DNA of 64,000 bases, taken from the IMG/VR virus record IMGVR_UViG_3300022200_000031, positions 14,848 through 78,847 of that record, one strand, 5' to 3'. Shown piece after piece: positions 1 through 64,000 of the stretch. The stretch's first letter is position 1. Every line of letters begins with the position of its first letter. Below the pieces are notes generated by a model. It had not been told where the DNA came from, did no database searches, and worked only from the letters and a program-made list of their open reading frames with translations. A program made the position numbers and the translations under genes. Source of the stretch: a virus.

Positions 1-2
1 AT

Positions 3-473
3 GAGCCCGTGATGATTATCTCTAATGACAAGGACTTCCTCCAACTTCAGAAGTACTCCAATGTCAGACAATTCTCTCCAATGAAGAAGAAACTAATCGA
101 GGAAAAGAACCCTCATCTGTTCCTACAGGAGCATATCATTAAGGGGGACTCGGGAGATGGTATTCCTAATATCCTATCTTCCGATGATGTGTTTATTACT
201 GATGGGGAGCGCCAGACTCCTGTGCGCCAGAAGTTTGTTGATGAGGTTATTGCTGACCTCGATGATGGTGAGTTGTTGTATGCTGCCTCATGGTATCGTA
301 ATTATCAACGAAACAAACAATTGATCGACCTATCAGAAACTCCTGATGCCATCAAACAAAATATTATAAATACTTACAATGAAACTAAGGTCGCTCATAG
401 ATCAAAACTATTGAATTATTTAATCGCAAAACGCTGCAAGTTATTAATCGAGTCAATCGAGGAGTTCTACTAA
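3..473 (+). CDS. rnh: T4-like RNase H / 5'-3' exonuclease (5'-partial)
   Basis: IISNDKDFLQL and IKGDSGDGIPNI motifs of the T4 RNase H/FEN family; reading frame is open from the window edge. Confidence 0.9.
   Translation, partial: EPVMIISNDKDFLQLQKYSNVRQFSPMKKKLIEEKNPHLFLQEHIIKGDSGDGIPNILSSDDVFITDGERQTPVRQKFVDEVIADLDDGELLYAASWYRNYQRNKQLIDLSETPDAIKQNIINTYNETKVAHRSKLLNYLIAKRCKLLIESIEEFY
365..372 (+). promoter_or_regulatory. T4-type late promoter
   Basis: Exact TATAAATA inside the 3' end of rnh, upstream of the 475 ORF. Confidence 0.55.
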
Positions 474-474
474 T

Positions 475-906
475 ATGGGATTGATGGTACATGAGGTACT
501 AGAGAAGGCTGCTGAGGCAGCTTCCCGCAAGGATAAGATTGCTGTGCTGCAGCGATACAATACACTTGCGTTGCGCGATATCTTGAAGGGATCATTTGAT
601 GATTCTATTCAATTCATCTTACCACCAGGAAAGCCTCCATACAGAGAAGATGATGCACCAGCAGGGTATACAACTTCTTCTCTTCACAACCAGACCAAGA
701 AGTTCCGTTACTTCATTAAGGGTGGTCCTGGTGAGAACCTACCTCCACACAAACGGGAGCGTATGTTCATTGAGATCCTCGAGAGCGTTCATAAGAAGGA
801 AGCTGAACTCGTTCTCATGATGAAGGATAAAAAGCTGGCTGGCGTGTACAAGGGGATAACTAAAAAGCTCGTCCAAGAAGTCTGGCCGAGATTGATTATT
901 TCCTAA
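475..906 (+). CDS. Conserved T4-like phage hypothetical protein
   Basis: 143 aa ORF coupled to rnh; LPPGKPPY...RERMFIEILES pattern familiar from marine T4-like phages. Confidence 0.75.
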   Translation: MGLMVHEVLEKAAEAASRKDKIAVLQRYNTLALRDILKGSFDDSIQFILPPGKPPYREDDAPAGYTTSSLHNQTKKFRYFIKGGPGENLPPHKRERMFIEILESVHKKEAELVLMMKDKKLAGVYKGITKKLVQEVWPRLIIS

Positions 907-963
907 ATAAAGGCATGTATAGATACTTGTCCTCTCAAACACAATCTATCAAATCTCTTTCCT

Positions 964-998
964 AACCAGACCACGCTTGCGTGCGCTCTGGTTTTTTT
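964..998 (+). terminator. Probable intrinsic terminator
   Basis: AACCAGA/TCTGGTT outer stem, CACGC/GCGTG inner stem, followed by a T run. Confidence 0.55.
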
Positions 999-1073
999 AT
1001 GTCCCACTATAATAAGGAGGTGCCGTTGAAGAAAATAAATCGTCCTCAACTAATATTAAAGGGAGATCAAGAG

Positions 1074-1253
1074 ATGACCATGAGTCAGTTAGAACGACTA
1101 AAAAAAGACGAGCGCGAATTGGGTCACTACCTAAAAAGACTTCAGAAAAAAGGTAAGACACGGATTGCGCGAACGATTCAGAAAAAGAAAGAGTTTCTAG
1201 CATCTAGAATTCAAGAGGTAGAGGAGATTTATATACAACGAACGGCAGCATAA
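1074..1253 (+). CDS. Small basic hypothetical protein
   Basis: ATG downstream of a GGGAG SD; in frame with ORF 981..1253. Confidence 0.6.
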   Translation: MTMSQLERLKKDERELGHYLKRLQKKGKTRIARTIQKKKEFLASRIQEVEEIYIQRTAA

Positions 1254-1259
1254 ATAAAG

Positions 1260-1288
1260 TTGACTTTGAGGTGAAGTTGTATTATAAT
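1260..1288 (+). promoter_or_regulatory. sigma70-type early promoter
   Basis: TTGACT-17 nt-TATAAT. Confidence 0.8.
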
Positions 1289-1313
1289 AAGCGAAATTAA
1301 CACTGGATAGAAT

Positions 1314-1568
1314 ATGCCACTATACAATTACAAATGCACTAAGTGCGATCATACTTTCGAGCAAGTACATAAGATGGATGATCGCAAGATCCCAGAAAAC
1401 GAACCATGCCCCGCTTGCGGGGCAGAAGGTTCTATCCGCCAACAAATAGGAACTCCTGGCTTTATATCAGATTCAAAGAGTCCTCTAACCAGAGCAGGTT
1501 CTGGATGGAAGGATGTTCTGAAGAGAGTTAAATCAGGTTCAGGAAGAGTTAACTCAATCCATGACTAA
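1314..1568 (+). CDS. FmdB-family zinc-ribbon protein
   Basis: MPLYNYKCxxC...CPAC motif. Confidence 0.85.
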   Translation: MPLYNYKCTKCDHTFEQVHKMDDRKIPENEPCPACGAEGSIRQQIGTPGFISDSKSPLTRAGSGWKDVLKRVKSGSGRVNSIHD

Positions 1569-2235
1569 AAGATTACGCCTTGATGACCTGCGGGTCATTG
1601 AACCGATCACTGCCTCCCAAGAAGAGGTATTCAAATCCTGGGAATCGGGAAACAATCTAATACTAAGTGGTTCTGCTGGTTCAGGTAAGACATTCTTGGC
1701 AATGTCCCTGGCACTAGAGGATGCAATGAAAAGTGACACACCGATTGAGAATGTCACTATTGTTAGATCAGCAGTCCCCACTCGCGATGTTGGATTTTTA
1801 CCAGGAACCATGGAAGAGAAGGAAGCGGCCTACCTTGCTCCGTACATTGCAATCACAACCGAGTTGTTTGAAGATAAGGAAGCGTGGCAGAAGCTGTGTG
1901 CGCAGGGGATGGTTGACTTCCTCACTACCTCATACATCAGAGGTATTACAATCCAGGATAGTGTGGTTATCATTGATGAGATGCAGAACCTCACATTCCA
2001 TGAATTAGATTCGGTCATCACACGATTGGGTAACAATTGCAGACTCATATTGTGTGGTGACTATTACCAGTCCGACTTCCATAAGGATGGGGACAAGAAG
2101 GGGATTCTAAAGTTCATTAACATTATAGAATCCATGAAGCGGTTCGACCATGTAGAGTTTACATGGGAGGACATTGTAAGATCAGGTCTCGTACGAGACT
2201 ATATTATGACAAAGGAAATGATGAGAAATGGCTAA
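1561..2235 (+). CDS. phoH: PhoH-family ATPase
   Basis: GSAGSGKT Walker A, GFLPG, IIDEMQN and CGDYYQSD motifs. Confidence 0.93.
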   Translation: MTKRLRLDDLRVIEPITASQEEVFKSWESGNNLILSGSAGSGKTFLAMSLALEDAMKSDTPIENVTIVRSAVPTRDVGFLPGTMEEKEAAYLAPYIAITTELFEDKEAWQKLCAQGMVDFLTTSYIRGITIQDSVVIIDEMQNLTFHELDSVITRLGNNCRLILCGDYYQSDFHKDGDKKGILKFINIIESMKRFDHVEFTWEDIVRSGLVRDYIMTKEMMRNG

Positions 2236-2377
2236 GTACACTCGTTTTGATCCCAAGAACAAAAGAGCGCGCAAGGACAAATTCAAATCACAAAACTTGG
2301 GTAAGAAGATGCATGATCCTTCCACAAGGAAGCGATCAAGAGATTGGGTTGATTATGATGCAGAGAAGGATGTTTGA
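2228..2377 (+). CDS. Small basic hypothetical protein (MAKYTRFDPKNK..., 49 aa)
   Basis: Translated by hand; overlaps the phoH stop and the exonuclease start; below the ORF-track size cutoff. Confidence 0.6.
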   Translation: MAKYTRFDPKNKRARKDKFKSQNLGKKMHDPSTRKRSRDWVDYDAEKDV

Positions 2378-3035
2378 GCATGTTGATGTTGATTTAGGTT
2401 ATAACGATCTATCAGCTAAGACAACCGAACAGGGTAGGCGGTATGTAACGCCAGAGGGAAACAAGTATCCCTCCGTCACAACTGTTGTTTCAATCCTCAC
2501 CGAACACCATATCCGTGAATGGCGGAATCGTGTTGGTGAGGAAGAAGCTAACCGTATATCCAGACATGCAAGTGCCAGAGGCACAAAAGTTCATGATGTA
2601 CTTGAGAGGTATTTAAAAAATGATGAAGACTATTTGGATAAATGCAATCCGGTTGTTGTTTCTAATGTTAACTCTGTTGTACCTGTTCTCAATGAACATA
2701 TAGGGAAGGTGTATGCACAGGAATTTGCTTTATACTCTGATCATCTTGGCCTTGCTGGCCGCGTGGACTGCATTGCAGAATGGGATGGTCGGCTGGCAGT
2801 AATTGACTTCAAGACTGCCAAGAAACATAAGAAGAAGGAATGGATTGAAAACTACTTCATCCAGGAATCTGCTTATGCAATCATGTGGGAGGAACGAACG
2901 GGGGTACCTATCGTTGATCTCGTGACTGTGATTGCTGTTGATTATGATGAGCCCCAGGTGTTTATTGAACACAGGGACAATTGGGCTCCTAAATTAATTG
3001 AGACAATAAATGAATACAAACAACGAAAAGGCTAA
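2370..3035 (+). CDS. PD-(D/E)XK exonuclease (Cas4-like phage exonuclease)
   Basis: YPSVTTV, RGTKVH, AGRVDC, IDFKT and YFIQxxAY motifs; start trimmed to MFEHV. Confidence 0.85.
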   Translation: MFEHVDVDLGYNDLSAKTTEQGRRYVTPEGNKYPSVTTVVSILTEHHIREWRNRVGEEEANRISRHASARGTKVHDVLERYLKNDEDYLDKCNPVVVSNVNSVVPVLNEHIGKVYAQEFALYSDHLGLAGRVDCIAEWDGRLAVIDFKTAKKHKKKEWIENYFIQESAYAIMWEERTGVPIVDLVTVIAVDYDEPQVFIEHRDNWAPKLIETINEYKQRKG

Positions 3036-3174
3036 AGAAGCCTGGGATAATATAAACTCTTGCTGCCAGACATTATGTCATAAGGATCCAGTGATTGACT
3101 ATATTAAATATCTTGAACAACGAATTGAGGAGCTTGAAAATGGATCTACTGTCAGAACTGAACAAACAGGGTAA
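3010..3174 (+). CDS. Small hypothetical protein (54 aa)
   Basis: Translated by hand (MNTNNEKAKEAW...); fills the gap between the exonuclease and ClpP-like genes. Confidence 0.45.
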   Translation: MNTNNEKAKEAWDNINSCCQTLCHKDPVIDYIKYLEQRIEELENGSTVRTEQTG

Positions 3175-3718
3175 TAACTATTACGCCAATCGTCCTCTGG
3201 GCAACCTTCATGAGTTTTATCTTACTGGAGATATCAAAGAAGCGGAACACTACACAGAGTGGTTTGATCATATTCGCCGAGCACAACAAACAGATATTGT
3301 AAAAGTTTATATTAATTCATTCGGCGGAGATCTATTCACTGCAATCCAGTTTATGCGAGTAATGGGTGAATCTCAAGCAACAGTAATTTGTTCTGTTGAG
3401 GGAGCTTGTATGTCCGCAGCGACAATGATATTCTTATGTGCTGATGCATTTGAAATATCAGAACATTCTATGTTTATGTTCCATAATTATTCTGGTGGGG
3501 CATTTGGTAAAGGTGGGGAAATGATCGACCAATTAAATCATGAAAGAGAATGGTCGGAAAAACTATTAACTGGTGTTTATGAAGATTTCTTAACTAAAAA
3601 AGAAATTGATTCTATTCTAGATAATAAAGATATTTGGATGGATGGAGATGAAGTAGTTAATCGTTTAGAGAAAAAAGCGAAAAAAGTAAAAAGGAGTAAT
3701 AAAAATGGCGAAGGGTAA
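3140..3718 (+). CDS. ClpP-like (S14) protease
   Basis: YINSFGGD, GACMSAAT (catalytic Ser) and MFH (catalytic His); GAGGAG SD upstream. Confidence 0.85.
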   Translation: MDLLSELNKQGNNYYANRPLGNLHEFYLTGDIKEAEHYTEWFDHIRRAQQTDIVKVYINSFGGDLFTAIQFMRVMGESQATVICSVEGACMSAATMIFLCADAFEISEHSMFMFHNYSGGAFGKGGEMIDQLNHEREWSEKLLTGVYEDFLTKKEIDSILDNKDIWMDGDEVVNRLEKKAKKVKRSNKNGEG

Positions 3719-3854
3719 ATCAGGTTCAGGTATTGCATGGCATCCGGAAAAGCATAAAAAAGTAACTTCTATTGGTAATTCTCGATTTACGAGATATAAT
3801 TCCAAGAATCATAAGAAACTTGGTAAAAAGATGTATCGCGGTCAGGGCCGCTAA
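3705..3854 (+). CDS. Small highly basic peptide ending ...YRGQGR (49 aa)
   Basis: AGGAG SD then ATG; the YRGQG terminus is familiar from marine T4-like phages. Confidence 0.7.
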   Translation: MAKGKSGSGIAWHPEKHKKVTSIGNSRFTRYNSKNHKKLGKKMYRGQGR

Positions 3855-3900
3855 CTCCTTGATTTTTGGTCCCCCCGAATCAGGGGGTTACCAAATTCTA

Positions 3901-3967
3901 TTCCCGATCGGGAAGATTTTCCGGATTTTTGATGGATTTCGGCTAGAATCTTCCCGATCGGGAAGAT
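3901..3967. repeat. Two copies of the palindrome TTCCCGATCGGGAA, 50 bp apart
   Basis: Copies at 3901-3914 and 3951-3964; the second extends to a 20 bp palindrome at 3948-3967. Confidence 0.9.
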
Positions 3968-4030
3968 AATTTTCGATCAAATCCAGTGATGATCGATCAA
4001 AAATTGGAATCAAAAAACCAAAAATAATGG

Positions 4031-4077
4031 TTGTCTTTTTCTCAGAATGAGGGATAATGACCCTGTCAATTGAGAGA
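4031..4077 (+). promoter_or_regulatory. Early promoter cassette, copy 1
   Basis: TTGTCT-16 nt-GATAAT with upstream A-tracts; 24 bp identical to 8038-8061. Confidence 0.7.
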
Positions 4078-4087
4078 GGACATCGTT

Positions 4088-4441
4088 ATGAAATATGTGA
4101 ATTTTGTTACCACTGATGCTGAATTCAAGGGTGCTGTTGTTAAGCAGACCAAGACTCACATCAGTATTGATATTGGTAATGGCATCGCTACCCTCCCACT
4201 CGAGGAAGGTACTATCCAAAAAGCACGCGCTCCACGAGCAAAGAAAGCTAATGCCGTGAAGACGGTTCGTGTTCCGCGTGTACGCACTTCTGGTCCTTCT
4301 AAGAAGGATGAGGCAATCAAGATCTACCGTGACAATGTAGATGCTGGTAAAGCTGTGATCATCGATATGTTCATGGCTAACCTTGGTATGTCTAAGGCTG
4401 GTGCTACTACTTACTTCTACAACTGCAAGAAAGCTATTTAA
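4088..4441 (+). CDS. Early hypothetical protein, possible C-terminal DNA-binding helical domain
   Basis: SD GAGGA; basic linker followed by LGMSKAGATTYFYN. Confidence 0.7.
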   Translation: MKYVNFVTTDAEFKGAVVKQTKTHISIDIGNGIATLPLEEGTIQKARAPRAKKANAVKTVRVPRVRTSGPSKKDEAIKIYRDNVDAGKAVIIDMFMANLGMSKAGATTYFYNCKKAI

Positions 4442-4461
4442 TTATAAAAAGGAGAGAGATT

Positions 4462-4650
4462 ATGATTACAACTTATTATCCCGTAAAGGTCAAATTGAAA
4501 GTAGCTGACCGTCGTTACAAAACTGGCTATCGTGTCGACACTACTTCAGTGTACGCACACTATAATCATCCGGGTCGATTCCATCCGGATCTGAATAAGG
4601 ACATTGCCTGCATCGCAGCAACTTCTGGTAACATTTTGGAGCTTGTATAA
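4462..4650 (+). CDS. Hypothetical protein
   Basis: AGGAG SD, ATG start. Confidence 0.6.
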   Translation: MITTYYPVKVKLKVADRRYKTGYRVDTTSVYAHYNHPGRFHPDLNKDIACIAATSGNILELV

Positions 4651-4832
4651 TGACTGTCGATAAACTGATTGCGTCCCTGTCTCTGGAACAGCTGGACGAA
4701 CTGGCAACTACTTTGGTCTGGCAACATGAAGGTGTTGCTGAGAAGCTGCATGACTATATTGGCTATGCTCAGCAGGACAAACATCTTGTTGCGATGGAAG
4801 AAGACCGTCAGCGTTGGAGTGAATATCAATGA
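4650..4832 (+). CDS. Hypothetical protein
   Basis: Coupled to the previous gene by a TAATG overlap. Confidence 0.6.
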   Translation: MTVDKLIASLSLEQLDELATTLVWQHEGVAEKLHDYIGYAQQDKHLVAMEEDRQRWSEYQ

Positions 4833-5026
4833 AAGCATTACTTGAAACAACTGATTGGTCTAAGGCGGAATGTAATGTTCCAAACCATACCTATTATCTG
4901 AACGATGATGGTAAGCTGATAGCATACAAGAAGCGTGGCACTGACGAGGTGATTACTTTCAAGAAGCCAAGGATGTTTGATCGTCGATATCGGACTTTCA
5001 AGACTGTTGACTTTGATCTCTTTTAG
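4829..5026 (+). CDS. Hypothetical protein
   Basis: ATGA overlap, GGAG SD. Confidence 0.65.
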   Translation: MKALLETTDWSKAECNVPNHTYYLNDDGKLIAYKKRGTDEVITFKKPRMFDRRYRTFKTVDFDLF

Positions 5027-5035
5027 GAGTATAAT
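5007..5035 (+). promoter_or_regulatory. sigma70-type early promoter
   Basis: TTGACT-17 nt-TATAAT. Confidence 0.75.
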
Positions 5036-5036
5036 A

Positions 5037-5348
5037 ATGTCCATGGATCACACACAAGAACTTTTGACTATTACAATGGAAGAGTGCGGCGAGGTTATTC
5101 AGGCCGCCTCCAAAGTAATTCGTTTCGGAGTCTCACATGACAATCTTCTTCATCTGGAGAAAGAAGTCGGTGACCTCTTTCAGATGTTTGATTTGATGCA
5201 TGAGTATGATATGATCTCATGGACCAATGTTGAGCGATTCTCTCAGGCTAAGCGTGAGAAGTTGCGTAGGTACTCCAAGCTGGTTGATCCAGATGGAGAT
5301 GCTTTTGTGGAAGAGTTTGGTGAGCAATTGGAGCTTGATTTAAAATGA
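5037..5348 (+). CDS. MazG-like NTP pyrophosphohydrolase-fold protein
   Basis: EECGEVIQAASK...LEKEVGDL acidic motif of all-alpha NTP-PPases. Confidence 0.7.
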   Translation: MSMDHTQELLTITMEECGEVIQAASKVIRFGVSHDNLLHLEKEVGDLFQMFDLMHEYDMISWTNVERFSQAKREKLRRYSKLVDPDGDAFVEEFGEQLELDLK

Positions 5349-5488
5349 GCAAAACATTTATTGTGATTACTGGCATCCTTTACACCTATGTGTTCGTGGA
5401 CCAATTTGTTAAAGGTAATCATGCTATGGGTATTGCGTATATGGGATACGCGTTTGCTAACATTGGTTTATGGATGGAAGTAGTATGA
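5345..5488 (+). CDS. Small membrane protein (47 aa)
   Basis: Translated by hand (MSKTFIVITGILY...); two hydrophobic segments; ATGA coupling. Confidence 0.6.
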   Translation: MSKTFIVITGILYTYVFVDQFVKGNHAMGIAYMGYAFANIGLWMEVV

Positions 5489-5649
5489 ACGAAATTATTT
5501 CAGCAAAAGATGCTATCATTGCAATCTTTGCCACCGGTGCAGCCATCGGTATGGGCATTGGTGTAATCTGGGCATTCATTTCAGTTTTTGGCAGGGCCGC
5601 TCCTATTATTGCGATCCTTGCCTTCACAGCATTCTTATACTCAATGTAA
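5485..5649 (+). CDS. Small membrane protein (54 aa)
   Basis: Translated by hand (MNEIISAKDAIIAIF...); hydrophobic; ATGA coupling. Confidence 0.6.
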   Translation: MNEIISAKDAIIAIFATGAAIGMGIGVIWAFISVFGRAAPIIAILAFTAFLYSM

Positions 5650-5709
5650 TGGGTATAGAATAACCGTGTCATGGTGACACATTTGTTTAATGAAAAAGGA
5701 GACTATATT

Positions 5710-5979
5710 ATGTCAACATTTGTAAGTAAGAAGGCTAAGGCTATTGATTTGATGGTAAACAAGGGCCTTGCATTGACCGAAGGTGAACTTGCTAACCGCC
5801 TTAACACCTCTGCTGCAGGTGCTCGTGGTGTAATCCGTCAGGTTCGTGCTGAAGGTTATGCTGTGTACAAGAACAAAGGTACTAAGGATGCGCAGGGTCG
5901 CACTCGTGCTGCTCGTTACCGTGTAGGCGCTCCAACCAAGGCGATGGTTGCTGCATACTACGCTGTGTTCGGTGCATAA
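5710..5979 (+). CDS. Winged-HTH-like DNA-binding protein
   Basis: AGGAG SD; LTEGELANRL...IRQVRAEGYAVY...YRVG pattern. Confidence 0.7.
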   Translation: MSTFVSKKAKAIDLMVNKGLALTEGELANRLNTSAAGARGVIRQVRAEGYAVYKNKGTKDAQGRTRAARYRVGAPTKAMVAAYYAVFGA

Positions 5980-5989
5980 GTAAATGCCT

Positions 5990-6010
5990 GCCCCCCTCGG
6001 GGGGCCTTTT
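5990..6010 (+). terminator. GC hairpin plus T run immediately before tRNA-Arg
   Basis: GCCCCCC/GGGGGGC stem followed by CTTTT. Confidence 0.55.
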
Positions 6011-6087
6011 GTCCCCGTAGCTCAACTGGATAGAGCACCGACCTTCTAAGTCGGTGGTTGCAAGTTCGAGTCTTGCCGGGGGCGCCA
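6011..6087 (+). tRNA. tRNA-Arg(UCU)
   Basis: Cloverleaf, anticodon loop CTTCTAA, GTTCGAG T-loop, encoded CCA. Confidence 0.95.
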
Positions 6088-6103
6088 TTATAAGTATATA
6101 CTT

Positions 6104-6179
6104 GCCGGTTTAGCACAGTTGGTAGTGCAACTGCCTTGTAAGCAGTAGGTCCGCGGTTCGAGTCCGTGAACCGGCACCA
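6104..6179 (+). tRNA. tRNA-Thr(UGU)
   Basis: Cloverleaf, anticodon loop CTTGTAA, encoded CCA. Confidence 0.95.
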
Positions 6180-6256
6180 CGGGGATTAGCTCAGCCTGGT
6201 AGAGCATCTGGTTTGGGACCAGAGGGTCGTAGGTTCGAATCCTGCATCCCCGACCA
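6180..6256 (+). tRNA. tRNA-Pro(UGG)
   Basis: Cloverleaf, anticodon loop TTTGGGA, encoded CCA. Confidence 0.95.
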
Positions 6257-6287
6257 ATTCGATCATCCGCGATTGGATGATAGGCAA

Positions 6288-6431
6288 GGGGCTCTAGCTG
6301 ATCGGGGTTCCGAGCTGATGGTGAATCGACACCATAGTTGATCAGATATACCTATGTTGGCTGTCGGCATAGGATGAATTCAAATCTCTTCGTTCCTTTA
6401 AGGCGAAACTGCGTGGAGATAGGGCAGCCCA
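6288..6431 (+). ncRNA. Putative structured ncRNA A
   Basis: GGGCT/AGCCC closing stem with three internal hairpins; ends in CCA. Confidence 0.5.
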
Positions 6432-6470
6432 TTTTACAGAGCACATTATAACAACTTTCGTGTGTTCTCT

Positions 6471-6577
6471 AAAGTGCGTTGGACTTGCTGGATAGGCATT
6501 AAGTTGTCGAAGGTGTGAAGCAGAATCTGATTCTGTGGACTGGTCTCTTTTGAGATTGCCTGAAACCAGCGCACTTT
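6471..6577 (+). ncRNA. Putative structured ncRNA B
   Basis: 12 bp closing stem AAAGTGCGTTGG/CCAGCGCACTTT with internal stems. Confidence 0.5.
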
Positions 6578-6591
6578 ATTATTAGTTACCT

Positions 6592-6689
6592 GTTTTTGGT
6601 GATGTCAGGTCTGTCGCCAGCAAGCACTATTAGCCACGATTCAGTTGCGTATGGAATAGTGCCCAAGAGCGAGATGCAGATAAAAACCA
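6592..6689 (+). ncRNA. Putative structured ncRNA C
   Basis: Hairpins TGGTGATG/TGTCGCCA and GCACTATT/AATAGTGC; GTTTTT/AAAAAC closure; ends in CCA. Confidence 0.45.
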
Positions 6690-6701
6690 TTTTAGATTTT
6701 T

Positions 6702-6776
6702 GCGGAAGTAACTCAATGGTAGAGTTTCTGCCTTCCAAGCAGAATGTTGCGAGTTCGAGTCTCGTCTTCCGCTCCA
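6702..6776 (+). tRNA. tRNA-Gly(UCC)
   Basis: Cloverleaf, anticodon loop CTTCCAA, encoded CCA. Confidence 0.95.
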
Positions 6777-6778
6777 CA

Positions 6779-6852
6779 CAGTCCCGGAATGACTCTAAAC
6801 TTGACCTGGTCGGAGCGAGCCCTGCATCCAGCTCAAGATGTAAAACTGAGCC
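6779..6852 (+). ncRNA. Possible minimal manA-like RNA motif
   Basis: AGTC-ccggaat-GACT hairpin followed by aaacttgacctggtcgg...gcgagcc; resemblance recalled from memory, not searched. Confidence 0.35.
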
Positions 6853-6862
6853 CTTTAACAAT

Positions 6863-6937
6863 GTCGTGATAGTGTAATTGGCAGCACAATAGTCTCCAAA
6901 ACTATTAGTTGAGGTTCGAATCCTTGTCGCGGCGCCA
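6863..6937 (+). tRNA. tRNA-Trp(CCA)
   Basis: Cloverleaf, anticodon loop CTCCAAA, acceptor stem with two G-U pairs, encoded CCA. Confidence 0.9.
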
Positions 6938-6950
6938 TACAGGAGTTGAT

Positions 6951-7094
6951 ATGGAATATCTTGACTTGCAGGTGATTGCCTTAAATCGTAAGTTGGTATT
7001 AAATGAAATACGAAAACTTATAGATAAGCGTGTTGCAGGATATGCAGAATTGATTGAAGCTATTGATAAGGAGTTGAAGAAAGCAAATGCTTGA
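6951..7094 (+). CDS. Hypothetical protein
   Basis: AGGAG SD then ATG. Confidence 0.55.
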   Translation: MEYLDLQVIALNRKLVLNEIRKLIDKRVAGYAELIEAIDKELKKANA

Positions 7095-7272
7095 GCACAT
7101 TGGTACTGTACGGAATCATTTATTTTATATCAACACTAAATACGGTACATACGCTGTCTACAAAGATGGTAAGTGCATAGCCAACCCTTCAACAATAGAA
7201 AGACTGTTTGACATCATGTCATCGGTTGGCAGAACAAGAAGACCTAACAACGAGAACTACGATGAGCTTTGA
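7087..7272 (+). CDS. Hypothetical protein
   Basis: Overlap-coupled ORF. Confidence 0.5.
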   Translation: MLEHIGTVRNHLFYINTKYGTYAVYKDGKCIANPSTIERLFDIMSSVGRTRRPNNENYDEL

Positions 7273-7507
7273 TTTCGATTTTGGCTTTACAGCTGTAGAT
7301 GAAGATGAACTGGAGGTAGCCCAGCAAGCGGTTGCTGCATCTCAAACTGCTTCTGATACTGCTGATAAACTTAACAACCTATATAATGCAATTCTTCCAT
7401 TGCTTTCAAACCTGAAGAAGAATCCAGAAAAGGATTATATCTTTTGGCCTAACCGTGTTGCAAAAGTAGAAGAGTTTGAGGAGTACATTGCAAGCATAAT
7501 CAAATGA
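7262..7507 (+). CDS. Conserved T4-like hypothetical protein (FDFGFTAVDEDEL)
   Basis: Motif familiar from marine T4-like phages; NLKKNPEKDYIFWPNR. Confidence 0.75.
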   Translation: MSFDFDFGFTAVDEDELEVAQQAVAASQTASDTADKLNNLYNAILPLLSNLKKNPEKDYIFWPNRVAKVEEFEEYIASIIK

Positions 7508-7968
7508 TCCAGTCGTTTGTAGCATTACTGCTTGCCTCTTTTATTATGATGTCTGATGATTTCACATTCAAAGAGTACATCCATTCCGATACCGCCAATC
7601 GGCTCGGTATCTCCAATGTGCCTGATGCTGAACAGGTTGCTCGAGCAAAACAACTGTTCATGAAGGTAGTCCAACCAATCCGTGACAAATATGGTCCAGT
7701 CCAAATCACCAGTGGGTTCAGAAACAAAAAGTTGAATGATGCGGTCGGTGGTGTATCCGATTCTCAGCATATGACTGGTGAAGCAGTTGATCTCAAGATC
7801 AACGGAGTTGATCACTATCAAGTCTGTCAATGGATTCAGAATAATCTAATATTCGACCAATTAATCCTTGAACCGGGCTGGATTCATGTGTCATATTCTA
7901 CCGTCAAAAACCGCAGAGAGACGTTGACGGTAAAACAAGGAGTTACATACTCCGGGCTGATCCGCTGA
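7504..7968 (+). CDS. Peptidase M15A-like (Zn, peptidoglycan) protein, candidate endolysin
   Basis: SGFR...SQHMTGEAVD...WIHVS motifs; hydrophobic N-terminus. Confidence 0.85.
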   Translation: MIQSFVALLLASFIMMSDDFTFKEYIHSDTANRLGISNVPDAEQVARAKQLFMKVVQPIRDKYGPVQITSGFRNKKLNDAVGGVSDSQHMTGEAVDLKINGVDHYQVCQWIQNNLIFDQLILEPGWIHVSYSTVKNRRETLTVKQGVTYSGLIR

Positions 7969-8013
7969 TCGAAAATTTCTATCAAAAATCCCAAAATAAT
8001 CCAAAATTAGCTG

Positions 8014-8061
8014 TTGCCTTTTAGCCCAGAATCTGATATAATGACCCTGTCAATTGAGAGA
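8014..8061 (+). promoter_or_regulatory. Early promoter cassette, copy 2
   Basis: TTGCCT-17 nt-TATAAT with upstream A-tracts; 24 bp identical to 4054-4077. Confidence 0.8.
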
Positions 8062-8078
8062 ACAACTGGAGAGAAATT

Positions 8079-8243
8079 ATGAGCAAAATGAGCAACAAAG
8101 TTCTTGAGATCCAAGAACTCCTCGAAACCTACTACGGTGCACCCAATGGTCTGACTCTGGAAGAGATTGCCGAGAAGGCCGAAGTGCCTCTGGATTGGGT
8201 TGAGGTTGAATACGAAGCTATGATTGAAGATTTGTACGCGTAA
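8079..8243 (+). CDS. Small acidic HTH-like early protein (54 aa)
   Basis: GGAG SD; translated by hand, contains GLTLEEIAEKAEVPLDWV. Confidence 0.65.
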   Translation: MSKMSNKVLEIQELLETYYGAPNGLTLEEIAEKAEVPLDWVEVEYEAMIEDLYA

Positions 8244-8253
8244 GGAGAGAGAT

Positions 8254-8439
8254 ATGAATACACACGCCCTTTTAAATGATTTGATTCAAAAACAGTACGA
8301 TGCACACAAGACCTATGCTTACACAGCTGGGTACATGCAGACCACTGTCGATTGGATGTTAATGGATATGCCTAAGAAGGCTCGTGAAAAGTGGATCAAC
8401 CAGTTCAAGACTGATCTGGCTCGTCTGCAAGGAGTTTAA
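8254..8439 (+). CDS. Hypothetical protein
   Basis: AAGGAG SD then ATG. Confidence 0.65.
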   Translation: MNTHALLNDLIQKQYDAHKTYAYTAGYMQTTVDWMLMDMPKKAREKWINQFKTDLARLQGV

Positions 8440-8441
8440 TC

Positions 8442-8609
8442 ATGCGTGGTTCAATTCGAATTGTTCTTGGTTTGGTAATGTTTTGGTTTGCTGTTATTGG
8501 CATGATGAGTGCTACTGAAGCATGGCAGTGGATTGTTTCTGCTGTGATGGTATTACCGATCAGTGTATTGGTGATCTACTCTGTGTTTGAAGAATACTTG
8601 GAGAAGTAA
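8442..8609 (+). CDS. Small membrane protein (55 aa)
   Basis: Translated by hand; two hydrophobic helices; AGGAG SD. Confidence 0.6.
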   Translation: MRGSIRIVLGLVMFWFAVIGMMSATEAWQWIVSAVMVLPISVLVIYSVFEEYLEK

Positions 8610-8610
8610 G

Positions 8611-8769
8611 ATGATGGATTGGCGTGAATATGCACTTGAGTCTGTTGACATGGGAATCATTAGCAAGGATGCTTTAATCTTGGCCTGTATCCAATATATG
8701 AGCCAGGATGAGGTCCGTGATATGTTAGTGATTAATGAATTTATTCCTGAAGAGGAGGAAGCAGCATGA
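8611..8769 (+). CDS. Hypothetical protein
   Basis: GGAG SD; ACIQYMSQDEVRDML. Confidence 0.6.
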   Translation: MMDWREYALESVDMGIISKDALILACIQYMSQDEVRDMLVINEFIPEEEEAA

Positions 8770-9032
8770 CATTCTCGACCCAAAGCTCGAGCAAGGCTCG
8801 TTTGAAGAACGACACTCTTGGAGATGAAGCACTCAAGCAGTTGTACACTAACTACGAAGTACTTGGCGTAGAGGAGTTTCGTGAATTCTGTATTAGTATG
8901 GTTCAGTCTGGTGGTGGTCATCAACCAACCAAGGACAAGTTGATTAATGCGATTCGTACTACGAACGCCAAGCAAGTTATGATGAAGAAGGCTCAGGACT
9001 TCACTCTGGCTGGAATGGGGTTGGGTGTATGA
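8766..9032 (+). CDS. Hypothetical protein
   Basis: ATGA coupling, GAGG SD. Confidence 0.65.
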   Translation: MTFSTQSSSKARLKNDTLGDEALKQLYTNYEVLGVEEFREFCISMVQSGGGHQPTKDKLINAIRTTNAKQVMMKKAQDFTLAGMGLGV

Positions 9033-9250
9033 GTAACCAGCGTCCAGGAAAGTGGAAGCCAGCTGCCCTTGATGGGGGTAGCCTGACTGGTGGACCTATG
9101 CGCCAACTTGAGTTCTTCAAAGGATGTAAGGAAGTCCTCGAGCGCTATGGCCATGAGGAAGCTGCTTTTTATTTTGAGCAGTGTGAGTCATGGATCCGTG
9201 AGGGTAAGGACTTATTTCATGAGAAACCATCAAAGGTGTTAGGTGTTTAG
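9029..9250 (+). CDS. Hypothetical protein
   Basis: ATGA coupling. Confidence 0.65.
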   Translation: MSNQRPGKWKPAALDGGSLTGGPMRQLEFFKGCKEVLERYGHEEAAFYFEQCESWIREGKDLFHEKPSKVLGV

Positions 9251-9440
9251 ACATAGAACGAATGGGTACCGTGTACTCCTTTCTAAAGACAGAAAGGAGC
9301 ATACATGGGATTATGATCGATTGTGGGAAGCAGAGAACCATTATCAGCAGTTGACTGATTATGATGTTTGTATGATACTAGCGCTTTCACCAATCAATGT
9401 GAAACTTGTACAGGAGAAGAGGAATGCCACAGTTGCGTAA
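9243..9440 (+). CDS. Hypothetical protein
   Basis: Overlapping ORF within the operon, GTG start. Confidence 0.5.
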   Translation: MFRHRTNGYRVLLSKDRKEHTWDYDRLWEAENHYQQLTDYDVCMILALSPINVKLVQEKRNATVA

Positions 9441-9612
9441 GAAGTTAAGCTACAAGAGTAAGAAACTTGTTAAGAATATGAATGAGGACCAGCGCCTAAT
9501 GAAATCAATGGGTGCATTCTCAGAAGAGTCAATGTATATGAGTGACTATGAGGTCAAAGAAGTTATCCGTAACGAATTTGGCTTTGGTGAAGGCTTTAAT
9601 AGTGATTGGTGA
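9424..9612 (+). CDS. Hypothetical protein
   Basis: ATG after a GGAG/GAGG-rich leader. Confidence 0.55.
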   Translation: MPQLRKKLSYKSKKLVKNMNEDQRLMKSMGAFSEESMYMSDYEVKEVIRNEFGFGEGFNSDW

Positions 9613-9615
9613 TTT

Positions 9616-10113
9616 ATGAAAGTTTATATTGGACCGTTCCCCGAAGATGTTAATGAAGATCGTGTAGAAGAGATTGAGATCCATGACTACGATACATGGT
9701 CCATGGACTACACTCTTGCTCTGATCATCCTTCCAATGCTTCGTCAGCTTCACCTGACCAAGCATGGAGCTCCGTATGTAGATCCGGATGATGTTCCGAT
9801 CACATACAAGCCGACAGATGCTCCCTCCGATGATAATAATTGGGTGGACAATACTCACTTCCGTCGCTGGGACTGGGTGCTGGGTGAAATGATCTTTGCA
9901 TTTGAGAACAAGGTTGCTGATGATTGGGAAGATCAGTTCTGGACTGGTGAGCATGACTACCAGTGGAAGGAGCTGGAGGATGGAACCTCTGAGATGTACG
10001 AAGGTCCGAACCATACAGCTAAGTGCGACTGGGAAGGACGAGCTAAGTACCAAAAGCGAATCACTAATGGGTTCCGTCTGTTTGGTAAGTACTATGAAAA
10101 CCTTTGGGATTAA
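9616..10113 (+). CDS. Conserved phage hypothetical protein
   Basis: DTWSMDYTLA...HGAP...GFRLFGKYYENLWD pattern common in large phages. Confidence 0.75.
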   Translation: MKVYIGPFPEDVNEDRVEEIEIHDYDTWSMDYTLALIILPMLRQLHLTKHGAPYVDPDDVPITYKPTDAPSDDNNWVDNTHFRRWDWVLGEMIFAFENKVADDWEDQFWTGEHDYQWKELEDGTSEMYEGPNHTAKCDWEGRAKYQKRITNGFRLFGKYYENLWD

Positions 10114-10115
10114 TT

Positions 10116-10319
10116 ATGGACAGTGTATATATGACTATTCACAACTGTTTGTTCGATGGTGAAAAACTAGCTAAGATGAAACAAGTAACTCGCCTGGAAG
10201 TTATTGATGACACAGGACGAGCCTACACTAAGTACCTCAAAGATGGTGAGAGTGTCCAGTACAGCCTCCAGGATGATAATCGTACACTAAAGGTGTTCAT
10301 TGGTAAGGATGAATTATGA
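10116..10319 (+). CDS. Hypothetical protein
   Basis: VTRLEVID...SLQDDNRTLKVF; start position uncertain. Confidence 0.6.
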   Translation: MDSVYMTIHNCLFDGEKLAKMKQVTRLEVIDDTGRAYTKYLKDGESVQYSLQDDNRTLKVFIGKDEL

Positions 10320-10332
10320 ACAGAGTACCAGA

Positions 10333-10494
10333 ATGAAACAGATACTCGCACACATCCTGTTCTTTATTGGCGATAAGATCTCATACCCAATGGCAAAGTA
10401 TGATCTTGGATGGGTGTATCCAATCTACAACTGGTGTATGATCAAGTCTGGTGAGTTTGATGTGAAGGAAAAGATATGGTCAAAAACTTCATAA
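10333..10494 (+). CDS. Hypothetical protein
   Basis: Small ORF within the operon. Confidence 0.5.
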   Translation: MKQILAHILFFIGDKISYPMAKYDLGWVYPIYNWCMIKSGEFDVKEKIWSKTS

Positions 10495-10664
10495 ACTGGT
10501 TGAAATATTCTGGTGTATGGTGTACAATTATACTCAATCCTTTCCACTGGAGTTTCAGTTGGGAGGTAGTGAAGCAGGATCCCCTAAATCCAAAAATGAC
10601 ACAGTTGGATTTTAAACTAGGCCCCGTGCGTTTGTTGATTGTGTTTGATAATGGAGAATGGTAA
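10476..10664 (+). CDS. Hypothetical protein
   Basis: AAGGA SD then ATG. Confidence 0.55.
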   Translation: MVKNFINWLKYSGVWCTIILNPFHWSFSWEVVKQDPLNPKMTQLDFKLGPVRLLIVFDNGEW

Positions 10665-10666
10665 TA

Positions 10667-10948
10667 ATGATTAATATGAAACCGATTCAAATGGTATCTG
10701 CCCTACGCCAGGGTGTATGTAATGTTCAATTCACAAAGGTGGATGGTGAACATCGTGATATGGATTGTACACTGAACTTCAGTCGTATTCCTACTGATAA
10801 GGTTCCAAAGACTCAACAGGAAGCACAGGATCTATCTGAGCAGTCAGCACTGAGAGTGTTTGATGTTAACAAAGGGGAATGGAGATCATTCCGTATCGCC
10901 AACGTCAATGCATTCAAGGTGAAAGAACTTGTCGAGACGCCGAACTGA
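10667..10948 (+). CDS. Sm-like/SH3 beta-barrel (WYL_2/DUF2693-like) protein
   Basis: VQFTKVDGEHRDMDCTL...VFDVNKGEWRSFR. Confidence 0.75.
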   Translation: MINMKPIQMVSALRQGVCNVQFTKVDGEHRDMDCTLNFSRIPTDKVPKTQQEAQDLSEQSALRVFDVNKGEWRSFRIANVNAFKVKELVETPN

Positions 10949-11231
10949 TCCACTAACCAGAAATGAATTGTTTGATATGCTGAGCGATAAGGTGTGTACT
11001 ATAAGATACTCACCACCTCGCTCAACAGCAAAGACGATTCGAGCAACACTAAAGCATGAATGGATTAAAAAGCTAGATAACTTCCCTATCGGATTTGAGT
11101 CTATTAGGGAATGTGCTCTTTTTGATCTCCATAGTGTAAATGTGCTTGACATTGATTCAAATAGATGGGAAAATATCCCTGTAAATAAGATTATCGATTT
11201 CATTGTTCCAGGAGATGATAGTGGCTATTAG
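10929..11231 (+). CDS. Divergent WYL_2-like protein
   Basis: VCTIRY...IRATL...VLDIDSNRWENI, same layout as the preceding gene. Confidence 0.5.
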   Translation: MSRRRTDPLTRNELFDMLSDKVCTIRYSPPRSTAKTIRATLKHEWIKKLDNFPIGFESIRECALFDLHSVNVLDIDSNRWENIPVNKIIDFIVPGDDSGY

Positions 11232-11706
11232 AAAGAAGCGCAAGATGACCCCCGAGCAGAAAGCTGCTGCAGTTGAACGCCTTGCCAAAGCTCGTGAGAA
11301 GCGCCTGAAGGCAAATCCACCCGAGTATAAAAACATTGCTGATTCTGTTTTAGCGCTCCCAGAGGATCATCCTCTATCAATGCAAAAGGTCAAGCAGTGG
11401 ATCAAGACTCAGAAAGACCTTTTGGCCGCTGAGAAGAGATCAGTGCGTTCTGATCCTAAGCGTGGTGAGGCCAAGACTCTTGCCATCTCTGGTTATATTA
11501 ACAACATGGAGGCCTACCTTCGTCATGGGGACTGGCAGGATCTCTTCTGGGGTGAGTATGCAGAGAACAAAATGGGTCATGTATGTACTCATCCGTCCTA
11601 TGATAAGAATGGTGAGATCCAGCGTACAGTTGGTGTGTACTATAAGGATCTGGGCATGGAATGGACACATGGAATGGACCAAATGAATAGAGCTCGTAAC
11701 AAATGA
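11221..11706 (+). CDS. Conserved T4-like hypothetical protein
   Basis: MTPEQKAAAVERLAKAR; GGAG SD before GTG; lies upstream of gp33. Confidence 0.7.
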   Translation: MAIRKKRKMTPEQKAAAVERLAKAREKRLKANPPEYKNIADSVLALPEDHPLSMQKVKQWIKTQKDLLAAEKRSVRSDPKRGEAKTLAISGYINNMEAYLRHGDWQDLFWGEYAENKMGHVCTHPSYDKNGEIQRTVGVYYKDLGMEWTHGMDQMNRARNK

Positions 11707-11942
11707 TGGACCTAGAAAACAAAATAATTACCAAGAAAAGATTTAGTGATGCTGTCGAGCAGTTGGTTGTACGTCATAAGCTGCCTTTCATGGAAGCAGT
11801 AATTGAGGTATGTGACAGCACCGGAATTGATCCAGCTGATGTGAAACGATTGCTTTCTGATTCAATTACCAATAAGATTGAGGCAGAGGCAATGAACCTG
11901 AATATGATTCCGAAGACCAATGAACTACCGTTCGACGATTAA
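11703..11942 (+). CDS. gp33: Late transcription coactivator gp33
   Basis: KIEAEAMNLN motif; synteny gp33-gp59-gp32. Confidence 0.85.
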   Translation: MMDLENKIITKKRFSDAVEQLVVRHKLPFMEAVIEVCDSTGIDPADVKRLLSDSITNKIEAEAMNLNMIPKTNELPFDD

Positions 11943-11946
11943 CATA

Positions 11947-12549
11947 ATGGAACCGTTTGAGGCCTATAAACTCTACCAGGCAGTGAAGTTACATTTTGAT
12001 AGTGATAGTTATGATGCCGTCAAGTATAATTACAAGACGTCAGCTAAGGCTCAGGCTTTTTTTAAGAGGAAGGACAAATACTTCTTTGCGAAACTGGCCA
12101 AGAAGTATCCTAAGCAGAATCAATTGGTAGAGTACCTCGTGGCCCAGTTCACCAATGGATCCAAATGGGTTGGTGATATGGTTGATGAGGGAGGTGAGAA
12201 GAATTATCTCAACTGGCAAAAACATATACAAAGTCTGGGGTATGAATTCCAAAAAGATCTAAATACCCTTAGTACATGGTGCAATGCTGAACAACGACAG
12301 TTTGATGACCTCCTGACGGTCAGAGATAATCAGTACCCAGTAGTAGTGACCTTGTACTCTCGATCTGAGATCACGTTAGCGACAGTAGTGATACTAAATA
12401 AGCTGACGGGGTTTCTTGATAAAGCGAACAAAGAAGTTCGCGACCCTATTCTTTGGCCAGACCTTTATAGGAAGCTAAAGAAGACTGAACCTTTTATAGA
12501 TGTGGATCTCAATAAAATGAGAAAAGCTGTTGTCAAAGAGTTCAGTTAG
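11947..12549 (+). CDS. gp59: Helicase loader gp59
   Basis: YKLYQAVKLHF...YDAVKY...KRKDKYFFAKLA. Confidence 0.88.
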   Translation: MEPFEAYKLYQAVKLHFDSDSYDAVKYNYKTSAKAQAFFKRKDKYFFAKLAKKYPKQNQLVEYLVAQFTNGSKWVGDMVDEGGEKNYLNWQKHIQSLGYEFQKDLNTLSTWCNAEQRQFDDLLTVRDNQYPVVVTLYSRSEITLATVVILNKLTGFLDKANKEVRDPILWPDLYRKLKKTEPFIDVDLNKMRKAVVKEFS

Positions 12550-12558
12550 TAGTATAAT
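12530..12558 (+). promoter_or_regulatory. sigma70-type promoter for gp32
   Basis: TTGTCA-17 nt-TATAAT. Confidence 0.75.
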
Positions 12559-12623
12559 AGACGCATACATTATGAAGAAAGTGGACAACATAGTAATACA
12601 ACGCATATACAAGGAGACAAATT

Positions 12624-13532
12624 ATGTCATTTGATGCACTCAAGCGCTCTCGCGGCGCATCCGTAAACGACCTTCTCGCTGCTGCCGATAAACTCACTGG
12701 TGGTACTCAACAAGAGAAGAAATCCTATGTCGATGATCGTATCTGGAAGCCAACTGTAGATAAGGCCGGTAATGGTTACGCTGTAATCCGTTTCCTCCCT
12801 GCTGCGGAAGGTGAAGACCTCCCTTGGGCTCGTTATTGGGATCATGCATTCCAGGGTCCAACCGGTCAGTGGTACATCGAAAACTCTCTGACCTCTATTG
12901 GTCAGAATGATCCAGTATCAGAACTTAACTCTAAGCTCTGGAACACTGGTCTTGATGACGATAAGGCAACGGTTCGCAAGCAGAAGCGCCGTCTTAATTA
13001 TGTCACAAATATTATGGTTCTTTCAGATCCAGGTAATCCTGAAAACGAAGGCAAGGTCTTCCTCTACAAGTTTGGTAAGAAGATCTATGACATGATCATG
13101 GATGTCATGCAGCCACAGTTCCAGGACGAGCAACCGGTTAATCCGTTTGACTTCTGGGAAGGTGCTGACTTCAAACTGAAGATCCGTAAGGTAGAAGGCT
13201 ATCGTAACTACGATAAGTCTGAGTTTGCTTCTCCATCAGCTCTGATGGGTGGTGATGATTCTAAGCTCGAGCAGGTGTACAAATCGTTGTACTCTCTGAA
13301 GGAGTTCACTGATCCAGCAAACTATAAGTCATACGACGAGTTGAAACAGAAGCTCGATCGTGTACTGGGTGGTGTTGCAGCTCCAGTAACAACTGCAGAA
13401 GCAGTTGCATTGGACACTACAGCAGAGGCTCCAGTCATGCGTGAGGCACCTCAGCCAGTAGTAGCAACTGCTAATGATGAGGATGACGATGACACTCTGA
13501 GTTATTTCGCTAAACTAGCTAATGAGGGCTAA
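12624..13532 (+). CDS. gp32: ssDNA-binding protein gp32
   Basis: GNGYAVIRFLPA, WYIENS, NYDKSEF motifs and an acidic C-terminal tail. Confidence 0.96.
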   Translation: MSFDALKRSRGASVNDLLAAADKLTGGTQQEKKSYVDDRIWKPTVDKAGNGYAVIRFLPAAEGEDLPWARYWDHAFQGPTGQWYIENSLTSIGQNDPVSELNSKLWNTGLDDDKATVRKQKRRLNYVTNIMVLSDPGNPENEGKVFLYKFGKKIYDMIMDVMQPQFQDEQPVNPFDFWEGADFKLKIRKVEGYRNYDKSEFASPSALMGGDDSKLEQVYKSLYSLKEFTDPANYKSYDELKQKLDRVLGGVAAPVTTAEAVALDTTAEAPVMREAPQPVVATANDEDDDDTLSYFAKLANEG

Positions 13533-13539
13533 GAAAGAG

Positions 13540-13563
13540 AAGCCCCCGAAAGGGGGCTTTTTT
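13540..13563. terminator. Intrinsic terminator between convergent genes, likely bidirectional
   Basis: AAGCCCCC-GAAA-GGGGGCTT followed by a T run. Confidence 0.9.
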
Positions 13564-13564
13564 A

Positions 13565-15226
13565 TTATGGGGCTGTCATCATACTTTCGTAAGAAGGACC
13601 TGGGGCAGCCTTCTTTGCACCCCCACTTCTTACATTGACAGATCCCGTAGAGCTGCTGTTACTCACATTGTTGGTTGTTGATGGAGCATTGATAATCACT
13701 GGAGCTGATTTACTCTTCATGTTGGCATTAGCATCCTGTGCTGCATCCAACTGAGCACCTGTTTGATTTGGAATAGGTTGAGCATCATCACTATTGAACC
13801 ATCCCTTAATAGTTTCCCAACCACTCTGAGGAACATTTGGTGCAGGAGAGGACATTCCTGTGTTGCTGGTATCGTTCATGTTGCTTTCAGAACCAGAACC
13901 ACCTTCTGACATATCTGGTGCCAGACCAGCCCACTTCAGACCCTTGCGAACAGAAACCGGCAGAGACATATAGATGTTCTCCCAAGAGAAAGTTTCATCC
14001 ATCCATGTCTGGAAATCATCCCACCAACCAAACAAGGCATCACCAAGTCCACCTGCCCAATCTTTGAGATCAGTCCACTGCTTCTTGAGATTCTCCCATG
14101 AGAATGTTTCAGCAAACCAATCAATTACACCATCCACTGTATCAAAGATACCTTGGATTAGGTCATTAATTAATTCCTCGAAGGAGAATGAATCAAGCCA
14201 CTTCTCTGCATCCTTGAAACCCAGCTTACCGAGAACCCAGGAGATCAGGCTCTTACCAAGATCCATGATGCCACCAACAAGGTTACCAACCAAGCCACCG
14301 AAGAATGCTCCGAGCTTAGAAATGAATCCACCTTCTTTATTCCAGGCAGCAATTGCACCCTGCACTGTGGCAATGATTACTGTGATAGGCCAAGCAATCT
14401 TACTTGCAAGTTTGCCAAAGAAACCAAACGCTTTTGAGAACCCAGCAAAGTACTTGCTGATGCTGGCAGTCATCTTTGACATCTTGCCAACGGTGCCCGT
14501 CATCTTCTTGAAGATGTAGATTGTAGGGCGGAAGAATCTATACAATGAGTTCATCCAACCCCTGAACATATTGATCCCCTTGAGGACCAGTTGACCAGCT
14601 TTTGATTTGCCAAGAGAAGAAAACATCTTACTGATGCTCGTTCCTAGAGACTTGAAACCACTCTTGACAAGAGAGAAAAAGTCCTTACCAAGACCTTTCA
14701 ATGCCTTGCCTAGTTCAATCACAAATGTCTTGAGGAAGATATATCCAAGTCTGAATGATCTGGTAATGTATCCAAGATACTTGTTAGTCTTCATGGATGC
14801 TTTGAGAATACGGCTACCCATCTTCTCCATTGTTGTAATAGATTTAAGAGAGAACGCTTTCCATCCCTTGTACCATCCTTTCAGACCACCCACAATAGTA
14901 CCAAGAGTACCAGCAAGCATCAGGCCCCAGCCAGCAATACCAAAGCCTTCTTCAGGTTTGGCATCCCCACCTTTGTCTTTTGGTTTGAGATCATGTAAAG
15001 CATCCAACATCTTCTCATTGAAGATCTGTTGTTCACGAGTCGCTTCGAGCTTAGCTAATGCATCACCAGTGACAGCAATGATAAGGTTTTCAAACTTCTC
15101 TTCGACCATATCATGAAACATATCAAGATACTCAACAGCCAGGTTGCTGTTGGCGCGCATGATCCCAAGATTCTCATTTGCAATCTCAAGTTCAAGTGTT
15201 ACATCTGCTAATGTTGCTGCTGCCAT
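13565..15226 (-). CDS. Tape measure / gp29-like baseplate hub protein
   Basis: Long amphipathic helical repeats rich in K/F/G/W; low-complexity C-terminus; follows gp26-gp51. Confidence 0.65.
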   Translation of the reverse strand: MAAATLADVTLELEIANENLGIMRANSNLAVEYLDMFHDMVEEKFENLIIAVTGDALAKLEATREQQIFNEKMLDALHDLKPKDKGGDAKPEEGFGIAGWGLMLAGTLGTIVGGLKGWYKGWKAFSLKSITTMEKMGSRILKASMKTNKYLGYITRSFRLGYIFLKTFVIELGKALKGLGKDFFSLVKSGFKSLGTSISKMFSSLGKSKAGQLVLKGINMFRGWMNSLYRFFRPTIYIFKKMTGTVGKMSKMTASISKYFAGFSKAFGFFGKLASKIAWPITVIIATVQGAIAAWNKEGGFISKLGAFFGGLVGNLVGGIMDLGKSLISWVLGKLGFKDAEKWLDSFSFEELINDLIQGIFDTVDGVIDWFAETFSWENLKKQWTDLKDWAGGLGDALFGWWDDFQTWMDETFSWENIYMSLPVSVRKGLKWAGLAPDMSEGGSGSESNMNDTSNTGMSSPAPNVPQSGWETIKGWFNSDDAQPIPNQTGAQLDAAQDANANMKSKSAPVIINAPSTTNNVSNSSSTGSVNVRSGGAKKAAPGPSYESMMTAP

Positions 15227-15418
15227 TTAGTGTCTCTGCTTTGCTGCCTTCATACGTTCGTTTTCTGCCTTAATATGTTCCACGAGCATGGAAACATATA
15301 TTTCCCTCTCCCATGGCATCATATTTTCCAATTCGGTTAAACTATACTGATGATTCTGCATCATCTGAAAGTTCACCTTGTAGTGGTTTACGAGGTTATC
15401 GTGGGAGAGGCCTAGGAG
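15227..15418 (-). CDS. gp51: Baseplate hub assembly protein gp51 (ATG at 15364, or -1 frameshift extension of gp26)
   Basis: NFQMMQNHQYSLTELENMMPWEREIYV motif. Confidence 0.8.
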   Translation of the reverse strand, partial: LLGLSHDNLVNHYKVNFQMMQNHQYSLTELENMMPWEREIYVSMLVEHIKAENERMKAAKQRH

Positions 15419-16140
15419 AAAAAATTCTGTAGACCCTCTACATGACGCTCGTTGTGATGACCACACTTGTCACAATCAAATACAATATCAGTATTGATTG
15501 AAGGAACTTCATTTGCAAATCCTGACAGAGCAGCAAACTGCTGTGCATTCATTGACTCAATGAAATCCAGTAACTCTTTCTTGGTATGATCCTTTGCATA
15601 CAAAGTTTCATCACCGTAAAAAATAACATCGATCGATGCAATAATGGTTTCAAACAACTGGTCTACTCTACTAGCCTCACTATTTGTGTCTCTAGTATGC
15701 TTCATAGTATCCATTGCATCTGCAACCGTTGGATACTTCATCTGAATAGACAGGTTATCACTAACCTTAACCAGCAAGTCCTTTTTACCTTGCATCTTCG
15801 GAGCTTCGATTGCAGCCAGATTAACGGTCACATCATTAAGCTCTTCACACTTCTCACACTTAAAGCGAATGTCAGTGGTTTCACCAACACTCTTTGATCT
15901 TAGCTGTAAGAAAATATACTCAAGATCAAATGGTGTGATATTCTTTGCATTGAGAGCACCATCAGTACAGCTACCAATTGTGTCAACCAATGCTTTTGTA
16001 ATATTAACTTCGTCCTGTGACTCCAATGCAATCATCAGGACCTTTTCTTCTTTAACCAAGTATGGTCTAAATTGTACCACCTCACCACTCGATGGTACAG
16101 TCATACTATACTTCGGTGATGCTAAATTAGGCAATGCCAT
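15412..16140 (-). CDS. gp26: Baseplate hub assembly protein gp26
   Basis: MALP...FRPYLVKEEKVL...DLEYIFLQLRSKSVGE; two CxxC pairs. Confidence 0.9.
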   Translation of the reverse strand: MALPNLASPKYSMTVPSSGEVVQFRPYLVKEEKVLMIALESQDEVNITKALVDTIGSCTDGALNAKNITPFDLEYIFLQLRSKSVGETTDIRFKCEKCEELNDVTVNLAAIEAPKMQGKKDLLVKVSDNLSIQMKYPTVADAMDTMKHTRDTNSEASRVDQLFETIIASIDVIFYGDETLYAKDHTKKELLDFIESMNAQQFAALSGFANEVPSINTDIVFDCDKCGHHNERHVEGLQNFFS

Positions 16141-16160
16141 ATCAATTCACTCCTTATAAA

Positions 16161-16862
16161 TTAGAAGAACGCGGAAGCCAATCCTCCCATAACGCTGTTC
16201 TTCGCCATGTCAAACAAGCCTTCAACTAATCCAGCTTCTTCCCAATAATCATATGCAATAGTAACAGTTGCAGTAGCAACACTATTTTCCATACTATTAC
16301 CTAGTTGTACACTATTTAGTCCAATAGGATAAGCATTTCTGAGTTTGATGCTCTTCACTGGAACAAAGTTAACACCACCCATCTGCTGAATAGTAATGTC
16401 GGAGGTGTAGTTGTTCTTGAATCCAAACGTGTAGAAGTTATCGTCCTGCTTCTGTACAACAAGATCCATCCATGATTGCCAGTAGCTCCATGCATAGTAA
16501 TCGTTTGTTAGATTAAACGTCATTGTTACATCTTCATCAATGAACGCATTTGGTTTCTTAATACCACGAACAGATGTATAATGTTCCTGAGTGGTAATCT
16601 GGCGACCTGGAATGTTAACTGACTCACATAGCAGGAACATATCTCTAGGATCATTAATAAACGATTTAAGACTGAACGATCCACCAGAGATCAGCGAGCG
16701 AGCCGCATTACCTGCAATCGATGCAAAGTCTGTATTGATCAGTCCACCCAGACCACTATTACCTGGATGTGAAACATATATCGCAAATCTATTAGGGCGA
16801 GCTGCGCCACCTCTTCTTGTAATAGTCGATTTAAGTGTATCGACGTCCGCTGGCATTGTCAT
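16161..16862 (-). CDS. Tail-tube-fold baseplate protein (gp54-like)
   Basis: GGAARPNRF, LCESVNIPG and LRNAYPI motifs; synteny. Confidence 0.7.
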   Translation of the reverse strand: MTMPADVDTLKSTITRRGGAARPNRFAIYVSHPGNSGLGGLINTDFASIAGNAARSLISGGSFSLKSFINDPRDMFLLCESVNIPGRQITTQEHYTSVRGIKKPNAFIDEDVTMTFNLTNDYYAWSYWQSWMDLVVQKQDDNFYTFGFKNNYTSDITIQQMGGVNFVPVKSIKLRNAYPIGLNSVQLGNSMENSVATATVTIAYDYWEEAGLVEGLFDMAKNSVMGGLASAFF

Positions 16863-17446
16863 AATAGCATCTCTCTTGAATCTCTCCAGACCTTAGAAGC
16901 AGTTGCCTTCTGGAACTGGTGAACTGGTAAAAATGTTGCAATTTCCCAATCTGGTGGATCAATCTTCACGATCTTACTATCCACATGCGATGTTAGATAG
17001 CGATGATAGCATGGTTTAAAGTATCTCAACTTCCTCACTGATTTAATAATCTGGTAACGAGCACTGAAGCGAGAGGCCTCTGTGATGTTACTATCTGTTG
17101 TTCCCATCAGAGCATCAAGAAACTTGGCTCTGAGTTTCATTGGGAGGTAATGGAGATTGATACCATAAAACCCATTGGGTGCTTTATCGGCAAGAATAAT
17201 TAATGGAAAAGCATCGTAGTATGGTAGCTTCTCTCTTAATTTTGGATCATAGAAAAACATATACATATCCCCAAGACGAGGACGTGCAACCTTCTCTGTG
17301 GATGGATCTTTCAGCAACTTATGCCTATTGATGTCCTTCAGACTACGAAGTTTGTCTTGGAACCATTGGCGCGACTCCTTTGTGCGTGGAGTGATGCCAG
17401 CACGGAACGCCTCTGCTTCTAATGTTTTAAATAATGATTCTGCCAT
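16859..17446 (-). CDS. gp2: DNA end protector gp2
   Basis: MFFYDPK...LPYYDAFPL...GINLHYL. Confidence 0.9.
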   Translation of the reverse strand: MAESLFKTLEAEAFRAGITPRTKESRQWFQDKLRSLKDINRHKLLKDPSTEKVARPRLGDMYMFFYDPKLREKLPYYDAFPLIILADKAPNGFYGINLHYLPMKLRAKFLDALMGTTDSNITEASRFSARYQIIKSVRKLRYFKPCYHRYLTSHVDSKIVKIDPPDWEIATFLPVHQFQKATASKVWRDSREMLL

Positions 17447-17451
17447 AGATG

Positions 17452-17459
17452 TATTTATA
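17452..17459 (-). promoter_or_regulatory. T4 late promoter for the gp2 operon
   Basis: TATAAATA on the minus strand, just upstream of the gp2 ATG. Confidence 0.85.
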
Positions 17460-17461
17460 TG

Positions 17462-17490
17462 TTGACCTTCAATTGGTTTGGCAGTATAAT
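17462..17490 (+). promoter_or_regulatory. sigma70-type promoter firing antisense into gp4
   Basis: TTGACC-17 nt-TATAAT. Confidence 0.6.
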
Positions 17491-17517
17491 CCTACTGCCG
17501 CCGGAGGGGGGTGGGTA

Positions 17518-17961
17518 TTAGGCTAGCACCTTAATGTTAAGGGACTTCAATGTGTTCTCTGTCCATATCTGGAACTCCACATTATTGTCCATTGCAAACT
17601 CTCTTGCAGCGTGCCACTTTGATTGGTTCTTTGCATAGGTTAGAGACTCAGTGATGAATCGCTTGGTACGCTTTTTAGGAGTTTTTGGAGGCTTGGTCTC
17701 ACGGTCAGGTTTAATCTCAACGAGGTATCTTTTACCGTTGGCCAGTTTGAAGTAGATGTCGATGAAGTATCTATGACGCTTTTTATCAGTGGCACAGATG
17801 TATGGAATAACGATCTCCTCACTGTTCCACTCAATAACATCTGGATTATTCTCGAGCCATTTGAATACCTGGCGTTCCCATAATGATCTGTAAACCACCT
17901 TATCCGGATCGCCAACATACTTCTTCTTGTTTTTAACTTTATACTTTCCTTTGTAAGCCAT
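17518..17961 (-). CDS. gp4: Head completion nuclease gp4
   Basis: KYVGDP..VYRSLWE...HRYFID...LVEIKP...NQSKW. Confidence 0.92.
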   Translation of the reverse strand: MAYKGKYKVKNKKKYVGDPDKVVYRSLWERQVFKWLENNPDVIEWNSEEIVIPYICATDKKRHRYFIDIYFKLANGKRYLVEIKPDRETKPPKTPKKRTKRFITESLTYAKNQSKWHAAREFAMDNNVEFQIWTENTLKSLNIKVLA

Positions 17962-17968
17962 ATAAATA
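17961..17968 (+). promoter_or_regulatory. T4 late promoter for the baseplate operon
   Basis: TATAAATA upstream of gp48. Confidence 0.85.
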
Positions 17969-18000
17969 CCTAAGAAACTTTCACTTTGGAGTTATAGATT

Positions 18001-18912
18001 ATGGCACTCACACAACTGCCTGATATTACATTAGATCCAATTGTTGTCACAGCAAAGAGATCTCCTGCCACCAGATTCATTTATCCATCCAATACTGGTA
18101 ATGGTGGAGCGCCATTTATTCTATTTACCCGTCACAAACCAGTGTATGATGGCCAGGCAACAGATACGAAGCAGAAGCAATCTACTGCTATTACAGAACT
18201 ATCTAGTATAGCTATGTATATCCCCATCAACCTGTCGGTTAGTGATAGTCAGCAATATGAGAATGCTGAATCAGGCATGATTGGTAATATTGTGAATGCA
18301 GCAATGAGTGGTGATCGCTCAATGATGGATCTTCTCCCTGAGGACTTTGATCTTGAGAACCCAGACATCTCTTCAATGCTGACAGCAGCGGGTCCAGGAT
18401 TAACAGCAGCCGCATCCGGTGGTTTGGCTAAGGTGTTTGGCGGTTCGACATTTGGATCAGTATTGACAGGTGGTGGTATTCTTACTGGAGCCAGTAAAGC
18501 AGCTCAGGAAGCACGAAAGAGTACTCAGGCAACAATGAACCCAAGACAATTTGCATTATTTAAACAACCTAATATGAGATCGTTCTCGTTTGACTTTAGG
18601 TTTATCCCAGAGAGTGCTGGTGAATCAGACTCTGTTGTTAATATCATTAAAGAGTTTCGTACAGCAATGTATCCTGAGTTATCCAGTTCTGGCTTTGCAT
18701 ACACATTCCCGGATGCATTTGATATCTCATTTGAGAATGCAGCTGATATGATCAAGATTCCAGAGGTTGTATGCACCAGTGCAACTGTAACATACAACCC
18801 TAACGCTATGTCGTACTTCACACAGAACAGACGCCCTGTAGAAATTAATCTCTCACTTCAGTTCCAGGAACTGCAACCTATTCACAGAGAGATGGTCGAG
18901 AGAGGTTATTAA
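18001..18912 (+). CDS. gp48: Baseplate tail tube cap gp48
   Basis: NPRQFALF..PNMRSFSFDFRFIP...LSLQFQE; synteny. Confidence 0.8.
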   Translation: MALTQLPDITLDPIVVTAKRSPATRFIYPSNTGNGGAPFILFTRHKPVYDGQATDTKQKQSTAITELSSIAMYIPINLSVSDSQQYENAESGMIGNIVNAAMSGDRSMMDLLPEDFDLENPDISSMLTAAGPGLTAAASGGLAKVFGGSTFGSVLTGGGILTGASKAAQEARKSTQATMNPRQFALFKQPNMRSFSFDFRFIPESAGESDSVVNIIKEFRTAMYPELSSSGFAYTFPDAFDISFENAADMIKIPEVVCTSATVTYNPNAMSYFTQNRRPVEINLSLQFQELQPIHREMVERGY

Positions 18913-18913
18913 T

Positions 18914-19645
18914 ATGTACTTCAGATATTTTCCAAGAATTGATTATGATATTTACGGCACAGGTGCCACTGTTAACATTCCAGCATTTACCTCCTTTGCT
19001 ACAATCAGAGCCAGAAACCTTATTGATAATGTAGCATTCTATTCATACTACACTGTGGCGGATGGTGAACGACCAGATAATGTATCACAGACCCTATATG
19101 GTACACCTAAGTATTACTGGACGTTCTTCATGATTAATGAGAGTCTGGTGAACTACTATGATGATTGGCCGAAGGGTACTAACTTCCTAAAAGATTGGAT
19201 CGACGCAAGATACAGCACAATTGCAGCAGTGACCTCCGCCCAGGGTGGTACGGACGATATCATTTATGGTAAGTTCAATATTGGGGAGATTGTGGTTGGT
19301 CAGATTTCTGGTGCCACAGGATATGTTGTGGCTAAGTACCCAACAGATGGATACGTGGAGATTCAGCCTATCAGTGGAACATTCCTGGGTCAGGAAGGTA
19401 TTCAGGGAATTGACTCACAGGACTTCTTGTCTACAGAAAAGATCGTACCTAAGTCAATGGCTCCTCATCACCATATTGACATTTCAACTGGTGAGACAAC
19501 TATTCGCCGTACAGCAGGTACAAGAGCAGTATCATTCTATGAGTATGAGCAAGAGAAAGATATTGAGAGAGCCCGTATTCGTGTAATCAAACCAGAATAC
19601 ATTAGACGTGTTGTTGATGATTTCATTAGAGAAATAGGTAAGTAA
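18914..19645 (+). CDS. gp53: Baseplate wedge gp53
   Basis: MYFRYFP, LysM-like GERPDNVSQTLYG..YYW, YEYE...RIRVIKP. Confidence 0.88.
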   Translation: MYFRYFPRIDYDIYGTGATVNIPAFTSFATIRARNLIDNVAFYSYYTVADGERPDNVSQTLYGTPKYYWTFFMINESLVNYYDDWPKGTNFLKDWIDARYSTIAAVTSAQGGTDDIIYGKFNIGEIVVGQISGATGYVVAKYPTDGYVEIQPISGTFLGQEGIQGIDSQDFLSTEKIVPKSMAPHHHIDISTGETTIRRTAGTRAVSFYEYEQEKDIERARIRVIKPEYIRRVVDDFIREIGK

Positions 19646-19648
19646 ATT

Positions 19649-20920
19649 ATGTCAGATTCAGCGGCCCCAAAGGTCCTTGACTTTCTTGAGGTTAGTCTTC
19701 TCACATATAACGGTAAGGCATTTGACATTACTGATAATGTGGCAGAATTCAACTTGTATGAGGACATTGATAGTTTCTTCATACATGGGGAGATGACTGT
19801 ATTTGACAACTCTGCTATTCTATTCGACTTTCCATTTATTGGCCAGGAAGCAATCACCATTCGTTTTAAGCGGGTAGGAGATCTGACACAAATTGTAGAG
19901 CGCCAGTTCTTCGTTACAGGGGTGAATAATATCAGTCGTGTAAATGAACAAGCCGCCTCATTCATGCTAACTCTGGTTAGTTACTATCAGATCCTCAACT
20001 CACAAAAGACATTCTCGCGTTCGTATAGTGGCCTGAACACAGACATCATCAGTAAGATCTACAAGGATGCTTTTGATAGGGACTTAGATGAGGTATCAGA
20101 GGGTGGTACATCTCACAATGTAGTTATTCCATATAGTAAGCCATACGCAGCAATTAAAACACTACTTCAATCAACCTATGCAACAGATCGCACTCCATTG
20201 TATCTGTTTGAGACCCTATATGACAATCAGGTAGTACTGAAGTCCTGGGGTGATATGATGGGGGCTGATGTTGATGAAGAACTTGGTGATATGGGAAATG
20301 TTACTCCATTCAGTTTAGCCAACAAGGGTGCGGATGGTAAAGCAACACGTGAGGCAACTCAATGGCAGACTCGATTCGAGTTCATTAAGGTTAAAAAGGC
20401 ATACGACTCATTCAATGATATCGCACAAGGCAACCTGAACCATCAGATTAATACTGTTGATATCTCCCGCAAGAATTATTCTGAGTCTGTGTTTGATTAT
20501 ACAAAGAACGCAATGCCTCTAATGAATGATTATGTTCAGCAAGATATGCGCGATGGGATTACAAAGTATTCCCGCATGAGATTACAAAAGACAAATGATA
20601 TGGCATATCAGAACCTACCTGTTCTTAATAGTGCCACCCCACAATCACTTTCTGCGTTTGGTTCATATAGCAGAAGAAGAGAAACTACAGTTCTGCAAGC
20701 AATCGGTCCGGGCATGGAAAGATTGAGATGTGGTAGATGTGTATGGGTGGATATGCCATTGTATATGCCAATGCACTCACAAGGTGATGAGGAATTGGAT
20801 CTATACACATCAGGTAAATATCTGGTTAGTGCTATTTGCCATACATACACAAAGCAGAAGTATGAAGTGACCGTTGAATTGGTTCGAGATGGCTATAATA
20901 AAAATGCGGAGATTAAATAA
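19649..20920 (+). CDS. Baseplate hub protein (gp27-like)
   Basis: LYEDI...GQE..., SGKYLVSAICH; lies between gp53 and gp5. Confidence 0.65.
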   Translation: MSDSAAPKVLDFLEVSLLTYNGKAFDITDNVAEFNLYEDIDSFFIHGEMTVFDNSAILFDFPFIGQEAITIRFKRVGDLTQIVERQFFVTGVNNISRVNEQAASFMLTLVSYYQILNSQKTFSRSYSGLNTDIISKIYKDAFDRDLDEVSEGGTSHNVVIPYSKPYAAIKTLLQSTYATDRTPLYLFETLYDNQVVLKSWGDMMGADVDEELGDMGNVTPFSLANKGADGKATREATQWQTRFEFIKVKKAYDSFNDIAQGNLNHQINTVDISRKNYSESVFDYTKNAMPLMNDYVQQDMRDGITKYSRMRLQKTNDMAYQNLPVLNSATPQSLSAFGSYSRRRETTVLQAIGPGMERLRCGRCVWVDMPLYMPMHSQGDEELDLYTSGKYLVSAICHTYTKQKYEVTVELVRDGYNKNAEIK

Positions 20921-22131
20921 TGTTTTATATTGGTGTTGTTGAAGACAGAGATGATCCAAAGCAAATGGGTCGAGTGCGTGTTCGTGTGATGGGAATCCAT
21001 TCACAGAACATTACAGAGGTACCAACCGACACACTCCCATGGGCAACTGTACTGCTTCCAACCACTTCTCCTTCAGTATCAGGGGTTGGTCATAACTCAT
21101 TCCTGGTAACAGGATCGTGGGTTGGAGTCATGTTTAACGACCAATACATGCAAGACCCAATTGTGATTGGTACCATTCCAGGATACCCAGATCAGAAGTT
21201 GTCTCCATCTGTCGGGTTCTCAGATCCTACTGGTGTGTATCCCAAATGGACAGGGGACTCTGATGTATCCTACTCAGCACGGGGTAGTCAATTTACCAAC
21301 TCTCAATCATACGCAAACAAGACTCGTTTAAGAGATGGTGGGCCAGACATACAAGTTGCCATTCCTCCAAAGGTTACTTCGGTTCAGAAAGACAAGGATG
21401 ATGCATACTATCAACAGAAGCCATGGAATGAACCACCAGTATCAGACAATCACTCTCCATCATATCCAGATAATCATGTATATGAAACAGAGACAGGTCA
21501 TCTATTAGAGTTTGATGACACTGCCAACAATAGAAGATATCATCGCTACCATCCAGCTGGTTCGTTTGAAGAGATCTATGATGATGGAACCCGATTGATT
21601 AAAGTGGTTGGTCAGGATTATGAGATGATCCTCAATGGTAAGAATATGTATGTCAGCGGCAATCTTAATGTTACTGTTACTGGCAATATGCGTCAGTTGG
21701 TATATGGTAACTACCATCTTGAGGTGGAGAAAGATTACACAATTAATGTCAAGGGATCTATTCAACAAAAGGTTGGTGGTAACTGGGAAGCTGAGATCGT
21801 CAAGAATCGCGCATTCAATGTTGGTGCTAATGATAACCTAACGGTTATGCAGAACCAAGTTGTTACTGTGATGGGGGATAAGGATGATACCATTGAGGGT
21901 AATTATGGAATTACCACAACTGGTAACTTTGACTCGACTACATTCTCCAAGATGTCATTGTTTGCAACAAATAATATGAGTCAGACAACTCTTGCTGCCC
22001 TGAATGTAACAGCACAGGGTGACATCACTACAGAGACCCCAGCAAATGTTAATGAAACGTTTGGTGGTAATCAAACAACAGCAATTACGGGCAACCTAGA
22101 TGTGGATGCTGCTCGTATTGATCTAAACTAA
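20920..22131 (+). CDS. gp5: Baseplate spike gp5 (OB-fold plus beta-helix, no lysozyme domain)
   Basis: GVVEDRDDP..MGRVRVR, YPDNHVYETETGH..EFDDT, and VxG repeats. Confidence 0.9.
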   Translation: MFYIGVVEDRDDPKQMGRVRVRVMGIHSQNITEVPTDTLPWATVLLPTTSPSVSGVGHNSFLVTGSWVGVMFNDQYMQDPIVIGTIPGYPDQKLSPSVGFSDPTGVYPKWTGDSDVSYSARGSQFTNSQSYANKTRLRDGGPDIQVAIPPKVTSVQKDKDDAYYQQKPWNEPPVSDNHSPSYPDNHVYETETGHLLEFDDTANNRRYHRYHPAGSFEEIYDDGTRLIKVVGQDYEMILNGKNMYVSGNLNVTVTGNMRQLVYGNYHLEVEKDYTINVKGSIQQKVGGNWEAEIVKNRAFNVGANDNLTVMQNQVVTVMGDKDDTIEGNYGITTTGNFDSTTFSKMSLFATNNMSQTTLAALNVTAQGDITTETPANVNETFGGNQTTAITGNLDVDAARIDLN

Positions 22132-22138
22132 GGAGTAA

Positions 22139-23350
22139 ATGATGGCTGGTTGTGAAGGCAGTAATCCATTACTAGATGCAGCTAAAGATATCAAAGGTGG
22201 CATCAAAGACCTTATGGAACAGGGTTCCAGTGCGCTAGGTGATCTCACATCATCGGTTAGTGACTTGACATCAAAGCTCGGTGAGTTCAAACCAGAACTC
22301 CCAGAAAACGCTAAGCTGGCCGACTTTATTGATAAGATGAAGAACTCCGAGACGGCTCAGGAATTTGCTGCTGCTAAGGCAGAGATGACAGAGAAGTTTG
22401 GTGAGGCGTGGGATGGAATGAATGATGAGTTAAAGAAACTTGGTATTGATTCATTTCCTCCAACGTATGATGAGACGTCAACCTTTCTTTCAAATGAAAC
22501 AGGAATTGATATGGGCGCTCTTGCATCTGGAGATTTCTCAAGTCTTGAAGCATATCACGCAAAGATGTGTGAACCAGTATGGGATGACAACTTAGGTGAG
22601 TACGTTACTCCTGATGGTTGTACTCCTGGTGCACTTCCAGACATTAATGGTATTCTATCAGGAGACTTCTCTTCCCTGGGTTTTGAAATGCCAGCAGATA
22701 CCAATGCATTATGTGATGCCATTCCAAAGCTGGAAGAGGTGGAAGTAGAAGAGCAGAAGAAGAATGATGCTGGTGAGTATGTTACAGTTAAGGTTAAAAA
22801 GCCATTTGAATTTCCTGACTTCTCTAAGGTAGCAACGGAAGTCCCTGCCACCCCTCCAGGTCAGGTTAAGTCATCCATCAGTGAGTACATTGAGGCTGTA
22901 GGCTACTACCAGGAAGCGAAGAAAGAAAGAGCAAAACACATCGATGATAACTATCACAACAAGATCATACCATACCTCAAATCTATTGGTGAGTGGCCAG
23001 ACAAAGAAGCTGTATCGGAAAGAGTATACAAAGAAGAAAGAGATAGAATCATCCGTGAGGCATCCCGTGCGTTCCTCTATATGGTAAGACCATATATGGC
23101 AGAAGTTGTTGGGCTCACTTATGATGAGTATCTGATCAGAACAAAGAAGACCCAGGACTACTCAGCAATCAAACTGGAGAAGTTTGTGGCCAAGTACTAT
23201 GATTCTGTTGGCCTTGGTGGATCTTATTATTTTGATTACCTTGTTGAAGCATATAATGGCCTGAATCAAACCTCACTGGACTTTAATACAATGTTCAAGA
23301 ATTACATTATCAATAAGTATCCAGAGAATGAAGATGGGAGCTTCTTCTAA
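22139..23350 (+). CDS. Hypothetical protein between gp5 and PAAR
   Basis: 403 aa ORF with AGGAG SD; no recognisable family. Confidence 0.7.
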   Translation: MMAGCEGSNPLLDAAKDIKGGIKDLMEQGSSALGDLTSSVSDLTSKLGEFKPELPENAKLADFIDKMKNSETAQEFAAAKAEMTEKFGEAWDGMNDELKKLGIDSFPPTYDETSTFLSNETGIDMGALASGDFSSLEAYHAKMCEPVWDDNLGEYVTPDGCTPGALPDINGILSGDFSSLGFEMPADTNALCDAIPKLEEVEVEEQKKNDAGEYVTVKVKKPFEFPDFSKVATEVPATPPGQVKSSISEYIEAVGYYQEAKKERAKHIDDNYHNKIIPYLKSIGEWPDKEAVSERVYKEERDRIIREASRAFLYMVRPYMAEVVGLTYDEYLIRTKKTQDYSAIKLEKFVAKYYDSVGLGGSYYFDYLVEAYNGLNQTSLDFNTMFKNYIINKYPENEDGSFF

Positions 23351-23619
23351 TGCCAGGAGTGTGTAGAGTAGGAGTGGATAGTGCTGGTGGCACGATTACA
23401 GGAATGATTCAGGATGGCAGTGTTAATGCAAACGGATCACCTGTATCGGTACATGGTGATCCTGTAGCTGGCCACGGTCTTCCTCCACATGCTGCACCAA
23501 CAATGGTTGCGGGATCAAATAATGTGTTTGTTAATGGCATTGCTGTGTGTAATGCTGGTGATCAGGCAACATGCGGACACCCTGCATCTGGCAGTGGAAA
23601 TGTTAATGTTGGTGATTAA
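23350..23619 (+). CDS. PAAR-like spike tip protein (gp5.4)
   Basis: H...H...GSNNVFVNG...GDQATCGH. Confidence 0.88.
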   Translation: MPGVCRVGVDSAGGTITGMIQDGSVNANGSPVSVHGDPVAGHGLPPHAAPTMVAGSNNVFVNGIAVCNAGDQATCGHPASGSGNVNVGD

Positions 23620-23623
23620 GAGG

Positions 23624-23631
23624 TATAAATA
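23624..23631 (+). promoter_or_regulatory. T4 late promoter
   Basis: TATAAATA just before gp25. Confidence 0.85.
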
Positions 23632-23636
23632 ACCCT

Positions 23637-24050
23637 ATGAACAACAAACCAGCACTAGCATCAAGAGAACAAGTTTATTCGGACTTTGATTTGAGATTCA
23701 TCCCAAATCCGAATACGGGTGACATCGCTCTAAAAAAAGATATTGCTGCAGTGAAGCAAAGTGTTCTGAATATTCTAACAACGAATCATGGCGAGAAACC
23801 TTTCCGTCCGTTCTTTGGTGGGAATCTAAGAGCTTATCTCTTTGAGAACTTTGATGAGGTTCAGGTAGCCATCATCAGAAAGAATATTAGAAATACATTA
23901 ACAAACCACGAACCAAGAGTTGCTGTGATCAGCGTTGATGTTGAGGACCTATCCTACAGAAATGCATTACAGATTACTGTTGAGTTTATAATTAAATCTC
24001 CAACACAGCAACAAGCCTCAGTGAGCTTTGTTGTAGAACGAGTAAGGTAA
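23637..24050 (+). CDS. gp25: Baseplate wedge gp25
   Basis: YSDFDL, AVKQSV.NI..T..GEKPF.P.FG, EPRV. Confidence 0.92.
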   Translation: MNNKPALASREQVYSDFDLRFIPNPNTGDIALKKDIAAVKQSVLNILTTNHGEKPFRPFFGGNLRAYLFENFDEVQVAIIRKNIRNTLTNHEPRVAVISVDVEDLSYRNALQITVEFIIKSPTQQQASVSFVVERVR

Positions 24051-24053
24051 GCC

Positions 24054-25913
24054 ATGGCAAACGAACAACGAAGATTGAATGTATCAGAACTTGACTTTGA
24101 CCAGATCAAAGAAAACCTCATTACATTTCTTAAGGATCAGGATGTACTAGCGGACTACAATTATGATGGTAGTGCAATCAACACCATTATCGATCTGTTC
24201 TCGTATGTCACACACTATAACGCGTTCAATGCAAACGTTGCTCTGAATGAGACATTCCTTGACTCTGCACAACTGAGACAATCTGTTGTATCCCACGCTA
24301 AGTTGTTGGGGTACACTCCTCGTTCCGCATATGCACCAAGAGCATTTGTTGATGTACAGCTAAACAATCCAACAGGTGTTCTGAACATTGATGGATCATA
24401 CAGAAATCTAACTATGGAACGTGGCACTCATTTCACCACACTGATTGAGGGTACCACATACGACTTCGTAAACACAACCACAATCGTTACCGGTCGTAAT
24501 GCAGCTGGTAAGTATGTATTTGAGAACGTTGAACTACTGCAAGGTAAATATCAAACATCAAAGTACATCTTTGATGTTGCAACTGATGAAAAGTTTAAGA
24601 TTCCTTATGAGAATGCAGTTACATCATCCCTGATTGTTACTGTCTTCGAATCCCCAACATCCAATGAATCAGAAACATTCGTTGCTGCTCCTATCCTTAC
24701 CTCGATTGATTCCGATACTGCTGTGTACTGGCTACAGGAAGCGCAGGATGGTTTCTATGAGATTTATTTTGGTGATGGCATTATTGGTAAGAAACTAACT
24801 GATGGTAACCTCATTCAGATTGAATACATCGTTACAGATATTGATGCTGCAAACGGTGCATCAACATTTACTTTATCAGATACTATTGAAGGTAACTCAG
24901 ATGCAACTATTACAACGATCACCAGAGCATCAGGTGGTTCTGCAAGAGAGGACCTTGCATCTGTAAAGTTCAATGCTCCTCTTTCTTTTGTGGCACAGAA
25001 CCGAGCAGTAACTCCAGATGATTATAAATCAATCATCCTATCTAACTACGCTAACGTTGATGCAATCTCTGTGTGGGGTGGGGAAGACAACAATCCACCA
25101 GACTACGGCAAGGTGTACATCTCTATTGCGCCAAAGGATTCTGAAACACTTCCTCAGGTGGAGAAAGATTACATTATTGCTCAATACCTTAAGCCAAAGA
25201 ATGTGGTATCCATTACCCCTACAATTGTAGATCCAACGTACACTTATATTTTCCTTGAAGTATTCTTCAAGTATAACCCAAACATCACTAACCTTTCTTC
25301 GGATGCATTGGCCAACAAGGTAAGAGAAACTATTACATTGTACAACAATGATGAATTGAAGAGATTTGATGGTGTGTTCAGACACTCAAACCTCCTTCGC
25401 CAAATTGACATTACAGATGTATCAATTATCAACTCAACTGTTCGTGTGTATGTACAGAAGCGTTTGGTACCAGAAGTAAATGTAGAGAAGCGCTATGACA
25501 TCTACTTCTCTGGTCCATTGTATATTTCTGACTCAAATGAACAGATTATTGAGTCAACTGAATTTACATATCTCAACCAGTTGTGTCACCTGAAGGATAT
25601 TGTGGTTGGTGGTGTACGCCGTCTGCAAATTGTATCCGGTAACGGTACAAATGAAATTATCCTGAACTCTGATGTTGGATATGTTGATGAGGCTAACGGC
25701 CATGTTGCTCTAGTTGGTTTTAATCCTTCTTCATTTGTGGGAGATTACATGACCATTACAGCATCTCCGAACTCTAATGATATTGCACCTAAGCGCAATG
25801 AACTTCTAATTATTCTTAGTGATGATACTGAGATTACTGGTGAAGTTGATACAATGGTTACTGGTGGTACATCTGCCGGTGTGAACTACACGACGACTCC
25901 AAGACATGGCTAG
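24054..25913 (+). CDS. gp6: Baseplate wedge gp6
   Basis: ELDFDQIK.NL, ETFLDSAQLR, FGDG, QNRAVT..DY, WGGEDN. Confidence 0.93.
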   Translation: MANEQRRLNVSELDFDQIKENLITFLKDQDVLADYNYDGSAINTIIDLFSYVTHYNAFNANVALNETFLDSAQLRQSVVSHAKLLGYTPRSAYAPRAFVDVQLNNPTGVLNIDGSYRNLTMERGTHFTTLIEGTTYDFVNTTTIVTGRNAAGKYVFENVELLQGKYQTSKYIFDVATDEKFKIPYENAVTSSLIVTVFESPTSNESETFVAAPILTSIDSDTAVYWLQEAQDGFYEIYFGDGIIGKKLTDGNLIQIEYIVTDIDAANGASTFTLSDTIEGNSDATITTITRASGGSAREDLASVKFNAPLSFVAQNRAVTPDDYKSIILSNYANVDAISVWGGEDNNPPDYGKVYISIAPKDSETLPQVEKDYIIAQYLKPKNVVSITPTIVDPTYTYIFLEVFFKYNPNITNLSSDALANKVRETITLYNNDELKRFDGVFRHSNLLRQIDITDVSIINSTVRVYVQKRLVPEVNVEKRYDIYFSGPLYISDSNEQIIESTEFTYLNQLCHLKDIVVGGVRRLQIVSGNGTNEIILNSDVGYVDEANGHVALVGFNPSSFVGDYMTITASPNSNDIAPKRNELLIILSDDTEITGEVDTMVTGGTSAGVNYTTTPRHG

Positions 25914-27147
25914 TAGTTTCGAAAAACATAAGAACCACCCTCATATTGCATCCATTGTCAAGGATGTCTTTCCTGACAATGTTGCGTATGATAATCCTGA
26001 GCTTGTGCAGTTTGCATTTAAGCTTCTGGAGTCTATGGAGGAGATCAATAAATCTTCCTACTATATCAACAGAGTTAATCTCCTTAGAGACATTGATGAG
26101 ACCGACAACGGTTTCCTTACTCTACTGCAGGCAGAATTGGGTGCACCAATTCCGCAGATCTTTGCTGCGGACCCAAGACTATTATATAAACACTTAACAG
26201 AGCTGTATAAGTCACGTGGTACCCCCGACTCAATCAAAGCATTCTTTCGCTTACTGTATGCGGATGAAGTTGAAATCTACTTCCCAAAAGAGGATATGTT
26301 TATCCCATCGGATGGTAGATACTATGATCAGACCGCAGATGTAGAAGCAAACACGGCTCTATACACTCCGTTATATACATACACAATTGCATCTGTCACC
26401 AACACAGTCACTGGTGCTGATGACATTGGTCGTGTAATGAAGTTTGACAACCCACTTGTGTATGTCAATGATGTTAAGAGGTCTCTATATACTATTAACA
26501 CCACACCTAACTACTCAACAGGTAAGTTAGAGTACTCTATTGTATTCCCTTCTGATCTTTCGGCGGGAGATGTGGTGAAGATTTATCGTACAGGTGCGTT
26601 CACTACTAATGATGGCTTCCTGGATGATTATAAGAAACTACAAGATTCGTTCTTCTATCAAAAATTCTCATATGTACTCCGCACAGGTACAAACGCAGAT
26701 GTATGGAAGAATGCATTTAACAGATTGGTTCACCCAGCTGGTTTCATCTTCTTTGGTGAAATCTTACTGCTGATTGAACTTCTGAAACAAGGTGCACCAA
26801 ACCCACAACCTGGATATCAGATTAGTGGTCTCCCATTCCCAATTGTTATCAACCCTGTCGATACAGGCGTTACATTTGTTAAGGCAAGAAGCATTGCCTA
26901 CGGTACAAATGCAGATGTTGGTGACTATCATATGCAGGCAGGTACAAACAGTGTATTGGCCTCGTTCTGGGAAAAAGAGTACAAGCAAGAGTTGCACACC
27001 AACCTATTTGGTCCAGCTGAATACTTTGAACGATTTAAGTTCATGATGGATTATCCAATTAGTGATTTTGCAAATTATACAACTCTTGATGCTATAAATA
27101 AGATTATCGATGTCAATATGAGTTCGACAATTGAATTATCAAACTAG
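25906..27147 (+). CDS. Baseplate wedge protein (gp7-like)
   Basis: LYKSRGT..S...FFRLLY, LQDSFFYQKFSY, VHPAG. Confidence 0.75.
   Translation: MASSFEKHKNHPHIASIVKDVFPDNVAYDNPELVQFAFKLLESMEEINKSSYYINRVNLLRDIDETDNGFLTLLQAELGAPIPQIFAADPRLLYKHLTELYKSRGTPDSIKAFFRLLYADEVEIYFPKEDMFIPSDGRYYDQTADVEANTALYTPLYTYTIASVTNTVTGADDIGRVMKFDNPLVYVNDVKRSLYTINTTPNYSTGKLEYSIVFPSDLSAGDVVKIYRTGAFTTNDGFLDDYKKLQDSFFYQKFSYVLRTGTNADVWKNAFNRLVHPAGFIFFGEILLLIELLKQGAPNPQPGYQISGLPFPIVINPVDTGVTFVKARSIAYGTNADVGDYHMQAGTNSVLASFWEKEYKQELHTNLFGPAEYFERFKFMMDYPISDFANYTTLDAINKIIDVNMSSTIELSN
27093..27100 (+). promoter_or_regulatory. T4 late promoter
   Basis: TATAAATA upstream of gp8. Confidence 0.75.
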
Positions 27148-27160
27148 GAGCAACTAAGTA

Positions 27161-28495
27161 ATGACCGCCATTGTAACCAACCAATTCAGACTGAATGCAG
27201 CCAAGGAGTTTGAAGACGATCTGTCAAACAATTCAAACTACTATCTGTTTATTGGCCGTTCAGAATCGTGGGCATCAGATACAAATCCAGATGTTCCATA
27301 CGACAACACCTTCGTCACGTATACTGACGCATGGCAGCGTATGACCGCATTGAAGCAGCTGACAGACACAGATATTACATATGCATCTGTTCGCTATCAG
27401 TGGATCTCAGGTCAGACCTATACTGCATACGATGATCGTGATGATGCATTGGAAGGCAAGCAGTACTATGTTATCTCTGATAACAACAACGTGTATCTCT
27501 GTCTGAAGTCGGGTGGCTCATCTACTAAGAACCCTGACGTTGCTGGTATTACAACCAACGGCATTATTGATTACACGGGTGATGATGGTTATATCTGGAA
27601 GTACTTGTATACAGTATCTACTGATGACTCAAACAAGTTCCTTACATCTGCATTTATTCCTGTTCGTTATCTGAGTGCAGATCCTGGCGCGACTGCTGAC
27701 GCTGCTCTCCAGAACCAATGGGACGTTCAACAGAATGCTGTAGATGGTGCAATCTATAATGTTAAAATCACCGCTGGCGGTACTGGATACACTTCTGCTC
27801 CTACTGTATCCATCTCTGGTGATGGTTCTAGCTTCGCTGCGACCGCTCAAATTACTGGTGGTGTAGTAACAAATATTGTTGTCACCAATCCTGGTTCAGG
27901 GTATAATCAAGCTAAGATTACCATCTCTGGTGGTAGTGGTGCTGGTGCAACTGCATATGCTGTACTTGGTCCAAAAGGTGGATTTGGTGCAGACCCAAGA
28001 CAAGATCTAAGAGCACACTTCATTTCAATGAACTCTCGTTTGGTTTACGCCGATGGTGGTGGTGACTTCATTGTAGGCAATGACTTCCGTCAGATTGGTA
28101 TTATCCGTAACCCATACAACTGGAGTACAACTACTGTTGCAACCGCTGAAACGTTGTCTGCTACGGCGTCCCTTGAAGTGGCATTGGGTGCCTCATTCAC
28201 AGTGGATTCAACTATTGAGGGGACTGTAACAGGTGCCAAGGGTATCGTTGATAGCTATGATAGTGTTAATGGTATTATTCGTTACCACCAGACAGAAGCA
28301 ACTGGCTACGATGCATTTACAACTTCCGACTTCATTAGATTGGAAGGGGATGCTGGTGCTGGTGTAGATTGTACTGCGGTAAATAACCCTGAAGTGCAGC
28401 CTTACTCTGGTGAGATTGTATTCCTGGAAAATAGAACACCTGTTAACCGTGCATCGGATCAGATTGAAACAATCAAATTAGTACTTGAATTTTAA
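27161..28495 (+). CDS. gp8: Baseplate wedge gp8
   Basis: YYLFIGRS..W, DGYIWKYLY, FRQIG..NP, ENRTP..R. Confidence 0.88.
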   Translation: MTAIVTNQFRLNAAKEFEDDLSNNSNYYLFIGRSESWASDTNPDVPYDNTFVTYTDAWQRMTALKQLTDTDITYASVRYQWISGQTYTAYDDRDDALEGKQYYVISDNNNVYLCLKSGGSSTKNPDVAGITTNGIIDYTGDDGYIWKYLYTVSTDDSNKFLTSAFIPVRYLSADPGATADAALQNQWDVQQNAVDGAIYNVKITAGGTGYTSAPTVSISGDGSSFAATAQITGGVVTNIVVTNPGSGYNQAKITISGGSGAGATAYAVLGPKGGFGADPRQDLRAHFISMNSRLVYADGGGDFIVGNDFRQIGIIRNPYNWSTTTVATAETLSATASLEVALGASFTVDSTIEGTVTGAKGIVDSYDSVNGIIRYHQTEATGYDAFTTSDFIRLEGDAGAGVDCTAVNNPEVQPYSGEIVFLENRTPVNRASDQIETIKLVLEF

Positions 28496-28506
28496 GGGTT
28501 TAAAAC

Positions 28507-31500
28507 ATGGCAATTAAGTTTAACGTAGAGCCGTATTATGACGACTTTGAAACCGCAACAGCGGTCGATGGTTTATCTCCACAGGAGAAGTACCATCGAA
28601 TTCTTTTCCGCCCTGGGCATGCGGTTCAGGCTCGTGAGCTTACACAGATTCAGTCCATGTTGCAACATCAGGTTACCTCAATGGGTAACCACTTCTTCGA
28701 AGAAGGTTCAATGGTCATTCCTGGCCATGTGTCATTTGAAGGTAAACTCGACTATATTAAATTAAGCAGCCTTTCTGGTATTCCACAGGCAGCTAGCTAT
28801 CCTTCAACCGATGAAGGTCAGGCACAATATGAAGCTGCATTTGAAGCATTCTTTGATAATCAGGTAGGTAATGTATACACTGGTGGCACTACTGGTATTA
28901 CTGCTCGTGTTGTTAAGGTGCTCCCTGCTGAAGGCACAGATCCAGTCACAATGTATGTTAAGTATTTGTCAGCTGGTTCTAGTGGCGAAACGGTATTTGA
29001 TGATGGTGAAACTTTAACAGCAACAGCAGATAGCACGACATACACAGCTGTAGCTGCTGCTTCTGCATCTACTGGTTTTGGTTCAGCGGCATTCGTCGAG
29101 CGTGGTATCTACTACCTCAAAGGCAACTTTGTTATCGTTCAGAATGGTTCATTGATTCTTGACAAGTATGATGTAAACCCATCTTACGATGTTGGTTTGC
29201 AGATCACTGAATCAATTGTTGATTCTGCAACAGACCCATCACTGAATGATAATGCAAATGGTACTTCAAACTATGCAGCACCTGGCGCACATCGTTATCA
29301 GATTAAGTCGGAACTGGTAAAGCAAGCGGTTGGTGGTACCACTATTGAGAACTTCCTCCTCCTTATCCGAGTTGAAGAAGGTTCTATTGCACAGAAAGTT
29401 CGCACAACAGATTACAGTGTCATTGAAGAAACACTGGCACGCAGAACATTTGATGAATCTGGTAACTACACCGTTCGTCCATTTATGGTTAATGTACGCG
29501 AGCATACAGATGTCAACACCCCAGGCGATGATGCAAAACTTGCTCTTGGCATTGAACCATCAAAGGCTTATGTTCGCGGTTATGAGATTGAAACTCTTTC
29601 AACCACATACGTTAATGTAGATAAGGCTCGCGACTCCACCCTATTTGAGGCAGCATCTGTTCCAATGTTGATTGGTAACTATGTTACTATTGAAAATGTA
29701 GAAGGTATTCCTGATATCCAAACCTTTGAGCGCATGGAAATCCATTCTTCTACAGGTGGTGCGGGTGGTATTATCGGTTATGCTAGAGCTCGTTCTTATG
29801 TCTACGCTGGCTCTGGTGAGTATCGTATCTACTTGTTTGACATTCAAATGTCATCGGGGTACACTTTTGCGGAATATGCTAAGTCATTCAAACTTGCATC
29901 TACTCCAGAATTTATTGCAGATATTATCCTTGATGGTAGCGGCAAGGCTATTATTCAGGAACCAACTCGTAACACAATGGTATTTCCACTACCATTTAAT
30001 CGTGTTAAGACTTGTGACTCTCAGCCAGATGGTGTTGCAGATGATTTCAATTATGTTTATTTCTGCAACCGTTATCTTGGTTCATCTCCTGTATCATCAG
30101 GTGAAGCAGTGTTCGCAACAGTTGGCTCTAATGAGCTGCTGGAACCATTTGATGATGAGAACTGGATTCTTACTGTAGCATCTGGTGCAAACAGTGGTGA
30201 TATTGTACCTCTTTCAACTGGCAGTGTTACAATTGCAACCAATTCCGAATCAGTAACCATCTCAGGCCTTGGTGCTTACGAAGGTAATAATGTTAAACTG
30301 ATTGCTGGTGTCAAGCGTACATTGAACCAGAAAGCTAAATCATTGACCACATCTGGTAACGACAACATTCATCTATTCTCAATTGCATCTCCTACAGGTG
30401 ATGATCAATTGGGCTTTGCAGATGGCTACAAACTTCATGCAGTTTATATGTCTGCAAATATGTCTACTCCAGCAACGGTTAATGATGATGATGTGTCAGA
30501 GTACTACGACTTTGACAACGGTCAGAGAGACAACTTCTATGACCTGGCGCGCCTGAAGCTCAAACCAACAACAGCGTTCCGTCCTACCGGCCAGCTGCTT
30601 GTTAAGTATGAATACTACACACATGGTGGTGGTGACTTCTTTACTATTGATTCGTATGACAACTTGGAAGATTCAACTGGTCATACTGTTTCATATGAAG
30701 ACATCCCAGCATTCGTATCAAAGTCTACTGGCCAGTCCATCGAACTGCGTTCAGCAATTGACTTCCGTCCTCGCGTATCTAATGCGGGTAATAACTTTAC
30801 CGGTACTGGTGCTCAGGTTTCTGTATGCCCAGAACCACTAACTACCTTCACAACCGATGTACAGTATTATCTGAACCGTATTGATAAGGTGTACATTGAT
30901 AAGGATGGTAACTTTGGTGTTGTTAAGGGTGTTCCAGCTGTTGAGCCAGAACTACCAGATGATCCAAAGGATGCAATGGTTCTCTATCATGTATTTGTTC
31001 CTGCATATACACTGACTCCAGAAGAAGTTGTGATCGATATGATCGACAACAAGCGTTACACAATGCGTGATATTGGTAAGCTGGAAAAGAGAATTAATAC
31101 CCTTGAGTATTACACATCCCTTTCTCTCCTTGAGAAGGAAGCTGCTGACAAGCAGATTGTGGATCCAACTACTCAGGTACAGAGACTGAAGGCTGGCTTC
31201 CTTGTAGATTCATTTGCATCTCACAACGTTGGTAATGTAACCAGCCCAGAGTATAGATGCTCAATTGATCGCGCTAATCGCAGATTGCGTCCTTCATTCT
31301 CCGAAGACAATGTACGCCTTCTGTACAACTCCACACTCTCTTCCAACGTCCAGAAGACAGGTGATCTGATTACCCTACCATACACTGAAACTCCTCTGTT
31401 CTATCAGAGTCAGGCGTCTGGTCAAATCAATGTAAACCCATTTGATGTATTCTCATGGGGCGGTACTGTTGAACTCTCCCCCACATCAGATGAATGGAAA

Positions 31501-33912
31501 GATACAACTCGCCGCCCAGCAGTTGTTGTGGACCAGGAAGGTGTATACGATGCAATGCTTGGTATCATTAACGAGACTGATGCGTTGGGTACTGTATGGG
31601 GGGAATGGCAGACTAACTGGACCGGTGTAAGTATTAGTACATCTACACAAGCGTTTGGTAATGGTTCACGTCGTGGTTGGGGTAACCGTATCCAAACTAC
31701 TACTACAACCACTACTACCACAGGCCAATCACGTCAGGGTATTGAAACCTCTGTTGTACCTGATACAATCAACACCAATATTGGTGATCGTGTAGTTGAG
31801 GTCAACTTTGCACCATTCATTCGCTCTCGTCTGGTTAGCTTCAAGGCAACACGTCTGAAGCCTAACACTGAAATGTTTGCGTTCTTTGATGGTGTGGCTG
31901 TTACTCCATTTGTTCGTCAGGAATCTACATTTACAAAGTATACAGATGGAGACAATCCAACCGTAAATGGTAAGAACCTCCTTACTGCGCACCCAGATGG
32001 TGCTACAACTCTAACCACTAATGCAGCGGGTGAGTTGATTGGTTCGTTCTTCATTCCTAATAGTGACGCACTAAACTTTAAGACTGGTACACGTATCTTC
32101 CGTCTATGCGATGATCCATCAAACAATGAGGTCAATACTACAACATTTGCAGAAGCAGCGTACAATGCCAAAGGCCTGATTGAGACCAAAGAGAATGTAA
32201 CAATCTCTACTCGTGTTCCACTGATCGAGCGTCGTGAAGTTTCTGGTAACCGTATTATCAGTAACACACGCAACAACACTTCTGCATCATGGTATGATCC
32301 ACTTGCTCAATCATTCATGGTTGATTTGGATGGTGGTGCATTTATTACATCACTGGATCTGTTCTTCCACAAGAAGGCATCTGACATTCCTGTTACTGTA
32401 CAGATTCGTGAGATGAACCAGGGTCTGCCAACTCAGACTATCGTACCGTTTGGTGAGGTAACTCTGAACCCTGCTGACGTCAATGTGGTAGATCTTACCT
32501 CTTCAAATCCTGATCCTAATCAGGTGACTACATTCACATTCCCATCTCCTGTATACCTACAGCAAAACCAAGAATACTGTTTTGTTATTATGGCTAATAC
32601 AAATGAGTATGAAGTGTGGTATGCAGAGATTGGTGAGAATAACTATATTACCGGCGAGCGTATTTCTAAGCAGCCTTATGCTGGTGTATTGTTCAAATCA
32701 CAGAATGCTTCTACTTGGTCTCCTGATCAGAATAAGGATATCAAGTTCCGTATGAAGCGTGCTGACTTTAATATTGATAATCCTGGTACTGTGGTAATGA
32801 ATAACGGTTCTGTTCAGGAACGCAAACTGATTAAAAACCCATTTAGCACTACCAGCGGTTCTAGTCTGGTCCGTGTAGCACATCGTAACCATCACTTCTA
32901 TGAAGAAACCAACAGTATTCCTTCATATGTAACTATCAGTGGTGCTACAGATGTCAACGGTATCCCAGCGGCCACAATGAACGCAACCCACCAGGTTCAG
33001 GGTGTTGAGATGGATTCATACCTGATTGATGTTGGTGTGAATGCAACTGGTACTGGTATTGATGGTGGTACAGATGTTACTGTTACAGAGAACCAAGGTT
33101 TCAATACATTCTACACATTCCTGCAGCATCTGAATCTTCCTGGTACCAATTCCACATGGGGTGTTCGTACCTGTACTGGTATGAGTCTTGGTGCTACCAG
33201 CCCAACTCCATATGTGGTTGATTCCGCGTACACTCCTGTGATTGTTAATCAGAACTACACATTAGACGCACCAAAGGTAATTGCTTCAGATGACAACGAA
33301 CAGCAGGGTAAGTCATTCTACCTGAGAGGTTCACTTGTATCCACTAAGGATAATATCTCTCCTGTGATTGACCTTGAACGTGCATCCGTATATACGATTT
33401 CCAACAGAATTAATAACCCTGTGGGTGACAATCCAAGTACGACTGGTCCTTCCGATGCATTCATTGATGCACTTGGTAATGTATGGCCATCTGATAACAG
33501 CAATCCTAACAATGCACCTACAGGATTTAACTATGTTGCTGACTTCGGTACAGAAGCAACAACTGATGTTGGTTCGACTGCAGCGAAGTATGTTACTAAG
33601 GCTGTGTCGTTGGCAGAGTCTGCTGATGGCTTAAGAATCTTCTTAGATGTTAACAAGCCATCAAGAACTTATGTTGACTTGATGTATAAGGCAGTTAACG
33701 CAGAAGAAGAAATTGCAACTACTGATTGGACTCTTGCTACTCCTAGCGAACCAATTCCTTATGCGGACGACAACACCTACCGTGAGGTTGAATGGGAAAT
33801 TGATCCTCCTGGTGTGTTCAATGTATTCCAGCTTAAGATTGTTCTGAGAAGTAGTAATTCATCACAGATTCCAACCATTAAGGATCTGAGATCAATCGCA
33901 CTAGTACCATGA
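28507..33912 (+). CDS. Large virion structural protein (VrlC/DUF4815-like)
   Basis: PYYDDF, ILFRPG.AVQARELTQ, LARRTFDESGNY, RYTMRDIG.LE.RI..LEYY, DPLAQSF. Confidence 0.85.
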   Translation: MAIKFNVEPYYDDFETATAVDGLSPQEKYHRILFRPGHAVQARELTQIQSMLQHQVTSMGNHFFEEGSMVIPGHVSFEGKLDYIKLSSLSGIPQAASYPSTDEGQAQYEAAFEAFFDNQVGNVYTGGTTGITARVVKVLPAEGTDPVTMYVKYLSAGSSGETVFDDGETLTATADSTTYTAVAAASASTGFGSAAFVERGIYYLKGNFVIVQNGSLILDKYDVNPSYDVGLQITESIVDSATDPSLNDNANGTSNYAAPGAHRYQIKSELVKQAVGGTTIENFLLLIRVEEGSIAQKVRTTDYSVIEETLARRTFDESGNYTVRPFMVNVREHTDVNTPGDDAKLALGIEPSKAYVRGYEIETLSTTYVNVDKARDSTLFEAASVPMLIGNYVTIENVEGIPDIQTFERMEIHSSTGGAGGIIGYARARSYVYAGSGEYRIYLFDIQMSSGYTFAEYAKSFKLASTPEFIADIILDGSGKAIIQEPTRNTMVFPLPFNRVKTCDSQPDGVADDFNYVYFCNRYLGSSPVSSGEAVFATVGSNELLEPFDDENWILTVASGANSGDIVPLSTGSVTIATNSESVTISGLGAYEGNNVKLIAGVKRTLNQKAKSLTTSGNDNIHLFSIASPTGDDQLGFADGYKLHAVYMSANMSTPATVNDDDVSEYYDFDNGQRDNFYDLARLKLKPTTAFRPTGQLLVKYEYYTHGGGDFFTIDSYDNLEDSTGHTVSYEDIPAFVSKSTGQSIELRSAIDFRPRVSNAGNNFTGTGAQVSVCPEPLTTFTTDVQYYLNRIDKVYIDKDGNFGVVKGVPAVEPELPDDPKDAMVLYHVFVPAYTLTPEEVVIDMIDNKRYTMRDIGKLEKRINTLEYYTSLSLLEKEAADKQIVDPTTQVQRLKAGFLVDSFASHNVGNVTSPEYRCSIDRANRRLRPSFSEDNVRLLYNSTLSSNVQKTGDLITLPYTETPLFYQSQASGQINVNPFDVFSWGGTVELSPTSDEWKDTTRRPAVVVDQEGVYDAMLGIINETDALGTVWGEWQTNWTGVSISTSTQAFGNGSRRGWGNRIQTTTTTTTTTGQSRQGIETSVVPDTINTNIGDRVVEVNFAPFIRSRLVSFKATRLKPNTEMFAFFDGVAVTPFVRQESTFTKYTDGDNPTVNGKNLLTAHPDGATTLTTNAAGELIGSFFIPNSDALNFKTGTRIFRLCDDPSNNEVNTTTFAEAAYNAKGLIETKENVTISTRVPLIERREVSGNRIISNTRNNTSASWYDPLAQSFMVDLDGGAFITSLDLFFHKKASDIPVTVQIREMNQGLPTQTIVPFGEVTLNPADVNVVDLTSSNPDPNQVTTFTFPSPVYLQQNQEYCFVIMANTNEYEVWYAEIGENNYITGERISKQPYAGVLFKSQNASTWSPDQNKDIKFRMKRADFNIDNPGTVVMNNGSVQERKLIKNPFSTTSGSSLVRVAHRNHHFYEETNSIPSYVTISGATDVNGIPAATMNATHQVQGVEMDSYLIDVGVNATGTGIDGGTDVTVTENQGFNTFYTFLQHLNLPGTNSTWGVRTCTGMSLGATSPTPYVVDSAYTPVIVNQNYTLDAPKVIASDDNEQQGKSFYLRGSLVSTKDNISPVIDLERASVYTISNRINNPVGDNPSTTGPSDAFIDALGNVWPSDNSNPNNAPTGFNYVADFGTEATTDVGSTAAKYVTKAVSLAESADGLRIFLDVNKPSRTYVDLMYKAVNAEEEIATTDWTLATPSEPIPYADDNTYREVEWEIDPPGVFNVFQLKIVLRSSNSSQIPTIKDLRSIALVP

Positions 33913-34124
33913 TAGATCATAAGATGATCCCTGTTGAAGATCATCCAAATCTTTTCAGGGATCCAGTTACAAATGCGATTATAAATATGGATACAAGATC
34001 TGCTGCGTCTAACAGAAATGCTAGAATGAAAGCAAAGCAACGCGATGAGGACATTGAAAACCTCAAGAATGATATGGCAGAAATTAAAGAATTATTGACC
34101 CAACTTTTAGCGAGTAAGAACTAA
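33909..34124 (+). CDS. Conserved small coiled-coil protein
   Basis: VEDHPNLFRD..TNAIIN; typically follows VrlC-like genes. Confidence 0.75.
   Translation: MIDHKMIPVEDHPNLFRDPVTNAIINMDTRSAASNRNARMKAKQRDEDIENLKNDMAEIKELLTQLLASKN
33980..33987 (+). promoter_or_regulatory. T4 late promoter upstream of the tail fibre and modification cluster
   Basis: TATAAATA. Confidence 0.75.
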
Positions 34125-37039
34125 TGGCAATTGTTATCGTACCAAACACAGACACTTTTAACCAATGGCGTGTAAAGACAAACACCATTGGTTCAGGTGT
34201 TGGTGACCTTTCTACTCTGATCAATGATGCTGTTCTAACATATACAGGTCTTACTGGCCAGAATGAAGGAACATTCACTGGTACGCCTGCCACATTCACA
34301 ATTGTGAATAATCAGGGTACATATGAAGTAACCGTTACCAATGGTGGTGATGGATACGCAGTTGGTGATACTGTGTTGATCACCGGTGGCCAGATCGGTG
34401 GTGTTGATGGTGTAAATGATGCAACGATCACTGTTGCGACTGTTGACGCACTTGGAGTTGGTGAGGTACAGACTGCTACTGTAGCTGGTACAACCACCGC
34501 TAACCTCGTTGCACAGGTAAACAACCTTAGAGATGATGTGGGTGACACCAACACTGCACTACAAACTAATGCTGCTCAGGTACGCGATGCGATTAACGAA
34601 TTTGAAGAAGTATTGAGAGGTGCTGGTGCCAATAACTACACCCTCAACACAGATGCTGACAACTTGGTTGCTGCTATCAATGAGCTGGAAACAGCAGTTC
34701 GTGGCACTAATATAGATTACAACCTTGATACCACATCTAATGATTTGGTATCTGCAATCAATGAATTCCAAGCTGAGTTGGGTCTGGTAGAGAGTTTTGA
34801 TGCCACAGGCACTTCTCCTATTGCGGACGCTAATCACACAATTACGTACGTTAATATTGGATCGACGTTCGAGGCCGCTGTTAATGCACTGAAAGATAAA
34901 GTCGACTACCATTCAGATGAACTTGGTGGTAAGATGTCTGCAGACTATGATGGTCCTGAGACAAACCATATGGATGCGCTGAACGCATTGTACAATGCAT
35001 CTTCTCTTGGTACCTTGGATAATACATACGTTCGTCGTTCTGGTACTCTTGACATGACTGGTATGTTCCAGCTTCATCAGGATGGTATCACTTCAAACGC
35101 AAACAGCATGCTTCTGAAGACTGGTGCTGCTGATGTGACTGCTATTACAATCAGTGCAACAAATCAAAATGTTGGTATTGGCGGTGGTGTTGGCACACAG
35201 AAGTTAAAGGTTACTGGTGGTGTTAATGCTACCACTGGTTTCTATTATAATGGAGATGATACAGACACCCGTTATATCCGTGCTGATGTTGGCTCTGCAC
35301 AGACCCTTGAAATTGATACGACGGTTACTGCATCCATTAATCTCGATCCTGGTGCAGGTGAAACAGTAACAATTGATGGTTCAATTGTTGCTAGTGATAG
35401 CTATACTTTCCTTGAATGGTTCCAGGACACAGTTGGTGATATGTTTACCGGTAACCAGGAGTCTGGTGGTATCAGTGGTGTATACAATGATGGTACTGGC
35501 AAGATCACTCTTGCAATTGCAGATGATGGCCACAACCACGTCGTAAGTAATATTGATGATTTCGATAACGAAGTTAAGGATCGTGCTGCAGCAATGATCA
35601 CAGGTGCTACTCACTCTGGTCTTGCTACAACATACGATAATGTAAATAATCGCCTCACATTCAATGTCAATGACCCTGTTCTAACTATCTCTGGTGAAGC
35701 AACTGGTTCAGCCACAATGACTAACCTTAGTAACACCACTATTAGTGTTACCCTGGATCAGGAAGTCATTCAGGACAAAGCAGCACCATTACTGTCTAAT
35801 GGTGTTCATACTGGTCTGTCTGCTACTTATGATGATGCAAACAACCGTATCAATCTTGCATTGACTGCTGACCCAACTATTGCACTTTCTGGTGATGTAT
35901 CAGGTTCGGTAACCCTTACCAACCTTGGTACCCAGACATTTACAATTAATGCTGTAGTTGCTGATGATAGCCACAATCACGTTATTGGTAATATTGACAA
36001 CTTCACTGAAGAAGTACAAGACATTGTTGGTGCCATGGTTGCTCCAACAAACGTTGAATCTGGTATTACTGTAACATACGATGACAATACTGGTAAGTTG
36101 AACTTTGATGTTAATGATCCTACCATTACATTGAATGGGGATGTAACGGGTTCTGCTACAATGTCGAACCTTGGTTCAATGACCATCACTACTACTATCG
36201 TCAACGATTCACACACCCATGATGATCGTTACTATACAGAATCGGAAGCAGATAGTCGCTTCTTTAATGTGTCTGGTGACACTATCACTGGTAGCTGCAC
36301 TGTGCAGGGTGATATTTACCTGGGTTCAGGTGCTTCATCCTCGCTCCAACATTTCTGGGACAATAACAGTAGCACCTGGCGTACATTCCAATACGATCAG
36401 AGCAACTGGTATGTTGAAGATGATGGCGGCACAAACCGTCTGTTGGTTCATGCTGGTAACCTAGGTTCATTTACATTCCCATCTGCATCAAACGCGAACA
36501 CCCTTGATGGTATTGACTCCTCACAGTTCCTGCGTTCAGATGCAAATGACACTGCAACCGGTAACCTAACCACTTCTCACTTATATGCTAGATCCAATGG
36601 TGCATATGATCTTGGTACAGGTACAGTAAGATATCGTACAATGTATGCTGGTACATTTAACGGTACAGCAACCACCGCACAATACGCTGACTTGGCAGAG
36701 AAATACCTTGCTGATGGTGAATATGTTGCCGGTACTGTTATTGCGGTAGGTGGTGAAGCTGAAGTGACTGCCGCCACGGACGAAATTGCCCATTCAGTGA
36801 TTGGTGTTGTATCAGAGAATCCAGCATTCCGAATGAATGAAGATCTCGAGAATGGTACCTACATTGCACTGAAGGGACGTGTTCCTGTCCGCGTACAGGG
36901 AGATGTTAAGAAGGGGGACCGTTTGGTTGCCTCATCAACTCCAGGTGTAGCTGAAGCAAATAATGCTATGGGAATGTGGTCATTTGCTGTTGCCTTAACA
37001 GACAAAGTAGGGGATACTGTAGAAGCTGTTATTCTTTAA
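34124..37039 (+). CDS. Tail fibre protein with C-terminal intramolecular chaperone (peptidase G2/IMC-like)
   Basis: DTFNQWRVKTN anchor, internal repeats with HxH, LDGIDSSQFLRSD, ADLAEKY...IGVVS.NPA...GRVPVRV. Confidence 0.85.
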   Translation: MAIVIVPNTDTFNQWRVKTNTIGSGVGDLSTLINDAVLTYTGLTGQNEGTFTGTPATFTIVNNQGTYEVTVTNGGDGYAVGDTVLITGGQIGGVDGVNDATITVATVDALGVGEVQTATVAGTTTANLVAQVNNLRDDVGDTNTALQTNAAQVRDAINEFEEVLRGAGANNYTLNTDADNLVAAINELETAVRGTNIDYNLDTTSNDLVSAINEFQAELGLVESFDATGTSPIADANHTITYVNIGSTFEAAVNALKDKVDYHSDELGGKMSADYDGPETNHMDALNALYNASSLGTLDNTYVRRSGTLDMTGMFQLHQDGITSNANSMLLKTGAADVTAITISATNQNVGIGGGVGTQKLKVTGGVNATTGFYYNGDDTDTRYIRADVGSAQTLEIDTTVTASINLDPGAGETVTIDGSIVASDSYTFLEWFQDTVGDMFTGNQESGGISGVYNDGTGKITLAIADDGHNHVVSNIDDFDNEVKDRAAAMITGATHSGLATTYDNVNNRLTFNVNDPVLTISGEATGSATMTNLSNTTISVTLDQEVIQDKAAPLLSNGVHTGLSATYDDANNRINLALTADPTIALSGDVSGSVTLTNLGTQTFTINAVVADDSHNHVIGNIDNFTEEVQDIVGAMVAPTNVESGITVTYDDNTGKLNFDVNDPTITLNGDVTGSATMSNLGSMTITTTIVNDSHTHDDRYYTESEADSRFFNVSGDTITGSCTVQGDIYLGSGASSSLQHFWDNNSSTWRTFQYDQSNWYVEDDGGTNRLLVHAGNLGSFTFPSASNANTLDGIDSSQFLRSDANDTATGNLTTSHLYARSNGAYDLGTGTVRYRTMYAGTFNGTATTAQYADLAEKYLADGEYVAGTVIAVGGEAEVTAATDEIAHSVIGVVSENPAFRMNEDLENGTYIALKGRVPVRVQGDVKKGDRLVASSTPGVAEANNAMGMWSFAVALTDKVGDTVEAVIL

Positions 37040-37048
37040 GGAGCTTCT

Positions 37049-37798
37049 ATGATTGGTATTGTTGGTTATGGATTTGTGGGTAAGGCTGTCGAATACGGCT
37101 TTAGCAAAACAGATCATTTTATTGTCGACCCCCTACATTTTCCAGAACACTCTCTAGCTGATCTAGTTGAGCACAATCCCGAAGCGATCTTTGTGTGTGT
37201 TCCTACTGATGATGGGGATCAGTTTGCTACATTAACTGATACTCTTGATCAGATTGCAGGTCTAGGCTACAAGGGTATTGTAGTAGTCAAATCTACTGTT
37301 CTTCCAAAGTACCTTGAGGGGTACAATGTTGTCTACAATCCTGAGTTTCTTTCTCGCCGTACTGCATTTGAAGATTTTGTAAAACCACACGTCTTAGTGA
37401 TTGGTGGCCAGCAATCTAAAGCAAAGCGTGTATTGGAAATGTATATGAACTACTCTGATGTTCGTTGTGATAACATCTTCCTCACTTCAGTTAATGCTGC
37501 CTCAATGGTTAAATATATGTTCAACACATACTATGCAACCAAACTAACCTTCATGAATCAGATGTATGATGTGGCGCAGCAGGCTGGTGTACATTGGAAT
37601 GATATCAAACAGATTCTTGGAAAACATCCATGGGTAGGAACATATCATCTTGATGTCCCTGGTTATGAGGGGCGAGGTTTTAGTGGTCCATGTCTTCCCA
37701 AGGATACAAAAGCCCTTGCTGCTGAATATGATGTTGAATTGCTACATAAGGTGTTGGAGTTAAACGACAAATACCGAGATGAAAACTCTACTAGTTGA
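37049..37798 (+). CDS. UDP-glucose/GDP-mannose dehydrogenase family protein (short form)
   Basis: GYGFVG, KST, NPEFL and GFSGPCLPKD motifs. Confidence 0.9.
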   Translation: MIGIVGYGFVGKAVEYGFSKTDHFIVDPLHFPEHSLADLVEHNPEAIFVCVPTDDGDQFATLTDTLDQIAGLGYKGIVVVKSTVLPKYLEGYNVVYNPEFLSRRTAFEDFVKPHVLVIGGQQSKAKRVLEMYMNYSDVRCDNIFLTSVNAASMVKYMFNTYYATKLTFMNQMYDVAQQAGVHWNDIKQILGKHPWVGTYHLDVPGYEGRGFSGPCLPKDTKALAAEYDVELLHKVLELNDKYRDENSTS

Positions 37799-38783
37799 AC
37801 TTTCAGAACAATGCAATCTCGATTGCTCGTACTGTGGTGTAAACAAAAGATCAAAACAGAAAGTAAATCTTGATCATGTTCTCGAGCAGTATAGTCTCCT
37901 GCGTTCAAAATACCCCGACGAGAAAATAAAGATAGACTTCTTCGGTGGTGAACCTTTGTTGCAGCTTGATAGAATTAAGTCTATTATTGAGGCTACAGAG
38001 AACGACCCCAATCTTGAATATTTTATGCCAACTAATGGTCTTGTTTTAACACAAGAAATGGCGGATTATCTGATATCAAAGAATGTAAGAATGTCACTAT
38101 CGTTTGATGGACTCTGGCAGGACGACAACCGAAAGCAATTATCCGGTAACGGCACTCTCACCAAGTATATGGCAAAGAGTGATCTATTTAAGTCTCTCCC
38201 ACTAGAATGTCATACTATGATCACTAGGGGAAACTATAATCTTCTTGAAAACCACCTTTTTATCCAGGACTTAATCGGAAAAAATTCCGATCAAACGCTT
38301 GTCCGTGACAGAAATATATGGGATAATGACAGTGTAGATAAACTAAAGGCTGGTATCACTGAGTTGTTTGAGTGGTATAAAAGACATCCAGAAAAAGAGA
38401 TGCCGGGGTTGATTAAACATTACCTTAGCCATATAGTAAGGTATAAGTATAAGAAGGTAGAGCTGAATACCTGTGGTGCTGGTGAGAAGATGATCACCGT
38501 TGCAGACGAAGACAAGGTTCTTCCCTGCGGTAGGTTTAGAAACGAACCAGACACTATTGCTAGTATTCCTATCTACACAAAAATGTCTGAGTGTGAGACA
38601 TGCGAAGTGAGACACTACTGTAAGAAGGGGTGTCTGTATGAACAGATACACAACGGTGGACCTATTAAGGAGCTGTGTGACATCTACAAGCATATCTACT
38701 CAGAAGAATTTAATATGATCAAACAGTTGAAGAATGATCAGCACTTTGTAGGTGTATTGAAAAAGGAAATTATGGATGCTTGA
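37779..38783 (+). CDS. Radical SAM/SPASM protein 1
   Basis: CNLDCSYC, FFGGEPLL, SFDG; C-terminal C...PC...CETC...CKKGC...C. Confidence 0.92.
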   Translation: MKTLLVELSEQCNLDCSYCGVNKRSKQKVNLDHVLEQYSLLRSKYPDEKIKIDFFGGEPLLQLDRIKSIIEATENDPNLEYFMPTNGLVLTQEMADYLISKNVRMSLSFDGLWQDDNRKQLSGNGTLTKYMAKSDLFKSLPLECHTMITRGNYNLLENHLFIQDLIGKNSDQTLVRDRNIWDNDSVDKLKAGITELFEWYKRHPEKEMPGLIKHYLSHIVRYKYKKVELNTCGAGEKMITVADEDKVLPCGRFRNEPDTIASIPIYTKMSECETCEVRHYCKKGCLYEQIHNGGPIKELCDIYKHIYSEEFNMIKQLKNDQHFVGVLKKEIMDA

Positions 38784-38994
38784 TGATAAAGACAAAGCGA
38801 ATGCATCGTTGTTTAATGCTGCTGCCCATCTAACAGAGGCAGCAAAGTATATGTCTGACATGGATAAGGGGATCTCACTAAAGATCTTTGCCATGGCAGA
38901 TAAGATCCTTTCCATTATTGATGCCCCCCAACCAAAGTTATCAAATAAAGAACTGGATGATATTCTGGAGGAGATTCTAAATGCAGAAGACTAG
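38776..38994 (+). CDS. Small helical hypothetical protein
   Basis: 72 aa, overlap-coupled between the two SPASM genes. Confidence 0.65.
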   Translation: MLDDKDKANASLFNAAAHLTEAAKYMSDMDKGISLKIFAMADKILSIIDAPQPKLSNKELDDILEEILNAED

Positions 38995-40117
38995 AGGACC
39001 GCTGGTAATTGAGCTGACTACCAGTGCATTATGTGATCTGAATTGCACATATTGCTTTGAGGGTGAGAAGGTTAACAAGCAGAGGCTTGAGGACTTTGAC
39101 ACACTGTATGCTAGGATTGATGAACTAACTAGTGACCCATGGTTTAAAGAAAACTACAATGGATTCACATTCTCATTTTGGGGCGGTGAACCGACACTTA
39201 ACCACGAGTATATTGTCAAAGTAATCAATCACTTCAAGGACCATCCTGCAGTAGGTCAGTTTCATATCTACACCAATGGTTTCAACTTCAAGAATATGAG
39301 TCGAATTATTGATAATGTAGACACAACCAAACTGCATATTCAAGTTTCATATGACGGTCAAATTACTAATGATATTTTCAGATTGACGAACAAAGGAACC
39401 TCCACAACTGAACAAGTACTAAATACCTTTGACAAATTGGCCAAAAGAGGTATTGATCTTGCAATAAAGAGTACACTACCCACTACTTCTATTTTTAGTC
39501 TGTATGATACATGGCTAGAATTTGAAGGTTTGGTTAATAAATATAAGGATTACCCAAACGTAAAAATTAACTTTGCGCCAACGATTGAGTATGCTATGGG
39601 ACACACACCATTTGGTGGGGAAACGGATCATGCAGTTGCAAAGTTTGAAAAGCAGATGAAAAAGATCGCCAAAAAGGAGATCGAATTCTACAAGGAGCAT
39701 GGAAGGTTCTTGTGCTCATGGTTTGGTAGCTCTGATAGTAAGACAAACTGTACTGCTGGAGCTAGTATGATGGCAGTAGATGTGGACGGTGGAGTGTATG
39801 CTTGCCATGGTGCTCTCTACTCTCCTCAGAAGGAAGACATGAAATCAGCAACGATTTTCGATAATGATTTCACTGTTAAGGTAAAAGACTTTGCGGACAA
39901 GCATGTTCCTGCAAGGCATAGGATTAATGACATCTGTAAGGGATGTGTTGCAACATACTGTGCTGTATGCCCTGTTGCGGTATATGACGCAAGTAAGAAG
40001 GTTGACCATCTAGATAGATGGACAGATAGATGTGTGAATGGGTTGTGTAAGTTCTATAAGGCGTTTGGGCGATTAGATAGAGCTGTACAGCACCATATAA
40101 ACAACTTGGAGAAGTGA
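38981..40117 (+). CDS. Radical SAM/SPASM protein 2
   Basis: CDLNCTYC, FWGGEP, SYDG; CTAG...YACH...CKGC...CAVCP...C. Confidence 0.92.
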   Translation: MQKTRGPLVIELTTSALCDLNCTYCFEGEKVNKQRLEDFDTLYARIDELTSDPWFKENYNGFTFSFWGGEPTLNHEYIVKVINHFKDHPAVGQFHIYTNGFNFKNMSRIIDNVDTTKLHIQVSYDGQITNDIFRLTNKGTSTTEQVLNTFDKLAKRGIDLAIKSTLPTTSIFSLYDTWLEFEGLVNKYKDYPNVKINFAPTIEYAMGHTPFGGETDHAVAKFEKQMKKIAKKEIEFYKEHGRFLCSWFGSSDSKTNCTAGASMMAVDVDGGVYACHGALYSPQKEDMKSATIFDNDFTVKVKDFADKHVPARHRINDICKGCVATYCAVCPVAVYDASKKVDHLDRWTDRCVNGLCKFYKAFGRLDRAVQHHINNLEK

Positions 40118-40118
40118 T

Positions 40119-40805
40119 ATGACAGTAGGTGTAGTTGACGCTGGTGATAATTGTACAGCAGCACATTGTATCAATCATGGTACAGGTACCACCACGTGTG
40201 TTGAACACCGCAGTACATGCTCAACCAACCGTGCATTGACATTCTCTGACTTTGCTCAGGGTGGCAACATTACTGCTACCCAGGTAGAGGAAATGAGAGT
40301 CAAGATTCGTGATGAGTTGGCTAGATACAACCTTCATGCTAACTACAACTACACATTGTACCAGCCAACAGCTATTGGTGCTGGTGGTATTGTGGATGAC
40401 ACTCACTATAACAACCTGAATGATATGATCCGTCAGGCCTACGGTTCCGATATCAATAAGGCTGCGGGTCAGCTGATTGATGATGCAGATTGGGATAACT
40501 TGATCTCATACTATAATGTGGTTCGCCAAAACTGCATCTGTAACACCGACTGCTCATGTAATAATGTGTGTGCGTGCCACAATGATTGTGATTGTAACTA
40601 CAGCGATGAAAGACTGAAGGAGAATATTAAGTATCTTGGTCTGGTAAGTGATCTGAAAGTGTACAGCTTCAATTATATCTGGAACAAAGCAGAAGAGATG
40701 ATTGGTGTGATGGCTCAGGATCTCATTGGTACCAAGTATGAGGATGCTCTTCGTAAAGACATTAACGGATACTACATGGTAGATTATAGTAGGTTGCCAC
40801 TCTAA
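40119..40805 (+). CDS. Cys-rich protein with C-terminal peptidase S74 autocleaving chaperone; candidate substrate of the cluster
   Basis: CICNTDCSCNNVCACHNDCDCNY followed by SDERLKENI...YSFNY...GVMAQD...GYYMVDYS. Confidence 0.85.
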   Translation: MTVGVVDAGDNCTAAHCINHGTGTTTCVEHRSTCSTNRALTFSDFAQGGNITATQVEEMRVKIRDELARYNLHANYNYTLYQPTAIGAGGIVDDTHYNNLNDMIRQAYGSDINKAAGQLIDDADWDNLISYYNVVRQNCICNTDCSCNNVCACHNDCDCNYSDERLKENIKYLGLVSDLKVYSFNYIWNKAEEMIGVMAQDLIGTKYEDALRKDINGYYMVDYSRLPL

Positions 40806-41551
40806 TGGAAAAGACAATTACTAAAATCAATGAGGTTCTGTCTGAAAAGTTTGACAGAGGTATCTCAATCAGAGTCACCAACACTCTCAGTATTCCTCCA
40901 ATGGATGATGATAGTCAGTTCTCCATTAAATTTAAGTTTACTGTAAATGGTGCTGGGTACCGTGGATGGTATCTATCCAACACCGATCGTGCTGAGATAA
41001 ATGAATTTGTGTATGACACCCTGCACGATGATGTGTTTGTTCTGCCTAATCTAGTGGACTTTGATGGTAAGTGTTATGCCTTGGTTGGTGATGGTATGAT
41101 TACTGTTGAGCGTGAAACTAAGGTTCTTATGACCAACGATGTAGCGCCATCCTCAATTGTAGAGCTGCATGAAATGCTTGAGGACATTGATGTGTCGTCT
41201 ATTGATATGTCGGATGTATATGACAGACAGGTTGGTTACAACTTCAGTGATGAAGAATGTATGCTGATGTATACCAACATCCCTGGTAATGTTCTCAGTG
41301 ATGGTAGCGGTCGTTATACACTAATTGACTTAGATGTATTTAATATTCTCCCAACGCGTTTCAAATATTGTCCTGCATTCTCTCTTCTATGTGATAGGAT
41401 TGGTTTTAAGCAGTCTCGCCTTGAGGGATTCTGCGATAAGTATAATCTGGACCCTGAGATGTTCCTTTCCAACTACAAGCAGTTTCTTCAATTTGAGAAG
41501 GACATGGGTTCTGATGATGAAAAAATGATGGAGATTTTAACGGAGAAATAA
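40805..41551 (+). CDS. Hypothetical protein
   Basis: 248 aa, TAATG-coupled to the S74 gene. Confidence 0.7.
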   Translation: MEKTITKINEVLSEKFDRGISIRVTNTLSIPPMDDDSQFSIKFKFTVNGAGYRGWYLSNTDRAEINEFVYDTLHDDVFVLPNLVDFDGKCYALVGDGMITVERETKVLMTNDVAPSSIVELHEMLEDIDVSSIDMSDVYDRQVGYNFSDEECMLMYTNIPGNVLSDGSGRYTLIDLDVFNILPTRFKYCPAFSLLCDRIGFKQSRLEGFCDKYNLDPEMFLSNYKQFLQFEKDMGSDDEKMMEILTEK

Positions 41552-41553
41552 TT

Positions 41554-42156
41554 ATGATGGTATATGATTTAGCTATTGTGGAGGACCATGGTCACCACTA
41601 TAGAGTGATTGGTACAACAAAGAATACATTAGACCGTATGGCCGGTGAAGACTATATTAAAGTGTCATCGATGGCGTATGAAATGATTTGGCCTGCATTG
41701 CGAGATGGTAAGGAAGTAAGACTTCCTAAGGTTCTCCATACCAATGAAGTACTTCCCGGTGAAGTACAAATTATCGAACATAGTCCTGATGATGCAGATG
41801 CAGCACGCACTGCAGCACTGATCAAGGTACGCTCGCTTGTTGTCCCAGAGATGACTAAAGAGTCAGGATTCACTCTTTATAACTTCATGATGATGAATAA
41901 TGAGTTGGCAAGTGAAGGATACTTCATTACTAATAATAATCGTGAAGAAAAGTACATTGAGATCATCGAAACAGGCAATGAAAGGCTAATTGAAACCCTT
42001 GAGATGTACCTAGAAGCTAAGGATACCCTTGACCGGGCGGCCTCAATGAAAGTTCGGTTGGATAAGTTCCGTAAAGAAATCGGCCGAATGGATGCTGTAG
42101 ATGATATTAAGACGGCTACCGACAATTTCTTGGCTACATTCTATACCTCAAAGTAA
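41554..42156 (+). CDS. Hypothetical protein
   Basis: 200 aa, GGAG SD; helical C-terminal half. Confidence 0.7.
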   Translation: MMVYDLAIVEDHGHHYRVIGTTKNTLDRMAGEDYIKVSSMAYEMIWPALRDGKEVRLPKVLHTNEVLPGEVQIIEHSPDDADAARTAALIKVRSLVVPEMTKESGFTLYNFMMMNNELASEGYFITNNNREEKYIEIIETGNERLIETLEMYLEAKDTLDRAASMKVRLDKFRKEIGRMDAVDDIKTATDNFLATFYTSK

Positions 42157-42161
42157 TATGA

Positions 42162-42977
42162 ATGTCCGCTGTTGTATATCACTCAAACGATCATAAGAAG
42201 ATCAATGGTACTCTCTTCTATTGTTTTGAGTACTATGTACTGCTAAAAAGATACATTCCAGGCCTGCAGTATATCCTTCTCAATACTTCCGATGAAGATC
42301 TTCAATGGATGAAATCTATCTTTATTGAGAAGTATAACTTTGATCATGCTTATCTTAATGACATCACTAACCTAACAAGGCTTACAGATTTTGTTAGGTT
42401 GTCGGTTGATAATGTTCTAATCCTTGATATTCATACTTATAGTAGAGTAAAGGACTTTCTCGGAAAGGCTCGATCAGTTCGTGTGTATAGTAATGAGGAG
42501 CACAACTACCTGAACGCTAAACCCCATCATGTGTTCTATGGGTTCTACGACTATCAGACATTCAATAAAAAAACTAGAATCAAATTATATGCTGACATAC
42601 ACAAGAGGTTTCCTAATAAAAGAAACAAAGTGTTTGTTACGTCATTAAATGCAGACAATGATTATATTGTCAATCAGTTAGGATTAGATCCATCGAAGGT
42701 ATTTGTAAAAAATCTAAACAGTCACAATGAGAATATGTATGAACAGGTTGGTGAGATGATCTACTGGCATAGTTCACATACAGATACAAATAACCGAGCA
42801 ATAGTGGAGGCATACATCCATGATATTCCTCTGACCATACACTTCAATGGACACTATCATGATAGCATCTATGAGAGATCTAACACCATTGCTAATGGTG
42901 GTTTGCAGGAAATGTTTCTTGATCAGTCTGATATACTAATACAGGACTTCATTAATGATTGTACAAATACCAAGTAA
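42162..42977 (+). CDS. Hypothetical protein, possible glycosyltransferase-like fold
   Basis: NGTLFYCFEYY...EKYNF; C-terminal NRAIVEAY; paralogous to the next gene. Confidence 0.55.
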   Translation: MSAVVYHSNDHKKINGTLFYCFEYYVLLKRYIPGLQYILLNTSDEDLQWMKSIFIEKYNFDHAYLNDITNLTRLTDFVRLSVDNVLILDIHTYSRVKDFLGKARSVRVYSNEEHNYLNAKPHHVFYGFYDYQTFNKKTRIKLYADIHKRFPNKRNKVFVTSLNADNDYIVNQLGLDPSKVFVKNLNSHNENMYEQVGEMIYWHSSHTDTNNRAIVEAYIHDIPLTIHFNGHYHDSIYERSNTIANGGLQEMFLDQSDILIQDFINDCTNTK

Positions 42978-43854
42978 GTATGAGCTCTGCCTAACCTACT
43001 CTTGGGGTCCTATCGATCAGGGTATGTGTGGACACATATTTGAGTGTATTGAATACTACTTCATTCTGAAAGAACATTACAGTGTGTGTATATTCATTCC
43101 TGAGCCACTCAGCAAGAAGTTCATAGAGGATACTGTTAGGGACAAGTATGATTTCACAGAAGAGGAAACAACGGACCTTTTCGATAATACTATCTTTGGC
43201 AATCATCCTAAGATTCTGAAGGGAAGTAATGTACTGTTAACGGATGCTGGGTTTGGAAAGATGACTAACAGACATCTATTGTTTGATAACATCATGGCTT
43301 TTCCATGCGCCGATATGTCATTCAAACAAATGGAAGGTATTACTGTATTCCAGGATGACCGCATGTATGGTACGGATGCCAAATGCACAACCCATCACTA
43401 TGTAAAAAAGATTCTACTAGATCGTTATAAGACAATTGGTGATAGTGTTATTGATACTAACCTTGTATATGCTACTAAGAATGCAAGAGGGCTTGATGAG
43501 TCCATCTACACAGAGTTGGAGCAGTACCCAGGAAACTTTCTGCTGTTGACTAATACAGAGATTAAGGGTATACTATCCGATCGTTATACACAGGAAGAGA
43601 TGCCTGTGAAGAATCTATTTGAGAAGTTTAGTACATACATCTATACTCCTGTAGGAAAGAAGTATGATTGCAGTCCTAGATTCTTGGTAGAATGCAAGCA
43701 CTATGGTAAAAATGTTATATTCCATAACATTGACTATTGGGATGTTGATCATGGTTTGAAGTGGAGAGTCTATGACATCGAGTACGATTATGATTCACTA
43801 CTTCTTAGATCGGATGATAGTATCATAGAATTAATAGGAGACATCATTGGATAA
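42955..43854 (+). CDS. Hypothetical protein, possible glycosyltransferase-like fold
   Basis: CGHIFECIEYY...DKYDF; C-terminal DCSPRFLVECKHYGK. Confidence 0.55.
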   Translation: MIVQIPSKYELCLTYSWGPIDQGMCGHIFECIEYYFILKEHYSVCIFIPEPLSKKFIEDTVRDKYDFTEEETTDLFDNTIFGNHPKILKGSNVLLTDAGFGKMTNRHLLFDNIMAFPCADMSFKQMEGITVFQDDRMYGTDAKCTTHHYVKKILLDRYKTIGDSVIDTNLVYATKNARGLDESIYTELEQYPGNFLLLTNTEIKGILSDRYTQEEMPVKNLFEKFSTYIYTPVGKKYDCSPRFLVECKHYGKNVIFHNIDYWDVDHGLKWRVYDIEYDYDSLLLRSDDSIIELIGDIIG

Positions 43855-44449
43855 TTATTGTCTCACTGTAACATATAAATGTCAGTGGCATTGCCCATAC
43901 TGCATTACTGATACACACTCTAAGAGTATAGAGTATGATCAGGTACTAGACAACATTAAAAGGATACCCGATCGTGCTCATGTCTCCCTTAGTGGCGGAG
44001 AACCTGGTATGTTACCAACAGGAAAGATCATAGAGGTTATTAATAGACTGCGTGAGAAGCAATGTGTGGTACAGGTTAATAGCAATGGGTTGATTTTTAA
44101 AAGACCCGCTATTGTTGATATGGTGGACTTCATCTTCTACCATTGCAGTGAGAACCTGGATATTGATGATGAGGTTGTAAAGGATTACCCTGATAAGACT
44201 CAGTACATGGTAGTTGTAACAGACAACAACATTGATAAACTCAGATCATTTTTGGATAAGCATAATGATATTCATATATCAATTTATGCAGCTAAAGAGG
44301 TCCCTGTCAATGGTAAGGTTGGCGAACATCTCAGTAAAAAGAACGCTATCAGACTCGTGCGTGAGTTTAAGGATTACATCAAACCAGATGAGGTTCCACA
44401 CATCCTAAATTTCAATGAGTATACTTTGCAGACAGAACACATTAAATGA
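43847..44449 (+). CDS. Short radical SAM protein 3
   Basis: CQWHCPYC, SGGEP, NSNG; TTG start after AGGAG. Confidence 0.88.
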   Translation: MDNYCLTVTYKCQWHCPYCITDTHSKSIEYDQVLDNIKRIPDRAHVSLSGGEPGMLPTGKIIEVINRLREKQCVVQVNSNGLIFKRPAIVDMVDFIFYHCSENLDIDDEVVKDYPDKTQYMVVVTDNNIDKLRSFLDKHNDIHISIYAAKEVPVNGKVGEHLSKKNAIRLVREFKDYIKPDEVPHILNFNEYTLQTEHIK

Positions 44450-45450
44450 TTAATAATTATACATTTCCTTTAATTGATAAAGATGAACCTATATGTCAGC
44501 GCGCTAAACTTGACACAGGGACTTTCTGTAATTATGAGTGTTCTTTTTGTTACTATATTGATCGCCTGCATGAGAAGACAGATCTGGATGTGGTAAAACA
44601 GCGTGTGGATTATATCTATGAATGTGGTATCCGCGAAGTAGATCTTAGTGGGGGTGAATCTTCTGTCCGTACTGATTGGTTTGAGCTGCTGGACTATTGT
44701 AAGTCAAAGGAAATGTCAGTCAGTACGGTGACTAACGGATACAAGTTTGCTGACCATGATTTTATGAAAAAGTCAAAGGAGCATGGATTGCAGGAGATTC
44801 TGTTTAGTGTACATGGGCCCAATAATGACATCCATGATCTTGTAGTTGGAAGAAAAGGAGCATTTAAGCGAATCATTAAAGCAATTGAGAATGCCCATGA
44901 TCTAGGAATACTGGTTCGTATCAATTATGTTGTTAATCAACATAGCTACAGTCTAACAGATGAGTTTGTGTGCATGGTTGATCAGGTGAAGCCATATGAA
45001 CTGAACTTTCTCACACTAAACTTCTTTGGTTCCGCTAACGAGTATCTACCATACAAACTGTCTACTACTCATATCAAACACTGCATTGATATTGTTGACG
45101 TTCCTATTATTAATGTAAGGTATGTACCATATTGCTATATGGAAGGGTACGAGAAGTATGTCTGCAACACGTTCCAGCATATCTATGACAGATACGATTG
45201 GAATATGGCAGTGTATGATCAAAGAATAGATCCGGAAGTGTATAAAAAAGATCCTCTGGATGCATTATATAAGCAAGCGCAGGAAGACCGTAAGCGCATG
45301 TACTATAAACCAGAACAATGCAAGGGATGTAAGCATCTCCTAATATGTGATGGGTTGGAGAATGTAGTTCATGATGATGTAATGCCAACAGAAGGACCAG
45401 TGGTGAAGGAGATCAATCACTACAGGAAGGAATACTATGCCAAAGTATAG
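44446..45450 (+). CDS. Radical SAM protein 4 with C-terminal CxxC-x4-CDG
   Basis: CNYECSFC, SGGE, TNG, FSVHG; PYC...CKGCKHLLICDG. Confidence 0.9.
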   Translation: MINNYTFPLIDKDEPICQRAKLDTGTFCNYECSFCYYIDRLHEKTDLDVVKQRVDYIYECGIREVDLSGGESSVRTDWFELLDYCKSKEMSVSTVTNGYKFADHDFMKKSKEHGLQEILFSVHGPNNDIHDLVVGRKGAFKRIIKAIENAHDLGILVRINYVVNQHSYSLTDEFVCMVDQVKPYELNFLTLNFFGSANEYLPYKLSTTHIKHCIDIVDVPIINVRYVPYCYMEGYEKYVCNTFQHIYDRYDWNMAVYDQRIDPEVYKKDPLDALYKQAQEDRKRMYYKPEQCKGCKHLLICDGLENVVHDDVMPTEGPVVKEINHYRKEYYAKV

Positions 45451-46063
45451 TATTCTAATTCCCACTCATAATAGACCTGAACTGTTTCAGAGATGTATTG
45501 CCAGTGTACAGAGAGGTATGCTTGGTGCTGACTACGAGATTATAGTTAATAATGATTCACGAGATATTGAGGAAGTAGAAAGATATAACATTAAGTACTA
45601 CTACATGCGCAATGATAATCTTGGTATGATATACAAGTTTCTATTTGATAGAGCAAACGGTGAGTATGTGTACTACATGGAAGATGATGATATTATGGAT
45701 CCAAACTTCTATGAGCGCATTAAGTTATTCAACGAGGATATTATGTTTGGCAACTATGTTCCTTTTGAATGGAATAAGTCATTCATTGAGTATATGAGAT
45801 CAAGACCACAATCATCAAAGGAAGATTTCCTGGAAACATTTGATCCACACCATTTCCAACTGTGCCAGATTATGTTTCGGAAATCTGCATTGGCAGACGC
45901 TGATTTTCCTACCGACAACAACCTACAGAATGATTTCCTTTTATTTGAGAGACTGCAGGGTTCGTTTAGAGTAGTAAACAACTTCTTCTATAAACAAACA
46001 ATTGATGGTGGTGATAATATTAGCTTCAGCTACCTCAATAAGGATCCAAGATGGACTTCATAA
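45437..46063 (+). CDS. GT2-family glycosyltransferase
   Basis: SILIPTHNR, EIIVNND, GEYVYYMEDDD. Confidence 0.88.
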   Translation: MPKYSILIPTHNRPELFQRCIASVQRGMLGADYEIIVNNDSRDIEEVERYNIKYYYMRNDNLGMIYKFLFDRANGEYVYYMEDDDIMDPNFYERIKLFNEDIMFGNYVPFEWNKSFIEYMRSRPQSSKEDFLETFDPHHFQLCQIMFRKSALADADFPTDNNLQNDFLLFERLQGSFRVVNNFFYKQTIDGGDNISFSYLNKDPRWTS

Positions 46064-46971
46064 AGGTATCTGGTGTAGATCATTATGAACAGAGATTGTA
46101 TGTTCATTGGGATGTAACTACTATTTGTGAGTACAAATGTTCCTACTGTTATGCTCGCAAACAATACAAGGATCAATGGAATCGTCCTGGAAACTGGGAG
46201 GATCACAAATACATTATTGACGAGTTGAGTAAGAGTACACTCCCTGTGTTTCTTGGTCTCCTTGGTGGAGAACCAACATCCCATCAGAGATACTTTACTT
46301 TACTTGATATGATTAATGAGAAAGTACTAACTCATCCAGACTCCAGAATGTATATTACAACCAATGGAGCCAAGAGTACAGAGTTCTTTGATAAGCATAA
46401 GACATCTAACGGTAAAACTTATTTCCTTTGGAGTCTCCACCCTGAGTATGCAGACTTCGATACATTCTATAACAATGTTCAATTGATGAACAGCAAAGGA
46501 TACAAAACAAAGATAAATTTGATGCTTCATCCTGGCAAAAGATACTGGGAAAGACAAAAGGAATGGTATTATCAGCTATCGGAGCTCCACTATGCTATAC
46601 TACATCCTCATTTCATCTATCATGGGTTTGATAAGGATGTGAAGTATACAGATGAATTCTTTGAGGAGTTTAACTTCCTACAGGATCAGAGAATAAAGGA
46701 ATTTGTGTTTGAGGATAGTGTAGGAGAGAGTTATATACTTTCCGACTATGAGATATTCAAGGGTGGGCATAACCAGTTCAAGGGCTGGCAGTGTTGGCAT
46801 AATAATTTCGAGATTAGGAATGATGGGTTGATATCCGATCAATGTTTTGATAGGCAGGGTAGACAAATCACAAAGGACTTCTTTAAGAATATTACAGAGA
46901 TCGTACCCAGAGTATGTCCACACAACTATTGTAGCTGTGATGGCCTAATGAAGATTAGGAAAGAAAAATGA
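46051..46971 (+). CDS. Radical SAM protein 5 (twitch-like C-terminus)
   Basis: CEYKCSYC, LGGEPT, TNG, SLHPE; FKGWQC...C...CPHNYCSC. Confidence 0.9.
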   Translation: MDFIKVSGVDHYEQRLYVHWDVTTICEYKCSYCYARKQYKDQWNRPGNWEDHKYIIDELSKSTLPVFLGLLGGEPTSHQRYFTLLDMINEKVLTHPDSRMYITTNGAKSTEFFDKHKTSNGKTYFLWSLHPEYADFDTFYNNVQLMNSKGYKTKINLMLHPGKRYWERQKEWYYQLSELHYAILHPHFIYHGFDKDVKYTDEFFEEFNFLQDQRIKEFVFEDSVGESYILSDYEIFKGGHNQFKGWQCWHNNFEIRNDGLISDQCFDRQGRQITKDFFKNITEIVPRVCPHNYCSCDGLMKIRKEK

Positions 46972-47861
46972 AAATAATGAATGCTACACGTGAGTACGAT
47001 GTCCACATCTGTTACGATATTACACTAGCATGCAACAATAGATGTGAGTACTGCTACTGCCTGGATGACCTTGACAATAAGAAGAAATGGAATGAGGAAA
47101 CATTCCAACTATTCAAACAGGAACTTGCTAAGCTAACAGATTATAGGGTTCGTGTGTCTCTTGTGGGTGGAGAACCCCTAGTAATACATGACAAACTACA
47201 TCGTGTTAAAGAATTACCAATTAGTAGCCTGCAGATCATTAGTAATCTCAACTTCCCCGAAAGAAACTTTGAAAAGATCCTGACCAATGTAGTGGATGTA
47301 AATCCCAACCTACTTGCTGTGTCATGGCACCCATCCTCCAAACTGGATGATGTTAGAAGGAATATCCTGAAGGCAAAAGAGGCTGGTTTAAATGTAGTGA
47401 TATCATATCTACTTGATCAGGATAACCTGGATGAGATCTGGGAGGAGGCACATTGGGCATTGAATAATGAAATCTGGTTTGTTGTAGACATCATACATAC
47501 TAATGGGGAAGATAGATTTAAGGATAAACGAAACGCCAAGTATGTTAAACTACTCCATCTATCCCAGAGACTGCCCGTAGATCTGCAGATCATTGATCCA
47601 CTAACAGTTACTATTGATGAAAGCATCTACGATCAGGTTGATATGATGCTGCTGGATATGAAAGACATCTCTAAGCGATACTACACACAATGTAAACACA
47701 CTGCATTGGATGTACATTATGATGGTAGCTATGATGTACAATGTAGTCATCCATACTCAGGTCATCTGAAGGATGGACTTGAGATCAGAAGCGTGTTTTG
47801 TGACAATCACACATGCGATAAAAATGTTACAACTTATAAGAGACTACTAAGACGTAAATGA
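46968..47861 (+). CDS. Radical SAM protein 6
   Basis: CNNRCEYC, VGGEPL, SWH; C-terminal Cys set. Confidence 0.9.
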   Translation: MKIMNATREYDVHICYDITLACNNRCEYCYCLDDLDNKKKWNEETFQLFKQELAKLTDYRVRVSLVGGEPLVIHDKLHRVKELPISSLQIISNLNFPERNFEKILTNVVDVNPNLLAVSWHPSSKLDDVRRNILKAKEAGLNVVISYLLDQDNLDEIWEEAHWALNNEIWFVVDIIHTNGEDRFKDKRNAKYVKLLHLSQRLPVDLQIIDPLTVTIDESIYDQVDMMLLDMKDISKRYYTQCKHTALDVHYDGSYDVQCSHPYSGHLKDGLEIRSVFCDNHTCDKNVTTYKRLLRRK

Positions 47862-48775
47862 CCAAGATAATGAACGCCCACAATGAATATGTTGTGGACC
47901 TACACTATGATATTACATTGGCATGCAACAACCGTTGTAGTTACTGCTATGCCCTGGATTATCTTGACAACAAGAAGAAGTTTAATGAGGAAACATTTGG
48001 CCAGTTAAAGGAAGCGTTGGTACAGTTCCGGAAAGATAATCCTGAGTACAAGATAAGGCTAACATTGTTGGGCGGTGATCCTTTTGTGATTGAGAACTTT
48101 AGTAGAGTGAAGGAACTTCCTGTTGATAGCGTTGAGATCTTATCCAACCTCAACTTTCCCAAGAGACACATTGATAAGATAATGCCAACTCTGCAGAGCA
48201 TGAAATGTTTTGTCGCTGCATCATGGCATGAATCATCTGATATTGAATTGGTGAAATCAAATGTCCTAAGAATGAAGGGGGAGGGTATTGATATTGGTAT
48301 TTCCTTCCTTCTTGATGATAAGAATCTCCCGTGGGTGTACGAACATGCCCTCTGGGCAATCGGTAATGACATTCCCTTTGATGTGGATATTATACGCGAC
48401 AAAGATAATAATGATTTATTTACTGACACAGATGATGCTCGGTATGGGTCAATGTTAATTAACTCCAGGCGACTACTTGTGTCCTCTGCAGGTGAGGAAG
48501 TGTACAACACTATTGACGATCGTCATTTTAATGTATATGATATGTACAAGTATGATCTAAAGAATATCTCCAGTCAATACTATACAGAATGTAAACTATC
48601 TGCTCTGGCAGTTAGATATGATGGTACAATCAACTCCCAGTGTGGCTACCATTACAAAGATCACATATCTAACGGATTAAAGATCCCCAAAGTTTTTTGT
48701 GATAATAGGACATGCTATTGCAACACCACCACATACAAAAGACTCCTAAGACCAAAAGCGGGTGCCAAGGTATGA
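47858..48775 (+). CDS. Radical SAM protein 7 (paralogue of 6)
   Basis: CNNRCSYC, LGGDPF, SWH; CDNRTCYC. Confidence 0.9.
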   Translation: MTKIMNAHNEYVVDLHYDITLACNNRCSYCYALDYLDNKKKFNEETFGQLKEALVQFRKDNPEYKIRLTLLGGDPFVIENFSRVKELPVDSVEILSNLNFPKRHIDKIMPTLQSMKCFVAASWHESSDIELVKSNVLRMKGEGIDIGISFLLDDKNLPWVYEHALWAIGNDIPFDVDIIRDKDNNDLFTDTDDARYGSMLINSRRLLVSSAGEEVYNTIDDRHFNVYDMYKYDLKNISSQYYTECKLSALAVRYDGTINSQCGYHYKDHISNGLKIPKVFCDNRTCYCNTTTYKRLLRPKAGAKV

Positions 48776-49545
48776 TGCTAGAATGGGAATGCATCCTAGA
48801 GTGCAACTACAAGTGCTCATATTGCTGTAGGTTTAATGGACCGGCTGGTGTGACTGGTCCTATACGATACGAGAAGGATAAGGAGAAGGTTTTTGCTTTC
48901 CTTAGTAATCTGAAAGAAAAGTATCCAGACTCAGAGTTGTTTGTCTTTGGTGGGGAACCTTTCGTTCATCCATTCATTGAGGATATTGTTGCTCATCTTA
49001 ATAGAATACAGATGCCATTTGTTATACAATCTAATTTCACATTATATGAAAGGATGTATAATCTACTAAAGAAGGAAAACTATCCCCTACAGATATCTCT
49101 TCATCCAGATGATATACAGGATGAGGAAGAGATGCTCAGACAGCTGGCAGTGTTTGCTGATCACATTAGACGAATAGATGTAATGTATACTGGTCGGCAG
49201 GCCCTGGATCTTTACAAGAAGATTCTACCGGTGATAGGCAACAACAAACATAAACTATACATTGCTCCTGTTGCTGACTTTGAGATGGATGCTGGGATGA
49301 ATGAGCATCTATATGACTTCAACCGATTGAAGAAAGATAGTGTAATGGGTAGAGTGTATAACTTTGAAGATGGTGAGCGTAGTTTCATTTGGGAAGACCA
49401 GATGAAAGGCTCATTCTCCCTCAAAGGAAAACCATGCCCTTATATTGGAAAGTATATTATGTATGATCCTCAGCTGAATGGATATAGCTGCAACTACAGA
49501 CAGAATAACGACATATGTCCCAACAATCATTGTTTCTTGGCCTAG
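48772..49545 (+). CDS. Radical SAM protein 8
   Basis: CNYKCSYC, FGGEPF, SLHP; KGKPC...SC...CPNNHC. Confidence 0.9.
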   Translation: MMLEWECILECNYKCSYCCRFNGPAGVTGPIRYEKDKEKVFAFLSNLKEKYPDSELFVFGGEPFVHPFIEDIVAHLNRIQMPFVIQSNFTLYERMYNLLKKENYPLQISLHPDDIQDEEEMLRQLAVFADHIRRIDVMYTGRQALDLYKKILPVIGNNKHKLYIAPVADFEMDAGMNEHLYDFNRLKKDSVMGRVYNFEDGERSFIWEDQMKGSFSLKGKPCPYIGKYIMYDPQLNGYSCNYRQNNDICPNNHCFLA

Positions 49546-49552
49546 GTAAGAT

Positions 49553-50413
49553 ATGAAACTACACATTAGAATTGCAGGTGCATACTCTCACTATAACAAA
49601 CTTCTGCCAATGGCAATGAAGTTTCGTGGGAAGGCTAACCTTACTGTATATGATGGAATCAATCTATGTAGGTGGAACGGTGGAAGAATCAATCGGGAGG
49701 TATTTGACTCTGAGCAGCAGAAGCAGGCATATGAGAATCTTGGAGTGAACTTTGCATTTGTGTTCTCCAACCCAACAATTGATCTAAACGACCCTGTTGG
49801 TAATGATATACTAGAAAGGTATCATAGAGAAGGCAACTCTATTATTCTGCAGAACTATGATCTCCTAGAATATGTACGCACAAAGTTTCCATTGTATCAA
49901 ACAGTTTTTTCTATTACTGGACATCCAGGAGGAGTAGTTAAAGATCCTACTAACTACTACCAGCAGCTCGAGAGACACTTTGATATAATTGTACCTAAGC
50001 TAGAACACAATATGGTGATTGAACAATACACAGATGATGTTAGTAAGTATGAGTTACTGATTAACGATGATTGTGTGTATAATTGTCCTGTTTGGCGAAA
50101 ACACTTTGATGCTATTGCCCAGAAAAACACAGAAGGATTGATCTACAGTAGTGATCTAGAATCAGTAGAAGAATGCTGGCTGCCGAAAACTATATTTGAT
50201 CCCAGTGTTGGTGATACGAAGATGATGAAGGAGCTTGGTATTGAGTTTGGAATGAGTCTAACGAAAGAGCACCTGAAGAATAGAATGCAGGTTGGTATCA
50301 ACAAATTCAAACTCAGTGGTAGGGAGTTTGGAACACACTCTCCTACATATGAGAGCTACCTGCAAAGTTTGATAGAGATGATAGATGATGCAAAAGATTA
50401 TATGTACAAATGA
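49553..50413 (+). CDS. Peptidase U32-like (Fe-S) protein
   Basis: YELLINDDCVYNCP...H...C and FKLSGRE, resembling the U32 KIxGR motif. Confidence 0.6.
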   Translation: MKLHIRIAGAYSHYNKLLPMAMKFRGKANLTVYDGINLCRWNGGRINREVFDSEQQKQAYENLGVNFAFVFSNPTIDLNDPVGNDILERYHREGNSIILQNYDLLEYVRTKFPLYQTVFSITGHPGGVVKDPTNYYQQLERHFDIIVPKLEHNMVIEQYTDDVSKYELLINDDCVYNCPVWRKHFDAIAQKNTEGLIYSSDLESVEECWLPKTIFDPSVGDTKMMKELGIEFGMSLTKEHLKNRMQVGINKFKLSGREFGTHSPTYESYLQSLIEMIDDAKDYMYK

Positions 50414-51308
50414 CTTTATGGATGACTACACCTATGTTGAGTTTGAGGTGTTTACATCCTGTAACAAGTCCTGTGATTACTGCTACAATCTTCTCCAGCA
50501 TCCGAAGAGATTTCATAACACCTATGATGGTCTGATTAGTATCCTTGATAGGATTATGCAATCGGATAATAAGAGAGTGGTTATTGGAATGATTGGTGGT
50601 GAACCATTCATTCATAAGAGATTCAATGATGTAGTTAATCACATCTATGACAACTGCGATCCAATGCATAAACTGCAAACATTTACTCATGGGGATCATA
50701 AGCCAGCATTCCATAAGAATAGAATAGACAACCTAGCTAAGTTTGGGGATCGTGTTAAGTTGACTACTTCGATTCACTATGACTATATTGACTATGACAA
50801 CTTTGCAAAGAACCTCGAGTACACAGATTCCAAATTAAAGTACAATGTTCTCAGTACTATGGTCGGAGACAATATTGCGGATCGCATAGATCTTCTTGAT
50901 GATCTGATGGCACGCACTAAGAATACCACTCTTCATCTATTTGTGGATGATAGAGAGGAGCAGGACTACATCCAGCTACTCAAAAGGTATAATCAATATC
51001 AGACCATAATGAGTAGATACACAGAACGGATGGATAACTACTATCTTGTTGATGAAAAAAAGATCCCATGGAATGTTGCCAAAATGCAAATTATCAAGGA
51101 TAATGGGTTTGTATTTACTGGTAGGAAATGTACTCCTACCTATTATGAGGTAATGCAGGATGGATCTGTATACCAGGAATGTAACAGAGGATGCCTAGGC
51201 AACGTGTATGACAGCAATGAATTATTCAATGTGAGATCATTTCCATGTGATATTCATCGCTGCCCACCGAACCTATCAAAAATTTATGTTGAAAAAACAG
51301 ATACTTGA
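50385..51308 (+). CDS. Radical SAM protein 9
   Basis: CNKSCDYC, IGGEPF, SIH; FTGRKC...EC...CDIHRCP. Confidence 0.9.
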   Translation: MMQKIICTNDFMDDYTYVEFEVFTSCNKSCDYCYNLLQHPKRFHNTYDGLISILDRIMQSDNKRVVIGMIGGEPFIHKRFNDVVNHIYDNCDPMHKLQTFTHGDHKPAFHKNRIDNLAKFGDRVKLTTSIHYDYIDYDNFAKNLEYTDSKLKYNVLSTMVGDNIADRIDLLDDLMARTKNTTLHLFVDDREEQDYIQLLKRYNQYQTIMSRYTERMDNYYLVDEKKIPWNVAKMQIIKDNGFVFTGRKCTPTYYEVMQDGSVYQECNRGCLGNVYDSNELFNVRSFPCDIHRCPPNLSKIYVEKTDT

Positions 51309-51990
51309 ATACTCATATAAGCAGGGACTTTCACATATTCCCTCTGCTTTGTCTATGTGTACCTATGTCGAATGTATCTTTCGTGGTCGATATGTTACCC
51401 CTGAAGATGCAATCATAATTGGAAAGCCTTTTGGTGCTCAGATGTATTATCTCCTATGGAAGGATCTTGGGTACCTGGACAACATTGAGCAGCTATCAAT
51501 GGGTGTGAAATCAGAAGAGATTCCTTTTGTTGACTACTCAGAGGAAACAATGGGAAATGCTCTTGGTGTGGCTGCTGGGATTGGACTATCTTCTGATAGG
51601 AATATCTGGGTGAACATCTCAGACGCTACCCTGCAGATGGGAAACACACTAGAGGCCATTCAGTTTATTGGACACAACCAGATTCCAATGCTCGTGACCG
51701 TGGACTTTAATGAGACTCAGGTGACAGGATATACAGGAGACATTATTCCTGTACTTCCCATATATGAAATGGCTCGTGGATACGGTTGGGATGTGGATAT
51801 TGTAATAGGCAATAGCGATATGCATGTAGATACTGCCCTGACTCTCACCAATCCTAAAAAGCCAACGATTATCTTTATGAGAACAGTCAAGGGGTCTGGT
51901 GTACCAGAAATGGAAGCAGATCCTTTTGGATGGCACTACAGAAAGATAGAATCAGAGGAACAGCTACAATCAATGGTACGGGGATTATGA
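51286..51990 (+). CDS. Transketolase N-terminal (ThDP-binding) subunit
   Basis: SHIPSALS, GNALGVAAG, SDATLQMG..EA...VDFNETQ, TVKGSGV..ME...WHY. Confidence 0.85.
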   Translation: MLKKQILEYSYKQGLSHIPSALSMCTYVECIFRGRYVTPEDAIIIGKPFGAQMYYLLWKDLGYLDNIEQLSMGVKSEEIPFVDYSEETMGNALGVAAGIGLSSDRNIWVNISDATLQMGNTLEAIQFIGHNQIPMLVTVDFNETQVTGYTGDIIPVLPIYEMARGYGWDVDIVIGNSDMHVDTALTLTNPKKPTIIFMRTVKGSGVPEMEADPFGWHYRKIESEEQLQSMVRGL

Positions 51991-52454
51991 GACAGACACT
52001 ACATAAGTTCTTGCACCGCTACAAAAAGGCAACTCTTCTCCATTGTGATATGTGGAAGTGGAATGGTGACTATCAAACCATCAATTGTGGTGTTGGTGAA
52101 CCAAATATGGTCAACGTTGCTGCTGGCATGGCATCGCAGGGAAAACAGGTAGTGATTTATGGGGTGGCTGGATTCGTCATATATAAAGCGTACGAGCAAA
52201 TCAAACTAAACATCAAGGGATGGGCAGAGCATCATGGATCGATTGTATTTGTTAATGCTGGTCATAACGGGTGTTACGATGTATGTGGTCGCGGACATCT
52301 TGTGTACGATGATTACAAGCTGATGGATGCATTGGACATTCCTCTATACGATCCAATGAATAGAAAGACATTTGTTCGTGATTTGAAAGATGGGTTGAAG
52401 AGACCCGGAGTTAGATTTATCCGTTTAGGATGGGATGGTGAAAGGTGGATGTAG
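51987..52454 (+). CDS. Transketolase pyrimidine-binding subunit (short)
   Basis: INCGVGEPNMVNVAAGMA..G, AYEQIK, FIRL. Confidence 0.85.
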   Translation: MRQTLHKFLHRYKKATLLHCDMWKWNGDYQTINCGVGEPNMVNVAAGMASQGKQVVIYGVAGFVIYKAYEQIKLNIKGWAEHHGSIVFVNAGHNGCYDVCGRGHLVYDDYKLMDALDIPLYDPMNRKTFVRDLKDGLKRPGVRFIRLGWDGERWM

Positions 52455-53056
52455 TAGTTACAGGTGCAACTGGATTTATTGGTACACACTTATGCAGTGC
52501 TCTCAAGAGTCAGGGCCATAATGTTATTGAGATGGGTCGTTATTATACACGAGTGAAATGTGACCGTGTATATCATTTGGGCGGTCCATCCACATCAGAA
52601 TACATTAACAGTAATCCGGCCGGGATTATTGATATTACTGTTGATAAGACACGCGAAGCATTGGCAATATGTCCCGATGCTCTATTTGTCTATGCATCCA
52701 GCAAGGGAGCAGAACAATTAACTGTTGACAATACACCTCAGATGGGATATAATACCGCTAAGAGATTAATGGAAATTTATCTACAGTACAGTGGGGTGGA
52801 TCATAAAGTCTACCGACTGCCATCTGTCTACGGAGAAGGGATGCATAATGATATGTTCATAAAGAGGTGTATCGATGGAAATGCAACAGCACCTAGCGAT
52901 CCTGATAAAGTACATTATATTGGTCATGTTAATGATATTGTGGATTCACTGGTCAGACTAGAACCAATGAAAGTTGAAATGATTACACTTGGAGAAATAT
53001 ATGAAAGTTTTGGTTCTGGGCGGCGCGGGCTTCATAGGTCGGCACCTATCGGCTAG
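52445..53056 (+). CDS. NAD-dependent epimerase/dehydratase (SDR)
   Basis: VTGATGFIG, YASS, YNTAK, RLPSVYG. Confidence 0.88.
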   Translation: MDVVVTGATGFIGTHLCSALKSQGHNVIEMGRYYTRVKCDRVYHLGGPSTSEYINSNPAGIIDITVDKTREALAICPDALFVYASSKGAEQLTVDNTPQMGYNTAKRLMEIYLQYSGVDHKVYRLPSVYGEGMHNDMFIKRCIDGNATAPSDPDKVHYIGHVNDIVDSLVRLEPMKVEMITLGEIYESFGSGRRGLHRSAPIG

Positions 53057-53909
53057 GATAAAGGATATCGGTGGTGAGGTTACTATTATCGACAACCTCG
53101 ATACCTCACATGGACATGGACTAGAAGAGTATAACTTTGTAAATGCCGACCTAAGAACCATTGATGAAAAGCTATTAGAGGATCTTTGCCGTGAGGCTGA
53201 CATCGTATACCATCTTGCAGGATCAGTTGGCGTTGAGTTGGGGGATAAGGAACCAAAGCGTACTCTATACAACAATGTGGAACTGATGTTAAAGATCATG
53301 CCTATCTTCGAACGGGCAGGTACTCATGTTGTATTTGCCTCCACATCAGAGATTTATGGTAATGGTCCAACATTTAATGAAGATGACTCTGCTGGAATTG
53401 GACCATCAAAATACACACGATGGGGATATTCTACTACTAAACTTCTATCTGAGTTCATGTTTCGTGTATCAGATATCCCATATAATCTCATTCGTTTCTT
53501 CAATATTGTTGGTCCTGGCCAACTACCAGACTATGGAATGGTACTCCCCCGCTTCGTGGATGCCGTGAAGAACAATCGATCTCCTCTGGTTCATGGGGAT
53601 GGTTCGCAGATTCGTTCATTCTGTCATATTAATGATGCGGTTGAGATGCTACTGCGAGTTAAGGAACATCCCGGTGAGTTGTTTAATATTGGGAACTCCA
53701 ACAACGCTATAAGCATGAGTGATTTGGCTCATAAAGTTATTGAGGTTGCCAAAAGTGATGTTTTGGTGGAATATGTGCCATACGGTGATGTGTTTAGTGA
53801 AAGGTTTGAGGATATTATGTACAGAGTACCCGATACAACCAAGATCAATCATATGACTGGCTATGTACCAAAGTACACTTTAGATGATATAATTGAGAGT
53901 ATGTTATGA
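53001..53909 (+). CDS. NAD-dependent epimerase / UDP-glucuronate decarboxylase-like SDR
   Basis: GGAGFIG, ASTSEIYG, WGYSTTK, RFFNIVGP, GDGSQIRSFC. Confidence 0.9.
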   Translation: MKVLVLGGAGFIGRHLSARIKDIGGEVTIIDNLDTSHGHGLEEYNFVNADLRTIDEKLLEDLCREADIVYHLAGSVGVELGDKEPKRTLYNNVELMLKIMPIFERAGTHVVFASTSEIYGNGPTFNEDDSAGIGPSKYTRWGYSTTKLLSEFMFRVSDIPYNLIRFFNIVGPGQLPDYGMVLPRFVDAVKNNRSPLVHGDGSQIRSFCHINDAVEMLLRVKEHPGELFNIGNSNNAISMSDLAHKVIEVAKSDVLVEYVPYGDVFSERFEDIMYRVPDTTKINHMTGYVPKYTLDDIIESML

Positions 53910-54565
53910 GTAAAATTCTATTTGTTTTTGCACACCCCGATGATGAAGCATATGGTCCAGCAGGCACGATTGCCAAGTTGGCAGAAGACCATGAGGTAAC
54001 AGTGGTCAGTATGTGCCGCGGAAATCGTCCGGGGCATGAAGAAGTGTGTGATTCACGCAAACAGGCGTTTCAGAAGTCATGTGAGACATTGGGTGCAACA
54101 CCTATTATGTTTGAGTATTCTGACTGTAAGTTAGACTATGATGAAACCCTCAAGCGTATAGAGGAACTGGTTGAGAAGATCCAACCAAAAGTTGTCTATA
54201 CTCATAGCAATACAGATATTCATAAGGACCACCGATTGGTAGCTGAGTGCACTATGGTTGCATGCCGACCAAAGCCTCAGTCCTCTGTTAATGCATTGTA
54301 TATGTGTGAACTCCCAGCAGCAACAGACTGGTCATTCAATCAATTCAATAATGGGTTTAAGCCAAATGTATATAAGGATGTCTCCAACTACATTTGGAAA
54401 AAGCAGCAGGTGATGGGATTGTATGCTACCGAGACCTATAACTATCCTGATGCTCGTTCTATCGAGGCAATGGAAGCGTTAGCTATGCATCGTGGGAAGC
54501 AGGTTGGGATGCATCGTGCAGAAGCGTTTCAATTGGTATTCTCTCATGACCGTGGAATTCAGTAA
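53906..54565 (+). CDS. PIG-L/LmbE-family N-deacetylase
   Basis: AHPDDE and THS..D.HKDH motifs. Confidence 0.9.
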   Translation: MSKILFVFAHPDDEAYGPAGTIAKLAEDHEVTVVSMCRGNRPGHEEVCDSRKQAFQKSCETLGATPIMFEYSDCKLDYDETLKRIEELVEKIQPKVVYTHSNTDIHKDHRLVAECTMVACRPKPQSSVNALYMCELPAATDWSFNQFNNGFKPNVYKDVSNYIWKKQQVMGLYATETYNYPDARSIEAMEALAMHRGKQVGMHRAEAFQLVFSHDRGIQ

Positions 54566-55064
54566 ACCCTTGCTTCTCTAGGATCAGTTTATATAACCCA
54601 TACGGGTCCTCATTATAAGGAAAACAGAACTGGGTTGGTCTGTAGTTGAGATTTGAATCAAACCAGGCCAGCATCAGTTCTGTATCCATCTTCATATGAT
54701 AAATCTTGTCAACAATAGAGTCCAATTGATCTAATCTTTTATGATTATGTGAATGGCCGCCAATAGTGGTGTATGGGTCATTCATTAGATCTCTGACCTG
54801 TTCTAGGTTCATGTAGTTACTCTTGTCCCCAGCGAATGCTTTCTGATGAGCCTCCCTGCAGGTAATGAATTCTGCCGATTGAGTTCCCATGGCCAGAATA
54901 TTGGTTGAGATGAAATATATCTTTGGCGTCTTGAATTTTTGGAATTCTTTTCGATATAAGTACTGGGTATACAATCCATCATCGAACGTCAGCACATAAT
55001 TCTCAAGGGGAAGATCGAACATCTTCTCGTCAACTTCATGAATCATTAGCACTGGTTTGTTCAT
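54483..55064 (-). CDS. Polysaccharide deacetylase (NodB/CE4)
   Basis: LTFDDG, GHSHNH, FCFPY. Confidence 0.88.
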   Translation of the reverse strand: MNKPVLMIHEVDEKMFDLPLENYVLTFDDGLYTQYLYRKEFQKFKTPKIYFISTNILAMGTQSAEFITCREAHQKAFAGDKSNYMNLEQVRDLMNDPYTTIGGHSHNHKRLDQLDSIVDKIYHMKMDTELMLAWFDSNLNYRPTQFCFPYNEDPYGLYKLILEKQGFTEFHGHERIPIETLLHDASQPASHDA

Positions 55065-55082
55065 TTTAGAGCTTCCAATTGT

Positions 55083-55114
55083 TATAAATACCTCATAGCT
55101 ACAAGTTATTTATG
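55083..55114. promoter_or_regulatory. Pair of late promoters on opposite strands
   Basis: TATAAATA on + at 55083-55090; CATAAATA on - at 55107-55114. Confidence 0.7.
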
Positions 55115-55122
55115 GAGCACGA

Positions 55123-55485
55123 ATGGCTGTTTACGCAAATCTAGTAATTGATCGGGGGACGGACTACTTCTCAACAATTAATGTTGAGGGTTCTAATGGC
55201 GTTCCTTATGACCTAACTGATTACTTTGCAAGAGGATCAATTAGTAAGGCATACAATTCAGTGGCCCCTACAGCTTCTTTTCTCTTAACTATTAGCAACC
55301 CAACAAAGGGTGAGATCAACATGGAGTTGCCAAACTCCGTCACCTCATCCATGAAACCAGGTCGCTATGTGTACGACATTGAAATCTATAAGATGGTACC
55401 AGATGGATTTGGTGGCTCAATTCCTGATGATATCGTGCGAGTAGTTGAAGGTCAGGTCGAAGTAACCCCAAGAGCAAAGTACTGA
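55123..55485 (+). CDS. Conserved virion structural protein
   Basis: MAVYANLVIDRGTD...GRYVYDIE...RVVEG.V.VTP. Confidence 0.75.
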   Translation: MAVYANLVIDRGTDYFSTINVEGSNGVPYDLTDYFARGSISKAYNSVAPTASFLLTISNPTKGEINMELPNSVTSSMKPGRYVYDIEIYKMVPDGFGGSIPDDIVRVVEGQVEVTPRAKY

Positions 55486-55493
55486 GGTAATAT

Positions 55494-55712
55494 ATGGCCG
55501 ATCGAATTAAAGCCACTATAAATAAAAGAGTAAAAGTTCAGGCTCGTACCATCGAAGTAGGTACGGGTTTCCAACTTACAGACTTAACGGACGTTGATGC
55601 AAGCAATCTAGATAACGGTGCCATGCTTATCTATGATTTGTCTGTGCAGAAATGGATTATAACAAATAGGATCTCGAATCCTGACCTTAGAATTATCGGA
55701 GGCAGCTTCTAA
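55494..55712 (+). CDS. Small structural protein
   Basis: LTDLTDVD...GAMLIYD...KW fibre-type repeat. Confidence 0.65.
   Translation: MADRIKATINKRVKVQARTIEVGTGFQLTDLTDVDASNLDNGAMLIYDLSVQKWIITNRISNPDLRIIGGSF
55517..55524 (+). promoter_or_regulatory. T4 late promoter
   Basis: TATAAATA upstream of the 55712 gene. Confidence 0.65.
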
Positions 55713-57787
55713 TGTCAACAGTCATTAAAATTAAAACGTCGGCGAGTGATACGCAGCCGGTCAACGGTGTAGGCGATAGTTTACTCGCCACAGGCGAACT
55801 AGCGTATACTTATTACACTGGTGCACAGAATAACGATGGTAGTCGTCTGTACATCGGTACGGGTACAGAAACAAATGGTCTATCAGCCAATGTAGAAATT
55901 ATCGGTGGTAAGTACTTCACTGATATGATGGACCATGTTCATGGTACATTGACTGCATCTTCTGGTATCATTGTTGATGCTAACAAGAAGATCGATGAAC
56001 TCAGAATTGATAACATTCAGATTGGTGTTGTTAATGGTAACACAATTAGTGTTGACCAGACCTCTAACGCCAATGGAGATATCAACATCATCCCTGGTGG
56101 TACGGGCGATAAGATCGTTCTGACTGCAGGCACTATTGAGATCAATGGTACTCAGGATTACACTGGTGATCAGACAATCACTGGTAATCTCCTCATCACA
56201 GGAACAGGTAAAGGCAATCTCGAAGTCGACGGTGAAGCAACTCTTGCCTCCGCTATCATCGAAGATCTGACAGACAACCGCATTGTTCTTGCTGGTACAG
56301 GTGGTCTGATTGAAGACGATGCAAACCTCACTTTCAACGGCACAACATTTAATGTTGGTGTTGGTAACTTTACGGTTGATCGTGCGACAGGTAATGTGTA
56401 CACTGCTGGTACTTTGGAGACTGATGGCCTCGCAACTCTGAATACCGCTGTTGTTGAAAACTTAACTAACAATAGAATCGTTATCGCAGGTGCTACCTCC
56501 AACCTCGAAGACGATGCTAACCTTGTATTTGATGGCACATACTTCAAGGTTGGTACTGCAACAACTGATAAGTTTGTTGTTGCTCAGGCAACTGGTAATA
56601 CTCAGATCGCTGGTACATTGGATGTTGCTGGTGCAACTCATCTTACTGCAACCACAGGTACTGTTCTGGATGTAGATGGTCTGTCTAAACTACACAGTGT
56701 TGATGTTGAAAGCCTCACTCTGGGTCGTGTTACATTTGCAGGTGCAAGTGGCCGTCTGGTTGATGACGCAAACTTCACATTTGACTCTGCTACCGACAAA
56801 CTTGATATTACTGGTTCGTTGGAAGTAGACAATGTTGGCATCGATGGTAATACTATCAGCACCACAACCGGTTCACTGACTATTGCTCCAGCAGCAAATG
56901 CAGAAACAGTAATCAATACCACATCTGCAATTCGCGTTCCTGTTGGTAACTCTTCCGAGCGTCCAACTGCTGCAACTGGTCAGATTCGCTACAACACAAC
57001 TACTAACCAGTATGAAGGTTATTCATCTGGTGCATGGCAGGGCCTTGGTGGTGTAATCGATGTAGACCAGAATACCTACATCATTGCGCAGCCTACAGCA
57101 AATCTTCCTGTTCCAGCCAGCCAGTCAGCAGATACTCTGTACTTCGTAACTGGTGGTACATTGATGGCGCAGATCGACACCGCTACTGGTTTGACAGTAG
57201 ACAACGGTACTGTAGGTCAGCCATCAATTAACCTTAACAGCTCAACCATCTCTACAAGCTCTGGTGACTTGTACTTGGATCCAGGTAACACTGGCGCCGG
57301 TACTCCAACAGGCAGCGTTGTCATTTATGGTGACCTTGCTGTTATGGGTACAACCACAACTGTTAACTCAACTACAGTTACCATTGATGATCCAATCTTT
57401 ACATTGGGTGGTGATACAGCTCCTAGTGCTGATGATAACAAAGACCGTGGTATCGAATTCAGATACCATAACGGCACTACTGATATGCTTGGCTTCTTTG
57501 GTTGGGACGATTCAGCATCTCGCTTCAAGTTTATTGATGATGCATCCAATACATCTGAAGTATTCACGGGTGCAGCTGGTGATGTTGAATTCGGCAATGC
57601 ACTGATTGACTCATTGACCTTCTCTGCAGGTAACTTTACAGCTACTTCTATTCCTTATGTGGATGGTAATGGTGATGTTCAGTTCCTTCAGGAAACTTCT
57701 ACAAACTATGGTACTGAAGGTCAGGTGTTGCAGATGGATTCGAGTGGGGTTCCATTCTTCGGACATATCGATTGCGGTACCTACTAA
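55712..57787 (+). CDS. Fibre-like virion structural protein
   Basis: LATGELAY N-terminus, three LT.NR.V.AG..L.DDAN.F repeats, GQIRYN...EGY, GDL.V.GTTTTVNST. Confidence 0.8.
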   Translation: MSTVIKIKTSASDTQPVNGVGDSLLATGELAYTYYTGAQNNDGSRLYIGTGTETNGLSANVEIIGGKYFTDMMDHVHGTLTASSGIIVDANKKIDELRIDNIQIGVVNGNTISVDQTSNANGDINIIPGGTGDKIVLTAGTIEINGTQDYTGDQTITGNLLITGTGKGNLEVDGEATLASAIIEDLTDNRIVLAGTGGLIEDDANLTFNGTTFNVGVGNFTVDRATGNVYTAGTLETDGLATLNTAVVENLTNNRIVIAGATSNLEDDANLVFDGTYFKVGTATTDKFVVAQATGNTQIAGTLDVAGATHLTATTGTVLDVDGLSKLHSVDVESLTLGRVTFAGASGRLVDDANFTFDSATDKLDITGSLEVDNVGIDGNTISTTTGSLTIAPAANAETVINTTSAIRVPVGNSSERPTAATGQIRYNTTTNQYEGYSSGAWQGLGGVIDVDQNTYIIAQPTANLPVPASQSADTLYFVTGGTLMAQIDTATGLTVDNGTVGQPSINLNSSTISTSSGDLYLDPGNTGAGTPTGSVVIYGDLAVMGTTTTVNSTTVTIDDPIFTLGGDTAPSADDNKDRGIEFRYHNGTTDMLGFFGWDDSASRFKFIDDASNTSEVFTGAAGDVEFGNALIDSLTFSAGNFTATSIPYVDGNGDVQFLQETSTNYGTEGQVLQMDSSGVPFFGHIDCGTY

Positions 57788-57795
57788 ACTGTGAC

Positions 57796-57831
57796 TGCTG
57801 GACCTACGATAAATAGGTCCAGCATTATTTT
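57796..57831 (+). terminator. 11 bp hairpin, probable terminator
   Basis: TGCTGGACCTA/TAGGTCCAGCA followed by TTATTTT. Confidence 0.65.
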
Positions 57832-57842
57832 ATGGAGTTATT

Positions 57843-58010
57843 ATGGATTTCGATCAAACGAAGATTATGAATGAGTACATCTCCAAACAGAATAAAATGA
57901 TTGGAGAACTGATTAACAAAAACCTTATGCTCGAAGCTCAATTGTCTGTTGCAATAAAAACAATCGAGGAGTTACGGCCTAAGGATAACGAAGAACAGGG
58001 TTATAATTAA
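57843..58010 (+). CDS. Small coiled-coil protein (55 aa)
   Basis: GGAG SD; translated by hand (MDFDQTKIMNEY...). Confidence 0.65.
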   Translation: MDFDQTKIMNEYISKQNKMIGELINKNLMLEAQLSVAIKTIEELRPKDNEEQGYN

Positions 58011-58023
58011 GGTTTCGTAATCG

Positions 58024-58989
58024 ATGGCAACAACATTACAACATAAAAGATCGAACACAACAGGTGACATTCCGAGTACGACATCACTTGCTCTGGGCGA
58101 GCTTGCCATCAACACTACCGATGGTTATTTATTTTTAAAGAAGAGCGTTGGTGGTACAGAGTCCATTGTAAGGATTTCTGGCGCTGCGATCTCATCTGAG
58201 GCCTCTGTCTTCTTAGATACATTCTCCGGTGATGGTGTAACGAATGTATTCACTCTGAGTATTCCTCCCCAGGACGATCAGTATGTGTTTGTCACCATTA
58301 ACGGTGTTAAGCAGCATGTTGATGCATACTCATTAACCGATGACCAGATTACATTTTCCACTGCTCCAGCTAATGGAGATGCGATTGAATGCAGAACATT
58401 GTCTGTTCGCACCGCAGAAGTTATTGTAAGAGATAACAAGAAGTTTTTCTATACCATCTCAAGTACCACAGGATCGTTGTCGGGATTGGATGATAACAAT
58501 TCTACTCTGACGTATGATGTTGGTCAGGTGGATGTCTATCAGAACGGTGTTCGATTAATCGAAGGTTCTGACTATACCGCAACGACTGGCACCTCAGTAA
58601 CATTTACCACATCATTAGAATCTGGCGACATCGTTGAGATTGTGTCCTACTCAAAAGCATCTTTGTTGGATCAGGATGCATTGAAGTCGGGGGGAGCTAA
58701 TCTTCCTACTACCGCTTCAGATCAACTTGTAGATTCATTTAATAAAGGTGCCTATCGATCTGCGAAATATATAATCCAGGCAACGTATGGGACGGCATAT
58801 CATGTAACAGAGGTACTGCTACTGCATGACAACACAAATGTATATTTAACAGAATATGGTACGATGTTTACTGGTTCTTCACTCATAACAGTCAATGGAG
58901 ATATCACAGGTACAAATGTGAGATTGCTCTGTACTCCTGCGAATGGCAATACAGAAGTAAAAGTTCAACGAATTACGGTGACGGTGTAA
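58024..58989 (+). CDS. Virion structural protein
   Basis: HKRS...LALGELAINTTDG N-terminus; FSGDG..F / VY.NGV repeats; YRSAKY C-terminal domain. Confidence 0.78.
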   Translation: MATTLQHKRSNTTGDIPSTTSLALGELAINTTDGYLFLKKSVGGTESIVRISGAAISSEASVFLDTFSGDGVTNVFTLSIPPQDDQYVFVTINGVKQHVDAYSLTDDQITFSTAPANGDAIECRTLSVRTAEVIVRDNKKFFYTISSTTGSLSGLDDNNSTLTYDVGQVDVYQNGVRLIEGSDYTATTGTSVTFTTSLESGDIVEIVSYSKASLLDQDALKSGGANLPTTASDQLVDSFNKGAYRSAKYIIQATYGTAYHVTEVLLLHDNTNVYLTEYGTMFTGSSLITVNGDITGTNVRLLCTPANGNTEVKVQRITVTV

Positions 58990-58990
58990 T

Positions 58991-61678
58991 ATGGCATTAA
59001 CAACAATTAAAAGTAGTAACCTTGCTCCAGGATCAATTGAGATCTCAGATCTTGAGGATTCAGGCGTAACAGCACAATCTTATGGATCTGCTTCTGAAGT
59101 TCCTGTTATTACTGTTAACGCTAAAGGTGTAATTACAGCGGCAACAACGACTACCGTTGCAGGCGTTACCGACTTCGATTATAATATCGCAACCGGTGTA
59201 TTGGATATTGATACAGCAGATGGTTCTAACTTTAGCACTACTGTTACATTAGGTCCATTCGACACAGATGATCTTTCCGAAGGTTCAAGTAATCTTTATT
59301 ACACAGATGCACGTGTAAGTAACTATTTAACAACAAATAGTTATGCAACTCAATCATATGCTGATCAGGCAGAAACAGATGCGATTACTTCTGCTGTTGC
59401 AAGTGCGCAATCATATACCGACACTGCGATCTCAAATTTAATTAACGCAGCTCCAACCGCTCTTAATACTCTAGATGAATTGGCCGCTGCTCTTGGCGAT
59501 GACGCAAACTTTGCATCTACAGTTACTACTAATCTTGCTGGCAAAACCGATAAGACCACCACCCTCACGGCCGGTACTGGTTTGTCTGGTGGTGGTGATC
59601 TATCCGCGAATAGAACATTCTCAATTTCAAATACTGGTGTAACAGCAGGAACTTATGGTTCATCAACCGCTATTCCTGTATTTGCAGTAAATGCTCAGGG
59701 ACAGATTACTTCTGTATCAAACACAAGTATTACAGTTGGTGATGGTACATTAACAGTTTCTTCTGGATCGGGCCTTACTGGTTCAGGTACATTCACCGCT
59801 AACCAAACAACAAATGGTACTATTACATTAAGCCATGCTGATACTTCATCGGCAAGCTCTGTTGATAATAGCAATGGTACTGTTATTCAAGATATTACAC
59901 TTGATGGCTTTGGTCATATTACAGCGATTGGTTCTGCTAATTTAGATACTCGCTATGATGCACGCTATCTTGGTATTACTGCTAAGGCTGCAGACTCTGA
60001 TTTACTAGATGGTCTTAACTCATCTTCATTCCTTCATACTGGTATTACTAGTTTTACTTCTTCTAGTGGAACATCTGCTGGTTGGAAAATTTATAGAGAC
60101 AATACTAGATCTTTCCTCGTGCTTGATAGTGATGCAGCTGATGGCGTTGCCGTTGGTTCAGATTATACATATATTGGTTCTGATTCATCTCAACTTAAAG
60201 GCAACATTGCTATCGGTCCAACATCTATTGCCAACTTTGGAGCTAGCGAATTACTTCACATTAAGGGACCAGGTGGTTTAAGTGGCACAGCTTCTATCAA
60301 ACTTGAAACTGGATATGCTAATAGAGACATATGGAGAATACAAACTTCTGACAATGGCACTGATGGTCTTTTAAAAATTCAAGATTATTCTGGTGGTTCT
60401 TGGTCTGATAATCTAACTATTACTGCACAGGGTAATGTAGGTATTGGTACTGATCCATCAGAAAAACTTCATGTTAATGGTAACCTTAAAGTAAGTTCTG
60501 GCAATAATCTTAAACTTGATCATGGTGATATTCAACTTGCAAATGCAGATACCCCAACAGCAAGTGGATCGAAGGCTCATGGTTTCACTGTTTACGATGT
60601 TGCATACGGCAGCGGTAAACTATCTAGTAGAATTACAGGTAGTAATTATTCTAAAAACAATGAAGGTAATTCCAATTATCCGTTGGATAGTTGGGGGTGG
60701 GAGTTTACCGATGGTGATGTGCAAGATGCTTCCAATAAAACATTCTTCCGTGTAGACTACAATGAGAAATATATGTGGTTACTGGGTCAGGCGGAATCTA
60801 GTTTAGGTTCTGGAGCTCCCCGTGGCGCAATAGCCTTCGTTACAGATGATACTGGTTCTTTATGGTTTAAGAATGATGACGGTTGGAAATCTATTACGGC
60901 CTCTGTAGGTACTTATTCAAACCCTGCGGATAGCGGTGCTCAATTATATAACCAAGGATATCCTACTGGGTATTACTGGATTCAACCTCCAGGTCAAAGC
61001 AAAAAGTATTGTTATGTGGATAATGATAACTACGGTGGTGGCTGGGTGCTAGTTCAAGTAGTAGGAGCTGATACTGATCATCACTGGGCGCAAACATCTG
61101 ACTATAATCTATATTCAGGAACTACTGCGGATGGACAGTCTAGTAGTTGGGTACCTTTTTCAGGGACAGGTTATAGTGCTAGTTCAGGTAGACGGTATAG
61201 TGACGATTTTGTAAAAGCTATTGGTTCTAACGGGGAAGGAGTTTTTAGAGTAGAAATTGCTAGAAATGGTGCAACTACTACAAATGACAATACTAGACTT
61301 AATAGTACTGATTATAAGTGCGCTCAGTTTATTAGGTATGATAACGGAATTAGCAATTATAGCTCTAGTAATAACGGTGGTATGAGTAATAGAACCGCTG
61401 CAGCAATAGACATTGCTCATTATTACCCTTATAGCTCAAACTGGGAAACCGGTGGTTCTGGTCACTTTATCTTAAATGGCTCAGCTTCCTATAAAGTGTT
61501 TGATGGCCACTCAGATCCTTCAAGTATTAGCACATCGCTATACAGTACCGTAAGATTTTTGTGGGGTTACACAGGTGGCTATGGTGGAGGGTATTCAACC
61601 GGTAACGGTATTTATGGGGGTAGTGAAGCCTTTTACCCTGGTGGAGCAAATAACACTGGGTATATGTGGATTAAATAA
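58991..61678 (+). CDS. Tail fibre / receptor-binding protein with fibrinogen-like C-terminal domain
   Basis: GVTAGTYG repeats, LNTLDELAAALGDD, GNVGIGT, GYYWI...YCYVDND..GGGWVLV. Confidence 0.8.
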   Translation: MALTTIKSSNLAPGSIEISDLEDSGVTAQSYGSASEVPVITVNAKGVITAATTTTVAGVTDFDYNIATGVLDIDTADGSNFSTTVTLGPFDTDDLSEGSSNLYYTDARVSNYLTTNSYATQSYADQAETDAITSAVASAQSYTDTAISNLINAAPTALNTLDELAAALGDDANFASTVTTNLAGKTDKTTTLTAGTGLSGGGDLSANRTFSISNTGVTAGTYGSSTAIPVFAVNAQGQITSVSNTSITVGDGTLTVSSGSGLTGSGTFTANQTTNGTITLSHADTSSASSVDNSNGTVIQDITLDGFGHITAIGSANLDTRYDARYLGITAKAADSDLLDGLNSSSFLHTGITSFTSSSGTSAGWKIYRDNTRSFLVLDSDAADGVAVGSDYTYIGSDSSQLKGNIAIGPTSIANFGASELLHIKGPGGLSGTASIKLETGYANRDIWRIQTSDNGTDGLLKIQDYSGGSWSDNLTITAQGNVGIGTDPSEKLHVNGNLKVSSGNNLKLDHGDIQLANADTPTASGSKAHGFTVYDVAYGSGKLSSRITGSNYSKNNEGNSNYPLDSWGWEFTDGDVQDASNKTFFRVDYNEKYMWLLGQAESSLGSGAPRGAIAFVTDDTGSLWFKNDDGWKSITASVGTYSNPADSGAQLYNQGYPTGYYWIQPPGQSKKYCYVDNDNYGGGWVLVQVVGADTDHHWAQTSDYNLYSGTTADGQSSSWVPFSGTGYSASSGRRYSDDFVKAIGSNGEGVFRVEIARNGATTTNDNTRLNSTDYKCAQFIRYDNGISNYSSSNNGGMSNRTAAAIDIAHYYPYSSNWETGGSGHFILNGSASYKVFDGHSDPSSISTSLYSTVRFLWGYTGGYGGGYSTGNGIYGGSEAFYPGGANNTGYMWIK

Positions 61679-61688
61679 GGAATAAAAA

Positions 61689-62027
61689 ATGAACTTATAT
61701 ATTGTAGATAAAACGTTGGATAGATTTCCATTTCAAACCTTAGAAAATCCTGATCCGATTCCAAATATAAAAGTGGTACATATAGCCAATAAAGAAAATG
61801 AAGCTATCCTAGCTGTATGGGGGGAACTTTCTTATGGGGAGTCTTTGGACTCTTTAGATGGGTTTTTAAGTACCCGCAATCGTGAGCAGATTACTAAAAA
61901 AGACATTATATCTTTTGTTTACTCCCCTGATCAAGAAGCTAAAATTCTTAGAGATGCAGCGGCTGGACGCAATATGGATAATTTTAATGAATATGATACA
62001 TTTGTTGAGAGTATCCCATCGGTATAG
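61689..62027 (+). CDS. Hypothetical protein, possible fibre-associated chaperone
   Basis: AAGGA SD; directly follows the fibre gene; AT-rich. Confidence 0.6.
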   Translation: MNLYIVDKTLDRFPFQTLENPDPIPNIKVVHIANKENEAILAVWGELSYGESLDSLDGFLSTRNREQITKKDIISFVYSPDQEAKILRDAAAGRNMDNFNEYDTFVESIPSV

Positions 62028-62064
62028 TGGCCTGAAAAACCTTTATCTTTCAATACTAAAAACA

Positions 62065-62108
62065 TATAAATAGTCCTAGCAGAATTTAACCTCTCTAGGA
62101 CTTTTTTT
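62065..62108 (+). promoter_or_regulatory. Late promoter with overlapping RBS-sequestering hairpin
   Basis: TATAAATA at 62065-62072; AGTCCTAG/CTAGGACT stem covering the AGGA SD. Confidence 0.7.
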
Positions 62109-63404
62109 ATGGCATCTACAAAAGCAACGGAACTTGCTCAGCTATCCCGTAAGTTAACATACAACGAAGGCACTGACGTAGCCGCAATTGACGGCGACGG
62201 CGATTTCCTGACGACTGGTGATAATACAGATGCCCTCCAGGAAGGTTCCAGTAATCTCTATTATACCAACGCACGCTCAAGAGCAGCTATCTCTGCTACG
62301 AGCCCAGTATCATATGATTCATCGACCGGTGTTATCTCATTAGATGCAACATCAGTTGACGGCGAGGTAGATACACTTACTCTTACCACGCTTAACTTTG
62401 GTTCTACTCCTGATGCATCAGTAGCGTGGGATTCAGTAAACGGTACTCTGAGTGTAGATTATGGCACGTTCTCTTTAAACGTCGGTCAACAGGATCTATA
62501 CTATGCTAAGGCATCTGCAGCTATCGCTAAGGGCGATGTTGTTATGTTTGCTGGTGTACAGGGCGACCATGTATTGATCGCAAAAGCAGATATGTCAGCT
62601 ACTGGTTTTATGCCAGAGTGGGTCATGGGTGTTGCAGCTCAAGCGTTCGCAACAAATGCATTTGGTTATGTTGTTGCCTTCGGTAAGCTAACTGGGTATA
62701 GTACATCTACTCTGACCGCTGGTGATTTACTGTATCTTTCTGCTTCGACTCCAGGTGCTCTAACAACTACAGAACCTGCGTATCCAAATCACTCTATTCT
62801 GATGGCAGCCGCTCTCAATAGTACTAATAATGGCACTATTCTGATTCGTCCTACTCATAAATCAGATCTTGATGAATTGCACAACGTAGTAATTACATCA
62901 GCCGCGTCAGGTGATGTACTGTCTTGGAGTGGAACCAACTGGGTCAATACCGATCTCGATACTGATGGTGTTGATGAGGGTTCTACAAATCTGTACTATA
63001 CAGATACTCGAGTTGGTAACTATTTAAGTACCAATGGATTTGATACTGCATCAAACATTATTGCTACTATCGTAGATTCAGCGCCGACCACTCTTGATAC
63101 ATTAAACGAATTAGCCGCAGCATTAGGCGATGATCCTAACTATGCTTCTACGGTTACTACTGCACTGGGTACTAAATTAAATACAGCTGATTTTACATCA
63201 ACTGCGAATACCTGGATTGGCACTAAAGATACTGATGATCTTACCGAAGGTTCAACGAATCTCTATTATACCGATGGACGTGTACAGGCCGTCGTTACAC
63301 AGACCTATATAAATAATTTAAATGTAGATGCGGACACAGTAGATGGTAAGCATTACGACGATATAATTTCAGAGGCGACAGCTCTGAGTATTGCGTTGGG
63401 TTGA
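62109..63404 (+). CDS. Virion structural / fibre-like protein
   Basis: Three TD.L.EGS.NLYYT repeats, TLDTLNELAAALGDD, C-terminal ALSIALG. Confidence 0.78.
   Translation: MASTKATELAQLSRKLTYNEGTDVAAIDGDGDFLTTGDNTDALQEGSSNLYYTNARSRAAISATSPVSYDSSTGVISLDATSVDGEVDTLTLTTLNFGSTPDASVAWDSVNGTLSVDYGTFSLNVGQQDLYYAKASAAIAKGDVVMFAGVQGDHVLIAKADMSATGFMPEWVMGVAAQAFATNAFGYVVAFGKLTGYSTSTLTAGDLLYLSASTPGALTTTEPAYPNHSILMAAALNSTNNGTILIRPTHKSDLDELHNVVITSAASGDVLSWSGTNWVNTDLDTDGVDEGSTNLYYTDTRVGNYLSTNGFDTASNIIATIVDSAPTTLDTLNELAAALGDDPNYASTVTTALGTKLNTADFTSTANTWIGTKDTDDLTEGSTNLYYTDGRVQAVVTQTYINNLNVDADTVDGKHYDDIISEATALSIALG
63308..63315 (+). promoter_or_regulatory. T4 late promoter
   Basis: TATAAATA near the 3' end of the 62109 gene. 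Confidence 0.65.
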
Positions 63405-63411
63405 TGTGGGG

Positions 63412-63840
63412 ATGAAGGTCTGTAAAACTTGCGGCGAACAAAAGCCTATTGAAGATTTTCCAGAAAGATATGGGTATGCTGGTAGCCGTCGACCTCACTG
63501 TAAACCTTGCTATAGGGAATACATGAGACTGTCGTACCATAAGAATAAATATAAACATCCTTACAATTATGAAAAGGATAAGAATACCAAACTATTAAGA
63601 TCGTTTGGTATATCATTAGATGATTATAATAGTATGTTGGTGGAGCAAAATGGTGGCTGTGCTATTTGTGGTACAACCGATACTGGCAAGAGGAATGCAT
63701 TTGCTGTTGACCATTGTCACACAACCGGTGAAGTTAGAGGACTGTTGTGCCAAAATTGCAATACAGCAATAGGCAGCTTGAAGGACGATGAAAACATCAT
63801 GATGAACGCTATAAATTACATTAGGAAACATAAACAATGA
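63412..63840 (+). CDS. Endonuclease VII-like (HNH) nuclease, probable homing endonuclease
   Basis: CKTC...CKPC zinc finger; QNGGCAICG...AVDHCHTTGEVRGLLCQNCN. Confidence 0.85.
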   Translation: MKVCKTCGEQKPIEDFPERYGYAGSRRPHCKPCYREYMRLSYHKNKYKHPYNYEKDKNTKLLRSFGISLDDYNSMLVEQNGGCAICGTTDTGKRNAFAVDHCHTTGEVRGLLCQNCNTAIGSLKDDENIMMNAINYIRKHKQ

Positions 63841-64000
63841 ACGCATTCAAACTTAAAACACATGATGGTTCAGCGGTAGCGGCCGGTACATCTTCTACAG
63901 TGTACACATCACCCGCATCAACTACTACTATTGTACTTGGTCTGACACTATCTAATATTACTGCACAGACAATTTATGCATCGGTTGGTATTACCAATAG
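63837..64000 (+). CDS. Virion structural protein (3'-partial)
   Basis: MNAFKLKT...VYTSPASTTTIVLGLTLSN; ATGA-coupled; runs off the window. Confidence 0.65.
   Translation, partial: MNAFKLKTHDGSAVAAGTSSTVYTSPASTTTIVLGLTLSNITAQTIYASVGITN

Follow-up and report, generated by a model that had tools for sequence, protein, structure and literature searches.

The Cys-array/S74 gene and its cluster

At the locus studied here, a tail-fibre gene is followed by a tightly packed series of radical SAM genes and small genes, one of which encodes P0001, a protein that joins a Cys array to an S74 domain. The window, that is, the whole 64-kb stretch of DNA analysed, is part of a 78.8-kb virus record of IMG/VR (about 46% complete). 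The record represents a T4-like myovirus; it encodes five tRNAs and baseplate proteins of the gp5, gp6, and wedge types. The gp6 homologue of the window showed approximately 42% identity to that of Methylophilales phage Melnitz and 38-40% identity to those of Pelagibacter myophages. The window DNA was present in freshwater metagenomes of several studies, and a megablast search of positions 37000-46000 against cultured phages gave no match. The features are listed below with the basis of each assignment in parentheses.

33980..33987, + strand: TATAAATA, exact match to the T4-type late promoter octamer (144 nt upstream of the fibre gene)
34124..37039, + strand: tail-fibre protein with HxH motifs, 971 aa (PHROG tail-fibre matches, synteny)
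37779..38783, + strand: rSAM1, radical SAM/SPASM enzyme (Pfam Radical_SAM, 2.6e-14)
38776..38994, + strand: s72, 72-aa acidic protein (homologues in at least 10 loci)
38981..40117, + strand: rSAM2, radical SAM/SPASM enzyme (Cys set, NCBIfam, synteny)
40096..40103, + strand: TATAAACA, one-mismatch late-promoter-like octamer within rSAM2 (sequence)
40119..40805, + strand: P0001, Cys-array/S74 protein, 228 aa, 12 Cys (ORF translation, Pfam, homologue alignment)
40152..40232, + strand: N-terminal Cys motif of P0001, C12, C17, C27, and C34, with H30, R31, and N37 conserved (alignment)
40275..40529, + strand: helical middle of P0001 (AlphaFold2, pLDDT about 90)
40533..40601, + strand: Cys array of P0001, four CxC hexads, aa 139-161 (invariance in homologues)
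40602..40802, + strand: minimal Peptidase_S74 intramolecular chaperone of P0001, 67 aa (Pfam, fold match, invariant dyad)
40805..41551, + strand: u248, 248-aa gene that separates the array gene from u200 here (no match in Pfam, NCBIfam, or PHROG)
41554..42156, + strand: u200, conserved as the fourth gene of the core cassette (located after the array gene in most loci)
42162..45450, + strand: u271, u299, rSAM3, and rSAM4, conserved downstream part of the cassette (Pfam, NCBIfam, synteny)

The first-pass annotation had described P0001 as a 228-aa protein with four N-terminal Cys residues, a helical middle, CxC hexads at 40533-40601, and an SDERLK sequence. ORF translation and AlphaFold2 modelling showed that this layout is exact. 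The array reads CICNTD-CSCNNV-CACHND-CDCNY and contains eight Cys residues; SDERLK, with Ser162 and Lys167, is immediately C-terminal to it. In the AlphaFold2 monomer, helices 53-70, 94-108, and 122-137 were confidently predicted, and the last of them (W125...Y132...R136) adjoins the array. Both Cys-rich stretches (aa 1-32 and 141-159) had pLDDT values below 50. When the P0001 model was searched against the PDB, no fold match was found for the helical middle.

Subsequently, conservation was examined in an alignment of 60 P0001 homologues with 38-78% identity. All eight array Cys residues were invariant together with N142, D144, N148, and Y161, and so were S162, D163, L166, and K167. In the N-terminal motif, C27 and R31 were invariant, and H30, C34, and N37 were conserved in at least 90% of the sequences. 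This motif is missing in the subfamily with heptad arrays and may represent either another site of modification or a metal-binding site. No DNA tandem repeat lies beneath the array, and thus the array is conserved and selected at the protein level; it is no chance pattern. Single-sequence searches of viral contigs with P0001 and with rSAM2 gave no matches, and alignment-based profiles were required. In cultured phages, tblastn of P0001 matched only the S74 domains of Brucella phages and of Microcystis phage Mae-JY35. The Mae-JY35 protein was rejected as a family member because it has no Cys array.

Gaps between the genes from 34124 to 54565 ranged from -68 to +9 nt, and P0001 starts 1 nt after the stop codon of rSAM2, behind a GGAGAAG ribosome site. 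A near-consensus late promoter had been noted in the first pass at 40096-40103. The octamer TATAAACA is indeed present there, but it is not distinctive, being one of four such octamers and one of 40 one-mismatch variants on the + strand. Exact TATAAATA sites numbered ten, mostly just upstream of gene starts, and none was located between 33980 and 55083. A scan of 33800-45600 for sigma-70 promoters and terminators gave nothing above shuffles at gene borders. The position of the P0001 start and its ribosome site make co-transcription and translational coupling likelier than a promoter of its own. One long late transcript with translational coupling is accordingly the simpler and more likely reading of the gene order, and TATAAATA at 33980 is likely to be the start of the transcript carrying the whole cluster.

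Among the neighbours, s72 is conserved in hexad-type cassettes and has a composition that looks helical by eye; it had no family match in Pfam, NCBIfam, or PHROG. No homologue of u248 was found in the 18 array-seeded viral loci described below or in the enzyme-seeded loci L020-L060. The gene u200 follows the array gene also in the most divergent loci and in a bacterial island, and its AlphaFold2 model (pLDDT 90.9) combines a beta domain at the N-terminus with a helical part at the C-terminus. Two leads on the u200 fold were set aside, as one consisted of unspecific helical matches (Z up to 8.8) and the other was a weak likeness to tail-assembly chaperones (TM 0.29-0.38). The series of radical SAM genes continues beyond 45450 to approximately 54.5 kb, and a GT2 glycosyltransferase gene and further genes were observed among them. 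The cluster total is nine radical SAM enzymes, namely rSAM1, rSAM2, and seven more downstream. A UDP-glucose dehydrogenase-like gene is also in the cassette, and rSAM4 gave weak BlsE- and MoaA-type matches in NCBIfam.

Radical SAM/SPASM enzymes beside Cys arrays

The Pfam matches of rSAM1 and rSAM2 as a set were Radical_SAM and Fer4_12. rSAM1 has a CX3CX2C motif and the canonical SPASM Cys set (CX2CX5CX3C and a final Cys). rSAM2 has C18/C22/C25 and seven C-terminal Cys residues (C257, C275, C319, C322, C327, C330, and C356), all of which were invariant. The best NCBIfam family of rSAM1 was PapB (NF047865; 1e-32, 113.7 bits against a cut-off of 340), followed by QhpD (3e-24). For rSAM2, PapB was again the best (1e-24, 87.4 bits against 340), and the CXXX-repeat maturase (2e-17) and anSME (3e-13) families came next; the SCIFF maturase family was also among the next-best matches of the two enzymes. 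Since PapB is the best family and its cut-off is not reached, rSAM1 and rSAM2 are considered to be relatives rather than members of it. All of the NCBIfam scores were far below the curated equivalog cut-offs, and the type of reaction is therefore guessed from the nearest relatives. The best solved relative of both was CteB (5WGG), with 1e-15 for rSAM1 and 1e-6 for rSAM2. The alignments begin at approximately residue 97-103 of CteB and at positions 80-110 of the RRE-bearing family models, which indicates that neither enzyme has an N-terminal RRE; s72, encoded between them, may or may not be a discrete RRE. TIGR04463, the family of CrpC, was absent among the best 25 NCBIfam families listed for rSAM1 or rSAM2. 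Judged by these matches, both enzymes resemble peptide maturases and not sugar-acting twitch enzymes.

The pairing of enzyme and array genes was examined in both directions. In the forward direction, a profile of 24 P0001 homologues retrieved 18 IMG/VR loci, and a homologue of rSAM2 was located directly upstream of the array gene in all 18; a homologue of rSAM1 was found in nearly all of them. Downstream of the array gene, these loci carried u200 and usually u271, u299, and rSAM4, and a homologue of the fibre gene stands upstream of the cassette in many related phage loci. A second array profile retrieved 62 metagenome loci; upstream DNA of 1 kb or more was available in 49 of them, and in 48 of these an rSAM2 homologue preceded the array. 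The same arrangement was observed in two of two Halobacteriovorax chromosomes, where the order is rSAM1-rSAM2-array-u200-u271-u299-rSAM4 with four more radical SAM genes. In the reverse direction, a profile of ten rSAM2 homologues retrieved 67 viral loci, 41 with a full-length match of 25-49% identity. A Cys-array ORF started 12-103 nt downstream of the rSAM2 homologue in 36 of these 41, and an array gene lay within 5 kb upstream in four more. The remaining one, a short contig, had no array gene.

The arrays beside rSAM2 differ widely and include CxCNxD hexads, CxCNCNY heptads (3 to more than 10 copies), and CHSN tetrads. The linkage survives the change of array type and the loss or splitting of the S74 domain. 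Because the rSAM2 family stands next to such different arrays, its partner is the array itself, and rSAM2 is the enzyme most tightly tied to the Cys arrays. The first-pass annotation had proposed a functional link between P0001 and the SPASM enzymes, and had named as contrary evidence the regular occurrence of homologues lacking radical SAM neighbours. The forward counts (18/18, 48/49, and 2/2) do not bear out such an occurrence, and together with the reverse count (40/41) they uphold the proposed link. These findings suggest that the phage very probably modifies one of its own proteins chemically, and probably a particle protein. The pairing is widespread, as the hexad type alone comprises 105 clusters at 50% identity, to which heptad and other arrays are added, and it spans freshwater, marine, and Campylobacter phages.

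The host-recognition islands of T4-like aquatic phages are mosaics, and radical SAM cassettes are gained and lost in them (PMC7029224). On this view, P0001 might be an ordinary small fibre or whisker protein with free or loosely disulfide-bonded Cys residues, its adjacency to radical SAM genes reflecting the common ancestry of a hypervariable host-recognition island and not a functional tie. This explanation is very unlikely in our estimation. The pairing holds at 25-30% enzyme identity while the other surroundings change, and it recurs in settings as unrelated as Campylobacter phages, a bacterial chromosome, and freshwater and marine contigs.

We then considered the chemistry. Six of the eight array Cys residues of P0001 have N, D, or H at Cys+3. 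Among 101 distinct arrays, N, D, Q, or E occupied this position for 60-65% of the Cys residues in the hexad, heptad, and other classes, and no other offset was consistently high across the classes. Because the arrays are related and periodic, the pattern is supportive and not decisive, and it could equally represent a structural Asn ladder. The P0001 array also has the features by which ranthipeptide and Crp-like substrates are recognised, namely a Cys-rich core with acceptors at a fixed distance (C-x-x-D/Q, C-x3-D). In CrpA of Methanococcus voltae, which carries C-X-X-Q/D motifs, ranthionine links are formed by a SPASM enzyme (PMC13692751). Taken together, the nearest enzyme families and the Cys+3 motif suggest thioether formation in the array, although the enzymes may instead carry out an anSME-like oxidation or other Cys chemistry. 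The disorder of the array in the P0001 model fits what is expected of an enzyme-accessible core. The array is a candidate substrate of rSAM1 and rSAM2 and the predicted C-terminus of the mature protein.

The same array could be read as the core of a metal-, Fe-S-, or disulfide-containing tip, with the neighbouring radical SAM enzymes acting on sugars or on another protein. CxC motifs are classic thiolate ligands, and the hexad spacing suits a repeating solenoid. T4 gp37 and gp12 bear regularly spaced HxH metal-ligand doublets near their trimeric fibre tips, and the fibre encoded upstream of P0001 uses HxH motifs. In the metal version, the CxC doublets of three chains would hold metal ions or Fe-S on the trimer axis like the iron held by HxH in gp37; in the disulfide version, a mini beta-helix would become locked after lysis. 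The rest of the cluster looks sugar-like (GT2, the UDP-glucose dehydrogenase-like gene, and the weak BlsE/MoaA matches of rSAM4), and the Cys region of CrpA has been modelled as a beta-helix (PMC13692751). However, such a tip needs no dedicated enzyme, yet the rSAM2 family stands beside Cys arrays in 40 of the 41 loci, and rSAM1 and rSAM2 resemble the peptide maturases in their matches. Moreover, T4 gp37 and gp12 have His rather than Cys and no dedicated modifying enzyme, and a periodicity that varies among 6, 7, and 4 in the relatives differs from the HxH model and is hard to fit to one metal geometry. We consider this explanation unlikely, although it has more in its favour than shared island ancestry.

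Fused, split, and absent S74 domains

Peptidase_S74 (PF13884) matched aa 162-203 of P0001 (E 1.7e-7, 31.8 bits against a gathering cut-off of 22), and phrog_6121 matched aa 160-226. The AlphaFold2 model of aa 162-228 had pLDDT values of 86-96, and its fold superposed on S74 proteins of BFVD with an rmsd of 1.3-2.0 A over 65-72 residues. A phmmer search of the 67-aa domain alone against the PDB gave chance matches only. The domain opens with the Ser162/Lys167 dyad, five residues apart (SDERLK). The S74 assignment and the dyad, both proposed in the first pass, were confirmed by the Pfam HMM search above the cut-off, the BFVD fold matches, and the invariance in the 60 homologues.

The mature part of P0001 (aa 1-161) was searched by phmmer against 1.84 billion representatives, and the resulting 105 clusters were sorted by the sequence C-terminal of the last array Cys. 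The largest class (41 clusters) ended within six residues of the array, mostly exactly at ...C-x-C-[N/H]-Y. In 33 clusters the array was followed by a 12-residue stub, SDxRLKxxIxY[C/L], and in 19 by a full S74 domain; other tails and degenerate arrays accounted for six clusters each. The bacterial homologue from Halobacteriovorax has the C-terminus ...CGCHY. The natural C-terminus of the S74-less homologues is therefore the same as the product predicted from cleavage before Ser162 of P0001, and the mature end ...CNY161 that had been predicted agrees with these 41 of 105 clusters. Of the evidence available, this match speaks best for a cut at this position in P0001 and for an array intended as the extreme C-terminus, and from it we infer the cleavage.

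In the stub forms, the remainder of the S74 domain is a separate small ORF downstream with its own start and ribosome site. Such starts include a TAATG overlap preceded by AGGAG, a TTG that lies within a conserved TAT-TGT-TAA and is preceded by AAGGAG, and an ATG located a few bases 3' of the stop codon. At a few stub loci, u200 is directly next and no ORF for the S74 body was seen. Programmed frameshifting was considered for the stub forms and rejected, as the downstream ORFs occur in frame -1, +1, or 0 and are each equipped with a start and a ribosome site; the stub forms are thus split genes.

The first-pass annotation had regarded the S74 domain as a self-removing "follower" of the modified region. 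This part of the proposal needs correction, since the same enzymes accompany the S74-less and the split-S74 forms. By this distribution, the S74 domain is an optional, detachable folding chaperone of the array-bearing end; it is neither a required follower nor the element that couples substrate and enzyme.

Proposed maturation, virion location, and related systems

We propose that P0001 is the precursor form of a small phage protein of the fibre type. The S74 domain at its C-terminus would trimerise P0001 and then cut itself off before Ser162, so that 161 residues remain and the eight-Cys array (...CDCNY) becomes the end of the protein. A trimer of this product would have 24 Cys residues per tip, as the first pass had proposed. 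Either ahead of folding or in its course, the unstructured array would be the substrate of the upstream enzymes rSAM1 and rSAM2, which would most likely convert Cys thiols to thioether (ranthionine-type) bridges with nearby residues. The conserved Asn/Asp residues at Cys+3 are the best candidate acceptors. The outcome would be a covalently stapled C-terminal tip on a protein that is probably fibre-associated. We give this reading of P0001, an enzyme-modified array on a precursor with a self-removing S74 domain, slightly better than even odds (about 0.55). The wider claim that phages staple the C-terminal tip of a virion fibre protein, with two SPASM enzymes forming thioethers and a fused, split, or absent S74 domain folding the tip, is more tentative and falls somewhat short of even odds. 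As a counterpoint to stapling, seven further radical SAM genes, GT2, and the UDP-glucose dehydrogenase-like gene share the cassette.

In the Campylobacter group II phages CP220, CPt10, CP21, and IBB_35, a 534-aa protein contains seven heptads and, after them, scattered CxC[ND]x[ND] motifs, and a homologue of rSAM2 (29% identity, E 1e-42) is located 2.2 kb from its gene. Gene 3-9 of IBB_35 (1605 nt, 60,318 Da) is among the 38 virion proteins detected by ESI-MS/MS, with 2.6% coverage (PMC3322345 Tables S1, S2). The mass computed for the 534-aa array protein of IBB_35 was 60,317 Da against the published 60,318 Da. The gene 3-9 product is a distant relative that shares only the array with P0001, and the record is one low-coverage virion match, though an experimental one. 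Mature P0001 probably makes up a minor part of the virion, in association with the tail fibre encoded nearby. The larger array-ending proteins (716, 672, and 529 aa) had no Pfam or PHROG match indicating a fibre body.

The bacterial island bears on this location as well. In Halobacteriovorax, the island stands directly after chorismate synthase and an aroB/aroA fusion, and no fibre gene is upstream. A cassette in a bacterial chromosome with no fibre gene before it implies that a virion role is not obligatory, and its position beside aromatic amino-acid genes would suit a non-structural product. In this case the array protein would serve the whole cluster as the precursor or scaffold from which a modified peptide, a cofactor, or a metallophore is made; this product would be freed from the helical carrier and would not belong to the virion. 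The cluster is large and biosynthetic in look, with nine radical SAM enzymes and a glycosyltransferase. Furthermore, mycofactocin has a C-terminal core, which the invariant C-terminal Tyr of the array recalls. On the other hand, S74 domains have been described in trimeric fibres, in spikes, and in MYRF, and we know of none in natural-product precursors. The phage cassette usually follows a tail-fibre gene and probably shares its late transcript, the distant array protein of IBB_35 was detected in virions, and the core cassette contained no recognisable gene for a protease or an exporter. A non-structural product is therefore quite unlikely in our judgement, less so than an ordinary fibre protein but more so than a metal or disulfide tip.

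Returning to the stapled-tip reading, we compared P0001 with the known systems nearest to it. The S74 domains of the endosialidase K1F tailspike and T5 pb1 share with that of P0001 the C-terminal position, the Ser-x4-Lys dyad at the domain start, and the fold. The domain of P0001 is, however, very short (67 aa) and has no C-terminal coiled coil, and it is preceded by a 23-residue Cys array instead of a triple beta-helix or a coiled coil. In addition, the relatives of P0001 frequently have no S74 domain, or have a 12-aa stub and a separate ORF, unlike K1F and pb1.

QhpD is a radical SAM/SPASM enzyme that forms Cys-to-Asp/Glu thioethers in QhpC, a subunit that stays in a larger assembly. The likeness to the phage system lies in the protein-subunit substrate, and among the families matched by rSAM1, QhpD ranks second. 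Maturation of QhpC involves a subtilisin-like protease encoded separately from it; QhpC serves catalysis in the periplasm and has no repeat array, unlike P0001. The PapB/PapA (freyrasin) and CteB/SCIFF systems contain the nearest enzymes and, as in P0001, a Cys-rich core with Asp/Asn near each Cys. In contrast to the PapA and SCIFF peptides, the phage substrate is a 161-228-aa protein with a folded helical part; the phage enzymes score far below the equivalog cut-offs and have no N-terminal RRE. Release, which differs from that of ranthipeptides, would be by the fused autoprotease or would be needless altogether. The CrpC/CrpA system of Methanococcus voltae (2026) likewise places a SPASM enzyme beside a Cys-repeat protein with C-x-x-D/Q-type motifs (PMC13692751). 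Ranthionine links were demonstrated there by mass spectrometry (PMC13692751). Furthermore, CrpC has an RRE and belongs to TIGR04463, whereas rSAM1 and rSAM2 lack an N-terminal RRE; CrpA has 17-residue repeats and no S74 domain, and the system is archaeal and cellular, whereas P0001 is viral.

Most likely, the kinds of system behind this locus are known ones, namely radical SAM thioether maturation of Cys-rich substrates and S74 chaperones. To our knowledge, radical SAM thioether stapling has been described for short antimicrobial peptides and for very few proteins (QhpC and CrpA). What is new here is the fused, split, and absent S74 series with a shared C-terminus, the anatomy of the split genes, the Cys+3 rule, and the link to a published virion-proteome entry. 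Radical SAM genes have been reported, with no target proposed, in Campylobacter phages (PMC3322345) and in the host-recognition islands of pelagimyophages (PMC7029224), and our literature search found no paper linking phage radical SAM genes to Cys arrays or S74 domains. If the stapled-tip reading is correct, phages and at least one predatory bacterium apply thioether stapling to a structural and probably host-contacting protein, which would then be the first viral structural protein to be radical-cross-linked by enzymes. It would also point to a large hidden class of RiPP-like protein maturation, and would explain the "numerous radical SAM genes" noted since 2010 in T4-like aquatic and Campylobacter phages. 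The system is directly testable with three small genes, and the Firehammervirus phages of Campylobacter are cultured carriers. Finally, the series of fused, split, and absent S74 domains provides a useful handle on the evolution of intramolecular chaperones.

Split S74 genes and variable arrays

In about one third of the array family (33 of the 105 clusters of homologues of the mature part of the array protein), the array ORF stopped 12 residues past the S74 Ser. The remainder of the S74 domain followed as a separate ORF in frame -1, +1 or 0, with its own start and its own ribosome site. Three types of start were observed for this S74 body: a TAATG overlap with AGGAG in front, a TTG within a conserved TAT-TGT-TAA with AAGGAG in front, and an ATG shortly past the array ORF stop. 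The split form was found at the following related loci, and also at L128, L151, L050, L053 and L037.

L127:4510-4870, split S74
L105:4440-4800, split S74
L116:2365-2725, split S74
L040:6700-7060, split S74
L048:6620-7060, split S74

The S74 domain at these loci is an intramolecular chaperone split in nature.

In some phages, a tandem pair of array genes lay behind the enzyme, and the CxCNCNY heptads numbered from 3 to >10 per array (L038:6128-7272, L039:6129-7277 and L062:7248-8470). Array length is therefore quick to evolve, while the unit remains constant.

Heptad arrays were also present in a 534-aa protein of Campylobacter phages.

L096:4933-6537, CP220 gp140
L097:4501-6105, IBB_35 gene 3-9

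Seven heptads lay mid-protein, followed by a Cys-rich tail with scattered CxC[ND]x[ND] units. The IBB_35 proteome lists the gene 3-9 product among virion proteins (PMC3322345). The sole annotation of the heptad stretch was as DNA 'repetitive regions'. Some records label the protein N-acetylneuraminate pyruvate lyase, for which the sequence as read gave no support.

A cassette on bacterial chromosomes

The entire cassette was found on chromosomes of Halobacteriovorax sp., a predatory bacterium (L088:5573-16543 and L089), immediately preceded by aroC and an aroB/aroA fusion. It comprised the radical SAM genes rSAM1, rSAM2 and rSAM4, four further radical SAM genes, u200, u271, u299 and a 183-aa array protein with the C-terminus CGCHY; neither a fibre nor an S74 domain was present with it at either locus.

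Genes flanking the array gene in the window

34124-37039, 971-aa fibre gene, neighbouring the cassette
40805-41551, u248 (248 aa), between the array gene and u200
41554-42156, u200 (200 aa)
43847-51308, operon continuation: seven more radical SAM genes, one GT2 and other genes

Neither the 18 viral loci seeded with the array nor loci L020-L060, seeded with the enzyme, contained a u248 homologue; in these, u200 usually came directly 3' of the array gene. In most loci, u200 came after the array gene, down to 21-30% identity; it probably belongs to the core of the cassette as its fourth member. Its confidently predicted fold (pLDDT 90.9), an N-terminal beta domain with long C-terminal helices, matched no known fold or family. 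Further downstream, rSAM3-type paralogues numbered 1 to 5 per locus among related loci.

The 971-aa fibre contained three D-[GS]-H-x-H motifs, a kind with which the tip of T4 gp37 binds iron. Its C-terminal region (aa 790-939) matched two PHROG families.
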